The translations under genes and the position numbers were made by a program. From positions 13,070-77,069 of the forward strand of contig CAYQTA010000077.1 in the NCBI GenBank assembly GCA_964420365.1: a stretch of 64,000 nt of DNA, in the 5' to 3' direction. The notes below the pieces were generated by a model. The model was not told the DNA's origin, searched no databases, and saw only the letters and a list, made by a program, of their open reading frames with translations. How positions within the stretch are numbered: position 1 is the first letter of the stretch; every line of letters begins with the position of its first letter. Shown here piece after piece: positions 1-64,000 of this stretch. This stretch comes from an uncultured Acidobacteriota bacterium. Lineage in GTDB: Bacteria; Acidobacteriota; Polarisedimenticolia; J045.

Positions 1-269
1 CCCACCGGGCCCGGGGAAACCGATGGGGGTCGGCGGCTCCGCCGCCCGCGGGCCCGGTGCAGTCCGTGCTCCCGCGTGGCGCCCCCGGCTCCCGCAGGAA
101 ACCCGGAACGCCCGAGGGGCCTTCGCCTGAGAAGTACGCCCTTCCGCACCGGCCCGCAACGAGAACCCGTGGCAGGATCACCGCATGTCACGTTCCGGGA
201 TCGCCCGGGTCGGTTCGCCTCGGCCCACGGGGCGGCCCCGGGCCACCCCGCTCCCCGGAGGTCCGTCCG

Positions 270-2474
270 ATGAACGGTTCCCGTCCCCACGACGTCGGCA
301 TCGAGATCCGTACCCTCGCCGGCGCCGACTTCTGGTTGCCCGAGGAGTTCGAGGGGCTGCGCGAGCTGGCCTACAACCTCTGGTGGAGCTGGAACCCCCG
401 GGCGCGGATGCTGTTCTCCAGCATCCACCCGGCCCTGTGGAACCGGTACCTCAACCCGGTCGAGGTCCTGATGCACGTGGACCCGCCCCACTGGGAGTCC
501 CTCCAGCTCTCGGATGCCTTCCAGGCCGCCTACGACATGGTGCTCTCCGAGTTCCGTCGCTACATGGAAGGCAGGCCGGAGCCCTGGTTCCGGCGGGCCT
601 TCCCCGGGTGGGACCGGGGTCCGATCGCCTACGTCTCCACCGAGTACGGCATCCACGAGAGCCTCGGGATCTACTCCGGCGGGCTGGGGGTCCTCTCGGG
701 CGACCACGTCAAGGCGGCCTCGGACCTGGGGCTGCCGTTCGTCGCCGTGGGCCTGCTCTACCGGCGCGGGTACTTCCGGCAGACGATCGACGCCGAGGGA
801 CGGCAGCAGCACTTCTACCCGGACTTCGACCTGGGCCGTCTCCCCGTGCTGCCCGTCCTGGATCACCACGGTCGCCCGCTGGTCGTCTCGGTGCCCCTCC
901 TGGACCGGAAGGTTCACCTCAAGGTGTACAAGGTCCAGGTGGGACGGGTCCCGGTCCTCCTGCTCGACTCGGACATCCCCCAGAACGAGCCGCAGGACCG
1001 CCCGATCACGCACATTCTCTACGTACGCGGCCGGGAAATGCGGCTCGCCCAGGAGATGTGCCTCGGCATCGGGGCGGCCCGCGCGATCCGCGCGCTCGGG
1101 ATCGAGCCGAGCGCCTGGCATCTCAACGAGGGGCACGTCGCGTTCCTCGCCCTCGAGCGGATCCGCGAGGAGATGCACGGCGGGGAACGCTTCCACCGGG
1201 CCATCGAGCTGGCGCGGCGGAACGTCGCATTCACGACGCACACGCCGGTTCCCGCGGGCAACGAGACGTTCGACGCGGACCTGGCGCGCCTCTACCTCGG
1301 GGGCTGGGCGTTGCAGCTCCGGGTCTCCCTGCGGGACCTGATGGCCCTCGGCCAGGTCCACCCGGAACGCGACGGAGAACCGTTCAACATGACCGCCCTC
1401 GCGCTCCGCGTCTCCTCGTTCCGCAACGGCGTCAGCCGTCGCCACGGCGAGGTCTCCCGCGAGATGTGGAGGGACCTGTTCCCCGGCGAGGAGCCGCCGA
1501 TCACCTCGATCACGAACGGGGTCCACGTCTCGACGTGGGTGGGCCTCGAGCTGCGCGACCTCTTCGTCCGGGTGATCGGCACCGACTGGGAGGAGACCGC
1601 GGGCCGCCCGGAGGACTGGCGCGGGGCGGTGAGCCGGATCCCGGACGACGAGCTCTGGACCGCCCACGAGGCACAGAAGCGGCGCCTGATCCGCTCGGCA
1701 CGCGAGAACCTCCGCCGCATGTACGCGCGCCACGGCGCCTCCCCCCGCTTCCTGGCATCGATCGAGCAGATGCTCGACCCGCGGGCGCTCACGATCGGTT
1801 TCGCGCGTCGCTTCGCGACCTACAAGCGGGCCGGCCTGGTCTTCACGGACATCCCGCGCCTGCGCCGCATCCTCGGTGACCCGGACCGTCCGCTCCAGAT
1901 CATCTTCGCCGGCAAGGCCCATCCCGCCGACCTGGCGGGGCAGGACCTGATCGCGAAGATCTTCCGCATCGCCCAGGGAGACGACTTCCGCGGCAGGATC
2001 GTCTTCCTCGAGGACTACGACACGCGGATCGCGCGCCTGATGGTCCAGGGAGTCGACGTCTGGCTGAACAACCCCCGGCGTCCCCTCGAGGCGAGCGGCA
2101 CGTCCGGCCAGAAGGCGGCGGCCAACGGTGCGCTCAATCTCTCGGTCCCGGACGGCTGGTGGATCGAGGGCTACTCGCCGGACGTCGGCTGGTCGATCGG
2201 TGGTGTCGAGGCCCTCCCGGACGAACGGGAGCAGGACGAACGGGACGCGGCGGCCCTCTACGAGCTGCTGGAGAACGAGGTGATCCCCCTGTTCTGGGAC
2301 CGGGACGAGGAAGGACTGCCCCGGGGCTGGATCGCGCGGATGCGCGCCTGCATCGGGGAACTCGTCCCGCGGTTCAGCGCGGCGCGGATGGTCGGGGAGT
2401 ACGTCGACCGGGCCTACGCCCCCCTCGCCGGGGCCGGTGCTCCCGGCGAACGGCCCCCGGGAGCGTCCGCCTAG
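270..2474 (+). CDS. glgP: alpha-glucan (glycogen/maltodextrin) phosphorylase, GlgP family with DUF3417-type N-terminus
   Basis: 735-aa frame with N-terminal motif LAYNLWWSWNP typical of the alpha-glucan phosphorylase family; ATG at 270 preceded by GGAG; upstream in-frame extension (57..269) is Arg/Pro-rich low complexity. Confidence 0.85.
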   Translation: MNGSRPHDVGIEIRTLAGADFWLPEEFEGLRELAYNLWWSWNPRARMLFSSIHPALWNRYLNPVEVLMHVDPPHWESLQLSDAFQAAYDMVLSEFRRYMEGRPEPWFRRAFPGWDRGPIAYVSTEYGIHESLGIYSGGLGVLSGDHVKAASDLGLPFVAVGLLYRRGYFRQTIDAEGRQQHFYPDFDLGRLPVLPVLDHHGRPLVVSVPLLDRKVHLKVYKVQVGRVPVLLLDSDIPQNEPQDRPITHILYVRGREMRLAQEMCLGIGAARAIRALGIEPSAWHLNEGHVAFLALERIREEMHGGERFHRAIELARRNVAFTTHTPVPAGNETFDADLARLYLGGWALQLRVSLRDLMALGQVHPERDGEPFNMTALALRVSSFRNGVSRRHGEVSREMWRDLFPGEEPPITSITNGVHVSTWVGLELRDLFVRVIGTDWEETAGRPEDWRGAVSRIPDDELWTAHEAQKRRLIRSARENLRRMYARHGASPRFLASIEQMLDPRALTIGFARRFATYKRAGLVFTDIPRLRRILGDPDRPLQIIFAGKAHPADLAGQDLIAKIFRIAQGDDFRGRIVFLEDYDTRIARLMVQGVDVWLNNPRRPLEASGTSGQKAAANGALNLSVPDGWWIEGYSPDVGWSIGGVEALPDEREQDERDAAALYELLENEVIPLFWDRDEEGLPRGWIARMRACIGELVPRFSAARMVGEYVDRAYAPLAGAGAPGERPPGASA

Positions 2475-2908
2475 CGGGCCGCCTTGCGGCCACCCTTCCG
2501 CGACGCCTTGCGGGACGTCCCGGGGGCCCGCCCCCCGGCCTTCTTCCCGGCCGCGGCCTTCGCCCGGTCCACGATCGCCTGCAGGTCCTTCCGGCCGCGA
2601 CGCCACTGCTGGTAGTGCCGGCTGCACAGCCCGAGGGCGTAGTGGTCCGCGCCGCATCCCTCGACGAGACACCGCTCGTGGAGGGGCGGTCGTCCCGGCT
2701 TCTTGCCCGAGGCCGTCCGCGACCGGGAACCCGACGCCAGCCGCGTGACCTTGCGCTCCAGGGCATCGAGCCGCCGCTCGATGGAGCGAAGGAGCCGGGC
2801 CAGCCCCTCCGCGCCGTCGAGCTTGCGCAGGCGGGCGTCCACCAGTTCTCCGACCAGTTCGCGGAACAGGCCGTCGACACGCTTCGCCGTCTTCGCACGC
2901 TTCGCCAT
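2471..2908 (-). CDS. hypothetical protein with coiled-coil N-terminus and C-terminal Cys/His cluster (HERCLVEGCGADHYALGLCSRHY)
   Basis: 145-aa ORF, ATG at 2906-2908 with AAGGA upstream; Lys/Arg-rich termini; possible zinc-ribbon; convergent 4-nt overlap with glgP stop. Confidence 0.5.
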   Translation of the reverse strand: MAKRAKTAKRVDGLFRELVGELVDARLRKLDGAEGLARLLRSIERRLDALERKVTRLASGSRSRTASGKKPGRPPLHERCLVEGCGADHYALGLCSRHYQQWRRGRKDLQAIVDRAKAAAGKKAGGRAPGTSRKASRKGGRKAAR

Positions 2909-3049
2909 GAAGAGGATCCTTTCCCCGGCCAGTCGATGCGGGGACAGGCCGGACGGGCCCGCGAGCCGAGGGCGGGCAGGCGGACAAAATATGTCTATTC
3001 CCTGCGGCCCGCAAGCGCCCCGGGTTGCGGGGAAAGGATCGCCGACGTC

Positions 3050-3532
3050 CTACCAGTCGGAGTAGCGCGACCCGTCGAGCGCGTAGTCCTGGGACTTCGA
3101 GAAGACGTCGTACAGGTTGTCACAGGAATCGTTCCGCTCGTCCGGATCGTCCTCGTACCCGCGGCAGTCCCAGGACGCCTCCCCGGTCATCGGGTCCACG
3201 GGGATCCGGCGCAGGAACTTGAGCACGACCGGCTCCTGGTCCGCCGCCGGCTTGACCTCGACCCCCTCCACCAGCATCTCGAGGTCCTTCGGGTACATCA
3301 TCCACTCCAGGTCCCAGGGCTCGATCTGTCCGTGCACCGCGTACTCGTGGTAGAGGTCGATCGCGTCCCGCATCATCCGCAGCTTCCGTTTCAGCTCGAT
3401 CTCCTTCAGCTTGCGATGATGATGGTGGACCAGCGGCTGGGCGGCCAGCGCCAGGATCGACATCAGGGCGAGGACCACCAGCATCTCGATGAACGTCAGT
3501 CCCCGTTCGTGCCCCTCGCGTTCCGTCGTCAT
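3050..3532 (-). CDS. pseudopilin with prepilin-type N-terminal cleavage/methylation domain (GspG / type IV pilin-like)
   Basis: Internal ATG at 3530-3532 gives 160 aa starting MTTEREGHERGLTFIEMLVVLALMSILA (classic G-FTLIE prepilin motif plus hydrophobic helix); GGAGG RBS; longer track ORF (3050..3844) has Arg-rich junk N-terminus. Confidence 0.8.
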   Translation of the reverse strand: MTTEREGHERGLTFIEMLVVLALMSILALAAQPLVHHHHRKLKEIELKRKLRMMRDAIDLYHEYAVHGQIEPWDLEWMMYPKDLEMLVEGVEVKPAADQEPVVLKFLRRIPVDPMTGEASWDCRGYEDDPDERNDSCDNLYDVFSKSQDYALDGSRYSDW

Positions 3533-3551
3533 CGATCGCTTCCTCCGGTCC

Positions 3552-5939
3552 TTACCTACGGGGCACCCCCCCGCCGCGTCCACCGCGTCGGCCGCGGAAC
3601 AGCTCCCGCAGCCTGCCGCCGACCCGGCCGAGGAACGAGCGATGCCGGGGACACGGGCCCGGAAGCCGGTCCCGCGGGAACACCTCCCGGACCCGGGTCG
3701 GACAGCCGGGCGTGGCCCGGCCGCCGGTCTCCGGGTCGATCTCCACGACCGCAACGCCGGCCGGCGCCTCCGGCAGCGGCGCGAGAAGGTCGGGAGCGGG
3801 CGCCCGGACGATCTCGCCCACGACCGGCAGTGCCGCGCCCGCACCCGACAGCGCGGCCGGCTTCCCGTCGTCCCGCCCGACCCAGGTGACGACCACCGCG
3901 TTGCCCGAGACCAGCGCGAACCAGGCGTCGCGTCCCCGCTGGCTCGTCCCGGTCTTGACCGCGGGCACGCGGTCTCCCGTCCAGGCCAGGATGCGGCGGC
4001 CGGTACCGCGGCGAGCCACGTCCCGCATCATGTCGAGGACCATCCAGCAGGCCTCCGCCGGCAGGACCCGTTCCCCGGCGGGCACCGGCCGCAGGGCCGG
4101 CGCCTCCTCCCCCGCTCCCGCGGCGAGCCCCCGGACCAGGTGGGGCCGGACCCGGCGCCCGAGGGTCGCCAGCGCACCGTACGCGGCCGCCAGATCCAGC
4201 GGCGACACCTCGAGGGTCCCGAGGGGCAGCGACGGGACGTCCGGAACGCCCGGGAAGCCGGCGGCCGTCGCCCACCGGGCCAGTTCCCGGTGCCCGAGGG
4301 CGAGGCCCAGCCGGACGAACGGAACGTTCCAGGAGTGCACGAGCGCCTCCCGGAGGGTCACTTCGCCGTGCCAGGCCCCGTCGTGGTTGCGGGGTCGCCA
4401 CGGGCCCCGCGGGGTGGCGATCTCGAGGGGAGCGTCCTCGAGGCGGCTCGCGGGAACGAACCGGCCGGAGGCCAGGGCGGCGAGCGCGACGAACGGCTTG
4501 AAGGAGGAACCGGGCTGCCGCCGGGCGGCGAGGGCCCGGTCGAATCCCCCGGGAACTCCCCGTCGCCCACCGACCAGCGCGATCACCTCCCCGGAGGCCG
4601 GGCGCAGGACGATCACCGCGCCCTCGAGGGGGCGCCGGGCGGGCCGGTCCCGTTCCAGCCGGCGCAGTTGCCGTTCGAGGGCCCGCCGGGCCAGGCCCTC
4701 GAGGAACGGATCGATGCTGGTGTGGACCGTGACCGGTACCGGCCCGGGAGCCGGCTCCCATCCCCGCCGGGCGAGCTCGCGGCGAACCGCGTCGAGGACG
4801 TCCCCGCCGGGGTCGAGCCGGCGAGGTGGCGGTGCGACCCCCAGCGGCGTTCTCCGCGCCGCCTCCGCCTCGGACGGATCCAGCCAACCGAGTGCCGCCA
4901 TCCTCCCGAGCACCCAGTTCCGGCGCTCCCGGGCCGCCTCGGGATGGCGGCGGGGATCGAAGCGCCCCGGCGAGGAGATCATCCCGGCGAGGGTGGCCAT
5001 CTCGGGAAGGCGCAGGTCCCCCACGTCCTTGCCGAACCAGAAGCGGCTCGCCGCGGGGATCCCGACGATCGAGACGGAACCGTCCTGCCCGAGGTAGACC
5101 TCGTTCAGGTAGGCCTCCAGGATCTCCTCCTTGGACATCCGGGTCTCGATCCACGCGGCGAGGAGGGCCTCCCGGAGCTTGCGCCCCAGCGTCCGGCGGC
5201 TGCCGACGACGCGGTTCTTGACGAGCTGCTGGGTGATCGTGCTTCCGCCCTGGAGCGGTCCCCCTCCCCTCAGGTCGGCCCACAGGGCCCGCAGGATCGC
5301 CCGGGGGTCGATCCCCCGGTGTCGCCAGAAACGGCCGTCCTCGGCGGCGAGCACCGCACGAACCAGGCGCTCGGGGAAGGCCGCGAGGGGGAGCGGCCGA
5401 CGTTCCTGCAGGTGCCGACCGTGGAATGACCCGAGCAGGAACGGCTCCAGCGTGAAGGCGCGGAGGCGTCGCCCGTCGGCCCCGAGGAGCCGCTCGATCC
5501 TGCCGTCCCGCACGACGACGCGCACCCAGGCGGCCGGGAGGCGGCCGCCCGGAACCGGGCAGGCCCGCCGGTGGATCTCGAGCCCATCCCCCCGTTCCCG
5601 CCAGCTCCCCGGCAGGCGGGCGGCCTCCCGCGCCTTCCGGTACCCGAGGGCCCGGAGCGCCGCGGCGAGGCCGCGCGGGTCGAGGTTCATCCCCTCCTCG
5701 AGGACGGGAGGGGCCGAGAGCACCCGGACCGGGGCCAGCCGGGGCGCCCGGCGCAGCCGCCGCACGGCCCGTTCTCCGCTGACGGCGAGGGCGAGGAACC
5801 CCCAGGCGGCCAGGGCAAGGGCAAGGGCGATCCCCCCCGCCCACCAGCGGGCCCGCGACGGCCGGGAGCGCCGAGGCGATCGCCGGGACGATCCCGCCAC
5901 CTTCCGCCTCCTGGTCGTCGTCTTCCGGCCTCGCGCCAC
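3552..5939 (-). CDS. mrcA: class A penicillin-binding protein (PBP1A-type bifunctional transglycosylase/transpeptidase)
   Basis: Glycosyltransferase-51 motifs EDGRFWRHRGID and GGSTITQQL; transpeptidase SSFKP (SxxK) and KTGTS motifs; Arg-rich cytoplasmic tail followed by TM helix; GTG start. Confidence 0.85.
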   Translation of the reverse strand: MARGRKTTTRRRKVAGSSRRSPRRSRPSRARWWAGGIALALALAAWGFLALAVSGERAVRRLRRAPRLAPVRVLSAPPVLEEGMNLDPRGLAAALRALGYRKAREAARLPGSWRERGDGLEIHRRACPVPGGRLPAAWVRVVVRDGRIERLLGADGRRLRAFTLEPFLLGSFHGRHLQERRPLPLAAFPERLVRAVLAAEDGRFWRHRGIDPRAILRALWADLRGGGPLQGGSTITQQLVKNRVVGSRRTLGRKLREALLAAWIETRMSKEEILEAYLNEVYLGQDGSVSIVGIPAASRFWFGKDVGDLRLPEMATLAGMISSPGRFDPRRHPEAARERRNWVLGRMAALGWLDPSEAEAARRTPLGVAPPPRRLDPGGDVLDAVRRELARRGWEPAPGPVPVTVHTSIDPFLEGLARRALERQLRRLERDRPARRPLEGAVIVLRPASGEVIALVGGRRGVPGGFDRALAARRQPGSSFKPFVALAALASGRFVPASRLEDAPLEIATPRGPWRPRNHDGAWHGEVTLREALVHSWNVPFVRLGLALGHRELARWATAAGFPGVPDVPSLPLGTLEVSPLDLAAAYGALATLGRRVRPHLVRGLAAGAGEEAPALRPVPAGERVLPAEACWMVLDMMRDVARRGTGRRILAWTGDRVPAVKTGTSQRGRDAWFALVSGNAVVVTWVGRDDGKPAALSGAGAALPVVGEIVRAPAPDLLAPLPEAPAGVAVVEIDPETGGRATPGCPTRVREVFPRDRLPGPCPRHRSFLGRVGGRLRELFRGRRGGRGGGVPRR

Positions 5940-6053
5940 GGGTCTCCTCCACCGGCGCCATCATGGCACCGCCCCGCCGGCGATCGCCACGCCCGCGTGG
6001 GCGCCCGGCGCCCCCCGTGGCAGACTGGATCGCACGTCCACGGAGGATTCGCG

Positions 6054-7193
6054 ATGCCCGCTTTCCGTCTCGTCGTTCCGGCAGTCCTGGCCGCGCTACT
6101 CCTCGTGCCGGCAGCCGTCCTTGCCCAGCAGTCCCCCCGCGCGGCCTGCGAGCCCGGGACCGGTCCCTCCGTCGACCGGGAGGACGTGCTGGCCCTCTCC
6201 CGCGGGGGCAACCCGGTGGAGCTGGCGCCGGGCGCCACGCTCCTCGCCACCCTGGACCGGGAGACGCTCTGCCCCGACCTGCCCGACGGGATCCCTTGCG
6301 TCGTTCCCGGGCCGGTACGCCTCGCCTGTACCCGCGTCGCGGGAGACGTGGACCTCGCGGGGATCGTCGTGCGCGGGGACCTGGTCCTCGACGGGGCGGA
6401 GCTCGAGGGCTCGCTCCATCTCGCCGGGGTGCAGGTCCTGGGGGCGGTCCGGTTCGCCGGGGCCGAGATCGCCGGCGACGTCCTCCTGGACGACGTGCTG
6501 GCGTCGCGCGGGATCGTCGGCGACGACGCGGGGATCCGGGAGGGGCTGAGCCTCCGGCGCCTCCGCGTCGTCGGCGACCTCTCGGTCTCCGGCTGCGAGA
6601 CCGGTGGCGCGCTGCAGGTGGCGGACAGCCTGGTCACCGGGGAGGCCGACCTCTCCCTCGACCGGGGCACGTCGATCTCGGTGACCAACGTCGCGGTGCT
6701 CGAGGACCTGGTCCTCGAGTCGACCCGGATCGACGAGGACGTGCACCTGGAGCGGGTCGGGATCGGTGGCTCCCTCGACACCGACGAGCTGGACGTGCGG
6801 GGCGACATGGCGATCGTCGGCGCGCAGGTGGCCGAGGACGTCTCCATCGCCGGCAGGATCCGCGGCGGTCTCCGCGTGGCCGACACCAGCCTCGAAGGAG
6901 ACCTGGAGCTCATGGAGGCCACGGTGAAGGGGCCGGTGGAGCTGCAGGCCGTCCGCACCGAGGGAGAGGTCTACCTCGACGAGGCCCGGCTCGAACGCGG
7001 CCTCCGGGTGACCGACTCGTCGATCGAGGAGGGTATCGACCTCGGCGAGAGCACGATCCACGGAGACGTCGTCCTCTCGGGAAGCCGCTTCGGGGGACCC
7101 GTCGATGCGAGCGAGGCCCGGCTCGACGCGGCGCCCCGCGTCGTCGCCTGCACGCCGCCGGATCCCCTGTCGGACGCCGCCGGGGACGACTGA
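6054..7193 (+). CDS. secreted repeat protein (imperfect ~20-aa Asp/Gly/Val/Leu repeats, beta-helix-like)
   Basis: ATG at 6054 then signal peptide MPAFRLVVPAVLAALLLVPAAVLAQQ; body made of repeats such as GDVDLAGIVVRGDLVLDGAELEGSLHLAGVQVLGAVRFAGAEIAGDVLL; strong GC3 bias. Confidence 0.6.
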   Translation: MPAFRLVVPAVLAALLLVPAAVLAQQSPRAACEPGTGPSVDREDVLALSRGGNPVELAPGATLLATLDRETLCPDLPDGIPCVVPGPVRLACTRVAGDVDLAGIVVRGDLVLDGAELEGSLHLAGVQVLGAVRFAGAEIAGDVLLDDVLASRGIVGDDAGIREGLSLRRLRVVGDLSVSGCETGGALQVADSLVTGEADLSLDRGTSISVTNVAVLEDLVLESTRIDEDVHLERVGIGGSLDTDELDVRGDMAIVGAQVAEDVSIAGRIRGGLRVADTSLEGDLELMEATVKGPVELQAVRTEGEVYLDEARLERGLRVTDSSIEEGIDLGESTIHGDVVLSGSRFGGPVDASEARLDAAPRVVACTPPDPLSDAAGDD

Positions 7194-7307
7194 ACGGGCG
7201 CGAACTTCGTCGCCGCCAGTGACTTGCCTTCCGGGGCGGCCGGACCCAGCGTCTTGCCGGGGAGGTCGCACGCCGGGCGGTGTCATGCCCGGAAGGAGCA
7301 GCTCGCC

Positions 7308-7901
7308 ATGACGACGAAGACCCTCGTCCGGATCGTTCTCCTCCTGGTCCTCGCCGCGGTCCTCGCGGCCCCCGTGCCGACCCTGGCGGCGGACCTGGCC
7401 GGCACCACCTGGGACCTCGGCGGCAACCTCTACGGGAAGATCAGGAAGGTGGACCAGATGTCCCTCGACCTCTCCTCCGCCGAGGTGCGCCTCGAGTTCC
7501 ACGAGGACGGTACGTGCCTGCTGACGATCGACCTGCCGGAGCGGTCGGCCTTCTCCCTCGCGTCCGCGAGGACCCCGCTGGGGGCGACGTCCTGCCCGGT
7601 GGACCTCTGCGTCTCCGGTCGCTGGCACCAGGGCAGGAAGACGCGTTTCACCGTGGACTTCAACGACACGGACCTGGTCGCCCTGATCCAGCCCCTCGCC
7701 CTGATGATCTACCGGACGACGGCGGACGTGCCGGACGTGAGGATCCGGACCGACCGGGCCAGGGGAAAGGTGGCGAAGGACGGGGGATCCCTCCGGCTGA
7801 AGGTGAAGGTCAAGGCGCAGGTCCGGGCGTCGGAGGACGCGAAGCCCCGCAAGTTCGTCACCCGGCTGGCCCTGACCGGCCGGCCGGTCCCGGGAGAGTG
7901 A
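7308..7901 (+). CDS. secreted hypothetical protein
   Basis: ATG at 7308 preceded by GGAAGGAG; signal peptide MTTKTLVRIVLLLVLAAVLAAPVPTLA; GC3-biased frame. Confidence 0.55.
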   Translation: MTTKTLVRIVLLLVLAAVLAAPVPTLAADLAGTTWDLGGNLYGKIRKVDQMSLDLSSAEVRLEFHEDGTCLLTIDLPERSAFSLASARTPLGATSCPVDLCVSGRWHQGRKTRFTVDFNDTDLVALIQPLALMIYRTTADVPDVRIRTDRARGKVAKDGGSLRLKVKVKAQVRASEDAKPRKFVTRLALTGRPVPGE

Positions 7902-7928
7902 CGGGCGCAGAGCGCACCCGCACCGGCC

Positions 7929-8717
7929 CTACAGGGTGACCTTCTGGACCCGGCTGCCGGGCACGATGTCCCTCCGCCCGTCGGCGAAGCGGACCTGGGC
8001 CTTGTGACCGCCGTCGTAGTCCTTCGCCCAGACCTCGATGGCGACCCGCTTCCCCTCGTACCGCCCCGGGCGCGAGGAAGGGCGGTCGATCCCTCGCCAC
8101 ACCCGGACGAACGGGTTCCGCTCCAGCTCGTGGGCGACGGTGGTCGGCTCCCCGTGCCCGGGATAGAGCGTCGTCTCCCCGGGCAGGGCCAGGACCTTCT
8201 CGAGGATCGTCTGCTGGAGTTCCTCGAACGTGCCGTGGCCCGGGTGGACGGTGCTGCCGACGCTGCCGCGGAAGACCGTGTCCCCGCACCAGAACCCGAC
8301 CCCGGGGACGTGCAGGCCGAGCTGGCCCCGCGTGTGCCCCGGCAGGTGGACGACCTCGGCGGTCCAGGCCGCGAACTCGAACCGGTGCCCTTCCTTGACG
8401 ACGCCGGTAGCCCCCGGGGTCCGGGCCTTCTCGAGGGGATGGGCGAGGACCGGGGCGTCCAGGTTCCGCGCGAGGAACTCGTTCCCCGCCGAGTGGTCGT
8501 AGTGCCCGTGGGTGCAGAGGATCGCCACGATCCTGACCCCGTGACGCCGGACCATCTCGAGGATCGCCGGCGGGTCCGCACCGGTATCGACCAGGAGTCC
8601 CCGTCCTTCCTCCCGGCCCGCGACCAGCCAGCTGTTCACCTTCCAGCCGGCATGCTGGATGCGGTCGATGATCACGCGCAGCTCCCGCGGATCCTCCGCC
8701 TTGACCGCGTTCAGCAT
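7929..8717 (-). CDS. MBL-fold metallo-hydrolase (glyoxalase II-like)
   Basis: ATG at 8715-8717; motif ILCTHGHYDHSAGN (HxHxDH metallo-beta-lactamase signature) and downstream His/Asp ligands; C-terminal ~55-aa extension. Confidence 0.8.
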   Translation of the reverse strand: MLNAVKAEDPRELRVIIDRIQHAGWKVNSWLVAGREEGRGLLVDTGADPPAILEMVRRHGVRIVAILCTHGHYDHSAGNEFLARNLDAPVLAHPLEKARTPGATGVVKEGHRFEFAAWTAEVVHLPGHTRGQLGLHVPGVGFWCGDTVFRGSVGSTVHPGHGTFEELQQTILEKVLALPGETTLYPGHGEPTTVAHELERNPFVRVWRGIDRPSSRPGRYEGKRVAIEVWAKDYDGGHKAQVRFADGRRDIVPGSRVQKVTL

Positions 8718-8760
8718 ACCCGAAGCCCCCCCCGGCCGGAAGGGGTCCGGGAACCGGTCC

Positions 8761-10611
8761 CTAGCCGCCCTGGAGCCGTCTCCAGAACCGTTCGAGGTCG
8801 CGGCGGATCGCCTCGTCTCCGGGATCGAGGTCCCGGGCTGCCTCCAGCACGTCGATCGCCTCCCGCACCCGGCCCCGCTCGGCCAGCAGGCTGGCGAGGG
8901 CCTTCCGCGGGTCGACGGCGAGTGGATCGACCTCGATCGCCTTGCGGTAGGCGGCCTCCGCCCCGGCCAGGTCCCCGAGGTTGTCACGGACCTGGCCCAG
9001 CCGGTACCAGCCGAGCCCGAACTCCGGGTCGACGGTGACCAGGCGCTCGTAGACCTTCCGTGCCTCGGGAACTCGCTTCGCCAGGATCAGGGCCTGGCCC
9101 CACTGGAGGAGCAGGGACGGGTTCCGCGGATCCTCCCGGGCCAGGGCCTCGAACACCTGGATCGCCTCCTCCACTTTCCCCCGGCCGAGCAGTGCCATCG
9201 CCCGGTCGTACCGGCCCAGGAAGTCCACCCGGTCCTTCGGATCGGGACGTCCCGGGTCGACCAGCCTCCCGCCCCCCCCTCGCCGTCCACTGGCCGCGTA
9301 TCCCAGGCTGCGAAGCTCGGCCAGGTCCTCCTCCGACACCCCGCGCCCGGCGTCCGCCGCCGGGGCCACGGCCCGGGCCCTCCGCAGCAGGTCGGCGAGC
9401 AGCTCCCGGGCGGTCCCGACGATCGCCGGGCGACGCAGGGCCACGTTGTCCGTCTCGCCGGGATCGGCCGCGAGGTCGTACAGCTCCTCCCGCGGGGCGT
9501 CGATGAAGCGCCAGTGATCGAAGACCACCGTCCGCAGCCCGGACCAGCCGAACTCGAGGAACGGTTCGTGGCTCTCGGCGAAGGCCGCGAGCCGGGGCTT
9601 CTCCTGCGCCTCCCCCCGGAGCCGGTCCGCCCAGCTCACCCCGTCCGCCCCGTCGAGCGGCGGCATCCCCAGCAGGTCGAGGAGGGTCGGCGCGAGGTCC
9701 GCCGTCGAGGCGGGCTCGGGAATCACGCCGGGGCGGACCCTGTGGCCGGGACCCCAGACGATCATCGGCACGTGGATGGTGGCCCCGTAGACGAAGACAC
9801 CGTGGGTCGACTCGCCATGCTCCCCCAGGCTCTCCCCGTGGTCCGCGACGACGGCGACCAGGAGCCTGCCTCCCTTCCGGAGGGCGCCGATCCCGTCGAC
9901 CAGCCGACCCACCGCCGCGTCCGCCGCCGCCACCTCGCCCTGGTACGGATCGTCGGCATACCGCTCCCGGAACGGAGGGGGCGGCGCATAGGGGTAGTGC
10001 GGCTCCCACAGGTGAACCCACAGGAAGGCTGGTTTCCTGCGCGTCGCCAGCCACGCGAGCGCCCGGTCGACCGTGACGCGCCCCGGTCGTTCCCCGTAGT
10101 GGACGACCAGGCCCGCCCGCGCCGACGGCCGGGGGACCCGGTCGTCGTACACGTCGAATCCCCGGTCGAGCCCGTACCGGCGGGCGAGCACCTGGGAGGA
10201 CACGAAGGCGCCGGTCTCCCAGCCGGCGGCCCGGAACACCTCGCCGATCGTCTCCACGGCGCCGGGCAGGGCGAACGTGCCGTTGTTTCGCACGCCGTGG
10301 GCGGGAACGGTGCGCCCGGTCAGGATCGAGGCGTGGGACGGCAGGGTCAGCGGCGCGGTCGCCTGGGCGAGGGCGAACCGCGCCCCCTCCGCCGCCAGCC
10401 GGTCCAGGTGCGGGGTCCCCGCCCCGTCCCGTCCGTAGCAGCCGAGCCGGTCGGCCCGGAGCGTGTCGATCGTCACCAGGACGACCGTCGGCGGCGCCGG
10501 GGGAGACGGTTCCTCCCGGGGGCCGCAACCGGCCACGAGGGCGAGCATGGCACCGAGGGCGAACAGCAGCCCCGCCCGCGCGGGACGGAACGAGGAATCG
10601 CGTGGGGACAT
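8761..10611 (-). CDS. sulfatase-family (alkaline phosphatase superfamily) lipoprotein with C-terminal TPR repeats
   Basis: Start MSPRDSSFRPARAGLLFALGAMLALVAGC (lipobox LVAGC); sulfatase-family N-terminal core VLVTIDTLRADRLG with downstream TLPSHASILTG (family-level call, not a specific sulfatase signature); C-terminal 150 aa TPR-like. Confidence 0.8.
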   Translation of the reverse strand: MSPRDSSFRPARAGLLFALGAMLALVAGCGPREEPSPPAPPTVVLVTIDTLRADRLGCYGRDGAGTPHLDRLAAEGARFALAQATAPLTLPSHASILTGRTVPAHGVRNNGTFALPGAVETIGEVFRAAGWETGAFVSSQVLARRYGLDRGFDVYDDRVPRPSARAGLVVHYGERPGRVTVDRALAWLATRRKPAFLWVHLWEPHYPYAPPPPFRERYADDPYQGEVAAADAAVGRLVDGIGALRKGGRLLVAVVADHGESLGEHGESTHGVFVYGATIHVPMIVWGPGHRVRPGVIPEPASTADLAPTLLDLLGMPPLDGADGVSWADRLRGEAQEKPRLAAFAESHEPFLEFGWSGLRTVVFDHWRFIDAPREELYDLAADPGETDNVALRRPAIVGTARELLADLLRRARAVAPAADAGRGVSEEDLAELRSLGYAASGRRGGGGRLVDPGRPDPKDRVDFLGRYDRAMALLGRGKVEEAIQVFEALAREDPRNPSLLLQWGQALILAKRVPEARKVYERLVTVDPEFGLGWYRLGQVRDNLGDLAGAEAAYRKAIEVDPLAVDPRKALASLLAERGRVREAIDVLEAARDLDPGDEAIRRDLERFWRRLQGG

Positions 10612-10696
10612 CGATCGGTCCTCCCTGGTCGTCGTCGTTCCGAGTATAGGCCGCGCCGGTGGTAGCATCTGCGGGCACCGCGGAGGAGAACACCCC

Positions 10697-11986
10697 TTGA
10701 ACGCCGAGCGCACGTCCCCCGGGAACTTCCTCGCCCGGGCCCAGTCTCCCGCCCTGGCCGGGGCGGCGATGGGGATCGGCATTCTCGTCGGCCTCGGGCT
10801 CCGCCTCGCCCCGCCCGGGCTCGCCTCCGGGCTGCTCGCGGCCTGCGACGTCGTGGCGGACGACGTGTTCCTCCGGCTGCTGAAGATGATCGTCGCGCCC
10901 CTGGTCCTTTTCTCGATCATGGCGGGCGTGGCGGGTGTCGCCGACCCGTCCCGCCTCGGGCGCCTCGGCGTGCGGACCTTCGCCTACTACGTCGTCACCA
11001 GCCTGCTGGCGATCCTGACCGGCCTCGTCCTGGTCAACGTCATCCGGCCGGGCAGCGGGGCGACGCTGCCACTCGCGGCCCCGGCCGAGCTTCCCTCGAC
11101 GGGACCCGGGGGGCCCGGCGAACTGGTCTCCCGGGTGATCCCGGACAACGTCTTCGGCGCCCTGGTCCGGGCGGACATGCTCCAGCTGATCTTCTTCGCC
11201 CTTCTCGCGGGCGCCGCCCTCGCCACGCTGCCCGACCGCTGGCGGCGTCCCCTGGGGGAGGTCGTCGAGGGCGCCTTCCAGCTGATGACCCGCGTCGCCC
11301 AGCTGGTTCTCGTGCTCCTGCCCCCGGCCATCGTCGCCCTGCTCGCCCGGGTGGTCGCCCGGAGCGATCCCGCCGCGTTCCGGGCCCTCGGTCTCTACGT
11401 GCTGACCGTCGTCCTCGCCCTGGCGTTCCACGCCCTCGTCACCCTCCCGCTCGTCGCCCGTTTTCTCGCGGGGATCTCTCCCCTGCGCTGGGCACGGGCG
11501 GTGGCGCCCGCCCTCTTCACGGCGTTCTCGACCTCGAGCTCGAGCGCGACCCTGCCGGTCACCCTCGAGTCGGTCGAGGAACGCGGCGGTGTGCCCAACG
11601 AGGTCAGCTCCTTCGTCCTGCCCCTCGGGGCAACGATCAACATGGACGGAACGGCCCTCTACGAGTGCGTCGCCGTGGTCTTCCTCGCCCAGCACTACGC
11701 GGGTGCGGCGGGCTACGAGCTGACCCTGGTCCGCCAGGCGATCGTGGTCGGCACGGCTCTCCTCGCCTCGATCGGGGCCGCCGGGATCCCCTCCGCCGGC
11801 CTCGTGATGATGACCATCATCCTGAAGGCCCTCGACCTGCCCCTCGAGGGAGCCCTGCTGCTGCTCGCGGTCGACCGTCCGCTCGACATGCTGCGCACCG
11901 CGACGAACGTCTGGTCCGACACGATCGGGGCGGCGACCATCGCGCGCCTCGAGGGAACGCCCGCACGCCCGCTCCCGGGCGACTGA
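10697..11986 (+). CDS. dicarboxylate/amino acid:cation symporter (DAACS family, GltP/DctA-like)
   Basis: Multiple TM helices; conserved motifs FSTSSSSATLP and PLGATINMDGTALY of the Na+/H+-dicarboxylate symporter family; TTG start at 10697 after GGAGGAG (alternative ATG at 10769). Confidence 0.8.
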   Translation: MNAERTSPGNFLARAQSPALAGAAMGIGILVGLGLRLAPPGLASGLLAACDVVADDVFLRLLKMIVAPLVLFSIMAGVAGVADPSRLGRLGVRTFAYYVVTSLLAILTGLVLVNVIRPGSGATLPLAAPAELPSTGPGGPGELVSRVIPDNVFGALVRADMLQLIFFALLAGAALATLPDRWRRPLGEVVEGAFQLMTRVAQLVLVLLPPAIVALLARVVARSDPAAFRALGLYVLTVVLALAFHALVTLPLVARFLAGISPLRWARAVAPALFTAFSTSSSSATLPVTLESVEERGGVPNEVSSFVLPLGATINMDGTALYECVAVVFLAQHYAGAAGYELTLVRQAIVVGTALLASIGAAGIPSAGLVMMTIILKALDLPLEGALLLLAVDRPLDMLRTATNVWSDTIGAATIARLEGTPARPLPGD

Positions 11987-11992
11987 GCGGCC

Positions 11993-12529
11993 TCAGCGAC
12001 GAACGCGGGCGAGGAGGATCGCGGCCACCGACTTGGCATCCCGGATCTCTCCCCGGAGAACCATCTCCACCGCCTCGTCGAAGGGAACCTCGAGGACCTC
12101 GATCACCTCGTCGGGATCGAGGTGGCGGCTCCCGGCCGCGAGCCCGTGGGCCTCGTAGAGCCAGATCACCTCGTCGGTGAACCCCGGGGTGGTCAGGATC
12201 GAGCCCAGGGGAACCAGGCGCTCCGCCCGCCACCCGGTCTCCTCCTCGACCTCCCGCAGGGCGCAGGCCTCCGGGGGCTCGCCGGGATCGAGCTTCCCCG
12301 CCGGGACCTCGTGGATGAACCCGCCCGCCGCGTGGCGGAACTGCCGGATCAGCACGACGCGGCCGTCCGGGAGAAAGGGGAGGACCGCCGCGGCTCCCGG
12401 GTGCCGGATGGTCTCGAGCACGGCCCGTTTCCCGCCCGGCAGCACGACCTCCTCCCGGTCCACCCTGATCAGCTTCCCCTCGAAGACACGCTCCGAGGAA
12501 ACCACCCGGCCCTTGTCCTCCCCGTTCAC
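11993..12529 (-). CDS. NUDIX hydrolase (ADP-ribose pyrophosphatase-like)
   Basis: GTG start at 12527-12529 after AGGAGG; Nudix box GKLDPGEPPEACALREVEEETG; N-terminus VFEGKLIRVDREEVVLPGGKRAVLE resembles ADP-ribose pyrophosphatases. Confidence 0.75.
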   Translation of the reverse strand: MNGEDKGRVVSSERVFEGKLIRVDREEVVLPGGKRAVLETIRHPGAAAVLPFLPDGRVVLIRQFRHAAGGFIHEVPAGKLDPGEPPEACALREVEEETGWRAERLVPLGSILTTPGFTDEVIWLYEAHGLAAGSRHLDPDEVIEVLEVPFDEAVEMVLRGEIRDAKSVAAILLARVRR

Positions 12530-13233
12530 CGCTGCCTCCTCCCCGGCGGACAGTCCGCCGCCCCGGGAAACCACGGCAGGAGAGCGGTCAGCGGACCCGA
12601 CTCGATCACCAGGTCGGCCGCCGCCCGTACCCGCTCGTCCTTCGGGTGGAAGGCGATCGCCGTCCCGACCCGCTCGAAGGCGGCCAGGTCGTTCCAGTGG
12701 TCGCCGACGAACGCGCACCGCCGCGGCGAGAGCCCCATCTCCCGGGCGATCATCTCGACCGCTTCGCCCTTGCCGTCCACGTCCCACGGGGTGGCCTGCC
12801 ACCCGGTGATCCGCCCGTCGGGGCCGAACTCGACCCGGTTGGTGAGGACCCGGTCGAACGGCAACCCGGGCAGGAGCGTCTCGATCACCACGTCCAGCGT
12901 GCCGGAGATCACGGCGAGCCGGTAGCCGCGGCGGTGAAGCTCGACGACGGTCTCGCGGGCCCCCGGGGCCGGGGCGAGCTCCCGGCGGATCACCCGCACG
13001 ATGTCGTCCCGCCGGACGTCCCGTTCCATCCAGTCGCCCACGTCGAGGGCGACCCAGTCCGCGTAGGCGAGCTCTCCCGCGAGGAACCGCCGGAACCGCT
13101 CCTCGTTCCGCGCGTCGTCCCCGAGGAATGCGCGGTTCAGAACCTGCCAGACGGTCTGTTCCTCCGGGTGATGGACGAGGGTTCCGTCCACGTCGAAGAA
13201 AACCGCACAGGCGTCGACCACTCGCGTCAGCAT
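12526..13233 (-). CDS. HAD-superfamily hydrolase (phosphoserine phosphatase-like subfamily IB)
   Basis: Internal ATG at 13231-13233 gives MLTRVVDACAVFFDVDGTL (HAD motif I DxDGT), later GDHWNDL motif; stop overlaps NUDIX start (GTGA). Confidence 0.75.
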   Translation of the reverse strand: MLTRVVDACAVFFDVDGTLVHHPEEQTVWQVLNRAFLGDDARNEERFRRFLAGELAYADWVALDVGDWMERDVRRDDIVRVIRRELAPAPGARETVVELHRRGYRLAVISGTLDVVIETLLPGLPFDRVLTNRVEFGPDGRITGWQATPWDVDGKGEAVEMIAREMGLSPRRCAFVGDHWNDLAAFERVGTAIAFHPKDERVRAAADLVIESGPLTALLPWFPGAADCPPGRRQR

Positions 13234-13460
13234 GCCATCTCCCCGGGGCCGGCGTCCCGGCCGGCAGATTGTGGCACGGGCGCCGACCGGCCGCCGCCTC
13301 GTTGACCCCCGGGGGATCCGTCTGGTATCGTCCGGATCCGGAGGGCGTTCATGCCGTCCATGGTCTCGGAGAGCTCGTCCCCCCGTCCCGGCGCCCCGTC
13401 CCGCGTCTCCGCCGCGGCGTCGGCCCATCCCCACCGATCCGGGAGACCCAGGAGGGAACC

Positions 13461-14600
13461 GTGAGCATCGTCGTCGCCCTGGCCAACCAGAAGGGAGGCT
13501 GCGGGAAGACCACGTCCGCCATTCACCTGGCGGCCGCCTTCGCCCGGCGGGGACTGCGCGTCCTGCTGGTCGACCTGGATGCCCAGGGGCACGCCACCCT
13601 GGGCCTCGGCGTCCGCGTACCGCCGGACCGTCCCTCCCTCTCGGAGATCCTGTCCCACACGCCCCTCACCGGGCTCGGCCCGGGCATCGAGCAGGCGATC
13701 GTCGCGGCGCGTCCCGGTATCGACATCGTACCGGCCAACCTCGGGCTGGCCGGCCTCGAGATCAAGCTGGCCGCGGTGCCCGGCAAGGAGGAACGGCTTT
13801 CCGAGCACCTCGCCCAGGTCCGCCGGGGCTGGGACGTCATCCTCCTCGACTGCCCTCCCAACCTGGGGCTCCTGACCGTGAACGCGATCACCGCGTCCCA
13901 CGAGGTCCTCGTGCCCTTCGACGCGACGCCGTTCGGCCTGCACGGGGTCGGGCGGGTCCTGGCCACCCTGGAACTCGTCGAGCGGCACACCCGGCACCGC
14001 GCCAGGGCCCGCGCCTTCGCCACCCTCTGGAACGCCCGGGACTGGCACGCACGGGTCCTGGTCGAGCGGTTCCGCGAGGAGCACCCGGGCCTGGTCCTCG
14101 AGCCGCCGGTCCGCCGCAGCGTCCTGTTTCCCCGCGCCGCGGCGCGGGGACGCACGGTCGCCGAGCTGAACCCGCGGGCCGGTGGCTGGAAGGATTACCT
14201 GGCCCTGGCCGACGTGCTCGCGGAGGCGTGGGCCGAGCACCTCGGGGCGGCGGCGTCGGCCTTCTCCGGCCTCCGGGTCGTTCCCGGCGGGGTCGCGTTC
14301 GGCCACCCGGACCTCCCCCCCGAGCGGATCCGGATCGCCGGCGACTTCAACGACTGGCAGCCGGACGCGGGCGTCGAGCTGCGGCGGGACCGGGACGGTT
14401 CCTGGGAGAAGTTCCTGCCGGTCCCCCCGGGAACGTACGAGTACAAGTTCATCCTGGACGGGGAATGGATCCCCGACCCGGCCAATCCCCGGGTCCGTGT
14501 GAGTCGCCTCGGCACCCAGAACTCCCTCGTCGACGTTCCGCCGCCGCTGCCGGCCGAGCCGGCCGCGGTCCGTCCGGCGCCCCGTCCCGACCATCCGTGA
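13461..14600 (+). CDS. ParA/MinD-family P-loop ATPase fused to a C-terminal CBM48 (AMPK-beta-like glycogen-binding) domain
   Basis: GTG at 13461 after GGAGGGA; deviant Walker A KGGCGKTTSAIHLAAA, LVDLDAQG and ILLDCPP motifs of ParA/Soj; C-terminal GDFNDWQPD...GTYEYKFILDGEWIPDPANP matches the CBM48/AMPK1_CBM signature. Confidence 0.8.
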   Translation: MSIVVALANQKGGCGKTTSAIHLAAAFARRGLRVLLVDLDAQGHATLGLGVRVPPDRPSLSEILSHTPLTGLGPGIEQAIVAARPGIDIVPANLGLAGLEIKLAAVPGKEERLSEHLAQVRRGWDVILLDCPPNLGLLTVNAITASHEVLVPFDATPFGLHGVGRVLATLELVERHTRHRARARAFATLWNARDWHARVLVERFREEHPGLVLEPPVRRSVLFPRAAARGRTVAELNPRAGGWKDYLALADVLAEAWAEHLGAAASAFSGLRVVPGGVAFGHPDLPPERIRIAGDFNDWQPDAGVELRRDRDGSWEKFLPVPPGTYEYKFILDGEWIPDPANPRVRVSRLGTQNSLVDVPPPLPAEPAAVRPAPRPDHP

Positions 14601-15247
14601 ACCTCTCCGAGCGGGACCGGCGCGACCTCGAGGAGCTGGCCGGGATCTTCCTTTCCCCCGCGCCCACCTCGCCGGGTGCGGCGACCACCCCGGCGCCGGC
14701 TCCCGCGGCGGGCCTCTGCCTGCTGACATCCCTCGACGGGGGCGATGAACCGCGCCCCGCACTCCTCCGCGCCGCGCGGGACGTCGCGCGCCCCCTGCCC
14801 CTCCCGTCCGGGAAACCCGGCGCCGTCCATCCCCTCCTCCGTGCCAGGACCGGCCCCCGGCGGGTGCTCATCGACGGTCCCGGCGTGATGCCGGTCCCCT
14901 CCACCGACGGGCCGGTGCTCCGGTGGGGCCTGGCCGCCACGTCCCGGATCCTGGCCTGGTTCCCCGCACGGACCGGTCTCCTGCGCGGGGTCGAGGACTT
15001 CCTGCTCGTCCTTCACGAGGCCTGCCCGGGACCGGAACTCGGCTGGCTCCGGGCGCCCGACCTTCCGCCCGCACCGATCGAGGCGGTGCTCGCGTCCTGG
15101 CGACCCGGGGTTCCCGGGGCGCGGGCGGTCGCTCTCGGCACCTGGCAGCCCGGGGAGGAGTTCCCCCCGGCAGCGCGGGAGTTCCTGGTGACCGCGCCCC
15201 CCGCTCGGCTCGCGCCCCCGGTTCACACGCCGCGCCAGGCGACGTAG
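14597..15247 (+). CDS. hypothetical protein, translationally coupled to the ParA-CBM48 gene
   Basis: GTG at 14597 overlapping the upstream TGA (GTGA); charged N-terminus SERDRRDLEELAGIF then Pro/Ala-rich linker then globular region; very strong GC3 bias supports coding. Confidence 0.5.
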   Translation: MNLSERDRRDLEELAGIFLSPAPTSPGAATTPAPAPAAGLCLLTSLDGGDEPRPALLRAARDVARPLPLPSGKPGAVHPLLRARTGPRRVLIDGPGVMPVPSTDGPVLRWGLAATSRILAWFPARTGLLRGVEDFLLVLHEACPGPELGWLRAPDLPPAPIEAVLASWRPGVPGARAVALGTWQPGEEFPPAAREFLVTAPPARLAPPVHTPRQAT

Positions 15248-15708
15248 GCCCAGTCCAGGGCGAGCAGCACCGCGAAGGCCGCGGCCGCAATCCACCGGGC
15301 CCGGGCGGAGCCGAAACCGATCCGCCACCGGGGAAGGCGGAAGAGCCACTGGACGGCCGCCACCGGGGTCCAGGCAAGGAACGCGAGGAGGCCAGCGGCC
15401 ACCAGCGGGTTCCACGCGAGCGCCTCGCCGACGTGCCCGCGCGCCAGCGCGAGCAGCAGGCGCGTCGTCCCGCAGGTGAGACAGGGGTGACCGGTCAGGC
15501 GATGGAACGTGCAGGGGGGAAGGAGCCGCACCAGCGGTTCGAGGGGCAGGAACGCCAGCACGAGCACCACGAGCAGGCCGACCGTGGTGATCGCCACCTC
15601 CAGGTCGGCCGTCGGGTGGTCCGGCGGGAAGGCACGCAACACCAGGGGGCCCACCCGCCGGACCCGGAGGGGTTCGTTCCGTCCCCGGTCTTCAGTCACC
15701 CCGTCCAC
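15223..15708 (-). CDS. DUF2752-family membrane protein
   Basis: Motif HPCLTCGTTR characteristic of DUF2752; four predicted TM helices; 3-prime end overlaps convergent upstream gene by 25 nt. Confidence 0.6.
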   Translation of the reverse strand: MDGVTEDRGRNEPLRVRRVGPLVLRAFPPDHPTADLEVAITTVGLLVVLVLAFLPLEPLVRLLPPCTFHRLTGHPCLTCGTTRLLLALARGHVGEALAWNPLVAAGLLAFLAWTPVAAVQWLFRLPRWRIGFGSARARWIAAAAFAVLLALDWAYVAWRGV

Positions 15709-17701
15709 CGAGGAGCCCGTCGAGGACCCCCTCGAGCTTCCCGTCCTTGCCGAGCTTCTTCTCGAGTTTCCGCCGCAGCTTCCGCTCGAGGTCCTTCTTC
15801 CGGTCTCCGCCCAGGGCCTTCCCGAGGTCCGGCGAGAAGGACGGGGAGAGGAGCGGTCCCTCGACCCGGAGCGGGATCACCAGGGGCCCGCCCCGCTGCT
15901 TGAGCGGCTTCAGCCAGGGCCACCTGGCGACGAGCTGCTTCGCGCGCGCCCGGGCCACGCGCAGCGAAAGGTCGAGGCTGACCCTGCCCTCCACCGGCAG
16001 CAGGGAGCCTTCCCCCGAGGCCACCAGGTCTCCCGCGGCCAGCTCGAACGAGGGGATCTTCCACCGGGTTCCGCCGAGGGAGAGACGCAGGGAGGCCCGG
16101 TCGACGACGACCCGGGTGCCCGCCTCCTCGACGGGCCTCGCGCTCCCCCCGGCCCCGAGCGCCTTCGAGCCACCCAGGGCACCGGCGAGTCCCCCGAGCG
16201 GCCCCTTCCCGGCCTCCGCGAACCGGGACAGGAGGCTCTCCTCGAGGTTCCACCCGGGCAGGCCCCACCCCTCGCCCGTCACCGTGATTCCCCCCCGCAG
16301 GGCGGCGAGATCCAGGGATTCCCGCGAGAGGTCGAGCCCGATGTCCACGTCCAGGTCGGCGCGACCCGACACTCCGCTGGCGGCCGTCGGCGAGGCGAGG
16401 GCGGCGAGGCCGGCCAGGTCCACGCCGACCGCCCGGCCCTGCACGGTCAGCCGGCCGGGGGGCGCGACCGGGTCGAGCACGACCCGCCCCCGGAACCGGC
16501 CACCGGCCACCCTGGCGACCAGCGGATCGATCCGCAGTACGCCCCGGCGGACCCGGAAGGGCGCCTCGACTTCCTCGAGGGGGGGCAGCATCTCGTGGAC
16601 CCGGACCCGCGCCGCCGTGGCCCGCCCTTCCGCGGACCAGGAGAGCTCGCCTCCCTCCGGGCGGCGGATACCGACGCCGAGCCGGACGATGCCGGGAGGC
16701 TCGACCTTGATCGGGAGCGGAAACGCGGCCCGTGCGACCCGGAGGGCGTCGGCCAGGGGAACATCCACCGCCTCGAGGCCGAGCTCCGTCGCGGGCAGCA
16801 GCGGGCCGGTACCCCTCAGGACGAAGCCGTCCGCCGTGACCCGGAGCCGGTCGAGCGCCAGGGCCTCCCCCGCCTTCGCCAGCTCGAACTCCACGTCCAC
16901 CTGGTCGAGCGGCGTCTCGCCGGCCAGCAGCAGGATCCCGCGCCCGTGGAGAACCCCTCGAACCACGAGCTGCGGCGTGATCGTGACCTCGCCCGACAGC
17001 TTCCCCCCGCCGTGGAGCAGGCCCGGCCCGAGGAGGGGAAGGAGCACCTCCGTCGCCACGTCCTCGAGCTCCAGGGTCACGTCGTCCCCGAGGGCGCCGA
17101 GCCAGTTCAGCCGGCCCCGGTCCCCGCCGAGGAGCGCCGTCCCCCACAGCCGCCCGGTCGCCGGGGTGACCACCGCCGAGACCTCCTCGAGGCGCACGAG
17201 GTCCCGCCCGTCTTCCCGGACGACGAGGGAGCCGCCCTTGACCCGGACCTCGTCGACCTGGATGTCGTACCCGGGTCCCTCCGCCTTCACCGCTCCCTCC
17301 GGCGGGCCGGCCCCGGCGGCCAGCGCGGGAAGGACGAACCCGTCCTCCGCCCGGGCCAGGACCACCTCCGGCCGGAGAACGTCGATGTCCCGGACGACGA
17401 GCCGGCCCCGCAGCAGCGGGAGGAACTCGGCCCGGGCCGCGATGCGCTCGATCTCGATGCGGGTCCGGTCCCGCGGATCGTGGACGACCACGGGGCCCAG
17501 GACGACGGCCGGGCCGCCCCAGAGGGAGACGCCGATCTCGCCGAGCTCCACCGGCCAGCCGAGCCTCTCCCTGGCCAGCGCCTCGAGCCGGGGCCGGTAG
17601 CGTTCCACGTCGAGGAGGCGCGGCAGCACGATGACCGCCACCGCGACGAGCAGGACCAGCAGGACGACCAGGCCGACCAGGATCTTCCGTCCGCGCGTCA
17701 T
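15692..17701 (-). CDS. AsmA-family outer-membrane assembly protein
   Basis: ATG at 17699-17701 after GGGAGG; N-terminal TM anchor MTRGRKILVGLVVLLVLLVAVAVIVLP, long beta-rich periplasmic body, C-terminal Lys-rich tail as in AsmA/TamB-like proteins. Confidence 0.75.
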   Translation of the reverse strand: MTRGRKILVGLVVLLVLLVAVAVIVLPRLLDVERYRPRLEALARERLGWPVELGEIGVSLWGGPAVVLGPVVVHDPRDRTRIEIERIAARAEFLPLLRGRLVVRDIDVLRPEVVLARAEDGFVLPALAAGAGPPEGAVKAEGPGYDIQVDEVRVKGGSLVVREDGRDLVRLEEVSAVVTPATGRLWGTALLGGDRGRLNWLGALGDDVTLELEDVATEVLLPLLGPGLLHGGGKLSGEVTITPQLVVRGVLHGRGILLLAGETPLDQVDVEFELAKAGEALALDRLRVTADGFVLRGTGPLLPATELGLEAVDVPLADALRVARAAFPLPIKVEPPGIVRLGVGIRRPEGGELSWSAEGRATAARVRVHEMLPPLEEVEAPFRVRRGVLRIDPLVARVAGGRFRGRVVLDPVAPPGRLTVQGRAVGVDLAGLAALASPTAASGVSGRADLDVDIGLDLSRESLDLAALRGGITVTGEGWGLPGWNLEESLLSRFAEAGKGPLGGLAGALGGSKALGAGGSARPVEEAGTRVVVDRASLRLSLGGTRWKIPSFELAAGDLVASGEGSLLPVEGRVSLDLSLRVARARAKQLVARWPWLKPLKQRGGPLVIPLRVEGPLLSPSFSPDLGKALGGDRKKDLERKLRRKLEKKLGKDGKLEGVLDGLLGGRGD

Positions 17702-17777
17702 CGATACCTCCCGGGGCGGCCCGCCGCTTCCGCCCGGTCCCATGATAGGGCGACCGGCCGATTCCGCCCGCGCGGCG

Positions 17778-18542
17778 TCAGGACTGGATCGCGGCGACCA
17801 GGGCCGGCACGACGGTCCCGGCCGGTCCGCCGAGGAACACGTCGGTCACCGTTCCGGTGTAGCGGGTCGGCTCCAGGTTGACCTCGACGATCCGCGCGCC
17901 GTGGGAGCACGCCAGGTCGGGCAGGCTTCCCGCCGGGTGGATCTCGCCGGTCGTCCCGACGACGAGCCACGCATCGGCCTCCCGTGTCTCCGCGAGGGCC
18001 GCCGCCATCGCCCCGTCCGGCAGCGGCTCGCCGAAGAACACGAAGTCCGGCTTCAGCACGTCCCCGCAACGGGCACAGCGGGGCGGGAGCCGTTCGAGCA
18101 GCTCTTCCCCGGCGGGGAACCGCGCCCCGCAGGCCGGGCAGACGAGCTGCCGCGAGTTCCCGTGCAACTCGATGACGCGGCGGCTCCCGGCACGCCGGTG
18201 AAGGTCGTCGATGTTCTGGGTGATCACGCCGGCAAGAGCGCCGGCGCGCTCCATCCGGGCCAGCGCCTCGTGGGCCGCGTTCGGCCGGGCGTCCCGGAAG
18301 TGCCCGTAGAAGAGGTCCCGGATCAGCGGCCAGCACTCCCCGGGCGCGGCACGGAACCGGTCGATGTCGAGGAGGGAGGGGTCCACCCGGGACCACAGGC
18401 CGTCCGGGCCCCGGAAGGGCGGGATCCCGCTCTCGACGGAGATGCCGGCCCCCGTGAACGCGACCGCCCGGCGGGCGCCGCGCAGGATCTCCGCGGCGCG
18501 GGCCAGGGCTTCCTCGTCGAACCGCGTGTCCCCCTTCTCCAT
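17778..18542 (-). CDS. cobB: NAD-dependent protein deacetylase, Sir2 family (CobB)
   Basis: Motifs GAGISVESGIPPFRG, TQNIDDLH, Zn ribbon CPACG...CARCG, and HG preceding NAD pocket. Confidence 0.85.
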   Translation of the reverse strand: MEKGDTRFDEEALARAAEILRGARRAVAFTGAGISVESGIPPFRGPDGLWSRVDPSLLDIDRFRAAPGECWPLIRDLFYGHFRDARPNAAHEALARMERAGALAGVITQNIDDLHRRAGSRRVIELHGNSRQLVCPACGARFPAGEELLERLPPRCARCGDVLKPDFVFFGEPLPDGAMAAALAETREADAWLVVGTTGEIHPAGSLPDLACSHGARIVEVNLEPTRYTGTVTDVFLGGPAGTVVPALVAAIQS

Positions 18543-18579
18543 CGAATCGCCTCCTCCCGGGAAGGGTACCGCGAGCGGG

Positions 18580-18616
18580 GCCGGGGATGCGCGCCCGGCG
18601 ACCTTCCCGTAGAATG
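18580..18616 (+). promoter_or_regulatory. candidate sigma70-type promoter for tRNA-His (hexamer TAGAAT 11 nt upstream of tRNA 5-prime end)
   Basis: TAGAAT at about 18610-18615 in the cobB/tRNA intergenic spacer; -35 not convincing. Confidence 0.3.
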
Positions 18617-18626
18617 CGCCGCGCGT

Positions 18627-18703
18627 GCAGCCGTAGCTCAGCTGGCAAGAGCGCCTGACTGTGGATCAGGAGGTCCTGGGTTCAAATCCCAGCGGCTGTA
18701 CCA
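18627..18703 (+). tRNA. tRNA-His (anticodon GUG), encoded CCA, no encoded G-1, G1-U72, A73
   Basis: Cloverleaf: acceptor GCAGCCG/CGGCTGT, D-stem GCTC/GAGC, anticodon stem CCTGA/TCAGG with loop CTGTGGA (U33, GTG, purine-37), T-arm CTGGG-TTCAAAT-CCCAG, 3-prime A-CCA; base at -1 is T. Confidence 0.8.
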
Positions 18704-18802
18704 GTTCGCCCCATCACCGCCACCAGGCGGGGCGGGCCGGGCCCCCGCGGCACCCGGGGACCTCTCTCCGGCGCCGCCCCGGTCCCCCCGGAGGGGGGTC
18801 CC

Positions 18803-20269
18803 ATGGCCGGTCAGCGCACGAAAGCCCGGATCCTCAAGGGATTCCGCGACATCTTCGGGGCGACCCTCGTCCGGCGCCGGCGGATGATCGAGACGATCCT
18901 GGGCGTCTACGAGCGGCACGGCTTCAGTCCCCTCGAGACGCCGACCATCGAGTACGCCGAGGTGCTCGGCAAGTACCTCCCGGACGCGGACCTGCCCGCG
19001 GGCGGCATCTTCGCCTTCCGGGACGAGAAGGACGAGTGGGTCGCCCTCCGCTACGACCTGACCGCCCCCCTGTCCCGGGTGGTCGCGATGTACCCGGACC
19101 TCCCCCTGCCCTACAGGCGCTACCAGGTCGGTCTCGTCTTCCGCCAGGAGAAGCCGGGCCCGGGACGTTTTCGCGAGTTCACCCAGTGCGACATCGACAC
19201 GGTCGGCACCGCGCAGATGGTCGCCGACGCGGAGATTCTCGAGGTCCTGTGCGAGGTGTTCGAGGCCCTCGGGATCCGCCGCGGCGACTACGTGCTCCGG
19301 GTGAGCAACCGGAAGCTGCTCAACGGCGTGCTCGAGAAGGCCGGGATCGACCTCGCGGACGGCGACCGCTGGTTCACCGTGGTCCGCGCCATCGACAAGC
19401 TGGACCGGGTCGGCATGAGCGGGGTGCGGGACCTGCTCGGGCCCGGCCGCAGGGATCCCTCCGGCGACTTCACGCCAGGCGCTCGCCTCTCGCCGGACCA
19501 GGTGGACGCGGTCGTGCGGCTCCTCGCCGTCCCGCGGGACGACCGGGCCGCGACCATCCGGGAACTCGAGCCCCTGGTGACCGGGTCGGCCATCGGAGAG
19601 GAGGGGCTCGCCGAGCTCTCCGAGATCGACACGCTCCTCGCCGCGGCGGGGCTCGGAAGCGACCGCGTGATCGTCGATCCGACCGTGGTTCGGGGCCTCG
19701 GTTACTACACCGGCCCCGTCTTCGAGGCGGAGCTGACCTTCGAGATCACCGACGAGAAGGGCCGGGCTCGCCGGTTCGGCTCCGTCGCGGGCGGGGGACG
19801 CTACGACGACCTGGTCGAGCGGTTCCTCGGCCGGAAGGTTCCGGCCACCGGTGCCGCGCTCGGGGTCGACCGCCTCCTCGCCGCCCTCGAGGAGCTGGAG
19901 CGGGGGCGGGAGAAACCCTGGGAGGGCCCGGTCCTGGTCACCGTGATGGACCGGGACCGCCTGCCGGAGTACGTTCGGATCGCCCGCGAGCTCCGGGACG
20001 CGGGGATCGCGGCGGAGGTCTACGTGGGCAGGAAGGGCGTCGGCCAGCAGCTCAAGTACGCCGATCGGCGCCGCCTTCCCGCCGTCGTCATCGCCGGGGA
20101 GGACGAGTTCGCCGCGGGGACCGTCTCGATCAAGGACCTGGCCCGGGGCCGGGTCCTCGCCGAGCAGGTGGACGACCGGGAAACGTGGCGCCGGGAACGC
20201 CCCGCCCAGGTCACGGTCCCGAGGGATCGGATGGTCGACACGATCCGGGAGATCCTCGGAGGCCCCTGA
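18803..20269 (+). CDS. hisS: histidine--tRNA ligase (elongated 488-aa form)
   Basis: Class II aaRS motifs: N-terminal KGFRDIFG...ETILGVYERHGF, motif 2 FRQEKPGPGRFREFTQCDIDTVG, motif 3 AGGGRYDDLV, C-terminal anticodon-binding domain; ATG with GGAGGGGGG RBS. Confidence 0.85.
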   Translation: MAGQRTKARILKGFRDIFGATLVRRRRMIETILGVYERHGFSPLETPTIEYAEVLGKYLPDADLPAGGIFAFRDEKDEWVALRYDLTAPLSRVVAMYPDLPLPYRRYQVGLVFRQEKPGPGRFREFTQCDIDTVGTAQMVADAEILEVLCEVFEALGIRRGDYVLRVSNRKLLNGVLEKAGIDLADGDRWFTVVRAIDKLDRVGMSGVRDLLGPGRRDPSGDFTPGARLSPDQVDAVVRLLAVPRDDRAATIRELEPLVTGSAIGEEGLAELSEIDTLLAAAGLGSDRVIVDPTVVRGLGYYTGPVFEAELTFEITDEKGRARRFGSVAGGGRYDDLVERFLGRKVPATGAALGVDRLLAALEELERGREKPWEGPVLVTVMDRDRLPEYVRIARELRDAGIAAEVYVGRKGVGQQLKYADRRRLPAVVIAGEDEFAAGTVSIKDLARGRVLAEQVDDRETWRRERPAQVTVPRDRMVDTIREILGGP

Positions 20270-20283
20270 CGGGAGAAGCCCGC

Positions 20284-21765
20284 TCAGCGCAGGGTCGGCT
20301 GGAGGCCGGCGGCCCGCGCCTCGATGTCGGCGGCGCGGGAGCGCACCGCCGGGTCCAGGTCCTCCCGCCCCAGCAGGAGCCGGGCGGCCGCCCCGGCGAG
20401 CGGGGGGTCGATCGGAAGCGCCGCCTCCGCGATCTTCAGGGCGAGGCCTTCCGGCATCCCGGTTCCCCCGGCCAGGAATGCCCCGCGCAGGGCCGCGGCC
20501 GCCTCCGCGGCGTCTCCCCGCGCCGCGAGCTCGCGGGCCAGGTGGAGGAACCCCGTCGCCCCGAGCCCGGCCCCGGGGACCAGCTCCCGCAGTTCCCGCC
20601 ACTGGGCCACGGCATCGTCGACCGCCCCGGCCCGGAGGCGCCCCTCGATCCAGCGGGCGACGAACGGAGCCGCCTCTCCCGCGCGGCCGGTCTCGACGGC
20701 GACCTGCCAGAGGGCGGGGGGCAGGTCCGGGTCGGCGGGATGCCTCCGGGCGGCCTCCAGCAGGATCGCGAAGGCCTCGTCCGGACGACCGGCCTCCCGG
20801 GCCGCGAACGCCTTCTCGACGATGCCCGCCGAGGCTGCCCGCGTGGTGATCTTCGCCTCGATCTCCGGCCGGATGAACCGCTCCTCGATCCGCCAGCGGC
20901 GCATCGCGAGGGCGAACGCCGCCCCGAAGGCGAACCCGCCGACGTGGGCCCAGTGGGCGGTCCCGGCCACGATTCCCTGCGTGGCGCTCACGATGCCGGA
21001 GAAAGCCTCCAGGGCGAACCAGAGACCCAGCATCAACCAGGAGGGGGCCTTGAACGTTCCGCGGACGAGGAATCCCACCATGTAGAAAAACCGCATCCGG
21101 GTGTTCCAGTACCGGACGAGGAAGGCCCCCATCGCGCCGGCGATCGCCCCCGAGGCCCCGATCACCGGGATCGCGGAGCCGGGGTGCAGGGCCACGTGGG
21201 CGAGGGCCGCGACGAGCCCCGCCCCCAGGTAGAACGCCGCGTAGAGGGGCCGGCCCCAGGCGTCCTCGATGAACGGTCCGACGAGGAACAGCAGCAGGAG
21301 GTTCCCGAGCAGGTGCCCGATCCCGGCGTGCAGGAACATGTGGGTCAGGAACGCGTGGGGGCGGGGATGTCGGGGCACCAGGCCGAACCGTCGCCACGGA
21401 TGGCTTTCCACCGCGGCCCGCAGGGCGCCGGTCCGCCGGGCGAACTCCTCCCGCGGATCGGGGGTGTCCCGCCCCGGGGAGGAACGTCCCCGCTGCCGCC
21501 GGGTCCCCGGGAAAAGACGGCCCGGTTCCGCCGTGCCGACCGTCCCCTCGAGATAGTCGACCAGCCAGGGATCCGGCGCGAGGCCCGGATGAGCCTGCCA
21601 CCACTCCATCGTTCGGGCGAACTCCATCGCGACGCGCACGTGCGCCTTCGCGACGAGGGGCAGGAGGCCCAGCCACAGGACGGCGCACGCCCCCATCACG
21701 GCGAACGTCACCCAGGGCAGCCGGCGAACCGTCTGGCTGTCGTGGCCGATCGGCAGCAGGATCAC
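20284..21765 (-). CDS. rhomboid-family intramembrane serine protease with C-terminal TPR-like domain
   Basis: Rhomboid motifs HLLGNLLLLFLVG and GASGAIAG (GxSG) plus AHVGGFAFG (catalytic His); GTG start at 21763-21765 after GGGAGG; the track ORF extends further as Ser/Arg-rich junk overlapping the divergent gene. Confidence 0.7.
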   Translation of the reverse strand: MILLPIGHDSQTVRRLPWVTFAVMGACAVLWLGLLPLVAKAHVRVAMEFARTMEWWQAHPGLAPDPWLVDYLEGTVGTAEPGRLFPGTRRQRGRSSPGRDTPDPREEFARRTGALRAAVESHPWRRFGLVPRHPRPHAFLTHMFLHAGIGHLLGNLLLLFLVGPFIEDAWGRPLYAAFYLGAGLVAALAHVALHPGSAIPVIGASGAIAGAMGAFLVRYWNTRMRFFYMVGFLVRGTFKAPSWLMLGLWFALEAFSGIVSATQGIVAGTAHWAHVGGFAFGAAFALAMRRWRIEERFIRPEIEAKITTRAASAGIVEKAFAAREAGRPDEAFAILLEAARRHPADPDLPPALWQVAVETGRAGEAAPFVARWIEGRLRAGAVDDAVAQWRELRELVPGAGLGATGFLHLARELAARGDAAEAAAALRGAFLAGGTGMPEGLALKIAEAALPIDPPLAGAAARLLLGREDLDPAVRSRAADIEARAAGLQPTLR

Positions 21766-21856
21766 GGGGCCTCCCGGACCTCCCCCCGCGGAATGTAGGG
21801 TCCCCCCGTGTCGGGTACCATGGGCCGGTTCCAGGAGATCCCGGGAGCGGGAGGAG

Positions 21857-23074
21857 ATGCGCATGGCGGACGGAGGCTTCCACGCCCGACGGGTGGCGAT
21901 CCTCGGGGCCGGGCGCCAGGGGTGCGCCGCGGCGTGGGATGCCCTCGTGCACGGGGGGGCGGCGGGCATCCGCCTCATCGACGCCGACCCGGGCCGCCTG
22001 GCCCGGGCGACGGCCCGGCTGGCCGACCTCTGCCCCGGGGCGCCGGTGGAAGCCCGGCGAGTGGACGCCTCGGATCCCGTGGCGACGGCGGCCGCCCTGC
22101 GCGGAACGTCCGCCGCGTTGTCGGCACTCCCGTACCGGCTGGGACCGGCCGCGGCCCGGGCGGCACTGGAGGCCGGGGTCCACCTCGTCGACCTCGGGGG
22201 GAACACGGCGCTCTCGCGGGAGATCCTCTCCCTGGACGGGGAAGCCCGGGAGGCGGGCATCGCGCTGGTGCCGGACACCGGTCTCGCCCCGGGCCTCGTG
22301 GTCACGCTGGTCGTCGCCGGCATGGAACGCCTCGGGGAACCGCGGGAGGCCCGCGCCTGGTGCGGTGGCCTGCCGGAACGCCCCGTGGGGCCCCTCGGCT
22401 ACCGGGCGGTGTTCAGCCTGGAGGGGCTGCTCAACGAGTACGCGGGGACGGCACGGTGGCTTCGCGGCGGCCGCCCGGTCGACGTGCCCGCCCTCGACGA
22501 GGAATGCCGGGTCGAGTTCCCACCCCTCGGCACCCTCGAGGCATTCGCCACGTCCGGGGGGCTGGGCACGGCACCGGACAGCCTGGCCGGGCGACTCGAG
22601 GTCCTCGAGTACCGTACGCTCCGCTGGCCGGGACACCTGGCGAAGATCCGCTCCTTCGCCGAGCTGGGCCTGCTCGCGGAAGACCCGGTGCCGGACGGCC
22701 GGGGCGGCACGGTTCGCCCGCGGGACCTCCTGCTCCGCCTCCTCGCTCCGCTGGTGGACCACCCGGAGGTCCCGGACCTGGTCTTCCTCCGGGTCGAGGT
22801 GACCGGGCTGCGGGACGGCACTCCCGCGGGGGTCGTGCTCGAGCTCCTCGACCGCGAGGACCCGCGCACCGGGTTCACGGCGATGGAACGCTGCACCGCC
22901 CTTCCCGCGACGACGGTCCTCGAGATGGCCGCCGCCGGCGAGATCGCCCCGGGGGCCAGGCCACTCGAGGAAGCGGCGCCTCCCGGGCCGTTCCTGTCAC
23001 GATTCGCACGGCGTCCCCTCCGGGTGAAGGTCCGCGAGACCCGGCCGGGGGACGCGATGGAGACCCGACGATGA
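21857..23074 (+). CDS. saccharopine dehydrogenase-family NAD(P)-binding protein
   Basis: N-terminal Rossmann VAILGAGRQG, saccharopine DH-like architecture; GGAGGAG RBS. Confidence 0.7.
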   Translation: MRMADGGFHARRVAILGAGRQGCAAAWDALVHGGAAGIRLIDADPGRLARATARLADLCPGAPVEARRVDASDPVATAAALRGTSAALSALPYRLGPAAARAALEAGVHLVDLGGNTALSREILSLDGEAREAGIALVPDTGLAPGLVVTLVVAGMERLGEPREARAWCGGLPERPVGPLGYRAVFSLEGLLNEYAGTARWLRGGRPVDVPALDEECRVEFPPLGTLEAFATSGGLGTAPDSLAGRLEVLEYRTLRWPGHLAKIRSFAELGLLAEDPVPDGRGGTVRPRDLLLRLLAPLVDHPEVPDLVFLRVEVTGLRDGTPAGVVLELLDREDPRTGFTAMERCTALPATTVLEMAAAGEIAPGARPLEEAAPPGPFLSRFARRPLRVKVRETRPGDAMETRR

Positions 23075-23550
23075 GCCCGACCGAGGGACGCACTCCCGCC
23101 CACAGCCGGACCGTGATGACCGAGCTGGTCCTCCCCGCCGACACGAACAACTACGGGCACATCTTCGGCGGCCGCCTGCTCGCCCTCGCCGACAAGTGCG
23201 CCGGGATGGCCGCGATGCGCCACTGCAACCTGCCCGTGGTCACGGCGTCGTTCGACCGGGTCGACTTCCTTCGCCCGGTCAAGGCCGGGATGATCGTGAT
23301 CCTGACCGGGATCGTGAACGCCGCCTTCCGCACGTCGATGGAGGTCGGGGTCACCGTCGAGGCGGAAGACCCGGTCACCGGGTCGCGGGTCACGACCTGC
23401 CGCGCCCTGATCACGGTCGTCGCCATCGATCACACGGGGCGCCCGGCGCCGGTCCCGCCGCTGGTCCCGGAAACCGACGAGGAGCGGGCCCGCATGGAGC
23501 GGGCCGCGGAACGGCGGCGGCGACGGCTCGAGACCCGGGAGCAGTACTGA
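23071..23550 (+). CDS. acyl-CoA thioesterase (hotdog fold, YciA-like)
   Basis: ATG overlapping upstream TGA (ATGA); motif HSRTVMTELVLPADTNNYGHIFGGRLLALADKCAGMAA typical of YciA-type thioesterases. Confidence 0.75.
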   Translation: MSPTEGRTPAHSRTVMTELVLPADTNNYGHIFGGRLLALADKCAGMAAMRHCNLPVVTASFDRVDFLRPVKAGMIVILTGIVNAAFRTSMEVGVTVEAEDPVTGSRVTTCRALITVVAIDHTGRPAPVPPLVPETDEERARMERAAERRRRRLETREQY

Positions 23551-23556
23551 CGCGCG

Positions 23557-24948
23557 TCAGGCACCGTCCACGCGGACGACATCCTCCCCGCCGACGCGGA
23601 AGGACAGCGCCCCGATGGGCGGCAGGCCCGACGCCTCCCCGTGGGCGGTGGCGATCGCCCGCGCCTCCTCGAGCACGTCCGCCGGCGCGGTGATCCTCCA
23701 CGCCCCGCCCCGGGTCGGCCGCGCGAGGGCCCGCAGGCGGCGCAGGAGCCGGCGCGCCCGCGCGGCGGCCCCGGGAACGATCGAGCGGCCGCAGCACCGG
23801 CAGGGCTCCCCCAGCAGCCGCTCGAGGGGCGGACGCCGGCGCTGGCGGCTGATTCGCACGAGGGTGAACTCCGCCGGCGGTGCCCAGCGGATCCGCGCCC
23901 GGTCGCGGGCGAAGACCTCCTCGAGCCGCGCGGCCAGCGCCCGGCGGGACGCTCCCCGCTGCATGTCGATGAAGTCGGCGACGACCAGGCCGCCGAGCTC
24001 CCGCAGGCGGAGCTGTCGTCCGAGCTCCTCCGCGGCCTCCAGGTTCGTCCGCAGGGCGGTCTCCTCGAGGCTGGCCCCGGAGACGTCGCGGCCCGAGTTC
24101 ACGTCGACCGCGACCATCGCCTCGGTCGCCTGGATCACCAGCCGTCCGCCCCCGGGCAGGGGCACCTCGGGGGAGAAGACCTCGTCGAGGGCCCGGTCGA
24201 GGCCGTACGCCTCGATCGCGGGGAGCGGACCCCGGTGAACGCGGACCGGGGGCAGGCGTTCCTCCCCCGCGGTCCCGGCGAAGAGGTCCTCGTCGCCGGG
24301 CTCGACCACCACCTCGTCCACGTCCCGTCCTCCCTGGTCCCGGACGAAGGCCCGCGCCGGGTCCTCCTCCTCGTGGAGGGGCAGCGGGGCCCGGGCTCGC
24401 GCGGCCCGGTCCACGATCGAGGCCCATCGTGCCACCAGCTCGTCCAGCTCCCCGCGCAGGTCCTCTTCCCCTGCCCCCGCCGCGGCCGTGCGTGCGATCA
24501 CCCCGAGGCCTTCCGGGGCGATCCGTTCCAGGATCCCCCGGAGGCGTTCCCGCTCCGCCTCCGAGACGATCTTCCGGCTGATCCCCCGGTGGGTGACCCG
24601 GGGCGCCAGGACGAGGCGCCACCCGGGAAGGGTGATGTCGCGGGTCACCCGCGGTCCCTTGCCGGCGTCCGCCTCGCGGGTGACCTGCACGAGCACGTCC
24701 TCTCCTTCACGCGGCAGGTCGCCTTCCGGGACGGGGAGGAACGCGTCCCTGCCCAGCCCGACGTCGACGAACGCGCCCGCGACGCCCGGGACCGCCCGGA
24801 CCACCCGTCCGAGGAAGATCGCCCCGAGCAGCCGTCCTTCCGCCAGGGGTCGAACGACGAGCTCGGTCACGCGTCCCGCCTCGAGGAGGGCGAGCCAGCG
24901 CTCGCCCAGGTCCCGGGCGACCACGATCCGGGAGGAGGTCTCGGGCAT
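23557..24948 (-). CDS. rng: ribonuclease G/E family endoribonuclease (RNase G)
   Basis: S1 domain GAIFLGRVVRAVPGVAGAFVDVGLGRDAFL matches E. coli Rng N-terminus, catalytic region LVVADFIDM; start MPETSSRIVVARD chosen by alignment to Rng (alternative ATG 33 nt upstream). Confidence 0.85.
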   Translation of the reverse strand: MPETSSRIVVARDLGERWLALLEAGRVTELVVRPLAEGRLLGAIFLGRVVRAVPGVAGAFVDVGLGRDAFLPVPEGDLPREGEDVLVQVTREADAGKGPRVTRDITLPGWRLVLAPRVTHRGISRKIVSEAERERLRGILERIAPEGLGVIARTAAAGAGEEDLRGELDELVARWASIVDRAARARAPLPLHEEEDPARAFVRDQGGRDVDEVVVEPGDEDLFAGTAGEERLPPVRVHRGPLPAIEAYGLDRALDEVFSPEVPLPGGGRLVIQATEAMVAVDVNSGRDVSGASLEETALRTNLEAAEELGRQLRLRELGGLVVADFIDMQRGASRRALAARLEEVFARDRARIRWAPPAEFTLVRISRQRRRPPLERLLGEPCRCCGRSIVPGAAARARRLLRRLRALARPTRGGAWRITAPADVLEEARAIATAHGEASGLPPIGALSFRVGGEDVVRVDGA

Positions 24949-25081
24949 CGGCGGCTCCGTGCGGGGGGTCCCGGGGATCATCTCCCTCCCGTCCCCCCCG
25001 TGGCAAGCGGCCCACTTCAGGAGGGAGGGCGAACGGCCGATACGTCCCCCGGGAAGGCCGGGAGACGAAGGAGGTCGAGCC

Positions 25082-26869
25082 ATGCCCACGTCCGAGTGGC
25101 CCCGACCGGGCACGATCGACCCGTCGGAACCGGTGGAGATCGCGCCGCGCACCTGGTGGGTCGGCTGGTACCACGAGGGCGATTCCTTCCAGTGCCACAC
25201 CTACCTGCTGGAGCAGGGGGACCAGTCGGTCCTGATCGACCCGGGATCCCGGCTGACCTTCCGGCACACGCTGGCGAAGATCGAGCGAATCGTTCCCTTC
25301 TCCTCGATCCGCTGGTTCGTCTGCCAGCACCAGGACCCGGACATCACGGGAGCCCTCCCGGTGATCGACGAACTGGTTTCGCGGGAGGACGCCCGGATCG
25401 TGACGCACTGGCGGACACGCACGATGCTCGTGCACCTCGCCCCGCGGATCCCGTTCTGGCTGGTCGACGAACACGGCTGGAAGCTGCCCCTCGCGGACCG
25501 CGAGCTGGAGTTCGTCTTCACCCCGTACGCCCATTTCGCCGGGGCGTTCTGCACGTTCGATCCGTCGACGGGGGTCCTGTTCTCGAGCGACCTGTTCGGC
25601 GGCTTCACCGAGGGATTCTCCCTCTACGCGGAAGACGAGGCGTACTTCGAGGCGATGCGCCCGTTCCACGAGCACTACGTCCCGTCGCGGGACATCCTGG
25701 CCCACGCGATGGACCGTCTCGGCGAGCTGCCGATCCGAACGATCGCCCCCCAGCACGGCTCGATCATCCCGGGCCCCCTGGTCGTTCCCCTGATGACCCG
25801 CCTCGCAGGGCTCGACTGCGGTCTCTTCCTCCTCGCGCGGGACGACAGCAACCTCGAGCACCTGCTGCGGCTCCAGAGAATCCTCTCCGGGATCACCCGG
25901 GCAATGGTCACGTACCGGGACTTCCGGGAGGTCGCCCACGCGTTCCACGAGCTGGTCGGCGAGATCCTTCCGCTCCGGGACCTGGAGTTCTGGTCGCGGA
26001 CGGACGTGGAAGACCGGATCCTGCACCTGTCGCCCCGGGACCGTTACCGGGGCCGGTACGAGGATCCACCCGAGGAGGTCTCCCGGGTGCTCGACGTCGA
26101 GGAGCGGCTCTGGTTCGACCTGAATCCCCGCGGGTTCGACCTCCTGCCGGGGAACGACGGTACGACCCGCGTGGTCCTGCCCCTCTTCTCACCGGGCCGG
26201 GGAGTCGCGGACGCCGTGGCGCTCGCCCGGGTCGCCGCCGCGGAAGTCCCCGAAGAGGACCTGGAGGTGGTACTCGGCCCCCTGCGCCCGGCCCTCCAGG
26301 CGGCCGTGGAGCGGGAGGTGCTCTTCCGGGTTCTCGACCTCGAGAAGGAGAAGATCTACGAGCGGTCGATCCGGGACTCGCTCACCGGCCTCTACACCCG
26401 CGTCTACATGAAGGAAGCGGTCGCCCGGCTGATGCGCCTCCACGACCGGGAGCAAACGGCCGGGCTCGCCCTCGCGATGGTCGACATCGACCATTTCAAG
26501 TCGGTCAACGACACGTACGGGCACCTGGAGGGTGACCGGGTCCTGGCGGCGGTCGCGCGCGTCATCCGGGACACCGTGCGCGCCTCCGACATCCCGGTGC
26601 GGTTCGGTGGGGAGGAGTTCGCGATCTTCCTCGTCGGGCGGGGAGACGGGCTCGAGGTCGCCGACCGGGTCCGTCGCCGGGTGGAGGAGCTCACGCTCGA
26701 CGGTCCCCTCGGGGATCGCCGGGTAACGGTCAGCGCCGGCGTGGCGTCCCGGCGGCCGGGCGAATCCCTCGAGGCCTGGATCGCCCGGGCAGATGCCGCC
26801 CTCTACCGGGCCAAGGAGTCGGGCCGCAACCGGGTCGTCGTCGCGCAGGAGGTCCCGGTCGCGTCCTGA
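25082..26869 (+). CDS. sensor diguanylate cyclase: N-terminal MBL-like diiron (ODP / flavodiiron-type) domain fused to GGDEF
   Basis: N-terminal WWVGWYHEGDSFQCHTYLL...VCQHQDPDITGALP resembles the metallo-beta-lactamase-like diiron domain of flavodiiron/ODP proteins; C-terminal GGDEF domain with intact RFGGEEF active site and upstream RxxD-like I-site region; AGGAGG RBS. Confidence 0.75.
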   Translation: MPTSEWPRPGTIDPSEPVEIAPRTWWVGWYHEGDSFQCHTYLLEQGDQSVLIDPGSRLTFRHTLAKIERIVPFSSIRWFVCQHQDPDITGALPVIDELVSREDARIVTHWRTRTMLVHLAPRIPFWLVDEHGWKLPLADRELEFVFTPYAHFAGAFCTFDPSTGVLFSSDLFGGFTEGFSLYAEDEAYFEAMRPFHEHYVPSRDILAHAMDRLGELPIRTIAPQHGSIIPGPLVVPLMTRLAGLDCGLFLLARDDSNLEHLLRLQRILSGITRAMVTYRDFREVAHAFHELVGEILPLRDLEFWSRTDVEDRILHLSPRDRYRGRYEDPPEEVSRVLDVEERLWFDLNPRGFDLLPGNDGTTRVVLPLFSPGRGVADAVALARVAAAEVPEEDLEVVLGPLRPALQAAVEREVLFRVLDLEKEKIYERSIRDSLTGLYTRVYMKEAVARLMRLHDREQTAGLALAMVDIDHFKSVNDTYGHLEGDRVLAAVARVIRDTVRASDIPVRFGGEEFAIFLVGRGDGLEVADRVRRRVEELTLDGPLGDRRVTVSAGVASRRPGESLEAWIARADAALYRAKESGRNRVVVAQEVPVAS

Positions 26870-26879
26870 AGCGGGACCG

Positions 26880-28115
26880 TCAGTTCCGACGGAGAGCCTC
26901 GATCGGGTCGAGACGGGCCGCCCGCAGCGCCGGGTACAGCCCGAAGACGACGCCGACCAGGGTGCAGACGAACACGGCGGCGAGGGGCGCCACCCAGGAC
27001 CAGGCGAGGGGCCAACCGGACCAGGCGGAGATTCCCCAGGCGAGGACGAACCCGAGGCCGATCCCCAGGATTCCCCCGGCGAGGGAGATGCCGAGCGCCT
27101 CGACGAGGAACTGCCCGAGGATGTCCGACCGGCGTGCCCCGACCGCCCGCCGGATCCCGATCTCGGGGGTCCGCTCGAGCACGTTCGCCAGCATGATGTT
27201 CATGATCCCGATGCCACCGACGAGCAGGGAGATGCCGGCGATCGCCGCCATCACGACATCGAAGATCCGCCGGGTCCTCCGGTGGCGGGCCAGCAGTTCC
27301 TCGGGAAGTACGAGCCGCCAGTCCTCCACGTCCCGGTGCCGCTGGCGCAGCAGGCGGGCGAGGGCGCGGGCCGCCGGCCGCACCGGGCCCGTTCCCCCGA
27401 TCTCCACGCGGAAGACGTCGATCTCTTCCTCGAGGGGCTGAAAGCGGAAGACCTCCCGGGCCGTCGACAGGGGAACGTAGACCCGGTGCGACGGGCTCTC
27501 GAGGGGCACGCCCTCGAACTCCTGCTTCCCCAGCTCCCGGTCGGCCAGCAGGCCGACGACCCGGAACCACTGGTGGTTGACCCGGACCGGTCGGCCGAGC
27601 GGATCGAGCTCGCCGAACAGCTCCCGGGCGGCACGGGACCCGAGAACGGCGACGGCCCGGCGTTCCCGCTCGTCGTCCTCGTCGAGGAGCCTTCCGCGGG
27701 CGGCCCGCAGGTGCCCCATCGGGAACCACCCCGGGGTGACGCCCAGGACCTCGGCCTCCGAGTCCCCACCCTCCGCGTGCAGGGAGTACACGCTGATCCG
27801 CTTCGCCGCGGCGCTTCCGATCGCCCGCGGCAGCACCTCGACGGCCACCGCGAGATCGTGGAGGGAGAGACCGATCGAGTCCTTCCGGATCTCGCGCAAC
27901 CGGTCCTCCGGCTGGGGCACCGCTTCCACCCGGATCGTCCGCAGGCCCAGGGTCTCGATCGCACGAAGGGCCTCCCGCCGCGCCCCCTCTCCCACGGCGA
28001 GCATGCTGACCACGGCGCCCACCCCGAAGATCATCCCGAGCAGCGTGAGGAACGTGCGGAGCCGGTGGTGCCGGAACTCCTCGAAGGCCTCCAGGACACC
28101 GGTGCGCCAGTCCAT
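26880..28115 (-). CDS. ABC transporter permease, FtsX/MacB/LolCE family (large periplasmic loop, 4 TM)
   Basis: MacB_PCD-like periplasmic domain after TM1, C-terminal FtsX-like helices GIGIMNIMLANVLERTPEIGIRRAVGA; ATG shares one nt with upstream stop (TGATG). Confidence 0.8.
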   Translation of the reverse strand: MDWRTGVLEAFEEFRHHRLRTFLTLLGMIFGVGAVVSMLAVGEGARREALRAIETLGLRTIRVEAVPQPEDRLREIRKDSIGLSLHDLAVAVEVLPRAIGSAAAKRISVYSLHAEGGDSEAEVLGVTPGWFPMGHLRAARGRLLDEDDERERRAVAVLGSRAARELFGELDPLGRPVRVNHQWFRVVGLLADRELGKQEFEGVPLESPSHRVYVPLSTAREVFRFQPLEEEIDVFRVEIGGTGPVRPAARALARLLRQRHRDVEDWRLVLPEELLARHRRTRRIFDVVMAAIAGISLLVGGIGIMNIMLANVLERTPEIGIRRAVGARRSDILGQFLVEALGISLAGGILGIGLGFVLAWGISAWSGWPLAWSWVAPLAAVFVCTLVGVVFGLYPALRAARLDPIEALRRN

Positions 28116-29329
28116 CACCGGCCCTCCTCGTCCGGGTCGGCGAGGGCGATCACCTCCCCTTCCCGCAGGCCGTCGAGCACGACCGTCCGCGCGAGGCTGC
28201 TCCGCCCCGTCCGGACCTCCCGCGCCACGAAGCGGCCCCCCGGCCCACGGACCCTGGCGTACGTCTTCCCGTCCCGGACGAACAGGGCCGGCACCGGCAC
28301 GGCGATGACGTTCTCCTCGCGGGCGGCGTGGATGACGACCCGCGCCGTGCCGCCGAGGGGCAGCGCGGCGGGGTCCGGGTCCTCGATCGCCAGCTCCACC
28401 TGGAAGTAACGCACCGGCGAACGCCAGTCGATCGTGGCGGCGACGGTGCCGACCGAGGCGACCCGCGCGGCGAACGAGCGCCCGGGTGCGGCCCCGGGGA
28501 ACACGTCCGCCGGCTGGCCCTTCTCGAGCCCCCCGGCCTCCGATTCGAGCACCCAGGCCTTGACCTTGTAGCCGCCCTCCCGCGCGACGCGTCCGACCGG
28601 CGAACCGGGCCAGCGCGTGTCCCCGGGGGCCAGGCGACCGTGGCGTCCCCGGGCCCGCAGGAAGCGCCCCCCGTGGGGAGCCCGCAGGACGAGCGCCTCG
28701 CGGGCGCGCTCCAGTTGCTCGAGCCTCGTTCGCCGGGTCCGCTCCCGGAGCCGCAGGATCTCGAGTTCCTTCCCCGCCCGCTCCTCGAAGCGGGCCAGGC
28801 GCTCCGCCAGGTGCCGCCGTCGTGCCCGGAGCAGGTCGAGATCGATCCGGGCGGACAGGATCTCCTGGCGGGAGAACACCTCGGGGTCGGCGGGGGCATA
28901 GCGGCGGGTGATCTCCTCCTCCCGCTCGAGAAGGGCGATCCGCTCCCGGATCGAGCGGCGCTCGCGCTCGATCTCCCGTTCCCGCGCCCTGATCTCGAGC
29001 CCGGCCCGCCGCAGCGCCGAACGCGCGAGGAAGATCTCGCGCGCGAGGCGTCGCCCGTCGAGCCGGGCGACCACGTCCCCCTCCGCGACCCTCGTCCCGT
29101 CGGGTGCGAGCCAGGCGATCCGCTGGGAACCGTCCGCCTCCGTCGGCACGCTGACCGTCGTCGACGCCTCGGGCTCGAGGATCCCCCGCCCCTCGATCCG
29201 GATCTCGAACGTTCCCCGCTCCACCCGCCAGGTCGGGACGGCCTCCCCCTCCCGGCCCTCCCGGCACGCGCCGCCCGACAGGACCGCGAGGGCAACCGCC
29301 AGGAGCAGGAAACGGGGGCCCGCCCTCAT
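28115..29329 (-). CDS. HlyD/MacA-family periplasmic adaptor (membrane fusion protein) lipoprotein
   Basis: Signal/lipobox MRAGPRFLLLAVALAVLSGGAC; biotin-lipoyl-like, long Arg/Glu coiled coil, beta-barrel and membrane-proximal domains. Confidence 0.75.
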   Translation of the reverse strand: MRAGPRFLLLAVALAVLSGGACREGREGEAVPTWRVERGTFEIRIEGRGILEPEASTTVSVPTEADGSQRIAWLAPDGTRVAEGDVVARLDGRRLAREIFLARSALRRAGLEIRAREREIERERRSIRERIALLEREEEITRRYAPADPEVFSRQEILSARIDLDLLRARRRHLAERLARFEERAGKELEILRLRERTRRTRLEQLERAREALVLRAPHGGRFLRARGRHGRLAPGDTRWPGSPVGRVAREGGYKVKAWVLESEAGGLEKGQPADVFPGAAPGRSFAARVASVGTVAATIDWRSPVRYFQVELAIEDPDPAALPLGGTARVVIHAAREENVIAVPVPALFVRDGKTYARVRGPGGRFVAREVRTGRSSLARTVVLDGLREGEVIALADPDEEGR

Positions 29330-31273
29330 CGCGTGGCCTCCGGCCGCGGAAAGATCGTCACGGTGGCCGCCATCCCCGGACGCAACAGCTCCCGGTCCGG
29401 GTCGTCGATCGTCACGACCACGTCGAACACCCGCTCGGGAACCTCCGCGGAGCGGGCGTGGAAGACCCGGCCGACCTTTCGGACCCGTCCGTGGAAGAGC
29501 CGGTCCGGGGCCGCGTCCAGCCGGATCTCCGCCGGCAGGTCCTCCCGGACCCGGGGGGCGGCGGTCTCCGGGACGCTGGCCGCGACCTCGAGGGTCGAGA
29601 GATCGGCGATCTCGAGGACCCGCGAGCCGCGCCAGACCCGGTCGCCGACGTCGTAGTGGGAACCGTCCCAGTCCGTCACGTACGCGACGTACCCGGCCCG
29701 CGGCGCCCGCACCCGGAGCCGCTCGATGTCCCGCCGCAGGTTCGCCACCTCCCTTTCCAGGTCGGCGACCCGGGCCCGGGCGAGACCGACCCGGAGATCC
29801 CGGGCCTCTCGCTGGGTTACCTCCCGCCGCTCGAGCAGCTCCAGCTTGCGCGCCACCAGGTCCCGGTCGATCCGCAGGGCCGCGAGCTCGTTGCGGCCGC
29901 GCAGCTCTTCCGGGACGGCCAGGGCCTGGTCCAGCTTCCGGGCCTCCCCCCGGAGCTCGATCCGCTCGAGGTCGAGGGCGGCGAGCTGGTCTTCCTCCTC
30001 GAGGACCGCGGCCTCGAGCTCCTTGCGCGCGGTCTCCAGCTTCCCCGAGGCGATCTCGAGGCGGTCCCGCAGCTCCCGGTCGTCCAGGGCGAAGACCGGC
30101 TCTCCCTCCCGGACCGCCCTCCCCTCGTCGACCATCCACGTCACCGTGAACTGCCACACGCGGTGAATCCGGGGGGGAAGGACGGGCACCGCGTCCCGGG
30201 CGACGACGCGCCCGTTCCCGCGCACCGGGTCCGAAACCGCGGAACCGGCGGGGAGCACGGCCCCCGTTTCCGCTGCCCCGATCTCGCAGCGCACCCCCAT
30301 TCCCGGGCGCATCGCCGCCGGGTCCGGGTCGTCGAGGGAGAACTCCACGCGGAACCACCGCCCGTTCCCCCAGGCCCAGATCCGCTCCCCGGAAACGGCC
30401 ACGCGCTCCACCCGGCCGTGGAACATCCTCCCCGGCAGGGCGTCGAGGAGAAAGCGCGCCGGCTGCCCCGGCACGATCCTGCCGACGTCTCCCTCCCGTG
30501 CCCATCCCAGCACGTGCAGGCTGGCCGGGTCCGGGATCGTGGCCACCTCCCACCCCGTTCCGACGCGATCCCCGGGGCGCAGCCGGTGCTCCTCCCAGGG
30601 GTGCTCGCCGATCAGCACGTATCCCGCCCGCTCGGCGCGCAGTTCCAGCGCGGCGAGGTCGCGCCGGCGTTCCTCGATCTTCCGCCGCAGTTCTCCCAGC
30701 TCCAGCTCCAGCTGGGCCTTCCGGGCTTCCTCGACCAGGTCGTGGACCCGCAGCTCCAGCTCCGCCCGCCGCCGCTCGTTCTCCTTGCGCGCGGCGGCCA
30801 GGGCCGCCTTCCGGTGGGCCCATTCACCCGTCACTTCGGCCGGGACCGCGGCCTCGAGGGCGGCCTTCCGGGCCTCCGCCGTGGCCTCGGCCAGCTTGAC
30901 CTCGAGCTCGAGCCGCGACCGCCGCGACCGGACGCCGGCGAGACGCGCCTCCCGCTCCTTTTCCTCGAGGGACGCCTCCAGGTCGGCGAGGCCGTCCAGC
31001 ACGGCGCCCGGGTCGAAGCGCGCGACCACGTCCCCCGGTTCGACACGGCTTCCGTCGGCCGCCAGCCACTGGAGCTGCAGGTCGACCCAGGTGCTGGTGA
31101 TCGGGGCCAGCAGTCGCTGTCCACCGGTCGCCTCGAGCTGGCCGGTGAGCAGGAGCGGCGCTTTCACCGGGTTCGTATCCGCGGCGGCCGCACCGGGCAC
31201 GGCCGCCTCGCGCCTCGAGACGCATCCCGCCACGAGGGCCAGGAGCAGGGCGAGAACGGCCAGCCCGCGCCGG

Positions 31274-31284
<11 letters not shown>
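29326..31284 (-). CDS. tandem-duplicated HlyD-family adaptor (two complete MFP modules in one 652-aa lipoprotein)
   Basis: Lipobox LVAGC; two successive lipoyl/coiled-coil/beta-barrel units (approx aa 40-330 and 340-650); ATGA overlap with downstream MFP gene. Confidence 0.7.
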
Positions 31285-31978
<694 letters not shown>

Positions 31979-31982
31979 GTTC

Positions 31983-34615
<2,633 letters not shown>

Positions 34616-34616
<1 letters not shown>

Positions 34617-35830
34617 CAGGTCCCGAGGCGATCGAGGGCCTGGCGGACGTCCCGCTCGAGGTCCTCGTACGTCTCGCAACCGACCGCGAGGCGCACGAGG
34701 CCCGGCGTGATCCCGGTGGCCAGCAGTTCCTCCTCCGGCAGGCCGTGGTGGGTCATCGAGGCGGGATGCTCGATCAGGGTCTCGACCCCGCCGAGGCTCA
34801 CCGCCAGGGTCGCCAGGTGGACCGATTTCATCAGGGTCACGCCCGCCTCGTACCCGCCCCGGAGCTCGAAGCTGATCATCGACCCGGGACCGTCCATCTG
34901 CCGCTCGGCGAGATCGTGCTGCGGGTGGCCGGGCAGGCCGGGATAGTGAACCCGCTCCACCGCCGGGTGGGCCTCGATCACCGCGGCGAGCCTCCGGGCA
35001 TTCTCCTGGGCGGCCCGCACGCGGAGGGGCAGGGTCTTCACGCCCCGCAGGACCAGCCAGGCCTGGTGGGGATCCATGTTGGCACCGAAGCTGGACCGGG
35101 CCGCCCGGACCTTCCCGAGGGTCTCCCCGTCGCGGCAGATCACGATCCCACCGACCACGTCGGCGTGACCGTTCAGGTACTTGGTCGTCGAGTGCAGCAC
35201 GACGTGGGCCCCGTGCTCGAACGGCCGCTGGAGGACCGGCGACGCGAAGGTGTTGTCGACGACGACGGTGAGGCCGCGGGCGGCCGCGATCCGCGCCGCG
35301 CCGGCGAGGTCGACCAGCTTCAGGGTCGGGTTCGCCGGGGTCTCCAGGTAGAGCACCTTCGTCTCCGGCCGGAGCGCCGCCTCGATCTTCCCGAGATCGG
35401 ACGTGTCGACGAAGGTCGAGTCGATGCCGAACCGGGCGAGGTCCTTCTCGATCAGCAGCCGCGACGGGCCGTAGACCGTGTCCGTCCCGACCACGTGGTC
35501 CCCCGCCCGGAGCAGGGCCTGCATCACGCCGGCGATCGCTCCCATGCCCGAGGCGAAGGCGACCCCCCCGGTGCCCCCCTCCAGGGCCGCGACGCATTCC
35601 TCGAGGGCGGCGATCGTCGGGTTTCCGAGCCGCGTGTAGATGTACCCGTCCTCCTGGCCGGCGAACCGGCGGGCCCCCTGCTCTGGCGAAGAGAAGGCAA
35701 AGGTCGAGGTCTGGTAGATCGGGACCGCCACCGCCCCGTGGACCGGGTCGGGAGACTGCCCCGCGTGGATCGCCAGGGACTCGATGCCCGTCGCGCCGTG
35801 GTGGTCGGCCCGCTTCGCGTCGTCGCTCAT
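34616..35830 (-). CDS. PLP-dependent Cys/Met-metabolism enzyme (methionine gamma-lyase / O-acetylhomoserine sulfhydrylase / cystathionine gamma-synthase family)
   Basis: Family hallmarks: TRLGNPT, PLP-lysine region HSTTKYLNGHADVVGG, SLGGVETLIEHPASMTH; ATG at 35828-35830 after GAGGAG; stop overlaps rSAM start (ATGA). Confidence 0.8.
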
Positions 35831-35999
35831 CGTGGTGCTCCTCGGGAACGGGGCCCGCGGCCCCCGGGAGGGGAACGGCCGGAAGGATAACACCGGGGGG
35901 CCCGCCGGGCAGACGTGCCCCCTTGACACGGGGAGCGCGTGCGGGAAGGCTTTGCCATCCCCGCCGGGGCCCCCCGGCGAGTCCGCGAGGAGGACTACC

Positions 36000-37019
36000 G
36001 TGCGCAAGCCCGTCGTCCTGATCACCGGCGCTGCCGGCGAGATCGGTCATGCCCTGGTGACGCGCCTTTCCGACGGGGGATCCACCCCGATCGTCACCCT
36101 CGACCTCCGTCCCCTCGACGAGGATCTCGAGGCCCGGGTCACCCGGCACTTCACCGGTTCCATCCTCGACCGGAACCTGCTCGACTCGATCCTCGCCGAG
36201 TTCGCCGTCGACCGGGTGTTCCACCTCGCCGCGTTGCTCTCGACCCGCGCCGAGTTCACGCCGGTGACGGCCCACCAGGTCAACGTCGAGGGCACGCTGA
36301 ACCTCCTGGAGTTCGCCCAGCAGCAGGGCCAGAGCCACGGCCGACCGGTGCTGTTCTTCTACCCGAGCTCGATCGCCGCCTACGGCCTGCCGGACCTCGA
36401 GACCAAGGCCCGGGCGGGAAAGGTCCGCGAGGACGAGTGGAACCTCCCGGTCACGATGTACGGCTGCAACAAGCTGTACTGCGAGCACCTGGGCCGGTAC
36501 TACGCGCGCCACTACAAGCAGCTGGACGCCGAGTCCCACGCGGGGCGGGTCGACTTCCGGTCGATCCGGTTTCCCGGCCTGATCTCCGCCCTCACCGTGC
36601 CCTCGGGAGGTACCAGCGACTATGCCCCGGAAATGATCCACGCCGCCGCCCAGGGAAAACCGTACGCCTGCTTCGTCCGCCCCGACGCCCGGATCCCGTT
36701 CATGGCGATGCCCGACGCCGTCGAGGCGATCCTCGCCCTCGCCGCCGCTCCACGCGAGTCCCTGACCCGGCTCGTCTACAACATCACGGCGTTCAACCCC
36801 TCGGCCGAGGAGATCCGGGAGCTGGTCGTGGACGCCTTTCCCGGGGCGGACATCACGTTCAAGCCGGACGTCAAGCGCCAGGCTATCGTCGATTCGTGGC
36901 CCGCGGACGTGAACGACGAGGCGGCCCGGAACGACTGGGGACTCGCTCCCCGCTACGGCCTCGAGGAGGCGTTCCGCGACTACCTGATCCCGACGATTCG
37001 CCGCCGCTACGGCAAGTGA
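36000..37019 (+). CDS. NAD-dependent epimerase/dehydratase family protein (L-threonine 3-dehydrogenase-like SDR)
   Basis: GTG after GAGGAGG; Rossmann VLITGAAGEIGHALVTRL; YxxxK (YGCNKLYCE) catalytic motif. Confidence 0.7.
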   Translation: MRKPVVLITGAAGEIGHALVTRLSDGGSTPIVTLDLRPLDEDLEARVTRHFTGSILDRNLLDSILAEFAVDRVFHLAALLSTRAEFTPVTAHQVNVEGTLNLLEFAQQQGQSHGRPVLFFYPSSIAAYGLPDLETKARAGKVREDEWNLPVTMYGCNKLYCEHLGRYYARHYKQLDAESHAGRVDFRSIRFPGLISALTVPSGGTSDYAPEMIHAAAQGKPYACFVRPDARIPFMAMPDAVEAILALAAAPRESLTRLVYNITAFNPSAEEIRELVVDAFPGADITFKPDVKRQAIVDSWPADVNDEAARNDWGLAPRYGLEEAFRDYLIPTIRRRYGK

Positions 37020-37021
37020 GC

Positions 37022-37053
37022 GGGAGGGGAGCAGCCGGGGCCGCTCCCCTCCC
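37022..37053. terminator. bidirectional intrinsic-terminator-like hairpin between convergent genes
   Basis: Perfect 11-bp stem GGGAGGGGAGC / GCTCCCCTCCC with 10-nt loop. Confidence 0.4.
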
Positions 37054-37068
37054 TTCCCGCCGCTCCCG

Positions 37069-37854
37069 TCAGGGGATCGTGAGACAGGCGGGCCCTTCCC
37101 CCTTGCAGCAGTCCGCGGGGCCGTCCTTGCACCGTTCCGGGCAGTCGAGGCACTCGAGGTACGAGAGCATCGCCACCTGGAGCCGGACGAGGCACCCGAG
37201 GGAGAGGTGCCCGTGGTCCCGCACGCACTCGTCGTGGGCCAGGCACTCCGGCGTGCAGATCCCGGTGCAGCCCCAGCACCCCGGTCCGCAGCAGCCGAGA
37301 CAACCGGTGGCCGGGTCCGTACAGCCGCCTCCCTGCGGGTGCAGTCCGTCACTCTCCCCGTCCGCACCGCGTTCCCAGGCGGGCCCGTGGGCCCCGAGGG
37401 CGAGGACGGGAAGCGCGTCCGGTTCCAGGCCCGCGTCGACGAGGAGGAGCGGCAGGCGGCCGGCCAGCGGCCCGTCCGGGGAGGCGAGGGCGCGCCGCAC
37501 CCGGGCCAGCTCTTCCACGGAGTAGTCCCGGTCCTCGAGGACGACGCCGCCGACCCGGACCACGTGGTTCCCCGCGGCGAGGATGCCGACCCGGGAGAGC
37601 TCGCGCCGGTCGCGGTCGAGGATGACGGAGTCGAACCCGCCTCCCGGCACCGGGCAGACCCGGAACGCCACCTGCCGCCCCGCCCCGTCGGTCGCCTCCC
37701 CCTCGATGCCCCCGTCGCAGGCGGGAACGAAGCTGGCGGTGGCGTCGCCCTCCGCGACGGCGACGCCCGGGGCGACGCCGGTGACGAGGACGGCGGCCAG
37801 CAACCCGGCCGTGAGCATCCCCGGAACGGACCGTGAACGGTTCTTCCTGGACAT
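37069..37854 (-). CDS. secreted protein with Cys-rich C-terminal domain (about 22 Cys in the C-terminal 90 aa, CC and CxxC pairs)
   Basis: ATG after GGAGGGGGAG; signal peptide MSRKNRSRSVPGMLTAGLLAAVLVTGVAPGVAVA; C-terminus GGCTDPATGCLGCCGPGCWGCTGICTPECLAHDEC...CLDCPERCKDGPADCCKGEGPAC. Confidence 0.55.
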   Translation of the reverse strand: MSRKNRSRSVPGMLTAGLLAAVLVTGVAPGVAVAEGDATASFVPACDGGIEGEATDGAGRQVAFRVCPVPGGGFDSVILDRDRRELSRVGILAAGNHVVRVGGVVLEDRDYSVEELARVRRALASPDGPLAGRLPLLLVDAGLEPDALPVLALGAHGPAWERGADGESDGLHPQGGGCTDPATGCLGCCGPGCWGCTGICTPECLAHDECVRDHGHLSLGCLVRLQVAMLSYLECLDCPERCKDGPADCCKGEGPACLTIP

Positions 37855-38212
37855 GAGACTCCCCCTCCTGCCGCGAGCATCGTTCCGCGGCGATCGTGCC
37901 CGCCGCCGGCGCTGTCCCCCCTGGACCGGGCCGTCGTCGGGCGTGCGACTCGCGGGCCCCGGCAGGACCCCCGCCGGCCTCGCTGGCGGGAGCCCCGGTG
38001 ACCCGTTCCGACGATGCACGGCGGCCGCGGGGCGCGAAAGGGCCCGGGCCGGCCGGGGCGCGGTTCGCGGGGGCAGGCCTGCCCCGGGGCACGCGTGCCC
38101 CCGCCCCGCCCGTCCCGGGCCCGGGACGCGTCGCGGGCGACGCGATGGCACCCGGCCTGCGGGACGGCCATGATGACGACGCGGGTTCGGCCCCCCGGCA
38201 AGGAGCTGTCCC

Positions 38213-39451
38213 GTGAAACCCTGGTACCGTGGGCTCCCGCGCCTGCTCCGCGCCCTTCGCCGCGACCGCGGCTGGACCCTCCGTCGAGCCGTCCACGAGG
38301 CACGGCGGCTGGGCGTTCCGGTCGATCGCTCCCTGCTCCGGCGCGCCGAGACGGGCCTCGTCGTGCCCGGCCGCGTCGTGCTGCACCGCCTGGCCCTGCT
38401 CTACGGGGTCCCGGCCGCCGAGCTGGAGGAGGAGGCCTACCTGGCCGAGGCGCTGCGGGAACCGCCCCCCCTGCTCCCCGGGGAGGACCTGCTCTCCGCC
38501 CTGCGAGGAGCGCTGGCGCGGGGCCGTCACCTCGAGGTGCTCGCCCGGACCGAGGCGCTGCGGGGGACGGCGGGCGGATCGTTCTTCCCCTCCGGGAAGG
38601 AGGAGGGCGGGGCGTGGCTGGTCCGCGCGGCCGCCGCCCGGGCCCTCGGGCTCCAGGGGATCGCCCGGAGGACCCTCGAGGACGTCGCATGGCCCCCCCG
38701 CCACGGCGCGACCCGCGTGGAGGCATGCTGGCGCCTCGCGGACGAGGACCTCGAGGCGGGCGATCCGCGGGCTGCCCTCGCCCGCCTCGACACCTGCGGG
38801 AACGAGGCGAGAAAGTCGAGCGATCCCTCGGTCCATCCCCGGCACCTGGCGCGGGAAGGAAGGGCGCGCATCGCCGCCGGGCGCCGGGTCGCCGGCCTGC
38901 GCCGGCTCGACGAAGCGCGGGAGCTGGCCCGTCGCTCCGGCGACCGAGCGACCCTCGCCGAAGTACTCGCGCAGCGCGCCCTCGCCGTGGCGGGCCACGA
39001 CCCGGACGTCGCCGCGGTCCTCGCCCGGCAGGCGGTCGCGGAGGCCCGGAAGAGCGGCCACCGCGGGGCCCTCGTTCGCCGGCTCCTCGACCTTGCCACG
39101 GTCCTGCCGCGGAGGGACCCGGAGGCGAACCGGGCCCGTCTCGCGGCCCTGCGGGAAGCGGCGGAAATCGCCCGGGCGGCCCGGCTCCCCGTCGAGGAGT
39201 TCCTCGCCCTCGATCTCCTCCTCCGGACGGACGTCGGGGGCGCGGACCGTCCCGTCGGCGAGATGCACCGCCGACGGGACGCGCTCCTCTCCCGGCTCCC
39301 GTGGCACCCGCCCGCCGCCCTCCGCCGGCGGGGGGAGATCCTCGACGACGCCCGTCGCCGGGTGGAGACGGAGGATGACGCGGAAGACGACGGACCCGCC
39401 GCGCGGCCGGGGCGGGCCACGGTGGCGGCGGAGATCCCGCGCGCGTCGTGA
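38213..39451 (+). CDS. XRE-type helix-turn-helix regulator with C-terminal TPR-like/alpha-solenoid domain
   Basis: GTG after AAGGAG; N-terminal HTH LRALRRDRGWTLRRAVHEARRLGVPVDRSLLRRAETG; high GC3 bias. Confidence 0.6.
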   Translation: MKPWYRGLPRLLRALRRDRGWTLRRAVHEARRLGVPVDRSLLRRAETGLVVPGRVVLHRLALLYGVPAAELEEEAYLAEALREPPPLLPGEDLLSALRGALARGRHLEVLARTEALRGTAGGSFFPSGKEEGGAWLVRAAAARALGLQGIARRTLEDVAWPPRHGATRVEACWRLADEDLEAGDPRAALARLDTCGNEARKSSDPSVHPRHLAREGRARIAAGRRVAGLRRLDEARELARRSGDRATLAEVLAQRALAVAGHDPDVAAVLARQAVAEARKSGHRGALVRRLLDLATVLPRRDPEANRARLAALREAAEIARAARLPVEEFLALDLLLRTDVGGADRPVGEMHRRRDALLSRLPWHPPAALRRRGEILDDARRRVETEDDAEDDGPAARPGRATVAAEIPRAS

Positions 39452-39505
39452 CGCCGTGCCCCCTCCCCCGGGGAGAGACCGTCGCCTCCCTCGGCGGGAA
39501 TCCGT

Positions 39506-40600
39506 CTACGCGTTGACGAAGCGGCCGGCGCGAACCGATCCGACGAGACCGAACGCGAAGAAGGTCGCCACCATCGCGGACCCGCCGTACGAGAGGACGG
39601 GGAGCGGCACGCCGATGGTCGGCAACACCCCGGTGACCATCCCGAGGTTCACGAAGATCTCCCCGGCCCAGAGGGACCCGACCCCGACCGCGAGAAACGT
39701 CCCCAGGTGGTCCTGGGCGAGGGCTGCCGTCCGGAAGGTCCGGAGGAGGAGCGAGAGGTAGACCCCGAGGACGAACAGCACCCCGACGAACCCGGTCTCC
39801 TCCGCGATCACCGCCAGGATGAAGTCGGTCTCCCGGGCGGGCAGGAAGTCCAGGCGCGACTGGCTGCCCCGGAAGAGCCCCTTGCCGGCCACCCCGCCGG
39901 ACCCGACCGCGATCCGGGACTGGATCACCTGGTACCCGGTCCCCGACGGGTCCCGCGAGGCGTCGAAGACCGTCAGGATCCGCTCCTTCTGGTACGGCTT
40001 GAGGACGAAGAACCAGGCGACCGGTGCGGCGAGGGCGGCGACGAGGGCGAGGGAGACCAGCACGCGGGGGCGGATGCCCGCGAGCCACGCGACGCCGAGG
40101 AAGAGCGGCCCGTAGGTGAGCGCCGTCCCCAGGTCGGGCTGCAGGGCGATCAGGACGACCGGGGTGCCGACGATCAGGGCGAGCCGCACCAGGCGGCCGA
40201 AACCGAGCTTTCCCGGGGCACCCGACAGGTACGCGGCGGCCGCCAGCACGGTGATCGCCTTCATCGGTTCCGAGGGCTGGATCCGGATCGGCCCCAGCTC
40301 GAACCAGGATCGCGCGCCGGCGATCGGGCGGGCGACCAGCGGGAGGAGCGCCAGGGTGACCAGCCCCGCCCCGTAGAGGATCCAGGCGTTGTCCGCCCAG
40401 TCGTGGTAGTCGATCCGCTGGACGATCCAGTAGACGACGATCCCGAGCAGCAGCCAGGCCGCCTGGCGGGCCGCGGGCCCGGTCCACGGGTCCGGGTGGC
40501 GTGCGTGCGTCGCCGACGCCACGGCGACGACGCCGACGATCCCGAGGACGACCAGGTGAAGGAGCGTCCCGAGATCGACGTCACTTCTTTGCCAGCGCAC
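39506..40600 (-). CDS. rodA: peptidoglycan glycosyltransferase RodA (SEDS family)
   Basis: FtsW/RodA/SpoVE family 10-TM protein with conserved ETDFILAVIAEETGFVG and GVLPTIGVPLPVLSYGGSAMV motifs; last gene of mre-mrd cluster. Confidence 0.85.
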   Translation of the reverse strand: MRWQRSDVDLGTLLHLVVLGIVGVVAVASATHARHPDPWTGPAARQAAWLLLGIVVYWIVQRIDYHDWADNAWILYGAGLVTLALLPLVARPIAGARSWFELGPIRIQPSEPMKAITVLAAAAYLSGAPGKLGFGRLVRLALIVGTPVVLIALQPDLGTALTYGPLFLGVAWLAGIRPRVLVSLALVAALAAPVAWFFVLKPYQKERILTVFDASRDPSGTGYQVIQSRIAVGSGGVAGKGLFRGSQSRLDFLPARETDFILAVIAEETGFVGVLFVLGVYLSLLLRTFRTAALAQDHLGTFLAVGVGSLWAGEIFVNLGMVTGVLPTIGVPLPVLSYGGSAMVATFFAFGLVGSVRAGRFVNA

Positions 40601-42404
40601 CGGTTTCCTCCCCGGCTCCCCGGGGGTGCCGTTCCAGCCAGCGGCGAAGCACGAGGGAGGCGATCGGGGCCGCCGTCTCGCCCCCGTGCCCGCCGTGCTC
40701 GACCAGGATCGCCCACGCGAGGCGCGGGTCGTCCACCGGGCCGAACCCGATGAACCAGGCGTTGTCCCCCGGGTCCTCCTCCGCGTCCCGGGAGACCACC
40801 TGGGCCGTCCCGGTCTTCCCGGCGACGACCACCCCCGGCACCCGTGCCCGCCGCGCGGTGCCGTGGTCCGATTCGACCACGTCGATCATCGCCGCCCGCA
40901 CCTGCTCGATCGTTCCGGGGTGCAGCCCCAGGGGAACCGGCGCGACGTTCCCCTCTCCCCCGACCTTCAGGTGCGGGTGGACCCGGAACCCGCCGTTGGC
41001 GATCGCGGCCGCGACGACCGCCATCTGCAGCGGCGTCACCTCGAGGGGGCCCTGGCCGATGGCCACGGAGATCGTCTCCCCCGGGTACCAGGGCTCGCCC
41101 CGGGTCCGGCGCTTCCAGGCGTCGTCGGGCACGATCCCGGCCGCCTCCCCCAGGAGCGGGATCCCGGTACGGGCCCCGAGGCCGAACCTCCTCGCCCACG
41201 CCGCGATCCGCTCGATCCCCAGCCGCTGGCCGAGGGTATAGAAGAAGATGTTGCACGAGCGGACGATCGCCTCCCGCAGGTCGACCTCCCCGTGCCCCCA
41301 GGTGCGGTGACAGTGGAACGTCCGGCCGTAGAACCGGGCGGCGCCGAGACAGCGGATCCGTTCCCCCCGCGCCAGCATTCCCTCCTCCAGGGCCGCGACA
41401 GCCATGACGATCTTGAACGTCGACCCCGGGGAATACACGCTGCCGATCACCCGGTCGTGGAGCGGGCGGCGCGGATCCTCGGTGAGCCGGGCCCACGCGG
41501 CCGGCGTCAGGCGGCCCTCGAACACGTTGGGATCGAAGCTCGGACCGGAATAGAGCCCGCGGACGGCCCCCGTGCGCGGGTCGAGGAACACGGCCGCGCC
41601 CGCCCGCTCCCCGAACGCCTCCCGGAGGTCACGCTGGAGGGCGGCCTCCAGGGTCAGCCGCACCGCCCGGCCATGCCGGGCCGGCTGGAGCACGGTCACC
41701 TCGCCGAGCGGCCGCCCCCGGGCATTGACCTCCTCGAGTACCCACCCGGGCCTGCCGCGCAGTTCGCGGTCCCACGCGCGCTCGACGCCGGTCCGGCCGA
41801 CCCGGTCGCCGGGCAGGAGATCGTCCCGCTCCCGCAGCTCCTTCTCGGTCGCCTCGGAAAGGTAGCCGATCACGTGGGCCGCGGCCTCCCCCAGGGGATA
41901 GTGGCGGCGGGCGATCACCGCGACGTCGATGGCCGGGAGGTCCTCCCGCCGCGCCTCGATCCTGGCGGCCGCCGCCAGGTCGACCCCGGAGAGCAGCACG
42001 ACCGGCAGGAAGCGCGGCAGTCTTGCGCCCCGCTCCAGCCGCTCGAGCATCGGGGCCGGGTCGCGGTCGAGCAGTTCCGCCAGGCGGCGGACCTCCGCCT
42101 CCGGGTCCCGGCAACGCTCCCGGTCGAGGGTCACGGCGAAGGCGGGGCGGTTGGTCGCGACCAGCTCGCCGCCGGCGTCCCGGAGAAGACCCCGGACCGG
42201 GCGGATCACCCGGCGGCGCAGCCGGTTCTCCTCGGCGAGACGCCGGTACTCGGGTCCCCGGACCACCTGGAGGTACCAGAAGATCCCCGCGTAGACCACG
42301 AACACGGCGACGACCACCACGCGGAGGACCAGCAACCGCCGCGCCAGCATCCGCGACAACTGGTACTCCACGTAGGGCCGGAGCTTGCGGTAGTCGATCC
42401 GCAT
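40581..42404 (-). CDS. mrdA: penicillin-binding protein 2 (elongasome transpeptidase)
   Basis: N-terminal TM + PBP dimerisation domain, transpeptidase STFK, SCN (SRN variant SCNIFF) and KTGTA motifs; ATG at 42402-42404. Confidence 0.85.
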   Translation of the reverse strand: MRIDYRKLRPYVEYQLSRMLARRLLVLRVVVVAVFVVYAGIFWYLQVVRGPEYRRLAEENRLRRRVIRPVRGLLRDAGGELVATNRPAFAVTLDRERCRDPEAEVRRLAELLDRDPAPMLERLERGARLPRFLPVVLLSGVDLAAAARIEARREDLPAIDVAVIARRHYPLGEAAAHVIGYLSEATEKELRERDDLLPGDRVGRTGVERAWDRELRGRPGWVLEEVNARGRPLGEVTVLQPARHGRAVRLTLEAALQRDLREAFGERAGAAVFLDPRTGAVRGLYSGPSFDPNVFEGRLTPAAWARLTEDPRRPLHDRVIGSVYSPGSTFKIVMAVAALEEGMLARGERIRCLGAARFYGRTFHCHRTWGHGEVDLREAIVRSCNIFFYTLGQRLGIERIAAWARRFGLGARTGIPLLGEAAGIVPDDAWKRRTRGEPWYPGETISVAIGQGPLEVTPLQMAVVAAAIANGGFRVHPHLKVGGEGNVAPVPLGLHPGTIEQVRAAMIDVVESDHGTARRARVPGVVVAGKTGTAQVVSRDAEEDPGDNAWFIGFGPVDDPRLAWAILVEHGGHGGETAAPIASLVLRRWLERHPRGAGEETGALAKK

Positions 42405-42405
42405 G

Positions 42406-42879
42406 TCAGTCCAGCCAGCCCCGCCGGGCCGCCCACCCGGCAAGGAGGACGCCCAGCACCGCGTTCACCGCCGCCATCGCGAGCCAGGTCCCCGGGCCGG
42501 GCACCGGTCCGGGCGGGAGGTCGAACAGGGCCACCAGGCCGAGCTCGAGCCCCCACGCGGCGAGGGAGCCGCCGAAGATCGCGATCGCCCGGGGCAGGGC
42601 CTGGCCGAGATCCACGAAGCCGGCGAGGAGGGCCAGCCCGTACGCGAGCGTCATGTCGACGAGGGCGTGGCAGCCGAACCACTTTCCGAAGGCCGCGTCG
42701 TCGAGGAGGCCGGCCACCAGGCCCACCAGGAGCGCGGGCCTGGTCCGTCCCGGGAGCGCCGCCACGAGGGCGACGACGAGCAGCGGATCCGCCAGGTGTG
42801 CGAGCGGACCCCCGAGGCGCAGCAGGGCCCCGAGGACCAGCGCCCCCGGCAGGAAGACGACCAGGGCCCGCGGTTTCAC
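42406..42879 (-). CDS. mreD: rod shape-determining protein MreD
   Basis: 157-aa polytopic membrane protein in canonical position between mreC and mrdA; GTG start overlapping mreC stop (GTGA). Confidence 0.7.
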   Translation of the reverse strand: MKPRALVVFLPGALVLGALLRLGGPLAHLADPLLVVALVAALPGRTRPALLVGLVAGLLDDAAFGKWFGCHALVDMTLAYGLALLAGFVDLGQALPRAIAIFGGSLAAWGLELGLVALFDLPPGPVPGPGTWLAMAAVNAVLGVLLAGWAARRGWLD

Positions 42880-43730
42880 GGGCCGTCCTCCGCGTCCCCC
42901 GGTCGCTCGACCGGGGGCGGGGGGGGCACGAGAAGCACTTCCTCGAGCGCCGACCCGGTGAACGCCAGGTCGACCCGGATCGTCCAGGTCAGGGGGGAGT
43001 TCCCGCCGAGGGCCCGGACCCGGCCGACGACCAGGCCCGGCGGGTAGACACCGTCCAGGCCGCTGGTCACCAGCGTGTCCCCGACGACCACCGGCCGATC
43101 CCGGGGAACGTAGTCCAGCCGGGCGACCACGGCCGCCCCGCGCCCCCCCCCGTGGAGCACCCCGACGTACCGGCCCTCCCGGTGCCGGACGGCGACCGCG
43201 GCGTCCGGGTCCTCGAGGGTCATCACCTCGGCGCTGCGGCGCCCGGCCCGGACGACCAGGCCGACCAGCGCGCCCCGGTGAACCGCCACCCAGCCCCGGG
43301 TCACTCCGTCCCGCCGCCCCCGGTCGACGAGCAGCATCCGGTTCCGCGGCCCCGACGAGAGATCGGCGACGACCCGCGCCACCAGCGCCCGCTCGAACGC
43401 CCCGGAGCGCGCCAGGTCGAGCATCTCCCGGAGGCGGTCGTTCTCCCGCCGGACCTCGTCGCAGAGGGCCACGTCGGTCTCCAACCGTTCCAGGCGGGCC
43501 CGGAGTTCGTCCCGTTCCCGGCGAATCCCGACGAGGGCGACGTATCCCGTCCACCCCCGCCGCACCAGGTCGACCGTGCCGATCACGCCGTCGACCACCG
43601 GCGCGACGACCGCCCGGCCGGCGGCGAGCAGAGCGTTTCCCCGCCCGTCGACGGGAACCTGCCAGGCGAGCACGGCGAGGAGCAGCATCGCCAGCACCAC
43701 GTAGAGGAGGGCGGTCCGCCGTTCATCCAT
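42876..43730 (-). CDS. mreC: rod shape-determining protein MreC
   Basis: N-terminal TM, coiled coil, then MreC beta domain (GDTLVTSGLDGVYPPGLVVGRV), C-terminal Pro-rich tail. Confidence 0.8.
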   Translation of the reverse strand: MDERRTALLYVVLAMLLLAVLAWQVPVDGRGNALLAAGRAVVAPVVDGVIGTVDLVRRGWTGYVALVGIRRERDELRARLERLETDVALCDEVRRENDRLREMLDLARSGAFERALVARVVADLSSGPRNRMLLVDRGRRDGVTRGWVAVHRGALVGLVVRAGRRSAEVMTLEDPDAAVAVRHREGRYVGVLHGGGRGAAVVARLDYVPRDRPVVVGDTLVTSGLDGVYPPGLVVGRVRALGGNSPLTWTIRVDLAFTGSALEEVLLVPPPPPVERPGDAEDGP

Positions 43731-43814
43731 CGGCCGCCCTCCCGCACGGGGCGCGGGAGCCGGGGATCCCCTGGTGCTGCCGGGAGACGGCGTACCCGCG
43801 CTGGAGAACCGGCG

Positions 43815-44846
<1,032 letters not shown>

Positions 44847-44944
44847 GGGTTCCTCCGGGGACGCGGCCGGTGGCCGCGCCGCGGGCAAATGCTAGCGAAC
44901 CCGGGGCTTTCCGACAAGGAAAAAACGCCCCGGAACAGCTCTCC

Positions 44945-46399
44945 TCACGTGCCCACCGGCTCGGGAGGCGCCACGGGGGCCGCCCGGGCGACACCGTTCT
45001 TGCCGGAGTTCTTGACCGCGTACATCGCCGCGTCGGCGGAGGCGAGCAGCTCCTCGGCGGTGCGGCCGTTCTCCGGCCAGGAGGCGACCCCGATACTGGC
45101 GGAGATCCGCACGTCGAGACCGAACCCCTCGAGGAACGGGTGACTCGCGATCCGTTCGCGGAGTCGCTCCGCCATCTTCATCGCTCCCTCGCCGCCCGTC
45201 TCGGGGAGGACGACGGCGAACTCGTCGCCTCCCCACCGGGCCACCACGTCGATCTCCCGCACGTTCCGGCGCAGCACCTCGCCGACCTCCACGAGCGTGC
45301 GGGACCCGGCCATGTGGCCGTGAACGTCGTTGACCTGCTTGAACCCGTCGAGGTCGATGAAGAGGAGGGAAACCGGGTGGCGGTACCGCTGGGCCCGCTT
45401 CGTCTCCCGCCGGAGGTAGTTCTCCATGAACCGGGCGTTGTACAGGTGGGTCAGGTCGTCCGTGACGGTCCGCTCCTCGAGCTTCCGGAAGAGGAGGGCG
45501 TTGTCCAGGGCGACCGCGGCCGGCTCCATCACGGTCTCGACCAGGCCCACCTCCGGGTGGCGGAACCGCCCCCCGGGAGGATCGGCCAGCTCGGCGACGC
45601 CGATCACGCGCCCCCGGGACACGAGGGGCAGGGCCAGGACCACCCGCGGGGCCCGCCCGGGCCACTCCCGGAGCCGGTCGACCCGCGGATCGGCCGCGGG
45701 ATCCTCGACGACCGCCTGCGCCCGCGTCCGGGCCACCCAGCCGGCAAGCCCGGCGTCGAGGGGCATCTCGCCGGACGGGGGATGCTCCTGCTCCTCCCGG
45801 TCGGCGGCGTCCAGCAGCAGCCGCCCGCCGATCTCGTCCACGCGGTAGAGTCGCCACCGGCGGCATCCGACCAGGGCCCCTGCCCGCTCCATGACGAAGC
45901 GCGAGACCATCCCCGGGTCGAGGAGGGCGCCCGCCGCCTGGATCGTGTCCGAGAGGATCGCCAGCCGGTGCTCGAGGGCCCCCATTCGCGCCCGGGCCCG
46001 GCCGAGGGCACGGAGGGCCCGGGCGGCGCTTCCCCGGGCCTCCGCGAGTGCCGCGAGCACCTCGGGCCTCAGGGGTGCCGGGAGTCCCCGCTCGACCCAC
46101 CCGTCCCAGGCCTCGACCCGCCGGGGGAGCGCGGCCGGCCGGGCCAGCACGTACCACGAGGCCGCGGAACGACGGCGGCGCAACAGCCGCAGTGCGCCCG
46201 CCAGGTCTTCCTCCGCCCGCGGAATGCCGAGGATGACCAGGGGGGCGGCCGGCAGCCGCCCGGTGATCGCCCGGGGGTCGGGTGGAACGACGTGGAGGAG
46301 TTCCCGGGTCCCGGGGGCGAGCAGGCCCGACGCCCGCTCCGGTGGCGCCACCAGGAGCGCGAGCGCGCGTCCCCGGCCGGTCCGCGGTTCAGTAGACAT
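44945..46399 (-). CDS. diguanylate cyclase with degenerate receiver-like N-terminus, GAF domain and GGDEF domain
   Basis: GGDEF active site RWGGDEF with upstream GFKQVND and I-site-like RxxD; central GAF-like segment; start uncertain (ATG 46399 or 46444). Confidence 0.7.
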   Translation of the reverse strand: MSTEPRTGRGRALALLVAPPERASGLLAPGTRELLHVVPPDPRAITGRLPAAPLVILGIPRAEEDLAGALRLLRRRRSAASWYVLARPAALPRRVEAWDGWVERGLPAPLRPEVLAALAEARGSAARALRALGRARARMGALEHRLAILSDTIQAAGALLDPGMVSRFVMERAGALVGCRRWRLYRVDEIGGRLLLDAADREEQEHPPSGEMPLDAGLAGWVARTRAQAVVEDPAADPRVDRLREWPGRAPRVVLALPLVSRGRVIGVAELADPPGGRFRHPEVGLVETVMEPAAVALDNALLFRKLEERTVTDDLTHLYNARFMENYLRRETKRAQRYRHPVSLLFIDLDGFKQVNDVHGHMAGSRTLVEVGEVLRRNVREIDVVARWGGDEFAVVLPETGGEGAMKMAERLRERIASHPFLEGFGLDVRISASIGVASWPENGRTAEELLASADAAMYAVKNSGKNGVARAAPVAPPEPVGT

Positions 46400-47831
46400 C
46401 GACGTAGGCGTACCCCGTGCGGCGGGTCTCGTTTCCCGCGGCATCCTGGGCGAGGAAGGAGATCCGGTTCTCCCCGTCCCGGCGCAGCCGGATCACCCAC
46501 GTGAAGCTCCCGTCGTCCTCCAGGTCGACCCGCTCCCCGTCGATCCAGAGGAGCGCACCGGGTTCCGTCCGGCCGTGGATGATCGCGTTGGCGCCGACGA
46601 CCAGGATCTCCCGCACGTCCAGCGCCGGCGGCGTGCGGTCGTCCGGATCCCGGAACTCGCTGCCCAGGACGCGGAACCGGCGAACCGGCGACCAGCGTCC
46701 CTCGTTTCCCTTCCGGTCGACGGCCGCGACCCGCCAGTAGTACGTCCCCGGCGCCAGGGGAGGCAGTTCGACGGACGTCCGGGCCAGGTGGTCGAGGTCC
46801 AGTGTCGCCTGGGCGAAGAACGGGCGCGTCGCCAGCACCAGGTGGTAGAACGCCGCACCGGTGACGGGGCCCCAGGAAAGGGTCACCTGCGCCTCCCGCG
46901 GCGCGAGGAACGCCTTCTGGTCCGGAGGGGCCACCGGGTCGGGGGGCGCCAGGAGTCGCTCCTGCTCGACGATCCTGCCCCCCTCGAGGGCCACCCGGGT
47001 GTTCTCGGGCAGCGGCAGCTCCCGGCCACCGGCCGCCAGGTGGACCTGGCCCGAGAGGGAGACGACTTCCGAGCGTCCCGCCTCCCGGTCGTGCCCGACC
47101 TCGAACTCCGTGCCTCCCTCCGCGCGAACCCGGACGTTCTCGGTGGCGACCTCGTGGACGGAGTCCACGCCCGGCGCCGCCTGGGTCGCGGCACGCAGGC
47201 GCCCCCAGGCGAGGCGCTCGGCCACCCGCTGGCGGCGCGCCCCGTCGTCCCGAAACAGCTCCCGGATCTCCAGGAGGGTTCCGGGGCTGACGGTCATCAT
47301 CGCGCCGTCGAAGTAGAGGAGCCGCGCGGTGCCGTCGCTTCCCGTGCGAACCTGGTCCCCCTCGTGCAGGACCATCCGCTCGGTCGCCGCCTCCCAGAGG
47401 AACTGGCCGGCCCGCTTGATCCGCACGTCCCCCTCGACGCGGACGACCCGTACGCCGGTCTCCCCCGCCCCCTCCTGGTCGAGGAGGTCCCGGGCGAGGA
47501 GGGCCGCCGCCTCCGCCTCGTCGACCGCCCCCGACCAGTCGCCGCCCGCCCGCGCCTCCCGCGCGGCCCCGAGGTGTTCCTCGGCCCGGGCGAGGGGCCC
47601 GGTCCCCGCGTGCCGCTCCCGGGCCCGCGAAACCAGTTCCTCCGCCCGGGCGATCGCCCGGTCGGCCGCCTCCCGGTCCGCCCCCCCCCGGCCGGCGAGC
47701 CACCACCAGGCCCCCCCACCGGCGGCGAGGGCCAGGACCACCAGCAGGGCCAGGACGGTCCGGTAGCGCACGTAGACCCACTCCACCGCCACGGTGGAGG
47801 GTCGCCTGCCGCCCTGCCGCGCGTCGTTCAT
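46389..47831 (-). CDS. FecR-domain membrane protein (anti-sigma/FecR-like sensor with C-terminal beta-sandwich)
   Basis: N-terminal TM VLALLVVLALAAGGGAWWWL, FecR-like fold VRVEGDVRIKRAGQFLWEAATERMVLHEGDQVRTGSDGTARLLY; stop overlaps GGDEF gene. Confidence 0.65.
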   Translation of the reverse strand: MNDARQGGRRPSTVAVEWVYVRYRTVLALLVVLALAAGGGAWWWLAGRGGADREAADRAIARAEELVSRARERHAGTGPLARAEEHLGAAREARAGGDWSGAVDEAEAAALLARDLLDQEGAGETGVRVVRVEGDVRIKRAGQFLWEAATERMVLHEGDQVRTGSDGTARLLYFDGAMMTVSPGTLLEIRELFRDDGARRQRVAERLAWGRLRAATQAAPGVDSVHEVATENVRVRAEGGTEFEVGHDREAGRSEVVSLSGQVHLAAGGRELPLPENTRVALEGGRIVEQERLLAPPDPVAPPDQKAFLAPREAQVTLSWGPVTGAAFYHLVLATRPFFAQATLDLDHLARTSVELPPLAPGTYYWRVAAVDRKGNEGRWSPVRRFRVLGSEFRDPDDRTPPALDVREILVVGANAIIHGRTEPGALLWIDGERVDLEDDGSFTWVIRLRRDGENRISFLAQDAAGNETRRTGYAYVDVY

Positions 47832-48055
47832 CCGGCCCTCTCCCCGGGATCGGTCGCCCCGCGGCCGCGGTGCGGCCCCCGGCCGCCGGAGGCGCGCCCC
47901 GCCCGTGTTCTCCGGGTGGGGTGGTCCGCCCCGTTTCCAACTTGGTTCCCGGCGTCCGCGCGTGCAAATCCCCGAACGGCGCGAACTTGCCCCCCCCGGC
48001 GGGTTCGGGTAGATTCCGTGCGCCCTGCGGGGGCCCAGCTGGGAGGACTCTGCCC

Positions 48056-49984
48056 GTGCTCAACGTCTTTCGAGAGAACCTCAAGCACCTCAAGTGGATC
48101 CTCTGGTTCGTGATCGCGAGCTTCGCCCTGTTCTTCGGCGTGTCGTGGTGGCGCGGTGGCCGCGCGGCCGGCGAGGACTGGGTGGCGACGGCCAACGGAA
48201 AGGAGATCCCGGCATCCGTGTGGCGCGAGCAGGCCCAGCGGCAGGACGAGCAGTACCGCCGGATGTTCGGCAAGCGGTACGAGGAGATCGCCAAGCAGAT
48301 CAACCTCGGCTACCAGGTGGCGGAGCAGCTTGTCCGGAAGGAGCTGGTCTGCCAGGACGCCCGCAGGCTCGGGCTCGAGGTCTCCCGGAAGGAGCTGGCG
48401 AACGCGATCCTGCAGTTCCCCCAGTTCAATCCCGGCGGGACCTTCGTCGGAAAGAAGAAGTACGAGGAGATGATCGCCCGCGGGTTCTTCCCGCCCTTCC
48501 GGAACGCGGCCGAGTTCGAGGCGGCCCTCGCGGACGACCTGCTCTACCGCAAGTGGCAGGCCCTCGTCGCGCGGGGGGTGGTGGTCACCGAGGACGAGGT
48601 CCGGGACGCCTTCCGGCGACGCCACGAGAAGGTCACGTTCGAGTACCTGGTCCTCCCCCTGGAGCGCTACGAAAAGAAGGTGGAGCCCTCCGAGGCGGAG
48701 CTGCGGGCCTTCTACGAGGCCCACCGCGACCGCTGGTCCCGCGGCGAGGGCCGGCGCGCCCTCTTCGTCCTGGTCGATGACCGGGCCGTCGCCGACCGGG
48801 TGAAGATCCCCGAGGAGGAACTGAAGAAGTACTACGAGGAACACCAGGACCTCTTCACCCGGCCCGAGGAGCGGCGGGCCCGCCACATCCTGGTCAAGGT
48901 CGCCCCCGACGCCTCCCCCGCCGAGCAGGAGGCCGCCCGCAAGAAGGCCGAGGAAATCGCTGCCCGCGCCCGGGCCGGGGAGGACTTCGCCACCCTGGCG
49001 AAGAAATACTCGGACGACCCGGGCTCGAAGAAGGTCGGCGGGGAACTCGGGTGGTTCCCCCGCGGCCGGATGGTGCCGGAGTTCGAGGAGGCGGTCTTCT
49101 CCATGTCGCCGGGAGCGATCTCCGACCCGGTGAAGACGCCGTACGGCTGGCACGTCATCCTGCTCGAGGACGTCCGCGAGCCCGGTCTCCGGCCGTTCGA
49201 GGAGGTCCGCGACCAGATCGAGAGCCAGCTCCGCTTCCCCCGGCTGCGCGAGGAGGCGAAGAAGGTCGCGGCCGAGCTGCACGCCAAGGTGAAGTCGGCC
49301 GAGGACCTGGCCCGGGTGGCGCAGGAGATGGGTCTCCGGGTGCGCGACGCCGGGGTCGTCACGCGATCCAGCACGATCCCCGGCCTCGGCCCGGTGCCGG
49401 CCCTGGTGGAGGCGATCTTCTCCATCGAGCCCGGGCAGGTGACCGACGTCGTCGAGCTTCCCCGCGGGGCCGCGGTGGCCACCGTCAAGGAGGTCATCCC
49501 CGACTGGCTGCCTCCCCTCGAGGAGAACCGGGCGGCGGTGCTCGCCGCGTACCGGGCGGAAAAGGCCCGCGAGACGGCCCGCCGGGCCCTCGCCCGGGCG
49601 ATCGAGAAGTCGGGCGGGGACCTGGCCCGGGCCGCCAGGCTCCTGAAGGTGGAACTCCGGAAGACCGAGCCGGCCTTCGTCCGGGGACAGGAGCTGCCGG
49701 GGGTGGGCAAGGACCCGGCGGTGGAAGAGGCCGCCTTCGCGACCGAGCCCGGGCAGGTCAGCGAACCGATCGATGCCGAGCGGGCGGAGGTCGTGCTCCG
49801 GGTGCTCTCCCGGGAGGAACCCGACTGGGACCGCCTGGCCCGGGAGGCCGACGAGATCCGCGGCGCCCTGGTCGCCCCCCGGGCCCAGCGCCTGGTCGAG
49901 CAGAAGGTCCAGGCACTGCGGGAGTCCGCGGACGTCCGCTTCAACCCGCGCTACGTCGACCTGTCGGGCGGGGGCGGCCGCTGA
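48056..49984 (+). CDS. ppiD: periplasmic chaperone / peptidyl-prolyl isomerase PpiD (SurA-like, parvulin domain)
   Basis: GTG after GGGAGGA; N-terminal anchor KHLKWILWFVIASFALFF; parvulin domain RHILVKV...ELGWF...GWHVILLEDV; PpiD-like chaperone domains. Confidence 0.75.
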   Translation: MLNVFRENLKHLKWILWFVIASFALFFGVSWWRGGRAAGEDWVATANGKEIPASVWREQAQRQDEQYRRMFGKRYEEIAKQINLGYQVAEQLVRKELVCQDARRLGLEVSRKELANAILQFPQFNPGGTFVGKKKYEEMIARGFFPPFRNAAEFEAALADDLLYRKWQALVARGVVVTEDEVRDAFRRRHEKVTFEYLVLPLERYEKKVEPSEAELRAFYEAHRDRWSRGEGRRALFVLVDDRAVADRVKIPEEELKKYYEEHQDLFTRPEERRARHILVKVAPDASPAEQEAARKKAEEIAARARAGEDFATLAKKYSDDPGSKKVGGELGWFPRGRMVPEFEEAVFSMSPGAISDPVKTPYGWHVILLEDVREPGLRPFEEVRDQIESQLRFPRLREEAKKVAAELHAKVKSAEDLARVAQEMGLRVRDAGVVTRSSTIPGLGPVPALVEAIFSIEPGQVTDVVELPRGAAVATVKEVIPDWLPPLEENRAAVLAAYRAEKARETARRALARAIEKSGGDLARAARLLKVELRKTEPAFVRGQELPGVGKDPAVEEAAFATEPGQVSEPIDAERAEVVLRVLSREEPDWDRLAREADEIRGALVAPRAQRLVEQKVQALRESADVRFNPRYVDLSGGGGR

Positions 49985-50087
49985 CGAAATCGTCATCCCG
50001 ATCACCAGGTTCGCTCTGGAGCCCGCGGCGTCCGGGCCCCACATTCGGGAGTGGGGCCGGGTCGTTGCGGGCCCCGGGAGCGAGCCG

Positions 50088-50558
50088 ATGGCGATCCATC
50101 CCTGCTTCACGACCCTCGAGCGCAGCCGCGCCGCCTGGCGCGAGGGCCGCACGCGGGAGGCCCTCGCCCTCGCCGAGGCGGCCTGGATCGAGACCCGCGA
50201 GATCGCCGGGGCGCCGCCCCAGGCCGGGGTGGTGCTCGCCTGGTACGGCTGGCTCCTCGGCGTGGTGGGCGGCGACCGGGAACGGGGCCTGGCCCTCGTC
50301 CGGGAAGCGATCGAGCGGACCTTCTGGGAGCCGCGGGTCTTCGAGTACGCGGCACGCCTGATGCTGGCGATCGGGGACCGACGGGGCGCCCTCGATGCGG
50401 TCGAGCAGGGGCTGCGCCTCGCCCGCGGGGACCGGGAGCTGACGGCCCTCCGGCAGCAGCTCGGTGTCCGCCGGCCACCGCCCATTCCCTTCCTCGACCG
50501 CTCTCACCCGCTCAATCGCCGCCTCGGCCTCTGGCTCGCCCAGTCCGGCCGACGGTAG
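50088..50558 (+). CDS. hypothetical TPR-like protein
   Basis: 156-aa GC3-biased frame, helical-repeat composition, weak RBS. Confidence 0.45.
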   Translation: MAIHPCFTTLERSRAAWREGRTREALALAEAAWIETREIAGAPPQAGVVLAWYGWLLGVVGGDRERGLALVREAIERTFWEPRVFEYAARLMLAIGDRRGALDAVEQGLRLARGDRELTALRQQLGVRRPPPIPFLDRSHPLNRRLGLWLAQSGRR

Positions 50559-50622
50559 ACCGTCGCCCCGGACGGGAGGCGTGCTATCCTCCCTGCCCCC
50601 GCCCGGTTCGAGGCCACCGCCG

Positions 50623-52488
50623 ATGACCTTCGCTCCCTGGGAGAGGATTCTCCTCCTCGTCCTGCTTGCCGTCTCCCTGGGCATCTTCGCCCGGGACTTC
50701 TGGCGACGGATCTCCCTCGTTCTTCGGGGCCGCCCGGATCGCGTCCGCTGGGATCACCCGGGCCGCCGCCTCGCCCGCGTCGTCCGGGAGGTCCTGCTCC
50801 AGTCCCGGGTGATCTCCGGCCGCCCGGTGGCCGGCACGATGCACGCGCTGGTCTTTCTCGGTTTCGTCTTCTTCGGGTTCGAGACGATCGACCACTTCCT
50901 CGAGCCCTTCGGGATCTCCTGGCTCGATGCCGTCCTCGGCCCCCGGGGGCACGAGCTCTTCACCCACTGGCTCGCCGCGTGGGCCGTCCTCGTTGCCGTC
51001 GCGATCACCGGCCTCGCCCTGCGACGGTTCGTCTTCGTCAAGTACTCGCCGGACCCGAGGTCCTGGAGCTCGGGGGTCGTCGCGCTGTTCATCTTCCTGC
51101 TGATGGTCACGTGGCTTCACCTCGAGACCGGCCCGGCGCCGGCGGTGGCCAAGGCCGACTGGTGGATCCACGCGCTGATCATCATCGTCTTCCCCCACCT
51201 GATCCTGCGCTCCAAGCACTTCCACCTCCTGATGGCGCCGGTGAACATCTTCTTCCGGACCGATCGCCTGGGCGAGCTGCTGCCCCTCGACCTGGACCTG
51301 GAGGCCCTCGAGGAATCGGGAGAAGAAATCTCCCTCGGCCTCGAGAAGCTCGGCGACCTGACCTGGAAGGAACGCCTCGACTTCCTGACCTGCGTCGAGT
51401 GCCGGCGCTGCACGGACAACTGCCCGGCCAACCAGGCGGGACAGGTGCTCGACCCGCGGGGTTTCATCCTGGCCGGGCGCCACGCCATCGAGGAGCGTCC
51501 CGACGAGGACCCCGTGATCGGCACGGTGATCACCGAGGACGCCCTCGCGCTCTGCACGTCTTGCGGCGCGTGCGAGAACATCTGCCCCACCGGCGTCGAG
51601 CACCTGCAGGTGCTGGTCGGAGCCAAGCGGGCCCAGGCCCTCGCCCTCGGCACCGGGATGGTGGCGGCCGACTTCCTGCGGGACGTGGAGCGGACCGGGA
51701 ACGCCCTGGGGGTCTCCCGTGACGCCCGGCGGAAGCTGCTCGAGGAGCTCGACCTGCCGACCTGGCAGCCCGGGCAGGAGGGCTGGCTGCTCTGGCTCGG
51801 CTGCGTCTGGAGCGGCAACCCGGACGCGAAGGGAGCGGTCCAGGCGACCGCCGAGCTGTTGCGGCGGGCCGGGGTTCCCTTCGGCGTGCTCCCGGAGGAG
51901 AGCTGCTGCGGGCACCACTCGCGCCGCCAGGGAGAGGAGATGCAGTTCCAGGTGCTGGCCCGGGAGAACATCGAGCGCCTCCGGGAGGCGGGGGTCCGGC
52001 AAATCCTCACGCCGTGCCCGCACTGCCAGTTGACCTTCCGCTTCGAGTACCCGGACCTCGAGGACGGTTTCTCCGTCGACGTCGTCCACCACTCCCGCTT
52101 CCTTCTCGGCCTCGTCGAGGAAGGAAAGCTCTCCCTGCGGGAGGGAGCCCTCGCCGGTGCCCGGGCCACCTACCACGACCCCTGCTACCTCGGTCGCTAC
52201 CAGGGCGAGTACGAGGCGCCGCGCCGCCTGCTCCGGCGGGCCGGGGTGGACCTGGTGGAGATGGACCGGAACCGCTCCCGGTCGACCTGCTGCGGCGGTG
52301 GGAACGCCGGGTTTGCGCTGCGGGTCGACGTCAAGCCGCGCCGGATCGACCAGCTCCGCGCCGAGCACGTGCGCGCAACGGGAGCCCCGCTCCTCGTCAC
52401 CGCGTGCCCGGAGTGCCACATGATGCTCAACGCGGCGACGAAGGAGACCCGGGACATCGCCGAGGTGATCCGCGACGCCCTCGCCTGA
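50623..52488 (+). CDS. membrane-anchored (Fe-S) oxidoreductase: NarI/HdrE-like b-type cytochrome domain fused to HdrD/DsrK-like 2x[4Fe-4S] + 2xCCG domains
   Basis: N-terminal 5-6 TM with conserved His; CVECRRCTDNCP and CTSCGACENICP ferredoxin motifs; two CCG cysteine-rich domains (CCGHHS...PCPHC; CCGGGN...ACPEC). Confidence 0.75.
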   Translation: MTFAPWERILLLVLLAVSLGIFARDFWRRISLVLRGRPDRVRWDHPGRRLARVVREVLLQSRVISGRPVAGTMHALVFLGFVFFGFETIDHFLEPFGISWLDAVLGPRGHELFTHWLAAWAVLVAVAITGLALRRFVFVKYSPDPRSWSSGVVALFIFLLMVTWLHLETGPAPAVAKADWWIHALIIIVFPHLILRSKHFHLLMAPVNIFFRTDRLGELLPLDLDLEALEESGEEISLGLEKLGDLTWKERLDFLTCVECRRCTDNCPANQAGQVLDPRGFILAGRHAIEERPDEDPVIGTVITEDALALCTSCGACENICPTGVEHLQVLVGAKRAQALALGTGMVAADFLRDVERTGNALGVSRDARRKLLEELDLPTWQPGQEGWLLWLGCVWSGNPDAKGAVQATAELLRRAGVPFGVLPEESCCGHHSRRQGEEMQFQVLARENIERLREAGVRQILTPCPHCQLTFRFEYPDLEDGFSVDVVHHSRFLLGLVEEGKLSLREGALAGARATYHDPCYLGRYQGEYEAPRRLLRRAGVDLVEMDRNRSRSTCCGGGNAGFALRVDVKPRRIDQLRAEHVRATGAPLLVTACPECHMMLNAATKETRDIAEVIRDALA

Positions 52489-52576
52489 CCGGCGGTCGGC
52501 ACGCCGGCTTGCACCTCCCGCGGCCCCCGGGGAGAATCCCCCGGCAGGGAAGCCGGTGCTTCCCCGGAAAGGAACC

Positions 52577-53497
52577 ATGCGTACTCGACGCTCCGCGAAG
52601 GTACGGGCCCACCGCATCCTGCTGGTCCTCGTGGCCCTGGTCCTCCTCGCCGCGTGTGACGATCCCACCGAGCTCTCCACGAAGGAGAAGGGGATCGCGG
52701 TCGGCGCGGTCGCGACCTCCATCTGCTGGGACCAGGACACCGGGCTCGCGACCACCCAGGTGATCGCCACCGTGTTCGGCAAGGACGGCAGCGTCGCGAC
52801 CGGCACGAAGGTCCGCTTCGAGGCGGACTGCCCGGAGGCGACGCTCGATCCCGTCGAGGCCGCGACCGACCAGGCGGGCCGTGCGATCGTCGAGCTCTCC
52901 ACGCCTCGCCCGTCGTCCGACCAGGTGACGGTGACGGGGTTCCTCCCCGACGGCCGCTCCGACGACGTGACGATCCGCGTCCCGGCCCCTCCTTTCCTGC
53001 AGTTCACGCCCGAGACGTTCCAGCCCAAGGTCGGGGAGGAGTTCTACCTCCACTGGTACGTCACGGCCCCCTGCAACCTCAGTCGACTGACGGCGGAGCT
53101 CACCTGGAACCCGGAGGTCCTCGAGTACGTGCCCGGCGAGTGGGAAGAGGGAGGGATCCTGAACCAGCTGGTCTCGAGCAACGGCGGGGACGCGGGCGAC
53201 ACGGACGAGGACGGCTCTGCCGGGGGAGAGGACAGGATCCCGACGGTGGTCGAGGAAAGCTGGGCGGACGGGTGGCTGCGGATGACCTACCGTCGCGACG
53301 ACACTCCACGCACCGGCATCTCCGCCACCGGCTCCTACATCCGGATCAAGTTCCGGGCGATCGGCACCGGTGACGCGGAGATGGCCGCGCCCTTCGTCGA
53401 ACTGGCGCCACCGGACGACCGGCCCTTCGACATGACCGACCACTGGGCCGTCCCGGCGATCACCGTCGTCGCGGCGGACGAGGACGGGGGGAAGTGA
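52577..53497 (+). CDS. lipoprotein with Ig-like and cohesin-like beta domains
   Basis: ATG after AAGGAA; lipobox LLAAC; beta-rich body; alternative GTG start at 52556. Confidence 0.55.
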   Translation: MRTRRSAKVRAHRILLVLVALVLLAACDDPTELSTKEKGIAVGAVATSICWDQDTGLATTQVIATVFGKDGSVATGTKVRFEADCPEATLDPVEAATDQAGRAIVELSTPRPSSDQVTVTGFLPDGRSDDVTIRVPAPPFLQFTPETFQPKVGEEFYLHWYVTAPCNLSRLTAELTWNPEVLEYVPGEWEEGGILNQLVSSNGGDAGDTDEDGSAGGEDRIPTVVEESWADGWLRMTYRRDDTPRTGISATGSYIRIKFRAIGTGDAEMAAPFVELAPPDDRPFDMTDHWAVPAITVVAADEDGGK

Positions 53498-54309
53498 GCA
53501 CCGGGACACCGGATCCCGCCCCCGCGGAACCGGGGTCCCTTCCCCGGGAGTGGCGGGGGATCACCGTCGGGGAGATCCTGCGTCATCCCCTCCCCTACCA
53601 GCGTCACAGTCTCCTCAACCGGCTGATCGCGCGGACGGTGGTGCTGGCCTTCCGCCGGAGCGTCCTGGCGATCCACGGCCTCGACCGGATCGGCGTCGAG
53701 CACGACCCCTTCATCCTCGTGATGAACCACAACCAGTGGCAGGAGGCGGTGATCCTGCCGACCCTCCTCATCTTCCACCGGGGCGGCAAGCTGATCCACT
53801 TCGTCTCCGACTGGAACTTCCAGCTGATCCCCGTCGCGCGCACGATCCTGCGCCGCAGCGAGGTGATCACGATCGTCGCCAAGCCGGCCCGGCCCGCGTT
53901 CCTCAACGTGTTTCGCCCCCTGTTCGAGCAGGAAACCTCCGCATGGACCCGCGCCCGGGAGAAGCTGCTCGCCGGCGCGTCGGTGGGGATCTTCCCGGAG
54001 GGGACGATCAACCGGGACCCGGAACGGCTGCTCCCGGGCCACCCCCGGGCCGCCCAGGTGAGCCTCCAGACCGGGACGCCCATCCTCCCGGCCGGGATCA
54101 CCTTCCCGCGGCTTCCCCCGGGAAGGCGGATCCCCAACGGGGAGCCCTTCGAGGTGACGATCGGCGAGCCGCTGGTCCCGCCCCGGCCGGCCCGGGCGGG
54201 GCGGCCCTCGCTGGACGAGGTCCGGGCATGGCATCATGAGGTGATGAGCCGGCTCGCGGAGCTGTGCGGCAAGCGCTGGGACCCGCGCCCGGCGAGGAGG
54301 GAGCGATGA
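53494..54309 (+). CDS. lysophospholipid acyltransferase (PlsC/LPLAT family, OlsA-like)
   Basis: GTG overlapping upstream TGA; acyltransferase motif region FILVMNHNQWQEAV and FPEGTINRD (HX4-acidic and PEGT boxes). Confidence 0.7.
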   Translation: MSTGTPDPAPAEPGSLPREWRGITVGEILRHPLPYQRHSLLNRLIARTVVLAFRRSVLAIHGLDRIGVEHDPFILVMNHNQWQEAVILPTLLIFHRGGKLIHFVSDWNFQLIPVARTILRRSEVITIVAKPARPAFLNVFRPLFEQETSAWTRAREKLLAGASVGIFPEGTINRDPERLLPGHPRAAQVSLQTGTPILPAGITFPRLPPGRRIPNGEPFEVTIGEPLVPPRPARAGRPSLDEVRAWHHEVMSRLAELCGKRWDPRPARRER

Positions 54310-54962
54310 GCCTCAAGGACCGCCTCGTGGTCTTCCGCGTCGAGGACGAGGAGGGCCGGGAGAAGGCCCGCCAGGTCCTCCGGGCCACGTACCGGGACGA
54401 GAAGGGCTGGGTCCAGGAGGAGGACCGCCAGATCCCGCCCGAGGACCTCCAGCGGGACGACGTCTCCTGGTTCGTCGTCTGCGACGGAGACCGGCCGGTC
54501 GGCGTCCTGCGGGTCCTCTACGACCCGCCCCTCGAGCTGTACCGGGAATACGGGTTCGAGCTGACCGACACCGGGATCGACGTCGAGAAGTTCATCCGCG
54601 AGAACCGGATCGCCGAGATCGGGCGGTTCGCCGTCCTGCCGGAGTACCGGAAGCACGTGGTCGTGGTCGCCGCCCTGATGCGGGCGGCCAGCACCGAGAC
54701 GGTCGCCCGCGGCTACACGCATTACATCACGGACGTCTTCGAGGACGACCCTCACTCGCCCTACAAGTTCCACACCCGCGTGATGGGTTTCGTCCCGGTG
54801 GCAACCCACGAGGTCGGCGAGCTGAACTGCCGGAGCCGGCGGATCACGCTGATCCTCGACCTCCGGGAGGCCTACCGGCGCCTCCGGAGGCAGGGCTCGT
54901 GGCTCTTCCGCTTCCTGACCGGTGATTGGCCGGAAGCGCTCCACCGCCGCCTGCTCGCCTGA
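54306..54962 (+). CDS. GNAT-fold N-acyltransferase of the N-acyl amino acid synthase / OlsB family (Acetyltransf_5-like)
   Basis: ATG after GAGGAGGGAG, overlaps upstream stop (ATGA); motifs LRATYRDEKGWVQEE (cf. LRxxVFxEExGW) and EIGRFAVLPEYR. Confidence 0.65.
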   Translation: MSLKDRLVVFRVEDEEGREKARQVLRATYRDEKGWVQEEDRQIPPEDLQRDDVSWFVVCDGDRPVGVLRVLYDPPLELYREYGFELTDTGIDVEKFIRENRIAEIGRFAVLPEYRKHVVVVAALMRAASTETVARGYTHYITDVFEDDPHSPYKFHTRVMGFVPVATHEVGELNCRSRRITLILDLREAYRRLRRQGSWLFRFLTGDWPEALHRRLLA

Positions 54963-55046
54963 TCCCGCCCCGCTCACGGCCCGGGCTGGACCGTCCGGGC
55001 CCGGGAACCTACGTTCCCTTCCGGGAGGGTTCGCGGGAGAACGAGC

Positions 55047-55361
55047 ATGGGCAACCTGGAACAGATCCTGCGCGAGTTCGGTGAGACGGGTGTCGAGACG
55101 TCGTTCGAGGTCGACGGGAAGACGTACCGGGTCTTCGCCTACCCGAGCCCCGGACGCGGCCGGGCCCACGTCCGGTGGAACCTCTACGAGGTCGAGGAAG
55201 GCCGCGGAGAAAGGATCCGTGGCCTGACCTTCGGCATCGCCGACGGGGTCCGGGAGGCGATGAAGGACGTTCTCGAGGCGGCCCGGGAGCACGCCCGGTC
55301 GGGGAAGGCACCGGGTCCGGTCCGCCATCCCCTGACCTTCCGGCCGACGGCCCTCGACTGA
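55047..55361 (+). CDS. hypothetical small protein
   Basis: 104 aa, ATG after GGGAGAA, strong GC3 bias. Confidence 0.45.
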   Translation: MGNLEQILREFGETGVETSFEVDGKTYRVFAYPSPGRGRAHVRWNLYEVEEGRGERIRGLTFGIADGVREAMKDVLEAAREHARSGKAPGPVRHPLTFRPTALD

Positions 55362-55385
55362 GACGGGACCCGGAGGGGAACGCGA

Positions 55386-55410
55386 AAGGGGCGCCCGCGG
55401 GCGCCCCTTC
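55386..55410. terminator. bidirectional intrinsic-terminator-like hairpin between convergent genes
   Basis: Perfect stem AAGGGGCGCCC-GCG-GGGCGCCCCTT followed by CCTTTCC. Confidence 0.45.
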
Positions 55411-55443
55411 CTTTCCGAACGCCGGGCAGGACCCGGCCCCGGA

Positions 55444-55758
55444 TCACTTGCCGAACAGGCCGGCGATCAGCTGGGCGGTGGCGTCGGAGATGACGACGTT
55501 GTCGCTGAGGGTGAAGCTGTCCTTCACCGCCTGCAGGCCGGTGCCGATCCCGTTGGCGTCGAACATGCTGTTGGCGGCGTCCACGGCCCCCTGGACGTCC
55601 ACGTCCCCCGCGGTGCCGTCGTCGTTCACGCTGACGAACTGGTTGAAGAGATCCCCGAGCTGGCTGTCGGTCTGCGCCAGGCCCTGGAGGAAGCTGAACA
55701 GGCCGACACCCGGGGCGATGCGGTTCTCGAGCTCCTGGACCTTCAGCTTACGGCTCAT
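55444..55758 (-). CDS. small Gly/Ala/Asp-rich Cys-free protein (104 aa), candidate exported peptide / bacteriocin-like precursor
   Basis: ATG at 55756-55758 after GGAGGAG; charged N-terminus MSRKLKVQELENRIAPG then Gly/Ala/Asp/Ser-rich Cys-free body; C-terminus IGTGLQAV...AQLIAGLFGK; 283-bp leader to upstream gene. Confidence 0.5.
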   Translation of the reverse strand: MSRKLKVQELENRIAPGVGLFSFLQGLAQTDSQLGDLFNQFVSVNDDGTAGDVDVQGAVDAANSMFDANGIGTGLQAVKDSFTLSDNVVISDATAQLIAGLFGK

Positions 55759-56041
55759 CGCACACTCTCCTCCGGCGGGCCCTTCGCCCGCCCTCGTTGT
55801 GGGGACCCGCGGTCCCCGAACTCTCTCTCCCCCGGCATCCGGACGGACGCCGGGACCCGACTCCCCCATGAGCAAGTACCGGGCCAACGGCGCGCATTCC
55901 GGGCCGGTATCCGGAGCCGTTCGCCGCGGCACGGAATCACCCGAACCGGTTCGGGACGGAGAGGCACGAGGGAAGCCGGTTTCCAGCGTCGTCGCGGCGG
56001 GCACGGAATCGGGGACGAGTGTGCGGAAACCGAACAGTCGC

Positions 56042-58558
56042 TCAGAGCAGGGACGGGTCCACGAGGCGCAGGAGACGCCGCCAGGCGAGGGCCGCGAGGG
56101 GCCGGCGACCACAGAGGATCTTGATCGCCCCGGTCATCCCCGGGCGCAGGTTCCCCCCGGGGTTCTCCACCGAGCAGCGGACCCGGAAGACCGCGCGGCC
56201 CAGGGGATCGGTCTCGGCGCGGGGAGCGATCTCGAGAACCTCTCCGGAGAAGGTCCGCGTCGGCCAGGCGGACAGGCGAACCTCGACGGGCAGCCCGGGA
56301 TGGACGTCCCCGATCTCGCTCTCCGGGACGACGGCCTCGGCGACCAGGTGACGCAGGTCCGCGATCTCGAGGACGAGGCCGCCCGCCGGGATCCTCTCCC
56401 CGATCTTCCCGTCTGGACGGGGCGTGACGACGACGCCTTCCGCGGGGGCGCGCAGGTCGCACGCCGCGAGCCGGCGCAGGATGTCGGCGGCCCGCGCCTC
56501 CAGCCGGGAGACCTCGGCGCGCGCGGCCGCGATCCGTTCCGGGCGGGCCCCCCGCTCGAGGAGACGCGCCTCGTCGAGGGCGGCCCGGAGGACCCCTTCC
56601 TTGATCTTCAGCTCCTTCGTCACCTGCTCGTAGAGGTCGGCGGGAACCAGCCCCTCTTCCCGCAGGCGGCGCAGTCGCTCGTGGCGGGCCCTGAGGTGAT
56701 CCACCTCGGCCCGGGCGGCCCGCACCTTCTCCCGAGCCTGGCGGACGCGCTCCTTCTCCGGGCCGTCGAGCAGGAGGGAGAGATCGGCCCGCGCCCGCTC
56801 CACCTCCGAGCGGGTCATCGCGAGCTGGGCGAGGAGGTCGCTCCGGTCGAGCCGGGCGACCACCTGGCCGGCGGCCACCCGCTCCCCCTCGCGCACCAGG
56901 ACCTCCGCCAGGTTCCCGGCGATCTCGGGACGGACCGCCACGCGGCTGCCCGCCTCGAGGACCACCTGTCCGCCGACCTTGAGCGGCCACGGAAGGGCGA
57001 GAACGAGGCCGGCGACGACGATCACGGCCCCCGCCGTGGCGAGCCGCGCCGGGGTCAGCCGCGTGATCGCCCGCCCGAGGGCCCGCGCGAGGCCGAGGAA
57101 CGGGCGGCGGCCGAGCCAGAGGAGGAGCGCCGCGAGCCCGAGGGGCCCCCACAGCCCCGCCACGGCGGTCGAGAGGTTGAACGCCAGGTGCCCGAGAATG
57201 GCGAAGATCCCGAGGATGTACACCGTGGAGAGGGCGCCGTACACGGCGAGGAAGGCGCGCGCCCGCGGGGCGAGGGGCGGTGCCTCCACCCGGCGCCCGA
57301 AGAGGCGACCGATCCCCCGGGCGATCGAGGCGAGGGCGGTGGCCCGCAGGTTCGGGATCCCCGAGAGATCCGACAGGACGTAGTACCCGTCGAGCCGCAG
57401 CAGGGGGTTCAGGTTCATCAGGACGCCCGCGCCGGACGCGGCCGCGGCGACGAACGCCAGCACCTTCCCGGTCCCGGGCGCGAGGAAGCGCCAGAGGTGC
57501 AGGGCGGTGACCGCCACGCCCAGGTCGAACATCGGGCCCGCCAGGCTGACGAGCACCCGGTGCCGGCGGCGCCGGAAGAGCCAGGCGTCGGACACGTCGA
57601 CGTAGAGGGCGGGCATCACGAAGAAGATCAGGAGGAAACCGAGTTCCGGAACGCGCCCCCCGTAGTGCTTGCAGGTCAGGCCGTGGGCGAACTCGTGCAG
57701 GGCGGTGAGGACGATCGCCGCCAGGAGGAACCCGCCCAGCCAGCCGCCGGTCGCCAGGTGGGGCAGGTGGGCGAGCAGCTCCGCCCGGTGCGTGACCGCG
57801 ATCCAGGCGGCGGACGCGAGGGCGGCCACGTAGGCGGCCACGAAGCCGGTGGTCCACAGGAAACGGACCCGCGGCTCGAGGCGCGTGAAGAGCCGGTCCG
57901 GGTCGAAGAGGGGCACCTGGAGGTAGAACAGGCTGCGCCGCCGCCGCGGCCGCCGCTGGCGTTTCGCCTCTTCCGCGGCGGCCTGGGCGCCCGCCCGGAC
58001 CAGCACGCCCCGGAGGGCCGCCGCCCGCTGGTTGGCCGGGTTGTCGACGAGAATCTCGTCGAGGGCGCGGAGGGCCGCCCGGAAACGTCCCTGGCGAAGC
58101 AGGTCGACGGCTTCGTCGAACTTCTCCGCCTCCCTCTGCCGCCGCTCGTCCCGCGTGACGCCGGGCGGGAGAGGATCGGTGGCGCGCCGCACCCGGAAGC
58201 CTCCCTGCTCCAGGGTCGCCAGGACGCGCGCTCCCAGGGCGGGCGCGAGGGCGGGAAGGCGGATCTCCCCGTCGTCCTCCACGAGCCCCTTCTCGCGCAG
58301 GTTGTCGAGGAATTCCTCGATCTCGTCGAGGGTCAGTTCCTCGCCGAACCGGACCGCCAGCTCCACCTGGATGTCGACCGGCGTGTGTTCACCGTCCAGC
58401 AGCTCGAGGATCGCTCCCTCGAGCTCGTCGAAGCGGAAGTACCGCCGGGCCCGGGGATCCTTGACGATCCGGCCCCGGCCGGTCTCCCCGTCCGGCAGCA
58501 CGACCAGCCCCGCCCGCAGGCGCGGGGGTGCCACGCTCGCAATGCCCTCGGAACCCAT
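56042..58558 (-). CDS. three-module protein: PqqD-like peptide-binding (RRE) domain + HExxH intramembrane zinc metalloprotease (M50/S2P-like) + HlyD-family periplasmic adaptor domain
   Basis: N-terminus VVLPDGETGRGRIVKDPRARRYFRFDELEGAILELLDGEHTPVDIQVELAVRFGEELTLDEIEEFLDNLREKGLV (PqqD-like); TM region with LTALHEFAHGLTCKHYGG (HExxH in membrane) and several more TM helices; C-terminal 330 aa with lipoyl-like, coiled-coil and beta-barrel HlyD segments; ATG after GGGAGAGG (alternative GTG 102 nt upstream). Confidence 0.75.
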   Translation of the reverse strand: MGSEGIASVAPPRLRAGLVVLPDGETGRGRIVKDPRARRYFRFDELEGAILELLDGEHTPVDIQVELAVRFGEELTLDEIEEFLDNLREKGLVEDDGEIRLPALAPALGARVLATLEQGGFRVRRATDPLPPGVTRDERRQREAEKFDEAVDLLRQGRFRAALRALDEILVDNPANQRAAALRGVLVRAGAQAAAEEAKRQRRPRRRRSLFYLQVPLFDPDRLFTRLEPRVRFLWTTGFVAAYVAALASAAWIAVTHRAELLAHLPHLATGGWLGGFLLAAIVLTALHEFAHGLTCKHYGGRVPELGFLLIFFVMPALYVDVSDAWLFRRRRHRVLVSLAGPMFDLGVAVTALHLWRFLAPGTGKVLAFVAAAASGAGVLMNLNPLLRLDGYYVLSDLSGIPNLRATALASIARGIGRLFGRRVEAPPLAPRARAFLAVYGALSTVYILGIFAILGHLAFNLSTAVAGLWGPLGLAALLLWLGRRPFLGLARALGRAITRLTPARLATAGAVIVVAGLVLALPWPLKVGGQVVLEAGSRVAVRPEIAGNLAEVLVREGERVAAGQVVARLDRSDLLAQLAMTRSEVERARADLSLLLDGPEKERVRQAREKVRAARAEVDHLRARHERLRRLREEGLVPADLYEQVTKELKIKEGVLRAALDEARLLERGARPERIAAARAEVSRLEARAADILRRLAACDLRAPAEGVVVTPRPDGKIGERIPAGGLVLEIADLRHLVAEAVVPESEIGDVHPGLPVEVRLSAWPTRTFSGEVLEIAPRAETDPLGRAVFRVRCSVENPGGNLRPGMTGAIKILCGRRPLAALAWRRLLRLVDPSLL

Positions 58559-58665
58559 CGCCTCTCCCGGGGGGCGCACCCCGGGCGTCCCGGCGGGCAC
58601 CGGGACGCGGGGAACCCCTGCGGCAAAGGTGGGTCCGGGGCGGGCGCCCGGCAAGAGCACGCGGG

Positions 58666-59043
58666 CTAGTCGGCGGAACCGTCCTCGTCATCCTCTTCCG
58701 GCTCGTCGTCCGTGGTCGAGGTGACGACGGCCCGGACGAGCACGAGGGTCCCGGAGTCGAGGACCCGGACCTCGGCGTCCTCGACGACGTCCCCCTCGAA
58801 GAGATCGTCGAGGATCGCGTCCTCCTCGCCGTCCAGCACGATGACCGCGTCCTCGGGGACCTCGATCACCAGGTCCCCCCGGGCCGGATCCCGGAGGGTC
58901 AGGGTCTCCTCGTCCAGGTCCACCTCGAGGATCGTGCCGGAGACGTGGGCCACGGTCGCGGCCCGGATCGCCGGCAGGGTCACGAGCAGGAGGAGGCACG
59001 AAATCGTCCACGTCGGGAGGCGCCAACCGGTCCGCATCGTCAT
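58666..59043 (-). CDS. small secreted acidic protein
   Basis: ATG after GGAGGAA; signal peptide MTMRTGWRLPTWTISCLLLLVTLPAIRAATVA; mature part highly acidic (Asp/Glu-rich tail). Confidence 0.5.
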   Translation of the reverse strand: MTMRTGWRLPTWTISCLLLLVTLPAIRAATVAHVSGTILEVDLDEETLTLRDPARGDLVIEVPEDAVIVLDGEEDAILDDLFEGDVVEDAEVRVLDSGTLVLVRAVVTSTTDDEPEEDDEDGSAD

Positions 59044-59293
59044 CGTTCCTCCGGGTCCGGCCGGACCCCGGCCGGGAGGCACCGGGCCGGACGCGTCCGC
59101 CGTTGCCCGCCGTTCATCATGGGGTTGCCGGAACCGCCCGGCAAGCGGAAACTGGGAGCCTCCCCGGGGGGCAAAACGCCTTTCCTTCCGCCCAGGTTCG
59201 CGGTACATGGGGAGACCGATGTTTCACTCGAACCGGACAGATCGAGCGCGCCCCCCCGTGGCGGACGCGCCCCTCACCATGGAGGCCACTCCC

Positions 59294-59797
59294 ATGCTGC
59301 GTCGATTCCCCCTCCTCCTCCTCCTCTTCCTGGCGCTGGTCGCCGTCCCCACGGCCCTGGCGGCGGACCAGGCCTTCGACCTGAAGGTCCGTCTCGACCT
59401 GCCCCCGGAGGTCACCGCCCGGTTGCACACCGGGGACGTGCTCCAGGTGATTGTCCGCCCGGAGGTGCAGTACGGTCGGCGGACGGCCCCGGGCCAGCCG
59501 GTCGTCTTCGAGAAGGCCTGGGAGCCCGGCCTGGTCCTCGAGCCGATCCGCCTGGCCGGCGTCCTCGAGCCCGACCAGATCTACCGGCTCGAGTTCCGGA
59601 TCGTCCGCAAGGACGAGCGCGGCCGGGAGACCGAGGTTCGTTACCTGTCGGCCCTCGCGAAGCTGCCGCGGCGGCCGGTGGAGAACGGGATCCGGATGCG
59701 GCTGTACCTCGGCCATCCGCGGGACCAGCGGGACAACCACATCCTCGTGACCCGCGACAGCGACGGGGTGTTCCGGGTGATGCTCTTCACGGCCTAG
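59294..59797 (+). CDS. secreted hypothetical protein
   Basis: ATG after GGAGG; signal peptide MLRRFPLLLLLFLALVAVPTALA; GC3-biased. Confidence 0.55.
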   Translation: MLRRFPLLLLLFLALVAVPTALAADQAFDLKVRLDLPPEVTARLHTGDVLQVIVRPEVQYGRRTAPGQPVVFEKAWEPGLVLEPIRLAGVLEPDQIYRLEFRIVRKDERGRETEVRYLSALAKLPRRPVENGIRMRLYLGHPRDQRDNHILVTRDSDGVFRVMLFTA

Positions 59798-59823
59798 GGC
59801 CCGGCCGCCACGACGAGACGACG

Positions 59824-59849
59824 GGGCCCCCTCCCGCGGGAGGGGGCCC
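59824..59849. terminator. bidirectional intrinsic-terminator-like hairpin between convergent genes
   Basis: 11-bp GC stem GGGCCCCCTCC / GGAGGGGGCCC with 4-nt loop, followed by TTCGATTCC. Confidence 0.45.
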
Positions 59850-59872
59850 TTCGATTCCGTGGCCGCCGCGCC

Positions 59873-60733
59873 TCAACGGGCCGGGCGGCACTCCAGGACG
59901 AAGACCGCCCGGCGGTTCTTCGCGTGTTCCTCCTCGGTCCTGGCGTGGGGCACCAGCGGCTCCTCCTCGCCCTTGCTGACCGTCTCGATGACGAGGCCGT
60001 CCATCCCGGGCTCGGCCCGGAGCGCGTCGGCCACGGCCCGGGCCCGCTTCGCGCCGAGGGCGAGGTTGTACTCCGTGGTCCCCCGCTCGTCGCAGTGCCC
60101 CTCGATCGTCACCCGGGCCACCCGGTCCCCGAGTTCCCGCAGGGTTGCCGCGACCTGCCGGATCCAGGCCAGGTCCTGCTCGTCCAGGTCGTAGCGATCG
60201 AAGGCGAAGTGCACGCGGGGAACCGACAGCTTCTTCGCCGCGACCGCGCACGGGTCCGGCTTCGGCGGGGGCACGGTCACGACGAGGGCCCTCGAGGACG
60301 CCAGGGTCACCGGCTTGCCCGACGGGCCGCCCGTCAGGACGGCGGTCACCCGGTAACGCCCGGGCGGAAGGTCTTCCCCGATCGCCAGGCTGCCGGAGTA
60401 GAGACCGTCCTTCCCCTCTTCCAGGGAGATCGTCCGCTTCGTGCCGGACGCCTTCCCGTCGATCCCCTCCAGCGCAACCTCCGCGGTGCGGCCCGCCGTG
60501 GCGCGCAACTGGATGGTGACCGTGTCCCCGGGCTTGGGGGCCCAGGGGCGAACGTCGATGTACTCGATCCGGTCCGGGTGGGGAGGAGCCGCCTCGACCA
60601 CCGCCTCGACGGTGTCGGGGAACTCCTTTGCCAGCTTCTCCCGCGAGGTCGTCGCGCACCCCGCCAGCAGCAGGGTGAGGAGGAGCCCGGCAACCAGTAC
60701 CAGCAGCGTGCTCGTGCGCAGGGTCGTCCGCAT
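59873..60733 (-). CDS. OmpA-family lipoprotein (peptidoglycan-associated, with N-terminal Ig-like domain)
   Basis: Lipobox LLLAGC; C-terminal OmpA_C motif TIEGHCDERGTTEYNLALGAKRARAV. Confidence 0.8.
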   Translation of the reverse strand: MRTTLRTSTLLVLVAGLLLTLLLAGCATTSREKLAKEFPDTVEAVVEAAPPHPDRIEYIDVRPWAPKPGDTVTIQLRATAGRTAEVALEGIDGKASGTKRTISLEEGKDGLYSGSLAIGEDLPPGRYRVTAVLTGGPSGKPVTLASSRALVVTVPPPKPDPCAVAAKKLSVPRVHFAFDRYDLDEQDLAWIRQVAATLRELGDRVARVTIEGHCDERGTTEYNLALGAKRARAVADALRAEPGMDGLVIETVSKGEEEPLVPHARTEEEHAKNRRAVFVLECRPAR

Positions 60734-60780
60734 CGTCTCGCCTCTCTTCCCGGGCGCCGGCGGGCGCCCGGCAGGGAAGG

Positions 60781-62535
60781 TCATCGGTCCCGGCCCGCTC
60801 CCGGCGCGTCGGTCCTCCCGGCGGGGCCGGCGGGGGCGATCGCCCCGCTCGGGGAATCATCCTCGGCGGCGGGGGGCGCTGTCAACGCTCCGGGCCGGGG
60901 GACGCGGGGCCGCTCCGCCGGCACGAGCCAGGCGCGGACCGGAACCCCGTGGACCCGGGGCGGCCGGGGCAATGGCACCGGAACGAACCCGGCCGCCGCG
61001 AGCACCGCCTGCGCCGCCGGCTCCGCCCAGGCGACCAGGATCCGCCGGCGACAGGACTCCCGCAGGACCCCGACCGCCCGGCGTGCCACCGCGGCCGTCC
61101 ACGGGTGGGCGGAGAGATCGCCCTCCCACGGTCGGTCCAGCAGGAACGCCACGTACAGCCCCACGTGTCCCCCGCCGACGACGGCTGCCCGGATTCCCTC
61201 CCGGTCCAGGACCCCGGCGATCTCCCGGGCCGCCACGACCTCCGGGTTCCGGGCACCCGCGAGGCGCCCGGGCAGGTCAGCGAGGACCGGGACCGTGAAG
61301 TCGAGGAGCAGGAGGGAGGCCAGCAGGCCCGCGACGACGCGACGCCGGCCCCGCGCGCCCCCCGCGATCCAGCCCACCGTGCCGAGGCCCGCCGCGAGCG
61401 CGAGGGGCAGGACGGGCCAGAAGTACCGGGTGGAGGAAGCCTGGACCGGAAGGTAGATCAGCACGAGGAGCGCGGCGGGCACGCCCGCCCAGCGCCACCG
61501 GTGGGCTCGCAGGTTCTGCCGGAACGGCCGATGGAACAACAGCCCGGCGAGGAGGAAGGCGGGAGCGAACCGCAGCAGGTCCAGGCCGGCCAGGGAGTCG
61601 AGCGCCTCCCGGTAGTTCCGCATGGAAAGCCGCACCTGGTGCCGGAACTCCCGGGGTCCGTCCAGCGGGGACCAGTGTCGGTAGGGCATCCGGGTCGGGT
61701 CCTCCCAGGCCGTGACCCGCCCGCGCTCGACCTCGTGGATCGTCACGCGGTACGGGTGGACCGGCTCGGACACACCGGGCCCGACGAGGGCATGGTTCAG
61801 CCCCCCGCTGGTGGAAAAGACGAATCCCCCGTACCTGGCCGAGAGCGTCGCCACCCACGGAGCGGCCACGAGGCCGAACACGAGCAGCGTCAGCGCCGCC
61901 GCCCGGCCGGCGCGGCCTGCCGGCGATTCTCCCGCGAAGACGCGGGTCCCGGCGAGACCCACGGTGAACAGCACGGCCAGCGGAAAGGCCACGGCCTTCG
62001 CCAGGTAGGCAAGCCCGAGGAAGATCCCCGCCACTGCCTGGGCGCCCGCGCGGGAGGGCCACCGCTCCGAGACCAGGACGGCCAGGGCCAGGGAGAGGAG
62101 CCCCCCGAGCAGCAGGTCCGGCGTGATGGCCGGCACGGACCACGCGACGGCGGCGGCCACGAGGACCCCGCCCGCCCCGCGAGCCGCCCGGCTCCGGGGA
62201 AGGGCCGACCGCAGGAAGGCGAGCCCCCCGGCGACGAAGACCATGCCGGAGAGGGCAACCGCCGCCCGCCCCGCCGCCAGGGGAGGGAGGCCCAGCCAGC
62301 GGAAGGGGACCATCAGCCAGGGGAGAAGCGGACCCCAGTAGCCGGAAACCGCGAGGGAGAGCCTCCCGGAGGCCCAGTAGCCGGCGAGCCGGACGTAGGC
62401 GATGCCGTCCGGGTTCATCGCCCCGCCGGCCCGGTACCCCGCCCACGCGAGGAGCGGAGCCGCCAGCAGGACCCACCCGACGACGTCCAGCGCCGCCACG
62501 AACCGGCCCGGTCCTCCTGCCCTCTCGCGGGTCAT
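60781..62535 (-). CDS. glycosyltransferase family 39/83 membrane protein (ArnT/PMT-like)
   Basis: About 12 TM helices, N-terminal DxD-like loop, large C-terminal periplasmic domain. Confidence 0.65.
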   Translation of the reverse strand: MTRERAGGPGRFVAALDVVGWVLLAAPLLAWAGYRAGGAMNPDGIAYVRLAGYWASGRLSLAVSGYWGPLLPWLMVPFRWLGLPPLAAGRAAVALSGMVFVAGGLAFLRSALPRSRAARGAGGVLVAAAVAWSVPAITPDLLLGGLLSLALAVLVSERWPSRAGAQAVAGIFLGLAYLAKAVAFPLAVLFTVGLAGTRVFAGESPAGRAGRAAALTLLVFGLVAAPWVATLSARYGGFVFSTSGGLNHALVGPGVSEPVHPYRVTIHEVERGRVTAWEDPTRMPYRHWSPLDGPREFRHQVRLSMRNYREALDSLAGLDLLRFAPAFLLAGLLFHRPFRQNLRAHRWRWAGVPAALLVLIYLPVQASSTRYFWPVLPLALAAGLGTVGWIAGGARGRRRVVAGLLASLLLLDFTVPVLADLPGRLAGARNPEVVAAREIAGVLDREGIRAAVVGGGHVGLYVAFLLDRPWEGDLSAHPWTAAVARRAVGVLRESCRRRILVAWAEPAAQAVLAAAGFVPVPLPRPPRVHGVPVRAWLVPAERPRVPRPGALTAPPAAEDDSPSGAIAPAGPAGRTDAPGAGRDR

Positions 62536-62645
62536 CGTGACGATCTCCCCCGCCCCCCCGGACGAAAACCGCCGCGGCCGGGGCCGCGGCGCGGGTTCCT
62601 GCCTCGAGCTGCCCCGGGATCGCCCCCGGGAAACGTGGTGGAGCC

Positions 62646-62721
62646 GAGGGGGATCGAACCCCTGACCTCGTGACTGCCAGTCACGCGCTCTCCCAGCTGA
62701 GCTACGGCCCCGTCCACCCGG
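62646..62721 (-). tRNA. tRNA-Ala (anticodon GGC)
   Basis: Reverse complement GGGGCCGTAGCTCAGCTGGGAGAGCGCGTGACTGGCAGTCACGAGGTCAGGGGTTCGATCCCCCTCGGCTCCACCA: G3-U70 Ala identity pair, anticodon loop CTGGCAG, encoded CCA. Confidence 0.8.
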
Positions 62722-62836
62722 GGTTCCGGGCGCGGGGAATCCTAGCCGCCGCCCGGAGCCCTGTCAACGCGGCTGGACAGGCCCTTCCCCGGGACCGAAC
62801 GTGACCCCGGGGCCTCCCGCGGGCCCGGGGAGACCG

Positions 62837-63769
62837 ATGACCAGACGACGCCCGACGGCACGCCACCGGGTTCTCTTCCTGCTGGTCGCCCTGGCGATCG
62901 GAGCGGCAGGATCGTGCCGGCACCGGGAGCCACCCCCTCCGCTCCCCGCCCTCGAGTCGCTCGTGCCGGTCTCCGTCCTCCGCGAGCACCTGCGCCGGGA
63001 GGAGCCCCCGCTCGTGGTCGACACGCGGCGGCCCGGCGACTACGGCGTCGGACACCTGCCGGGCGCCGTGAACCTGCCCCTCGAGGACGTCGGGCGGGTG
63101 CCGGACGATGGCCTCGACACGGCCACCCGGGACCGCCTGCGCGGCCTGCTCGTCGACGCGGGCGTTCGCCCGGGGCTCCCGGTGATCGCCGTGGACGAGG
63201 GCTCGCCCCGCGGCTTCACCCGGGCCGCGACGCTCTGCTGGCTTCTCGCCCTGGCCGATCACGACGACTGCCACGTCCTCGAAGGGGGAGTGGAGGCATG
63301 GGGACGGGCCCGTGGACGCCTGGTCACGGCCCGCTTCGTCCCGGTTCGGCCCGGGATGCCGCCGCGGATCCCCGCCCGTCCCCCCGCCTATGCGCCCTTC
63401 GAGGACCTCCGCCGGGCGACGGCGGCCCCCGAGACCGCGATCGTCGACGTGCGCGACGAGGCGGCACCCGGCGGGATCCCGGGCAGCCTGCGGATCCCCC
63501 TCCCCCCGGTGCTGTCTCCCGGGGGCATGGTCGACCGCGCCCGGCTCGCCCGCGAGGCGGAGGCGGCGGGTGCCTACCCGGAGACCGACCTGATCGTCCT
63601 GGGCGAAGACCTTCCGTCGGGCGCCGCCGCGTGGTTCCTCCTCGAGCGCGTTCTCGGCATCCACCCGGCCCGGGTCTACCCCGGGGGCTTCGATCGCTAC
63701 CTCTCGTGGCCGTTCCTTCCCGGGGCCACCGCCGATCCCCCGGCCGGGAAGCGCGCCGCCCAGCCTTGA
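62837..63769 (+). CDS. rhodanese-domain lipoprotein (two rhodanese-like modules; sulfurtransferase-like)
   Basis: ATG after GGGGAG; lipobox AAGSC; rhodanese-like folds with VVDTRRPGDYGVGHLPGAVNLP; second module lacks an obvious active-site Cys. Confidence 0.65.
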   Translation: MTRRRPTARHRVLFLLVALAIGAAGSCRHREPPPPLPALESLVPVSVLREHLRREEPPLVVDTRRPGDYGVGHLPGAVNLPLEDVGRVPDDGLDTATRDRLRGLLVDAGVRPGLPVIAVDEGSPRGFTRAATLCWLLALADHDDCHVLEGGVEAWGRARGRLVTARFVPVRPGMPPRIPARPPAYAPFEDLRRATAAPETAIVDVRDEAAPGGIPGSLRIPLPPVLSPGGMVDRARLAREAEAAGAYPETDLIVLGEDLPSGAAAWFLLERVLGIHPARVYPGGFDRYLSWPFLPGATADPPAGKRAAQP

Positions 63770-63811
63770 CGACCGCCCGTTCCGTCCGTACCCTTTGCTT
63801 CGCTCCGCTGC

Positions 63812-63885
63812 TGGGGAGTCGTCCAATGGCAGGACATGCGGCTCTGGACCGCAGAATCGGGGTTCGAATCCCTGCTCCCCAGCCA
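63812..63885 (+). tRNA. tRNA-Gln (anticodon CUG)
   Basis: TGGGGAGTCGTCCAATGGCAGGACATGCGGCTCTGGACCGCAGAATCGGGGTTCGAATCCCTGCTCCCCAGCCA: U1-A72 start typical of bacterial tRNA-Gln, anticodon loop CTCTGGA, encoded G-CCA. Confidence 0.8.
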
Positions 63886-64000
63886 CGTCCCCCGGGGACG
63901 GAGCGCGTCCTGTACCCCCCGCTCCCGCGGCGCCGTCCACCGGGATCCCGGTCGCGGCATCATCGGGCGGAGCCGCCCGCGGCACGGCGACGGTTGCTGG

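Follow-up and report, generated by a model that had tools for sequence, protein, structure and literature searches.

Results

Genes A and B at the locus

The stretch of DNA analysed here (the window, 64,000 nucleotides) carries two overlapping forward-strand genes, A and B. A preliminary description had placed at this position a ParA/MinD-type ATPase with a C-terminal CBM48 module, coupled to a downstream partner, and both genes lie where it put them, with Pfam matches for A to AAA_31, CbiA and PF16561. The features are listed below by position in the window.

13302..13331, + strand: sigma-70-like promoter candidate (TTGACC, 18 nt, TATCGT; TG-extended)
13450..13456, + strand: Shine-Dalgarno AGGAGGG, read from the sequence, 4 nt before the GTG of gene A
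13461..14600, + strand: gene A, 379 aa from a GTG start; Soj-type ParA ATPase with a fused CBM48
13461..14243, + strand: ATPase domain of A, residues 1-261; Pfam AAA_31 and CbiA, nearest to chromosomal Soj/ParA
13485..13511, + strand: deviant Walker A motif of A, NQKGGCGKT, residues 9-17; signature Lys11 and P-loop Lys16, in 25/25 family members
14244..14273, + strand: inter-domain linker of A, residues 262-271; mean pLDDT about 60 in block 261-270
14274..14543, + strand: AMPK-beta-type CBM48 beta-sandwich of A, residues 272-361, with W299, K329, W336 and N354
14544..14597, + strand: Pro/Ala-rich C-terminal tail of A, residues 362-379
14597..14600, + strand: GTGA overlap of the B start with the A stop (TGA); translational coupling
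14597..15247, + strand: gene B, lineage-specific partner protein; 216 aa, GTG start
14603..14659, + strand: N-terminal peptide of B, LSERDRRDLEELAGIFLSP, residues 3-21; proposed ParA-binding/activating peptide
14660..14710, + strand: Pro/Ala-rich linker of B, residues 22-38; variable in homologues, pLDDT <50
14711..15196, + strand: C-terminal alpha/beta domain of B, residues 39-200; possibly a very degenerate MinD-like domain

GC at the three codon positions is typical of coding sequence for gene A (0.78/0.51/0.92; window GC 73%), and the values for gene B are 0.81/0.62/0.89. The promoter candidate, which is a consensus match only, lies in the 230-bp divergent gap between a HAD gene and gene A, and is a single site where 0.0 were expected from 50 shuffles. 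The GTGA overlap described earlier is confirmed by the sequence, and the same -4 arrangement recurs at L001 and many other loci.

A Soj-like ATPase with a C-terminal CBM48

The product of gene A is a Soj-like ATPase of the deviant-Walker-A kind that carries an AMPK-beta-type CBM48 on its C-terminal side. AAA_31 matches residues 4-178 with an E-value of 5.9e-44 and CbiA matches with 3.8e-18. The AMPK1_CBM model PF16561 covers residues 289-361 (E 3.4e-10) and reaches 40.4 bits, above its gathering score of 26.8, so that the carbohydrate-binding assignment holds at the Pfam threshold; the sister model PF02922 (CBM_48) falls just under its own, at 20.5 against 22.4. Both sequence strings quoted earlier for this domain, GDFNDW and YEYKFILDGEW, are present in A. 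The AF2 model has a pLDDT of 89.8 and a pTM of 0.80. Linker length varies within the family alignment, and the Pro/Ala tail is confined to an Acidobacteria-like clade, other members having a different tail or none.

The ATPase domain has the hallmarks of the ParA/MinD superfamily, namely the deviant Walker A, the Walker A'/B aspartates and the dimerising-ATPase fold, and 25/25 family members keep the ATP-sandwich residues K11, K16, D38, D40 and D130 unchanged. Its closest structural neighbours, by Foldseek on the AF2 model, are the Soj/ParA proteins 9a6n, 8ray and 2bek (target-normalised TM 0.92-0.93, 35-38% identity), and Soj/ParA is also nearest by phmmer against the PDB. The more specific family models score below their cut-offs, with 104.3 bits against the equivalog cut-off of 180 for ParA_partition (NF041546) and 32.4 bits against 212.9 for minD_bact (TIGR01968). 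Taking the DNA contacts of HpSoj for comparison (PMC6393308), the equivalent positions are basic in 24/25 family members at R193, 20/25 at R198, 24/25 at R218 and 14/25 at L222; counted at the equivalents of HpSoj K199 and the Soj R189 position, the figures are 20/25 and 24/25. The Soj DNA-contact positions stay mostly basic in the family, and A is predicted to bind DNA nonspecifically.

The glycogen-contact residues of AMPK-beta are kept

Among PDB entries, the CBMs of AMPK beta1 and beta2 are the best matches to residues 289-359 of A (E about 3e-10), with SEX4 next. In AMPK beta1, W100 and K126 are essential for glycogen binding and W133 is partly required (PMC6274970). Residue-by-residue alignment places these three opposite W299, K329 and W336 of A. 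Both tryptophans are present in 25/25 family members, and the position of K329 is occupied by Lys in 15, Arg in 9 and His in 1. This retention of the Trp/Lys/Trp set across the family suggests that A is a glycogen-binding protein.

The fusion recurs across phyla

The ATPase and the CBM occur together in 120/120 of the best of 1137 homologues, with PF16561 precomputed on all 120. Related genome loci were sought with a full-length alignment of A; the 80 best are all MAGs (80/80), whose labels span about a dozen phylum-level groups. The ParA-CBM48 fusion is a true single-ORF fusion in many phyla, far beyond chance, and is no gene-model artefact. An apparently split CBM gene at L089 turned out to be a gene-calling artefact, since tblastn recovered the full-length fusion in a single frame. 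Source annotations call homologues of A 'chromosome partitioning protein'. Literature searches on ParA with CBM48 or glycogen, on McdA with glycogen and on DUF4912 returned nothing relevant, and the fusion appears to be undescribed.

Gene B probably belongs to a class of partners with a ParB-like peptide

Gene B is translationally coupled to A and is probably a member of a positionally conserved partner class with a ParB-like N-terminal peptide. At 35/84 loci the product of the next gene after A begins with the peptide (K)LGRGLEDISHLFLS, behind which the domains vary. The motif gave 38 hits in a set of 3355 ORFs, and in 35 of them the ORF comes immediately after gene A. Its core, LGRG, is the same as in the HpParB N-terminus (MAKNKVLGRG), where R9 is needed for ParA binding (PMC11229316). 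Window B agrees with the motif by eye in position, in register and in its R9, which lines up with the Arg of LGRG. The match reaches 16 bits when B's own sequence is in the seed and 6-7 bits (E about 1-2) when its family is left out, so we claim no statistical significance for it. The partner role proposed for B in the preliminary description gains strength from the class, at 35/84 loci, and less from the motif score of window B itself.

B has the layout proposed for it earlier, its N-terminal peptide being predicted as a charged helix and its C-terminal portion as alpha/beta, with a Pro/Ala linker between them. The peptide (residues 3-21) hardly varies among 5/5 close homologues, with helix predicted at residues 5-19. 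B matched nothing in Pfam or NCBIfam, and no fold could be assigned to its C-domain; its syntenic homologue at L001 is 33% identical (E 1e-13), and a B profile run against 1.84 billion representatives found only 10 relatives, which makes a deeper alignment impossible.

Across the partners the same N-terminal peptide is carried by at least six unrelated C-domains. Partner types elsewhere are MinD-like, RodZ-like, AAA_22 or without assignment, and some (L072, L049) bear HTH domains. A MinD/ParA-like domain with a degenerate P-loop (for example KGTGER) is the partner in at least 20 loci, and the L015 and L018 partners score above threshold for Pfam ParA, AAA_31 and CbiA. TadZ/CpaE proteins are likewise degenerate MinD/ParA-like pseudo-ATPases, which carry a receiver-like domain; the degenerate P-loop is common to both groups, and in the MinD-like partners the LGRG peptide takes the place of the receiver-like domain. 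Hhalign of the window-B family with the MinD-like partner group gave an E-value of 0.015 over 56 columns, which leaves homology of their C-domains unproven; with the other partner groups the N-terminal peptide alone was aligned.

Alpha-glucan genes near the fusion

A GH57 or GlgB enzyme is encoded within 6 kb of A at 16/84 loci (one tally adds DUF4912 genes), and 68/84 loci have no alpha-glucan enzyme within that distance. GH57 lies upstream of A on the same strand at 13 loci. The GH57 cases represent few independent events, because they come mostly from one phylum, Omnitrophota, in which the synteny is inherited. In one Omnitrophota clade a DUF4912 protein encoded beside a GH57 branching enzyme itself bears the partner LGRG peptide. 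L013, L087, L088 and L089 each carry A with a MinD-like partner and, besides further genes, both a DUF4912 protein that bears the motif and a branching enzyme of the GH57+BE_C type; at L015 a GH57+BE_C enzyme, DUF4912 and a starch-synthase-like glycosyltransferase adjoin A-B, and at L072 glgB does. These GH57, DUF4912 and divergent synthase genes were detected by unbiased ORF clustering with Pfam. A tblastn screen of the neighbourhoods with E. coli GlgA/B/C/P/X and MalP/Q found one glgB only, and is insensitive because it missed all three of these groups.

In the window itself no glycogen gene lies within 11 kb of A-B, which is flanked by NUDIX, HAD, DUF2752 and AsmA genes, and no mobile-element context or carboxysome genes were seen in the ORFs scanned. 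The phosphorylase gene to which the preliminary description had pointed is real, the ORF at 3-2474 matching DUF3417 and Phosphorylase, but it does not support a link to A, being 11 kb away, separated by unrelated genes and not syntenic. The two outcomes that the preliminary description named as refuting it, a C-terminal domain under the CBM48 threshold and a fusion made by faulty gene models, were both checked and neither was found. Its interpretation as a whole is upheld in part, and the glycogen link gains from the conserved sugar-contact residues and the 16/84 neighbourhoods. The residues and the GH57, GlgB and DUF4912 neighbours are independent lines that support the predicted glycogen link.

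Discussion

A possible system for organising glycogen

The two-gene unit, present in many phyla, may be an undescribed system organising the glycogen stores of the cell. The reading we consider most likely, with a probability of roughly 0.45, is that A and B make up a ParA-type system of two components that would tether and distribute glycogen (alpha-glucan) particles, with B as the ATPase activator. On binding ATP, A would form the usual sandwich dimer, which would bind nucleoid DNA nonspecifically through its conserved basic face and would present two CBM48 modules, giving dimer-dependent avidity for glycogen particles. The N-terminal peptide of B, with Arg9, would dock close to where the two subunits of the dimer meet, in the manner of the ParB N-terminus, and the docked peptide would stimulate ATP hydrolysis and release A. 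Through repeated cycles glycogen particles might be spread along the nucleoid, kept from coalescing and inherited by both daughters, in a manner analogous to McdA/McdB with carboxysomes. If A grips its cargo itself, the classical requirement for an activator that sits on the cargo fits this scheme less easily.

Several known systems share parts of this design. Soj/ParA-Spo0J/ParB provides the nearest ATPase in both sequence and structure, with the same deviant Walker A, signature Lys and basic DNA-contact positions, and the LGRG-type peptide with which the partner opens resembles the N-terminus of ParB (PMC11229316). A differs from it in its extra C-terminal CBM48 and in scoring under the ParA_partition cut-off, and the partners carry no ParB/Srx or CTPase domain, B having no match in Pfam or NCBIfam. 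Like A-B, McdA/McdB combines a ParA-type ATPase, whose fold (6non/6nop) matches A, with a small, fast-evolving adjacent partner with a charged N-terminus, and the proposed cargo in our case is likewise a non-DNA metabolic body. However, Cyanothece McdA is only 20-22% identical to A, the adaptor there is McdB whereas here the ATPase itself bears the putative cargo-binding module, and the cargo there has a protein shell where here a polysaccharide is proposed. MinD belongs to the same ATPase family, and the C-terminal appendage of A could gain avidity on ATP-driven dimerisation as the MinD helix does (PMC11407121). MinE, too, acts through a short N-terminal region, as we propose for B; in place of the amphipathic helix of MinD, however, A has a CBM48 of about 90 residues and a Pro/Ala tail, and B is unrelated to MinE.

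Plant PTST proteins have CBM48 modules that target proteins to starch, following the same logic as A. By PhaM-type tethering, granules of stored PHB are linked to the nucleoid and so passed on to the daughters, which is the same concept as that proposed for A-B; PhaM is not known to be an ATPase or to carry a CBM, whereas A-B would be ATP-cycled with an activator. In AMPK beta and SEX4 a non-catalytic CBM48 brings another activity to glucan, and the Trp/Lys/Trp set is shared with A (PMC6274970). The module in AMPK beta, SEX4 and PTST is fused to a kinase scaffold, a phosphatase or a coiled coil, in contrast to the bacterial ParA ATPase here, in which binding by the CBM is predicted.

To our knowledge, how bacteria place, count and pass on their glycogen granules is essentially unknown. 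The cargos named in a 2024 review of ParA/MinD ATPases are DNA, the divisome, microcompartments, flagella, chemoreceptor arrays and conjugation and secretion machines; glycogen, carbohydrate and storage granules go unmentioned (PMC11407121). If our reading is true, A-B would add a new class of cargo and a new way of coupling a ParA ATPase to its cargo or matrix, in which a fused CBM takes the place of an adaptor protein or a membrane helix. DUF4912 would also gain its first functional context, and the two genes would offer a compact module with which engineered glucan bodies could be positioned. More tentatively, and with some doubt on our part, this could be the first dedicated ATP-driven system in prokaryotes for partitioning and organising a storage polysaccharide, in which a fused CBM48 on a Soj-like ParA would replace the cargo adaptor and grip glycogen bivalently on dimerisation, and a portable LGRG peptide would mark several clients, including the DUF4912 protein encoded with GH57 branching enzymes.

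Alternative explanations

The variety of partners also suits an arrangement in which glycogen would be the matrix and not the cargo. Here A would be MinD-like, with the CBM48 in place of the membrane-targeting helix and the dimer binding the granule surface bivalently; it would recruit LGRG-peptide proteins (MinD-like pseudo-ATPases, DUF4912, RodZ-like and AAA_22 proteins) and free them on hydrolysis. The output would then be granule initiation, number or enzyme loading, as with plant CBM48 scaffolds such as PTST2, and not segregation. The CBM is C-terminal, the site of matrix-binding determinants in the ParA/MinD family (PMC11407121), and one peptide on so many unrelated C-domains, among them that of the DUF4912 protein whose gene neighbours a GH57 branching enzyme, looks like the mark of several clients and not of one adaptor. 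We nevertheless think this arrangement unlikely, as the conserved, basic Soj-type DNA-contact positions would be needless if the nucleoid had no role, and nothing points to clients acting on glycogen.

Regulatory genes near some fusions raise the idea that A is a sensor of glycogen status, whose CBM would read glycogen load and tune a ParA-type switch with a different output, such as the organisation of the nucleoid, cell division, or transcription by way of the neighbouring MerR or ECF sigma genes. Immediately upstream of A, 15 loci have a MerR-family gene, about 11 have an ECF sigma gene downstream, some partners carry HTH domains, as noted above, and the AMPK kinase is regulated by glycogen on its CBM (PMC6274970, PMC2642990). 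The MerR and ECF sigma neighbours are, however, confined to Myxococcota and gamma-type loci and missing from the window, no output domain is conserved, and regulatory proteins are a minority in the ParA family, all of which makes a sensor quite improbable.

We give slightly less credence still to a role in the envelope, in which A would position or regulate a polysaccharide synthesis-export machine, as BcsQ does in cellulose secretion, with the CBM on nascent alpha-glucan. At 16-23 Omnitrophota-type loci the fusion is preceded by two genes, one for an alginate-export-type outer-membrane porin and one for a membrane protein of 195 aa that has a beta-sandwich-like domain, and is followed by a gene for a 112-aa membrane protein; A also has a weak Pfam CBP_BcsQ match (E 1e-6). 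That match is generic for the fold, though, and the porin context belongs to one lineage and is found neither in the window nor in most phyla. The associated GH57+BE_C proteins, moreover, are cytoplasmic glycogen branching enzymes, and A has no membrane-targeting helix.

Least probable of all, in our judgement, is that A is an ordinary DNA-partition ParA of a chromosome or mobile element whose CBM48 fold serves protein-protein interaction only: the kinship of its ATPase domain to chromosomal Soj, the resemblance of the partner peptide to the ParB N-terminus (PMC11229316) and the source labels would agree with this, but A has no neighbour with a ParB/Srx domain (Pfam matches nothing in B, and the partners are MinD-like or otherwise non-ParB), the ParA_partition score is 104 bits against 180, the window has no mobile-element context, and the exact sugar-contact residues are kept across phyla, which is unexpected for a pure protein-binding domain.

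Elsewhere in the window, the ORF at 46389-48059, considered as a DUF4912 candidate, encodes a FecR-like protein, its weak match reflecting a shared Glucodextran_B-like beta-sandwich.

Gene A is a genuine and widespread ATPase-CBM48 fusion

The window has a GC content of ~73%, and the elements around the two genes are as follows:

11993-13230, minus strand: NUDIX hydrolase and HAD-family phosphatase, divergent from gene A
13302-13331: sigma-70-like site TTGACC-18-TATCGT, in the divergent gap upstream of gene A
13461-14600, plus strand: gene A, GTG start, 379 aa
14597-15247, plus strand: gene B, GTG start, 216 aa
15223-15708, minus strand: DUF2752 membrane-protein gene, convergent with gene B and overlapping its last 25 bases

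The sequence AGGAGGG lies four bases 5′ of the gene A start, and codon-position GC is 0.78/0.51/0.92 for gene A and 0.81/0.62/0.89 for gene B. Pfam assigns gene A to AAA_31 (residues 4-178, E 5.9e-44), CbiA (E 3.8e-18) and AMPK1_CBM (PF16561, residues 289-361, E 3.4e-10). The last of these reaches 40.4 bits, above its gathering score of 26.8; CBM_48, its sister model, falls slightly below threshold (20.5 vs 22.4 bits). These matches and the gene coordinates therefore bear out in every particular the preliminary description of a ParA-type ATPase with a C-terminal CBM48, and the GTGA overlap it described is present where the GTG of gene B meets the TGA stop of gene A. Gene B itself had no match in Pfam or NCBIfam.

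Against 5.8 billion proteins, gene A had 1137 matches at E ≤ 1e-5, of which the best 120 (346-460 aa, identity down to 32%) all contain both ParA-type domains and PF16561. One genome per GTDB species was also scanned, and in each of the best 80 loci the match extends to residue 344 of the query or beyond, into the CBM. Every one of these loci derives from a MAG, the labels including Acidobacteriota, Myxococcota, Omnitrophota, Planctomycetota, Thermodesulfobacteriota/Desulfobacterota, Eisenbacteria, Rokubacteria, Gemmatimonadales, Zixibacteria, Krumholzibacteria, Margulisbacteria, Spirochaetaceae and sulfur-oxidising Gammaproteobacteria. At one locus, L089, the gene caller had annotated just an 89-aa CBM fragment; the full fusion is present there in one frame, and the gene-model artefact raised earlier as a refutation is therefore ruled out. 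The fusion is real and widespread, and such proteins carry only the database labels "AAA family ATPase" or "chromosome partitioning protein". The closest genome context, an Acidobacteria MAG locus (L001, 59% identity), keeps the window order, with the NUDIX/HAD pair at the same place on the other strand, then A, B and the convergent DUF2752 neighbour.

Both halves of gene A retain residues predicted to be functional

The ATPase is nearest to chromosomal Soj/ParA: a phmmer search of the PDB matched it to Soj of Thermus and an orphan ParA from a mycobacterium at E 1e-34 to 5e-42. An AF2 model (pLDDT 89.8, pTM 0.80) superposed on Soj/ParA structures with target-normalised TM scores of 0.92-0.93 at 35-38% identity, whereas McdA, MinD, FleN and BcsQ structures matched more poorly; against the NCBIfam MinD model gene A reaches 32 bits, short of the cut-off of 213. 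It belongs within the ParA/MinD kind and is not a new kind. An alignment of 25 family members shows no variation in the deviant Walker A motif (NQKGGCGKT; signature K11, K16) or at D38/D40 and D130. In H. pylori Soj (HpSoj) the lysines that contact DNA are K199, K227, K230 and K247 (PMC6393308). HpSoj numbering was checked against the PDB sequence before mapping onto the family.

HpSoj positions, window residues and basic residues in the 25-member alignment
Q194 (which we take to be equivalent to R189 of B. subtilis Soj): R193, 24/25
K199: R198, 20/25
P226 (beside K227): R218, 24/25
K230: L222, 14/25
K247: R239, 13/25

The apparatus with which such ATPases dimerise on ATP and bind DNA non-specifically looks intact.

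For residues 289-359 the best alignments are to the carbohydrate-binding modules of AMPK beta1/beta2 (E ~3e-10), followed by SEX4 and pullulanase CBM48s. Glycogen binding by AMPK beta1 is lost in W100G and K126Q and weakened in W133L (PMC6274970). The equivalents W299 and W336 are kept in 25/25 family members, K329 is K in 15, R in nine and H in one, and G351 (25/25) and N354 (24/25) are also conserved. This conservation is as would be expected of a working sugar-binding site, not of a recycled protein-binding fold.

Many downstream partners share a ParB-like N-terminal peptide

Across loci, the ORF directly 3′ of the fusion very frequently encodes a conserved N-terminal peptide (the LGRG peptide), of the form (K)LGRGLEDISHLFLS in many lineages and PRDLxDVLHYFLP at Myxococcota-type loci. 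With the window family left out of the peptide profile, 38 of 3355 ORFs matched at 6 bits or more, 35 of them directly after gene A. The H. pylori ParB N-terminus is 1-MAKNKVLGRG-10. ParBs conserve L7 and R9 of this sequence, and R9 is essential for ParA binding near the dimer interface; Soj stimulation similarly requires Thermus Spo0J R10 (PMC11229316). The peptide is followed by a linker and then by one of at least six unrelated C-domains:

MinD/ParA-like with a degenerate P-loop (Pfam ParA, AAA_31 and CbiA above threshold at loci L015 and L018)
HTH with RodZ_C
AAA_22
several of no known domain, one PD-(D/E)xK-like by eye

By sequence comparison, gene B is fast-evolving: we found five close homologues of its product among 5.8 billion proteins and ten relatives among 1.84 billion representatives, and identity to the syntenic L001 gene is 33% (E 1e-13). 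Its peptide, 6-RDRRDLEELAGIFLSP-21, has the position and register of the LGRG peptide, with R9 aligned under the LGRG arginine, and is near-invariant among homologues and predicted to be helical. The family scores weakly against the independent profile (6-7 bits), and the match to the partner peptide family is therefore rated likely, not proven.

At two loci (L072, 1614-2969, and L049) the peptide is carried by a RodZ-like partner with HTH, coiled coil, TM and RodZ_C, which hints that the same ATPase can couple to cell-shape machinery.

Alpha-glucan genes recur near the fusion

Unbiased clustering of every ORF in 84 loci, followed by Pfam, placed alpha-glucan neighbours at 16 of them in at least three different arrangements, the GH57 cases being in the majority of common ancestry. 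At 13 Omnitrophota-type loci the fusion is preceded, ~650 bp upstream and in the same orientation, by a GH57 gene (E 8e-63); a single small membrane-protein gene separates the two. The operon at locus L013 runs from A through a MinD-like partner, a 231-aa protein and Cu-oxidase_4 to a protein that combines the LGKGLEDISTLFLS peptide with a Lys/Ala-rich region, DUF4912 and Glucodextran_B; next comes a GH57 branching enzyme. GH57+BE_C, DUF4912 and a GT1/GT5 starch-synthase-like gene adjoin A-B at L015, and GH13 glgB comes after A-B at L072. Among the 120 nearest DUF4912 proteins, all 11 members with a long N-terminus have the peptide, and the arrangement A ... DUF4912 - GH57+BE_C is repeated on three of their contigs. 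No paper on DUF4912 function was found in a full-text search with incomplete literature coverage.

An Omnitrophota DUF4912 clade (L013 9719-11602; P0139-P0156; L087-L089) combines a Lys-rich start with the peptide LGKGL(E/K)DISHLFLS; the L013 member has long Lys/Ala-rich histone-H1-like repeats, and in L013 and L087-L089 the GH57+BE_C branching enzyme is encoded beside the peptide-bearing protein.

In an Omnitrophota-type block (~23 loci, including L011, L021, L028, L032 and L064; around 3500-8000) the fusion is preceded by an alginate-export-like porin, in some cases GH57, and a 195-aa membrane protein whose C-domain is beta-sandwich-like; after the fusion come a membrane protein of 112 aa, a protein of 145 aa and DUF134. 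None of the proteins in this block has the LGRG peptide; the 145-aa protein, which is Lys-rich at its N-terminus and contains a 'VTHYFPHV' motif, is a partner candidate. In the Myxococcota-type block (L017, L019, L036, L046, L054, L055, L061, L073, L085) a MerR-family gene immediately precedes the fusion and a second ParA paralogue lies ~2 kb upstream; the fusion is followed by a MinD-like partner, a 231-aa protein (by eye PD-(D/E)xK-like) and an ECF sigma factor.

A possible glycogen-distributing system

We tentatively propose, with a rough probability of 0.45, that A-B may be an ATP-cycled system distributing glycogen particles on the nucleoid. Gene A protein would bind ATP and dimerise; the dimer would bind the nucleoid and, via its two CBM48 modules, glycogen particles; the N-terminal peptide of the gene B product would set off hydrolysis and release; and repeated cycling would spread the particles. 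The main rival, which we consider rather unlikely, uses the same parts with glycogen as the matrix and the several peptide-tagged proteins as clients recruited to the granule. In its favour, the CBM occupies the place of the MinD membrane helix, and the ParA/MinD family generally places matrix-binding determinants at this position (PMC11407121). That gene A is a glycogen-sensing switch seems improbable, and a role in organising polysaccharide export, to which the porin context in Omnitrophota points, more improbable still. Least probable is a plain DNA-partition ParA, gene A reaching 104 bits where the NCBIfam cut-off for canonical partition ParA is 180.

A 2024 review of the ParA/MinD family leaves glycogen, carbohydrate and storage granules unmentioned (PMC11407121), and our full-text search, of incomplete literature coverage, found no paper joining ParA-type ATPases with CBM48, AMPK1_CBM or glycogen.

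Other genes in the window

3-2474, plus strand: DUF3417+Phosphorylase alpha-glucan phosphorylase, running off the left edge
39506-46492, minus strand: rodA, PBP2, mreC, mreB cluster, then a GAF-GGDEF diguanylate cyclase gene
46389-48059: FecR-like protein with a Glucodextran_B-like beta-sandwich

The phosphorylase, reported earlier as glgP-family, is indeed present and is the sole glucan gene of the window; its linkage to gene A does not hold, with PBP1, pilin-like, metallo-beta-lactamase, sulfatase, symporter, NUDIX and HAD genes between. It shows just that the host organism probably handles a glycogen-like alpha-glucan. The E. coli NUDIX ADP-sugar pyrophosphatase hydrolyses ADP-glucose, so that by analogy a glycogen-precursor role is conceivable for the window NUDIX hydrolase.

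Follow-up and report, generated by a model that had tools for sequence, protein, structure and literature searches.

A tRNA-His Gene without G-1 Linked to hisS of the Alphaproteobacterial Type in a Contig Assigned to Acidobacteriota

Introduction

Few tRNA identity marks are as conserved as the G-1 nucleotide of tRNA-His. The question addressed here is how histidine identity may be maintained at a locus where a tRNA-His gene lacking this nucleotide lies directly upstream of hisS, the gene of histidyl-tRNA synthetase (HisRS), in a 64-kb stretch of DNA (the window, i.e., the whole stretch that was analysed). The known G-1-independent pair of the alphaproteobacterial RRCH clade is reportedly also to be credited to Ardell & Andersson 2006 and Wang et al. 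2007. This pair is present in Caulobacter crescentus, Sinorhizobium, and Rhodobacterales (Yuan et al. 2010, PMC3064791), and the alphaproteobacterial clade has been described as "the only exceptions ... identified to date" and as a "single isolated lineage" (PMC4338351, 2015), the change being one that "likely arose only once" (PMC3937112, 2014). A 2023 identity review lists Alphaproteobacteria alone (PMC9976931), and no bacterial exception outside the alphaproteobacterial clade is named in the literature searched, up to that review.

The properties of the alphaproteobacterial pair are best described for Caulobacter, whose HisRS fully charges tRNA-His without G-1 and gains no benefit from its addition; identity resides in the anticodon, A73, and U72, and the pair is orthogonal to that of E. 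coli (PMC3064791). Moreover, the enzyme shows a strong preference for the G1–U72 wobble (PMC4338351). U20a is needed for identity transplantation, and a 9-nt D-loop and the C3–G70 pair are conserved in alphaproteobacterial tRNA (PMC3064791). Concerning the synthetase, a Gly residue in motif 2 is the derived state of the RRCH clade, Gln being the residue that contacts G-1:C73 (PMC3937112), and an insert in the anticodon-binding domain is the likely basis of anticodon discrimination (PMC3064791). The canonical system of E. coli and T. thermophilus consists of an encoded G-1:C73 pair, a shifted RNase P cleavage, and a HisRS of ~420 aa (PMC4357726).

The tRNA-His Gene and the Register of Its 5' End

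A single tRNA-His gene, with anticodon GTG, was located by ARAGORN in the 64-kb window at 18627..18703 on the forward strand, and the Rfam tRNA model matches 18627-18700 with 71.7 bits (gathering score 29; E = 5.8e-16), covering all model positions and aligning position 1 with the G at 18627. Read directly from the sequence, the base at -1 is T (18626), and the acceptor stem is GCAGCCG/CGGCTGT, so that the first pair is G1–U72 (G18627 with T18699), followed by the discriminator A73 at 18700 and an encoded CCA at 18701-18703. The U8–A9 dinucleotide and the D-stem set the register; therefore, the 5' end cannot be shifted one base upstream onto a G. The preliminary description of this DNA had read the gene as lacking an encoded G-1, with T at -1, G1–U72, A73, and CCA, and had proposed a tRNA search as a check on the 5' end and the anticodon; ARAGORN, Rfam, and the sequence itself agree with this reading, with the anticodon GTG and the 5' end at 18627, not one base upstream on a G. 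Within the 64-kb window, neither a further tRNA-His (ARAGORN) nor a second hisS-like gene (window-wide hisS search) was found.

The D-loop comprises 9 nt, AGCUGGCAA, with A as the extra base 20a, whereas most related tRNA-His genes carry U at this position (e.g., AGUUGGCUA). The window gene thus resembles the RRCH tRNA in the lack of G-1, in A73, in G1–U72, and in the 9-nt D-loop, but differs in its acceptor pair 3-70, which is A3–U70 instead of C3–G70, and in A20a instead of U20a. These two positions, set against the C3–G70 and U20a reported to be conserved in alphaproteobacterial tRNA, count against the functional reading proposed below.

The conservation of these features was followed in an alignment of ten genes, nine from non-alphaproteobacterial loci and one (L014) from Alphaproteobacteria, in which 99.5% of the cells are paired and 11 pairs show compensatory changes. 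G1–U72 is invariant (10/10), while the other acceptor-stem pairs vary by compensatory substitution. Position 73 is A in nine genes and G in one, and position -1 may be T, A, C, or G, with T in 6/10 and G in just 1/10. Pair 3-70 is U–A in six genes, A–U in two, and C–G in two, one of which is L014; C3–G70 appears to be a feature specific to Alphaproteobacteria.

The T at -1 and the A at 73 of the window gene, together with the frequency of T at -1 in the related genes, would also suit a tRNA in which U-1 pairs with A73 and RNase P cuts one position upstream, leaving an 8-bp acceptor stem that starts at U-1. According to work attributed to Zahler et al. 2003, U at -1 is said to be the base that RNase P generally prefers for normal +1 cleavage, and thus the enrichment of T at -1 argues for ordinary processing. 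Moreover, the -1:73 combination is not conserved, with C/A, G/A, and A/A seen across L086, L171, L047, and L058, and the alphaproteobacterial tRNA-His starts at position 1 without an extra nucleotide, according to passages in PMC3064791 (citing Wang 2007) and in PMC4338351. U-1:A73 pairing was rejected because position -1 is not conserved in the ten aligned genes, and retention of U-1 is considered extremely improbable.

HisRS Belongs to the Family of G-1-Independent Enzymes

The hisS open reading frame (18803..20269, forward strand) begins with ATG and encodes 488 aa. The product reaches 360 bits with the hisS equivalog TIGR00442 (cutoff 286.75) and contains the Pfam domains tRNA-synt_His and HGTP_anticodon. 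It shares with the canonical enzymes the class II fold and the domain order, and the tRNA shares with the canonical one the GUG anticodon. However, the window pair differs from the canonical system in lacking G-1, with T at -1, A73, and U72 in the tRNA, in the replacement of the motif-2 Gln by Gly119, and in an enzyme that is only 28% identical to E. coli HisRS (424 aa) and 64 aa longer, in keeping with the excess of about 60 aa over a typical HisRS first estimated. The extra length stems from specific inserts that also occur in alphaproteobacterial enzymes, and part of it, the large insertion domain, is present in eukaryotic HisRS as well.

The motif-2 loop, which binds the tRNA acceptor end, reads RQEKPGPGRFREF (residues 114-126; 19142..19180, forward strand), compared with RHERPQKGRYRQF in E. 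coli and RNEKPGPGRFRQF in R. capsulatus. Gly119 aligns with E. coli Gln118, and the EKPGPGRF loop is common to the window enzyme and the alphaproteobacterial G-1-independent HisRS. The divergent motif-2 sequence pointed out earlier as RFREFTQ is indeed present, as GRFREFTQ at residues 121-128, with Gly in place of Gln in the loop. The motif that follows the loop is QCDIDTV in the window and QCDADTV in Alphaproteobacteria, a further difference from the RRCH pair, while the other relatives from outside Alphaproteobacteria have QCDFD or QFDID.

Two family-specific inserts were delimited by alignment. The first, in the insertion domain (LLGPGRRDPSGDFTPGARL, residues 211-229; 19433..19489, forward strand), occurs in the window enzyme, its relatives from other phyla, and alphaproteobacterial HisRS, but not in the human, Nostoc, or E. 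coli enzymes. The second, in the anticodon-binding domain (LAEQVDDRETWRRERPAQVTV, residues 452-472; 20156..20218, forward strand), is common to alphaproteobacterial HisRS and missing from E. coli; the human and Nostoc references end before this segment. Among 116 representatives of clusters at 50% identity, both inserts covary with the loss of the motif-2 Gln, which is retained in 0/51 representatives with both inserts and in 33/42 with neither. The family of G-1-independent type comprises at least 51 clusters at 50% identity.

The enzyme is 53-57% identical to those of Rhodobacter, Hyphomicrobium, and Phaeomarinobacter, compared with 33% for human HisRS. Among the matches listed from representative genomes, mostly of Rhodobacterales, the hisS product is 55-58% identical to those of Rhodobacterales, Hyphomicrobium, and Parvibaculum. 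In a neighbour-joining (NJ) tree, the window and alphaproteobacterial-type enzymes form a single clade that excludes E. coli, human, and Nostoc HisRS. The whole family has a bootstrap value of 73%, whereas the values for the alpha group (41%) and the non-alpha group (44%) are too low to settle the branching order inside it. Judged by sequence, the window HisRS shares its family with the G-1-independent enzymes of Caulobacter and the RRCH clade, to which its length (~490 aa), the EKPGPGRF loop, Gly for Gln118, and both inserts also relate it. The suggestion that this is a HisRS of the co-evolved, G-1-independent type, for which alignment and phylogeny had been named as the check, is thus upheld, as the enzyme groups with the alphaproteobacterial ones and not with canonical G-1-dependent ones.

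Among solved structures, the best match is human HARS (PDB 4G84/4PHC), aligned end-to-end with 199 bits and 33% identity. The window pair resembles the eukaryotic cytoplasmic system in the RYDLT and REF-QCD-D motifs, in the large insertion domain, and in A73, whereas the human enzyme has the motif-2 loop NPAMTRGRYREF and no insertion-domain insert, and eukaryotic tRNA-His gains G-1 through Thg1, unlike in the pathway proposed here. The eukaryotic discriminator A73, the score with human cytoplasmic HisRS (199 bits vs 91 bits with E. coli HisRS), and the existence of bacterial Thg1-like proteins (PMC3061083) would be compatible with a Thg1-like 3'-5' nucleotidyl transferase, encoded elsewhere, that adds G-1 opposite A73 after RNase P, HisRS still reading G-1. 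This is nevertheless regarded as highly improbable, since the motif-2 Gly and the insertion-domain insert, neither of which is found in human HisRS, mark the G-1-independent family, the window enzyme bears both inserts of that family, and G1–U72 is not only invariant but also an identity element of the Caulobacter enzyme (PMC3064791, PMC4338351). Moreover, the start of alphaproteobacterial tRNA at position 1 speaks against it in the passages cited above, and the bacterial Thg1-like proteins studied favour 5'-end repair (PMC3061083, PMC4338351). No match to the Thg1 family was found among the ~30 window ORFs scanned.

HisRS enzymes independent of G-1 are also known from the protists Acanthamoeba castellanii and Trypanosoma brucei, where they originated independently within eukaryotic HisRS (PMC3561963, PMC4338351). 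By inference, the window enzyme would resemble them in using the anticodon as the main determinant and in dispensing with G-1. However, T. brucei and T. cruzi HisRS score just 124-131 bits against it, and no G1–U72 preference is reported for protist HisRS (PMC3561963, PMC4338351).

Gene Linkage and Putative Promoter

The hisS gene begins 99 nt downstream of the tRNA-His gene on the same strand, separated from it by a G+C-rich spacer (18704..18802) in which GGAGG, resembling a Shine-Dalgarno sequence, lies shortly before the ATG. Among the matches listed, the order tRNA-His, then hisS, on the same strand with a spacer of 27-99 nt recurs in 9/19 non-alphaproteobacterial loci, labelled Acidobacteriota, Latescibacteria, Planctomycetota, and others, whereas tRNA-His lies upstream of hisS in none of ~150 alpha-group loci. 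The nine linked loci all have G1–U72, and eight of them lack G at -1. Thus, the co-location, initially taken for an uncommon trait, is no oddity of the window, although it does set the window apart from the RRCH pair. Metagenome contigs, among the matches listed, yielded solely alpha-like loci with 48-60% identity and no linked tRNA.

A -10-like hexamer, TAGAAT (18610..18615, forward strand), lies 17 nt upstream of the tRNA +1 and may belong to a promoter for both genes. TANNNT hexamers 17-19 nt upstream of the tRNA are present in the window and in L086, L084, L047, and L058, accompanied by the -35 elements TTGACA in L086 and TTGACG in L084; the -35 region of the window is poor. These hexamers, detected visually and with a regular expression, are the sole promoter evidence, and a scan for consensus promoters and terminators at the locus, in sequence of 73% G+C, found none. 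The window spacer has no TANNNT, nor do most related spacers. A structured leader in the spacer was rejected, since no Rfam family (e.g., T-box) matches it and its fold is no stabler than that of shuffled sequences (z = -0.37). In L005, a hairpin and a T-run separate the tRNA from hisS. This arrangement, the poor -35 region, and the outcome of the consensus scan count against co-transcription.

A Probable Two-Gene Histidine-Identity Module

The tRNA and the synthetase described above very probably constitute a two-gene histidine-identity module, in which a tRNA-His(GUG) without G-1 would be charged by the adjacent HisRS, co-transcription of both genes being likely. We infer this function by homology with enzymes that are just 53-57% identical. 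A promoter just upstream of the tRNA would probably drive both genes as one transcript, as suggested by the local sequence, from which tRNA-His would then be excised. Because there is no G-1:C73 pair to shift the cleavage, RNase P would cut the precursor at the normal +1 and, thus, the mature tRNA would start at G1, as in Caulobacter. By analogy with the Caulobacter enzyme, HisRS would select tRNA-His via the GUG anticodon, U72, and A73 rather than via G-1. Adjacency would let the two partners of this non-standard rule of identity be expressed and inherited together.

Host, Spread, and Origin of the Module

MreB and PBP2 encoded in the window are 93-94% and 60-67% identical, respectively, to proteins from metagenome-assembled genomes (MAGs) labelled Acidobacteriota, which assigns the host to this phylum and not to the alphaproteobacterial RRCH clade, a difference from the known system that is taxonomic and not mechanistic. 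The locus looks native: its GC and GC3 match those of its flanks and show no compositional sign of recent transfer, and the surrounding genes are ordinary housekeeping genes. An independent assembly contains an identical gene with the same surroundings. Two alternatives raised at the outset, a taxonomic marker or a transferred orthogonal pair, have to be revised accordingly. Firstly, the pair does not mark Alphaproteobacteria here, as the host is placed in Acidobacteriota and the family spans several phyla. Secondly, a recent transfer finds no sign in the GC and GC3 values, nor do the closest relatives belong to Alphaproteobacteria.

The orthogonality of a Caulobacter-type pair to the canonical one makes coexistence feasible (PMC3064791), and linkage would ease acquisition in one step. 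Hence, the module could be an accessory copy beside a canonical G-1/C73 tRNA-His and HisRS encoded elsewhere, perhaps in a transitional state after acquisition; the view of the genome is 64 kb wide, and in the related locus L172, another HisRS-like gene, adjoining hisG, also encodes an anticodon-binding domain. Such an accessory role is unlikely in the light of the single hisS and single tRNA-His of the window, the native composition, the TIGR00442 score above the cutoff, and the recurrence of the identical gene and context in the independent assembly. Moreover, the presence of the module in lineages of several phyla is more readily explained by a sole housekeeping system than by repeated transitional states.

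The locus and its relatives indicate that the same tRNA/synthetase solution is present in Acidobacteriota and several other phyla and is, on sequence grounds, wider than reported. What is new here is the occurrence of a known system in another phylum and the recurrent linkage of tRNA-His and hisS, which was not previously noted. G-1 loss, used for instance in the placement of SAR11, is consequently a weaker phylogenetic marker than assumed, and the question of how the alphaproteobacterial system arose has to be asked anew. For tRNA annotation and identity predictors, G-1 should not be assumed in these phyla, and these natural, compact cassettes of tRNA and synthetase might serve as orthogonal pairs in genetic-code engineering.

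The linkage also points to a concrete way in which so radical a change of identity may spread. Owing to its orthogonality to the canonical pair, an incoming cassette could at first persist beside the resident pair and later displace it. Tentatively, and with considerable doubt, the linked promoter–tRNA-His–hisS cassette might be the ancestral, horizontally transferable form, spread among Acidobacteriota, Latescibacterota, Planctomycetota, and other phyla, from which the RRCH clade obtained both genes by co-transfer, rather than by an in-place tRNA change or a unique alphaproteobacterial invention. The low NJ bootstrap values inside the family give no direction for any such transfer. Carriage of the cassette by phages or plasmids found no evidence in searches of viral contigs and plasmids: the viral contigs held five hisS loci, none of them with tRNA-His, and the plasmid hisS matches are alphaproteobacterial chromids or large replicons. 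One of the viral-contig hisS loci bears a permuted tmRNA typical of Alphaproteobacteria.

The tRNA-His gene and its conserved features

Three tRNA genes are detected in the window by ARAGORN, and one of them, at 18627-18703 on the + strand, is the only tRNA-His that the program finds in the 64 kb. The Rfam tRNA model matches positions 18627-18700 with 71.7 bits (gathering score 29), covering all model positions and placing G18627 at position 1. Read from the sequence, the leader (...cgcgcgt), with T at -1, is followed by the acceptor stem (GCAGCCG/CGGCTGT), U8-A9, a D-arm (GCTC-AGCTGGCAA-GAGC), an anticodon arm (CCTGA-CTGTGGA-TCAGG), a variable loop (AGGTC), a T-arm (CTGGG-TTCAAAT-CCCAG), and a 3' end formed by the discriminator A and CCA. 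The tRNA thus opens with the pair G1-U72, has A73 as discriminator and an encoded CCA, and is not preceded by a G. Moreover, its register is set by U8-A9 and the D-stem, which leaves no room for shifting the 5' end to a G further upstream. The preliminary description had proposed exactly such a gene, and ARAGORN, Rfam, and sequence reading bear it out, the tRNA search returning the anticodon GTG and a 5' end at G18627 with no G upstream. Since the other two genes, a tRNA-Ala(GGC) (62636-62711, -) with G3-U70 and a tRNA-Gln(CUG) (63812-63885, +) with U1-A72 and G73, are standard, both with CCA encoded and C at -1, the odd identity features are confined to the tRNA-His.

These features were followed in an alignment of ten tRNA-His genes, namely nine non-alphaproteobacterial genes linked to hisS (the window included) and that of the alphaproteobacterial locus L014. 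G1 and U72 are present in all ten and A73 in nine, the metagenomic locus L172 alone having G73 (tRNA at 9871-9946, with G1-U72 kept and T at -1). The cloverleaf fits 99.5% of the alignment cells, with compensatory changes in 11 pairs; pairs 3-70, 5-68, 6-67, and 7-66 swap between Watson-Crick pairs, while pair 1-72 is G-U in 10/10. This invariance amid changing neighbours indicates that the wobble pair is under selection, in agreement with the strong G1-U72 preference reported for the Caulobacter HisRS (PMC4338351, PMC3064791).

At -1, six of the aligned genes have T and two have A; C and G occur once each. Retention of U-1 by a U-1:A73 pair was considered and rejected, because this base is not conserved. 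A U at -1 is favoured in normal RNase P recognition, and the enrichment of U at this position fits that preference. The single G-1 belongs to L171 (9885-9961), a tRNA-His with a 10-nt D-loop and a T-rich run directly 3'; since this G faces A73, there is no G-1:C73 pair of the kind that shifts RNase P cleavage.

The histidyl-tRNA synthetase and its family

The hisS gene (18803-20269) lies on the same strand as the tRNA-His, starts 99 nt downstream of it, and is the only hisS-like gene in the 64-kb window. It scores 360 bits against the equivalog TIGR00442 (cutoff 286.75) and its product contains the tRNA-synt_His and HGTP_anticodon domains; with 488 aa, compared with 424 aa in the E. coli K-12 record, the enzyme is indeed elongated, as had been noted. 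Its best matches among solved structures are human cytoplasmic HisRS (199 bits, aligned end to end) and the Nostoc enzyme (197), with far lower scores for T. thermophilus (111) and E. coli (91). The window enzyme is of the "eukaryote-like" HisRS type.

In a comparison with representative genomes (one for each species), the window enzyme shares, among the matches listed, 55-58% identity with those of Rhodobacter, Paracoccus, and Parvibaculum and ~50% with that of Hyphomicrobium, all members of the alphaproteobacterial clade with G-1-less tRNA-His. A curated alignment gives identities of 56.9% with R. capsulatus, 54.3% with Phaeomarinobacter, 53.1% with Hyphomicrobium, 34.2% with Nostoc, 33.3% with human, and 28.4% with E. 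coli HisRS. A neighbour-joining tree with 290 sequences unites the enzymes of the window type, without exception, in one clade, sister to human and Nostoc and distant from E. coli. The bootstrap values are modest, the whole family reaching 73% and its alpha and non-alpha subgroups 41-44%, and, given the low subgroup values, the tree does not settle the branching order within the family. The alignment and the clade together join the window enzyme to the alphaproteobacterial ones, upholding its assignment to the co-evolved, G-1-independent type.

Three features in the curated alignment are common to the window and alphaproteobacterial enzymes. The first is the motif-2 loop, R-x-E-K-P-G-P-G-R-F-R-E/Q-F (RHERPQKGRYRQF in E. 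coli), which is absent from human and Nostoc HisRS and in which Gly replaces Gln118 (E. coli numbering) in the window enzyme; this Gly has been described as derived in the RRCH clade, the alphaproteobacterial group with the G-1-independent pair, and Gln as the residue that interacts with G-1:C73 (PMC3937112). The second is an insert in the insertion domain (GxGRxDxSGDFTxGA, residues 211-229), which the E. coli, human, and Nostoc enzymes lack. The third is an insert in the anticodon-binding domain (..W..ERPAQV.., residues 452-472), absent from E. coli HisRS, the comparison covering E. coli as the human and Nostoc references end before this segment; it has been named the probable basis of anticodon discrimination (PMC3064791).

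All of 1.84 billion cluster representatives were searched with phmmer, and in the 116 near-full-length sequences among the best 150 matches the motif-2 residue covaries with the two inserts. With both inserts (n = 51), the site is occupied by G in 33, D in nine, E in three, A in three, and N, S, and P in one each, and never by Gln; with neither (n = 42), it is Gln in 33, G in six, and A in three. The window enzyme combines Gly with both inserts. Some representatives (P0423, P0429, P0457, P0459, P0484, P0507, P0422, P0443, P0462, and P0495) have neither insert, yet carry Gly or Ala for Gln; they could represent further lineages with altered acceptor-end recognition.

A missing G-1 might also be added to the tRNA-His post-transcriptionally by a Thg1-like enzyme. 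The window HisRS with its family markers, the conserved U72, and the experimental precedent in Alphaproteobacteria argue against this route, and no Thg1-family match was found among the ~30 window ORFs scanned.

Host genome and surroundings of the locus

The window has a G+C content of 73%. Two assemblies, the MAG GCA_054029355.1 and one built independently from a read set, contain an identical hisS with the same neighbouring genes. The best named relatives of PBP2 are MAGs labelled Acidobacteria/Acidobacteriota (60-67% identity), and MreB is 93-94% identical to Acidobacteriota MAGs and 83-84% to Candidatus Polarisedimenticolia. The host is thus an Acidobacteriota bacterium and not an alphaproteobacterium, so that the trait does not serve as a marker of Alphaproteobacteria, one of the two readings offered previously.

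The other reading, a transferred orthogonal pair, fails as regards recent transfer: hisS does not differ from its flanks in GC content or GC3, and nothing suggests a recent acquisition. The surroundings are ordinary chromosome, with genes for AsmA, SIR2, a rhomboid protease, saccharopine dehydrogenase, RNase E/G, and PBP1a and an mreB-mreC-mrdA-rodA cell-shape cluster (39506-44888, all on the - strand, with rodA, mrdA (PBP2), mreC, and mreB in map order). This native composition, and the fact that the module recurs with no other hisS in view, also argue against an accessory pair standing beside a canonical pair elsewhere in the genome.

No phage or plasmid carriage of the cassette (tRNA-His followed by hisS) was found in viral and plasmid sequences. 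One contig filed as viral (L175) contains a family hisS and, at 9782-10189, a permuted two-piece tmRNA gene typical of Alphaproteobacteria, and is probably chromosomal DNA flanking a prophage, its hisS thus being unlikely to be carried by the phage itself. Elsewhere in the window, an 872-aa ORF (56042-58660, -) combines a region resembling daptide-type HExxH intramembrane metalloproteases (NF041824, 190 bits, cutoff 300) with a C-terminal half similar to HlyD/RND adaptors; another ORF with adaptor-like features is located at 29326-31284.

Linkage of tRNA-His and hisS in relatives

The closest homologues of the window HisRS (57-91% identity) include named representatives from Latescibacteria, Pyrinomonadaceae/Blastocatellia (Acidobacteriota), and Planctomycetota/Phycisphaerae. 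When the DNA around HisRS homologues was scanned by ARAGORN (19 non-alphaproteobacterial and ~150 alpha-group loci), hisS was preceded on its own strand by a tRNA-His(GUG), at a distance of 27-99 nt, in 9/19 of the former: the window, its sister group in the tree (L086, L171), Latescibacteria (L083), Pyrinomonadaceae (L084), an unclassified bacterium (L005), Planctomycetota (L047), a metagenome (L172), and a MAG labelled Acidimicrobiales (L058). The ten unlinked loci are mostly Planctomycetota. Among the alpha-group loci listed, none of the ~150 is linked, and the only tRNA-His seen (L014), also without G-1, lies 8 kb from hisS. The co-location, described beforehand as uncommon, is therefore real and yet not peculiar to the window.

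In relatives, hisS is repeatedly accompanied by genes of a histidine-metabolism type, namely for Lyase_aromatic (PF00221, histidine/phenylalanine ammonia-lyase family) and Methyltransf_33 (PF10017, EgtD-type histidine methyltransferase family), at L086 2390-4138, L171 11478-13202, L172 7303-9426 and 11905-12885, and L084 3702-4742 and 10652-11479; such neighbours do not occur in the window. L172 also has, at 13767-16405, a second HisRS-like gene (515 aa, with an anticodon-binding domain) that adjoins hisG and may encode an unusual HisZ. In the unlinked L174, hisZ-hisG-hisD-hisC-hisB-hisH-hisA-hisF-hisIE (13760-21352) follows ~2 kb downstream of hisS, and the unlinked L089 has the order hisS-hisZ-hisG (7065-8902).

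Relation to the alphaproteobacterial system

The alphaproteobacterial clade has been named the only bacterial exception in 2010 (PMC3064791), 2017 (PMC5370408), and 2023 (identity review PMC9976931), and in 2015 as "the only exceptions ... identified to date" and a "single isolated lineage" (PMC4338351). No further exception was found in literature on tRNA-His in Planctomycetes, Acidobacteria, or other phyla, within incomplete journal coverage. The locus contradicts this repeated claim of the tRNA-identity literature. Mechanistically, it is of the same, already known kind as the RRCH system, differing only in host taxonomy and in two tRNA details, C3-G70 and U20a, which appear to be specific to Alphaproteobacteria and in whose place the window tRNA-His has A3-U70 and A20a. 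What is new is the phylum of the host, the size of the family, which spans several phyla with at least 51 clusters at 50% identity, and the recurrent tRNA-hisS linkage outside Alphaproteobacteria. The original observation is thus confirmed and its interpretation supported, with corrections. As the tree does not tell donor from recipient and no phage or plasmid carriage was found, it is as a hypothesis that the linked cassette is offered as the transferable ancestral form of the system; the locus suggests a way, open to testing, in which an identity switch could spread.

Proposed function and expression

Beyond the gene anatomy, enzyme family membership, conserved tRNA features, and conserved linkage, all of which are observed, a mode of action can be proposed by analogy with Caulobacter (PMC3064791). 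RNase P would cleave the tRNA-His precursor at +1, the mature tRNA would lack the extra nucleotide, and HisRS would select it through the GUG anticodon, with contributions of U72 and A73.

Local sequence suggests that one promoter serves both genes. A -10-like hexamer (TAGAAT, 18610-18615) precedes the window tRNA-His; here and in L086, L084, L047, and L058, such a hexamer is separated from the tRNA start by 17-19 nt. L086 has TTGACA, 17 nt, and TAGAAT, and L084 has TTGACG, 17 nt, and TATAAT. No TANNNT hexamer is present in 6/9 of the tRNA-hisS spacers. A strict consensus scan of the locus found neither promoter nor terminator, and the window spacer has no match to a known RNA family in Rfam and folds no better than shuffled sequence. 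In L005, a hairpin and a T-run follow the tRNA-His. Taken together, the promoter-like hexamers, the null scan, and the L005 hairpin leave co-transcription of tRNA-His and hisS plausible, but not universal.

Follow-up and report, generated by a model that had tools for sequence, protein, structure and literature searches.

A candidate two-gene module for leader-dependent maturation and export in an uncultured Acidobacteriota bacterium, centred on a fusion of an RRE, a site-2-type protease and an HlyD-type adaptor

The stretch of DNA analyzed here (64 kb, the window) comes from an uncultured Acidobacteriota bacterium and carries a gene for an 838-aa fusion protein directly upstream of a gene for a small, Cys-free protein. 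We consider it fairly probable that the two genes form a leader-dependent maturation and export module. On this reading, the N-terminal RRE of the fusion would bind the 16-residue leader of the small protein, MSRKLKVQELENRIAP, in the cytoplasm, and a site-2-type zinc metalloprotease, with its active site near the cytoplasmic face, would cut after Pro16. An HlyD/MacA-type adaptor, presumably as an oligomer, would then link the complex to a TolC-like outer-membrane channel, through which the 88-aa acidic core would leave the cell. The recurrence of this leader beside the fusion in many phyla points to an undescribed leader-dependent system related to the daptide leader peptidases. The preliminary description of the locus had arrived at a similar interpretation, which was supported as a whole, and every domain that it proposed was borne out by the searches reported below.

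Three co-directional ORFs occupy the minus strand between 55444 and 59043, as had been described:

58666-59043, minus strand: 125-aa protein, N-terminus resembling a signal peptide, acidic body
56042-58558, minus strand: fusion gene, 838 aa (RRE, site-2 protease and HlyD-type adaptor)
55444-55758, minus strand: small-protein gene, 104 aa, no Cys, 12 Gly, 11 Ala and 11 Asp

The ATG of the fusion is preceded by GGGAGAGG. GC contents at codon positions 1/2/3 were 0.80/0.49/0.93 for the fusion, 0.76/0.40/0.94 for the gene of the 125-aa protein and 0.65/0.38/0.97 for the small ORF. In the untranslated spacer between the fusion and the small gene, which measures exactly 283 bp (55759-56041), the values in the same frame were 0.70/0.72/0.71. 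The small ORF is coding, with conserved homologues in addition to its GC3 signal, and the spacer, with its flat values, is non-coding.

The domains and motifs of the fusion were located as follows:

58280-58525, minus strand: N-terminal RRE (PqqD-like) domain, residues 12-93, beta3-alpha3 winged-helix topology
57953-58243, minus strand: helical TPR-like insert, residues 106-202 (alignment, Pfam TPR_16, AF2)
56996-57898, minus strand: polytopic site-2-protease (M50-like) membrane domain, residues 221-521 (NCBIfam, hydropathy, AF2)
57683-57697, minus strand: HExxH zinc/catalytic motif H288 E289 F A H292, in helix 270-298 (alignments)
57386-57415, minus strand: second site-2-protease motif N382-L-N-P-L-L-R-L-D390-G391, its Asp the third metal ligand (86-sequence alignment)
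56045-56992, minus strand: periplasmic HlyD/MacA/EmrA-type adaptor, residues 523-838, with lipoyl, alpha-hairpin and beta-barrel parts (Pfam, NCBIfam, Foldseek, PDB profiles)

Over residues 34-93 the fusion matched Pfam PqqD with 24.8 bits against a gathering score of 23.4, and PDB-profile searches returned the lasso RREs TfuB1 and TbiB1 as well as PqqD. The best curated match of the protein was NCBIfam daptide_HExxH (NF041824; 190.5 bits, E 4.9e-56, residues 183-484), a score below the equivalog cut-off of 300, while Pfam Peptidase_M50 stayed at 21.5 bits, below its cut-off of 27.2. The active-site motifs of the protease are intact: the HExxH within LHEFAHG (residues 287-293) is invariant in alignments of 21 and of 86 homologues, and in the latter N382, P385, D390 and G391 are invariant and N384 and L386 are kept in at least 90%. 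The whole-fusion AF2 model (mean pLDDT 89.3) places a beta-hairpin at 306-320 in the protease domain and is helical over residues 106-202. The latter stretch, which matches Pfam TPR_16 weakly (E 0.005), is confined in the alignment to sequences at least 51% identical to the fusion of the window, and was found only in the acidobacterial subfamily that bears the 104-aa type of cargo. Hydropathy, loop charges and AF2 helices together predict about seven transmembrane helices with the N-terminus inside and the C-terminus outside, an arrangement that would turn the RRE and the active site towards the cytoplasm and place the adaptor in the periplasm.

The C-terminal part of the fusion was matched by HlyD_D23 (75 bits), HlyD_3 (66 bits) and TIGR01730 RND_mfp (115 bits, above the cut-off of 94.9), by MacA, EmrA and AcrA in Foldseek (E 1e-17 to 1e-13), and by EmrA (2e-29) and HlyD 8dck (4e-25) in a PDB profile search. 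The adaptor is complete, and its 316 residues have the fold and domain order of the tripartite-pump adaptors MacA, EmrA and HlyD. It also shares their R-x3-L-x6-S type of hairpin tip, which reads R628-x3-L632-x6-P639 in the window; among the adaptors compared, R was kept in 59 of 73 and L in 71 of 73, the third position being S, A or P. In the fusion of the window this position is Pro, whereas Ser is usual in adaptors that bind TolC. MacA, EmrA and HlyD pair with a separate ABC, MFS or RND pump, whereas here the adaptor is covalently joined to a protease. We can only infer the export step, because we know of no precedent for an HlyD-type adaptor without a pump partner.

The small protein begins with the conserved N-terminus KLKVQELENRIAP and was divided into two parts:

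55711-55758, minus strand: predicted leader peptide MSRKLKVQELENRIAP, residues 1-16 (family alignment, cross-phylum motif, daptide register)
55447-55710, minus strand: predicted mature core, residues 17-104, 88 aa, 8.9 kDa, pI 4.05, no Cys

Its family is small: out of 1.84 billion representatives, no more than 12 clusters at 50% identity belong to it, and 11 sequences were read, including one spurious repeat protein and one chimera. The recognition motif L5-x-V-x-x-L10-E11-x-R13-I14-A15-P16 is invariant in this family, and KL+VQELENRIAP is kept in all nine homologue clusters (9/9). When the window was scanned with the leader profile, the small gene was the one match (29 bits; next best 5.6 bits). 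AF2 modelled the small protein with low confidence (pLDDT 61).

The leader of daptides carries the motif ELExMEAP with Pro at position -1; the enzyme that cuts it off, MpaP, unites an RRE and a site-2 protease in one chain (bioRxiv 10.1101/2023.03.08.531785). The motif found here, ELExRIAP, falls into register with it at E(-8) L(-7) E(-6) x x x A(-2) P(-1). On account of this homology and of the Pro at -1, the leader is predicted to be cleaved after Pro16 (AP|G), not after APG as the preliminary description had suggested. Like the fusion, the daptide leader peptidase MpaP/DapP (NF041824) consists of an N-terminal RRE and an intramembrane HExxH site-2 protease. It is the closest characterized relative, homologous over the RRE and site-2-protease half, and to this extent the architecture, previously held not to be assignable to any described system, has a counterpart. 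The differences are nevertheless considerable. MpaP/DapP has no adaptor, whereas the fusion ends in one of about 316 residues; the DapB/C/D/M tailoring genes and ABC exporters of daptide clusters were not found linked to the present module; daptide cores have an invariant C-terminal Thr and an aliphatic-rich helix, both missing from the cores found here, which range from 6 to more than 1,400 aa; and daptides occur in Actinomycetota and Bacillota, whereas the hosts of the fusion are diderm phyla.

The association of leader and enzyme extends over many phyla. Small and large ORFs next to homologous fusions bear the motif Φx[IVL]xxLExRIAP, set 2-22 residues behind an ATG, in Acidobacteriota, Gemmatimonadota, Planctomycetota, Verrucomicrobiota, Zixibacteria, Chloroflexota and Bdellovibrionota. 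When 2.1 million residues translated in six frames were searched with the motif as a regular expression, 49 sites were found, among which 48 lay on the strand of the fusion; 46 of the latter were counted 2-22 residues after an ATG, and three are also given as having no upstream ATG. Forty-four of the fusion-strand sites were no more than about 2.5 kb from the fusion gene and four (in L020 and L042) were 3.6-5 kb away. The leader profile had 40 matches on the fusion strand versus 1 on the opposite strand, and it matched 20 of the 46 loci with an alignable N-terminal RRE region versus 4 of the 34 loci without. Conservation of the leader stops exactly at the Pro; the cores beyond it include G/N/S/P-rich peptides, cores of 6-9 aa, Cys-rich cores, multi-core repeats and low-complexity repeat proteins of more than 800 aa, and the relatives often carry several precursor genes in one locus. 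A reciprocal search of 5.8 billion proteins with the leader profile found new leader-bearing proteins, and in both contexts examined the neighbour was a protein of 806 or 816 aa with HlyD-type beta-barrel domains, which from its length and these domains, and with no PqqD or M50 match recorded, would be a fusion homologue. Taken with the recurrence of the motif, this return from leader to fusion favors the earlier proposal that the small protein is the substrate.

Within the acidobacterial subfamily, the fusion lies directly upstream of the small-protein homologue in every contig that is long enough (L002-L004, L007, L010-L013, L096 and L098), in answer to the doubt raised beforehand that the two might never co-occur. 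In L001 the fusion copy upstream of the small gene is frameshifted, and in L097 the fusion has no adjoining cargo gene. Much of the surrounding synteny is also kept in this subfamily, so that adjacency counts for less there than the association across phyla.

The spacer, previously described as untranslated, and the downstream flank of the small gene were found to carry the following elements:

56020-56036, minus strand: conserved, UAS-like TGT-N11-ACA element, about 135 nt upstream of the promoter
55872-55886, minus strand: sigma-54-type promoter TGGCCCGGTACTTGC, -24 GG and -12 GC, 113 nt upstream of the small-gene ATG
55765-55773, minus strand: ribosome-binding site of the small gene, GGAGGAGAG, 7-15 nt upstream of the ATG
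55384-55411, minus strand: GC-rich 12-bp hairpin followed by UUUCGCGUU, RNA fold -47 kcal/mol, z -3.2

The sigma-54 pattern matched once in the window, with 0.12 matches expected, and the element is conserved 106-116 nt 5' of the ATG in each of the six further lineages with cargo for which the spacer was examined. We propose, on the basis of these sequence elements, that the small gene is transcribed separately from its own sigma-54 promoter. The TGT-N11-ACA element, aligned in the spacers of five lineages with the consensus cTGTtc..tTtCctgAACAC, may by analogy be the upstream site for a sigma-54 activator. The strong ribosome-binding site noted earlier was confirmed. The hairpin, also noted earlier, is probably the terminator of the small gene as judged by its folding energy, although a consensus terminator scan of the minus strand called none and missed it because its T-run is short.

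A Pfam scan of ten neighbouring genes (43.8-48.1, 50.5-55.4 and 59.9-62.5 kb) revealed no ABC transporter or T1SS component, in agreement with the original observation, and no RiPP maturase. No inner-membrane transporter (ABC, MFS or RND) was found adjoining the module in the window, nor as a conserved neighbour of the fusion across 80 distant loci. In a tblastn search of the window with TolC-like, sigma-54-activator, STAS and HD-GYP-like representatives, neither a TolC-like nor a sigma-54-activator gene was found.

The commonest neighbours of the fusion in the distant loci were regulatory genes, encoding sigma-54 activators with receiver domains (sigma-54 activator genes in 29 of the 80 loci), STAS and HD-GYP proteins. 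Together with the predicted cytoplasmic position of the active site and RRE and the lack of a linked transporter gene, they speak for regulated proteolysis without export, in which the site-2 protease would activate a cytoplasmic or membrane protein and the HlyD-like domain would serve as a periplasmic scaffold or sensor; SpoIVFB, which removes the N-terminal pro-sequence of pro-sigma-K, is a precedent. We nevertheless regard this as quite unlikely, given that the cargo cores are highly diverse and extracellular-looking, that the adaptor is whole, with the TolC-tip pattern retained, that TolC-like OEP genes neighbour the fusion in 11 of the 80 loci, and that the system was found in diderm phyla only, its monoderm daptide cousin being without an adaptor. 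It also seems unlikely that the locus is a true RiPP pathway, in which enzymes encoded elsewhere, or the FeeM-like synthase and the acyltransferase encoded nearby, would chemically modify the core before it is cleaved and the fusion would act only as the final leader peptidase and exporter. An RRE is characteristic of RiPP pathways, the closest relative acts on a modified RiPP, and in several acidobacterial lineages genes for a FeeM-like GNAT (acyl-amino-acid synthase) and for an acyltransferase of the PlsC type occur in synteny with the module. However, this pair is missing beside the modules of L003 and L007, no recurrent maturase (radical SAM, YcaO, LanM or daptide B/C/D/M) was found across the 80 loci or any among the ten scanned genes of the window, the 88-aa core and other cargos of more than 800 aa are atypical of RiPP cores, and the C-terminal Thr is absent.

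The separate promoter, the 283-bp spacer, the lineage with a fusion and no small gene (L097) and the broadly kept local synteny could also suggest that the two genes are neighbours by coincidence, the fusion being a generic efflux adaptor/protease and the small gene an unrelated, sigma-54-regulated one. This is highly improbable and already contradicted by the leader motif accompanying the fusion in at least seven phyla, 40 times on its strand against once on the other, by the leader-only search that leads back to the fusion, by a register that matches the daptide leader, whose peptidase is homologous, and by the small gene being the sole leader-profile match in the window.

The proposed maturation and export module invites comparison with two further known systems. 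Bacteriocins and microcins with a double-glycine leader, such as colicin V with CvaAB-TolC, are exported by a C39-peptidase ABC transporter together with an HlyD-type adaptor and TolC. In their mode of action, the two share a short leader at the N-terminus of a peptide or small protein that is otherwise left unmodified, an HlyD-family adaptor and, as proposed here, leader removal coupled to export. The GG/GA cleavage motif is missing here, the leader ending in AP, and no C39 peptidase or ABC ATPase was found; instead, an RRE would recognize the leader and a zinc intramembrane protease would cleave it. The likeness to class II bacteriocins or microcins noted earlier accordingly holds in function only, the small protein having no double-glycine leader and an acidic core. 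YydH/LiaK, which matures the epipeptides of yydFGHIJ-type clusters, is likewise an M50 membrane metalloprotease dedicated to a ribosomal peptide, as proposed for the fusion, which its model NF058609 matched weakly (40.7 bits, cut-off 225); YydH/LiaK has neither RRE nor adaptor, and the radical-SAM epimerase and ABC transporter of its clusters are absent here.

The 125-aa protein matched no Pfam or NCBIfam family. In L010, L096 and L097 a homologue of it precedes the fusion, but none does so in L003 and L007, so that its membership of the module is uncertain and it does not belong there in every lineage. One further gene converges on the small gene:

55047-55361, plus strand: 104-aa ORF of unassigned function, no Pfam family

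This ORF may or may not belong to the module. Copies with 49-54% identity occupy the equivalent place in L003, L004 and L007, and opposite-strand genes of 104 aa, matched by position and length only, were called there in L096 and L097.

The preliminary description had placed three co-directional minus-strand genes at 55444-59043 of the window, with an untranslated spacer of 283 bp between the second and the third, and both the genes and the exact length of the spacer were recovered. The features of this region are as follows.

Features of the three-gene region (window coordinates)
58666-59043, minus strand: sec125, 125 aa, acidic in its body and resembling a signal peptide at its N-terminus
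56042-58558, minus strand: fusion gene, 838 aa
56020-56036, minus strand: TGT-N11-ACA element, about 135 nt upstream of the sigma-54-type promoter, conserved in the spacers of five lineages
55872-55886, minus strand: sigma-54-type promoter TGGCCCGGTACTTGC (TGGCCCG-N4-TTGC), in the spacer
55444-55758, minus strand: small gene, 104 aa, Cys-free, with GGAGGAGAG just upstream
55047-55361, plus strand: 104-aa open reading frame (ORF) convergent with the small gene, no Pfam family

Codon-position GC was 0.65/0.38/0.97 for the small ORF and 0.70/0.72/0.71 for the spacer read in the same frame, and by this measure all three genes are coding. A GC-rich 12-bp hairpin lies 3' of the small gene, and a scan for sigma-70 and terminator consensus sequences gave nothing useful in window DNA of 73% GC. 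The sec125 protein has a conserved core, VSGxIxEVDLxxxTLTVxD...EVPxxAxIVLDGxxxAILDDLFEGDVVE, followed by an acidic tail, and could be assigned to no family. Its homologues were found upstream of the fusion gene in the related loci L010, L096 and L097 and were missing in L003 and L007; confinement to close relatives was ruled out, since the fusions of L096 and L097 are only 52-58% identical and also have it upstream.

The N-terminus of the fusion had been read as a PqqD-type RiPP recognition element (RRE), and this reading was borne out. Pfam PqqD (PF05402) matched residues 34-93 with 24.8 bits (gathering score 23.4), a family profile compared with the PDB matched TfuB1 (1.5e-5), TbiB1 (5.9e-4) and PqqD (7.6e-4), and the AlphaFold2 (AF2) model shows the three-stranded sheet and three-helix winged helix of an RRE fold. 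The model was built on an alignment of 86 sequences and has a mean pLDDT of 89.3.

Parts of the fusion protein in the AF2 model
residues 19-89: beta3-alpha3 domain
residues 106-202: helical insert
residues 221-521: helical membrane domain, with a beta-hairpin (306-320) after the HExxH helix
residues 523-838: lipoyl, alpha-hairpin and beta-barrel module

We propose that the RRE would bind the leader of the co-encoded precursor, the support for this pairing being the co-occurrence of leader and RRE. The insert at 106-202, which is TPR-like, is confined to the subfamily with folded-protein-sized cargo like the window's, and may, speculatively, help to handle that cargo.

The suggested HExxH intramembrane protease also stands. 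The motif (H288-E-F-A-H292) lies inside helix 270-298 and is invariant in 86 homologues, the second site-2 protease (S2P) motif, NxxPxxxxDG, which holds the third metal ligand, is present, and H288, E289, H292, N382, P385, D390 and G391 were invariant in alignments of 21 and 86 homologues. Pfam Peptidase_M50 (PF02163) at residues 277-424 scored 21.5 bits, under its gathering score of 27.2; the family being divergent, both motifs and the 190-bit daptide S2P match were taken as the grounds for M50 membership. This best NCBIfam match, NF041824 (daptide intramembrane metalloprotease), covered residues 183-484 (E 4.9e-56) with 190.5 bits against an equivalog cut-off of 300, so the fusion is homologous to the family and not an equivalog; the NCBIfam YydH/LiaK model gave 40.7 bits. 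Hydropathy and loop charges fit about seven transmembrane helices, N-terminus in and C-terminus out, a topology which would place the RRE and the protease active site in the cytoplasm and the adaptor in the periplasm.

The C-terminal third is a complete HlyD-type adaptor, as previously described, with lipoyl, alpha-hairpin and beta-barrel domains and matches over the curated thresholds of Pfam (HlyD_D23, 75.1 bits, cut-off 30; HlyD_3, 66.1 bits, cut-off 22.2; both at residues 700-809) and NCBIfam (TIGR01730 RND_mfp, 115 bits, cut-off 94.9). Foldseek matched the adaptor to MacA and EmrA at E of about 2e-17, and Foldseek and the PDB profile taken together matched this third to MacA, EmrA, AcrA, MexA, HlyD and LipC. 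The pattern R-x3-L-x6-S at the hairpin tip is known from TolC-docking adaptors. The tip of the window's fusion reads R628-x3-L632-x6-P639, with Pro at the place of Ser; across the family, R was found in 59 and L in 71 of 73 sequences, and the third position was S in 38, A in 25, P in 4 and T in 3.

A search of a 5.8-billion-protein collection identified nine clusters of small-protein homologues (47-97% identical, 93-104 aa), all of which start K-L-+-V/I-Q-E/N-L-E-N-R-I-A-P and end FG[KR]; with its third-position GC of 0.97, the small ORF is thus conserved and coding. An exhaustive profile search of 1.84 billion representatives yielded 12 clusters only, so the cargo family is rare. Eleven of their sequences were read, among which nine start with the same leader, P0177 is spurious (a repeat protein) and P0175 is a chimera. 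NCBIfam release 20 holds no model for the small protein, eight other precursors or sec125. The AF2 model of the small protein (pLDDT 61) is unreliable and too low in confidence for a fold search. The predicted core comprises 88 aa and is acidic, with a pI of 4.05. A Sec-type signal on the small protein was rejected because of acidic residues in the n-region and the lack of an AxA site; most cargos in other phyla have no hydrophobic stretch.

Wherever the contig was long enough, a fusion gene of 829-839 aa was found directly upstream of the small gene and on the same strand (L002, L003, L004, L007, L010-L013, L096 and L098), confirming the expected co-occurrence. L001, with just a 310-aa gene upstream, is no exception, since the fusion there is split by a frameshift. 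In L097, the locus of P0026, the fusion is present and no cargo gene adjoins it: at L097:4558-4830 only 274 bp separate the fusion gene from the convergent 104-aa ORF, the sigma-54-type element is missing as well, and the cargo appears to have been lost or moved. These Acidobacteriota also share synteny of OmpA, sec125, the convergent 104-aa ORF, DUF218, FeeM-like GNAT, PlsC, Big_1 and CCG oxidoreductase genes, and adjacency inside the acidobacterial subfamily is therefore only moderate evidence of a link.

Stronger evidence came from the predicted leader of the small protein (residues 1-16, MSRKLKVQELENRIAP). The fusion family comprised 139 clusters in a word-indexed search, and at least 591 relatives were confirmed in one scan of species-representative genomes, under generic annotations such as 'HlyD family efflux adaptor', 'PqqD family chaperone' and 'putative peptide zinc metalloprotease'. 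From this family we sampled 80 loci with fusions 24-42% identical to the window's, belonging to Zixibacteria, Acidobacteriota, Gemmatimonadota, Planctomycetota, Verrucomicrobiota, Chloroflexota, Betaproteobacteria and Bdellovibrionota/Oligoflexia. The small-protein HMM matched short ORFs beside these distant fusions through the N-terminus only (e.g. LKVEELEARIAPG, LRIEELEQRIAPG, LKIEELEERIAPT and FEIEELEERIAPS). The six-frame translations, 2.1 million residues in all, contained 49 matches to a regular expression of the motif, 48 of them on the strand of the fusion; 46 lie 2-22 residues after an ATG, three have no upstream ATG, 44 are within about 2.5 kb of the fusion gene and four (L020 and L042) are at 3.6-5 kb. 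A leader profile gave 40 matches on the fusion strand versus 1 on the opposite strand, and was matched in 20/46 loci whose RRE region aligns to the query versus 4/34 loci where it does not; in the 64-kb window it picked out the small gene alone (29 bits; next best 5.6 bits). In 33 leaders compared, L10, E11 and P16 are invariant, R13 and I14 are conserved in at least 90%, and conservation ends at the Pro. A reverse search of the 5.8-billion-protein collection with a leader-weighted profile added 38 new proteins; the full small protein was the first row of this profile, which still carried core columns, so leader-only matches are under-sampled. Two contexts of new proteins were fetched, and each adjoins a protein (806 or 816 aa) with HlyD-type barrel domains, which we infer from length and these domains alone to be a fusion homologue. 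The sharing of the leader beside the fusion across phyla is the decisive evidence for the proposed link between leader and enzyme.

The preliminary description could not assign the architecture to any described system, and in this respect it has to be corrected. Daptide clusters came to light through MpaP, an intramembrane site-2 protease with an RRE fused to its N-terminus, and their co-occurring precursors share the leader motif ELExMEAP, numbered in MpaA as E(-8) L(-7) D(-6) P(-5) M(-4) E(-3) A(-2) P(-1) (bioRxiv 10.1101/2023.03.08.531785), so that the daptide leader ends at Pro. Numbered in this register, the small protein has E(-8) L(-7) E(-6) N(-5) R(-4) I(-3) A(-2) P(-1). This register and the 190-bit match of the protease domain indicate that the enzyme-leader pair is homologous to the daptide pair, which in turn predicts cleavage between Pro16 and Gly17. 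Unlike daptides, nearly all members of the small-protein family end in FGK or FGR and have no C-terminal Thr, the tailoring genes DapB/DapC/DapD/DapM are absent among the ten window neighbours and none is recurrent in the 80 loci, and an HlyD adaptor is added while an ABC exporter is lacking. Daptides occur in monoderm Actinomycetota and Bacillota, whereas the adaptor-bearing fusions occur in diderm phyla, where an adaptor would fit the need to cross the outer membrane. Judged by its sequence, the window's module is not a daptide system. The suggested likeness to class II bacteriocins or microcins extends to function only: the leader ends in I-A-P and not in GG/GA, and no C39 peptidase domain was found in the fusion or the scanned neighbours. 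In open-access full text we found no description of the triple fusion or of an ELExRIAP leader, an absence that is no proof; the string 'ELEERIAP' occurred in unrelated mycology papers only, and neither M50 nor a fusion of this kind comes up in the graspetide and RRE-Finder papers. Already known, however, are the parts and the principle: leader peptidases guided by an RRE, and HlyD adaptors that take part in peptide export.

The sequences that follow the leader Pro are mutually unrelated, and the cargos fall into the types below.

Cargo types following the leader
G/N/S/P-rich peptides of 20-50 aa, with GNPGNEVSNGAKPQP recurring in three phyla
LLGYEGQPGNQG repeats
short Zixibacteria cores of 6-9 aa
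Cys-rich peptides and peptides with GGSSKK repeats, both from Planctomycetota
a 235-aa protein
very large low-complexity proteins (831, about 1,225 and about 1,490 aa) from Bdellovibrio, Oligoflexia and Planctomycetota, encoded 0.1-3 kb from the fusion gene at L080:472-2988, L065:9048-12737 and L066:8198-12682

The large cargos start with a Lys-rich stretch, KK..KKLE[ED]RIAP, and continue as [GSA]M.GGG..DPG, and the leader is thus not restricted to peptides. Many of the reverse-search proteins have a multi-core layout in which KLQIVKLEERIAP followed by KLATNHNETLVR is repeated 2-4 times. In P0130-P0156 and at L051:3730-4794, from 2 to more than 8 repeats of the leader motif LQIVKLEERIAP (ELxxEELEEVIAP in a Blastocatellia MAG) are each followed by a short core containing NHNETLV; these precursors have the look of a peptide family of their own, so far undescribed, that an enzyme of the same kind would serve.

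The spacer element TGGCCCGGTACTTGC has one mismatch to the sigma-54 consensus TGGCAC-N5-TTGC, and is the sole match to the pattern in the window against 0.12 expected. In the window, as in the six other cargo-bearing lineages examined, a sigma-54-type element precedes the ATG by 106-116 nt, and sigma-54-like promoters also precede the precursors in L021, L039 and L042. The -24 GG/-12 GC spacing and this conservation mark the element as a predicted sigma-54 promoter, and the TGT-N11-ACA element is a candidate activator binding site. The commonest neighbours in the 80 distant loci encode a response-regulator-type sigma-54 activator (29/80), a TolC-like outer membrane efflux protein (OEP; 11/80) and a STAS protein (8/80); no homologue of these three was found in the 64-kb window.

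In the best-supported model, the 104-aa precursor would be made under sigma-54 control, its leader would be captured by the cytoplasmic RRE and removed after Pro16 by the site-2-type protease, and the core would then leave by way of the fused adaptor and a TolC-like channel. The steps up to cleavage draw on homology and co-occurrence, and the export step on a complete adaptor and its tip motif, on the OEP genes linked in distant loci and on cargos that look secreted. Proteolytic activation without export, as in SpoIVFB, is less likely and fits poorly with both the diversity of the cargos and the presence of the adaptor. A modified RiPP whose tailoring enzymes are encoded elsewhere is possible. 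That the fusion and the small gene are merely coincidental neighbours, as the wider acidobacterial synteny might allow, is contradicted by the leader data across phyla.

For the export model, the main gap is the crossing of the inner membrane. The preliminary description had noted no adjacent ABC or type I secretion partner, and indeed no ABC gene occurs among the ten neighbours scanned with Pfam, no ABC transporter recurs as a neighbour in the 80 relative loci and no linked pump gene was found in any locus examined. Type I secretion uses a C-terminal signal and a dedicated ABC partner, whereas here the signal is N-terminal, predicted to be cleaved and not accompanied by an ABC gene. The crossing would fall either to a partner encoded elsewhere or to some new activity of the oligomeric fusion, which raises the question of whether an adaptor can function without a separately encoded pump. 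There is a real, if lesser, chance that the RRE-S2P-HlyD fusion is the core of an unrecognized, widespread and pump-independent secretion route of diderms, in which one polypeptide would read an N-terminal ELExRIAP leader, cut it off by intramembrane proteolysis and let the cargo out by a TolC-type channel, no dedicated ABC, MFS or RND pump being involved. If so, its cargos would include 6-residue peptides and multi-core NHNETLV peptides at one end and proteins beyond 1,000 residues at the other, and the window's 88-aa acidic protein, under sigma-54 control, would be one cargo class.

The reach of the finding is unusually broad. An abundant and generically annotated family is now tied to a defined substrate signal near the N-terminus, Φx[IVL]xxLExRIAP, and this rule picks out unannotated precursors and secreted proteins in little-studied phyla, namely Acidobacteriota, Planctomycetota, Gemmatimonadota, Zixibacteria and Verrucomicrobiota. 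The daptide leader-peptidase pairing is extended from monoderm RiPP clusters to diderms, where it is joined to an envelope-spanning adaptor. The GNPGNEVSNGAKPQP peptides, the LLGYEGQPGNQG repeats, the multi-core NHNETLV peptides and the Cys-rich planctomycete peptides are candidate bioactive or signalling peptides.

The ten window neighbours scanned encode an Fe-S/CCG oxidoreductase, a Big_1 lipoprotein, a PlsC acyltransferase, a FeeM-like GNAT, OmpA, a FecR protein, a GGDEF protein, MreB and two proteins without Pfam family. The PlsC-type acyltransferase gene overlaps that of the FeeM-like N-acyl amino acid synthase (GNAT) at 53494-54962 on the plus strand; the pair comes after the Big_1 lipoprotein and the Fe-S/CCG oxidoreductase, L010, L096 and L097 keep this block in synteny, and its content suggests synthesis of an N-acyl amino acid lipid. 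In L003, L004 and L007 the convergent 104-aa ORF has equivalently placed counterparts of 49-54% identity, and in L096 and L097 a 104-aa gene was called at this position (matched by place and length); the ORF may encode an accessory or immunity factor, or its retention may reflect nothing more than synteny. Many Terriglobia-type loci (L053, L068, L069, L071, L072, L074, L079, L081, L085, L087 and L089) have fusion-homologous matches of about 3.1-3.8 kb whose N-termini do not align with the RRE. As 127 fusion-like ORFs were counted in 79 loci, these matches suggest two M50-HlyD genes in tandem, or alternatively split or frameshifted ORFs.
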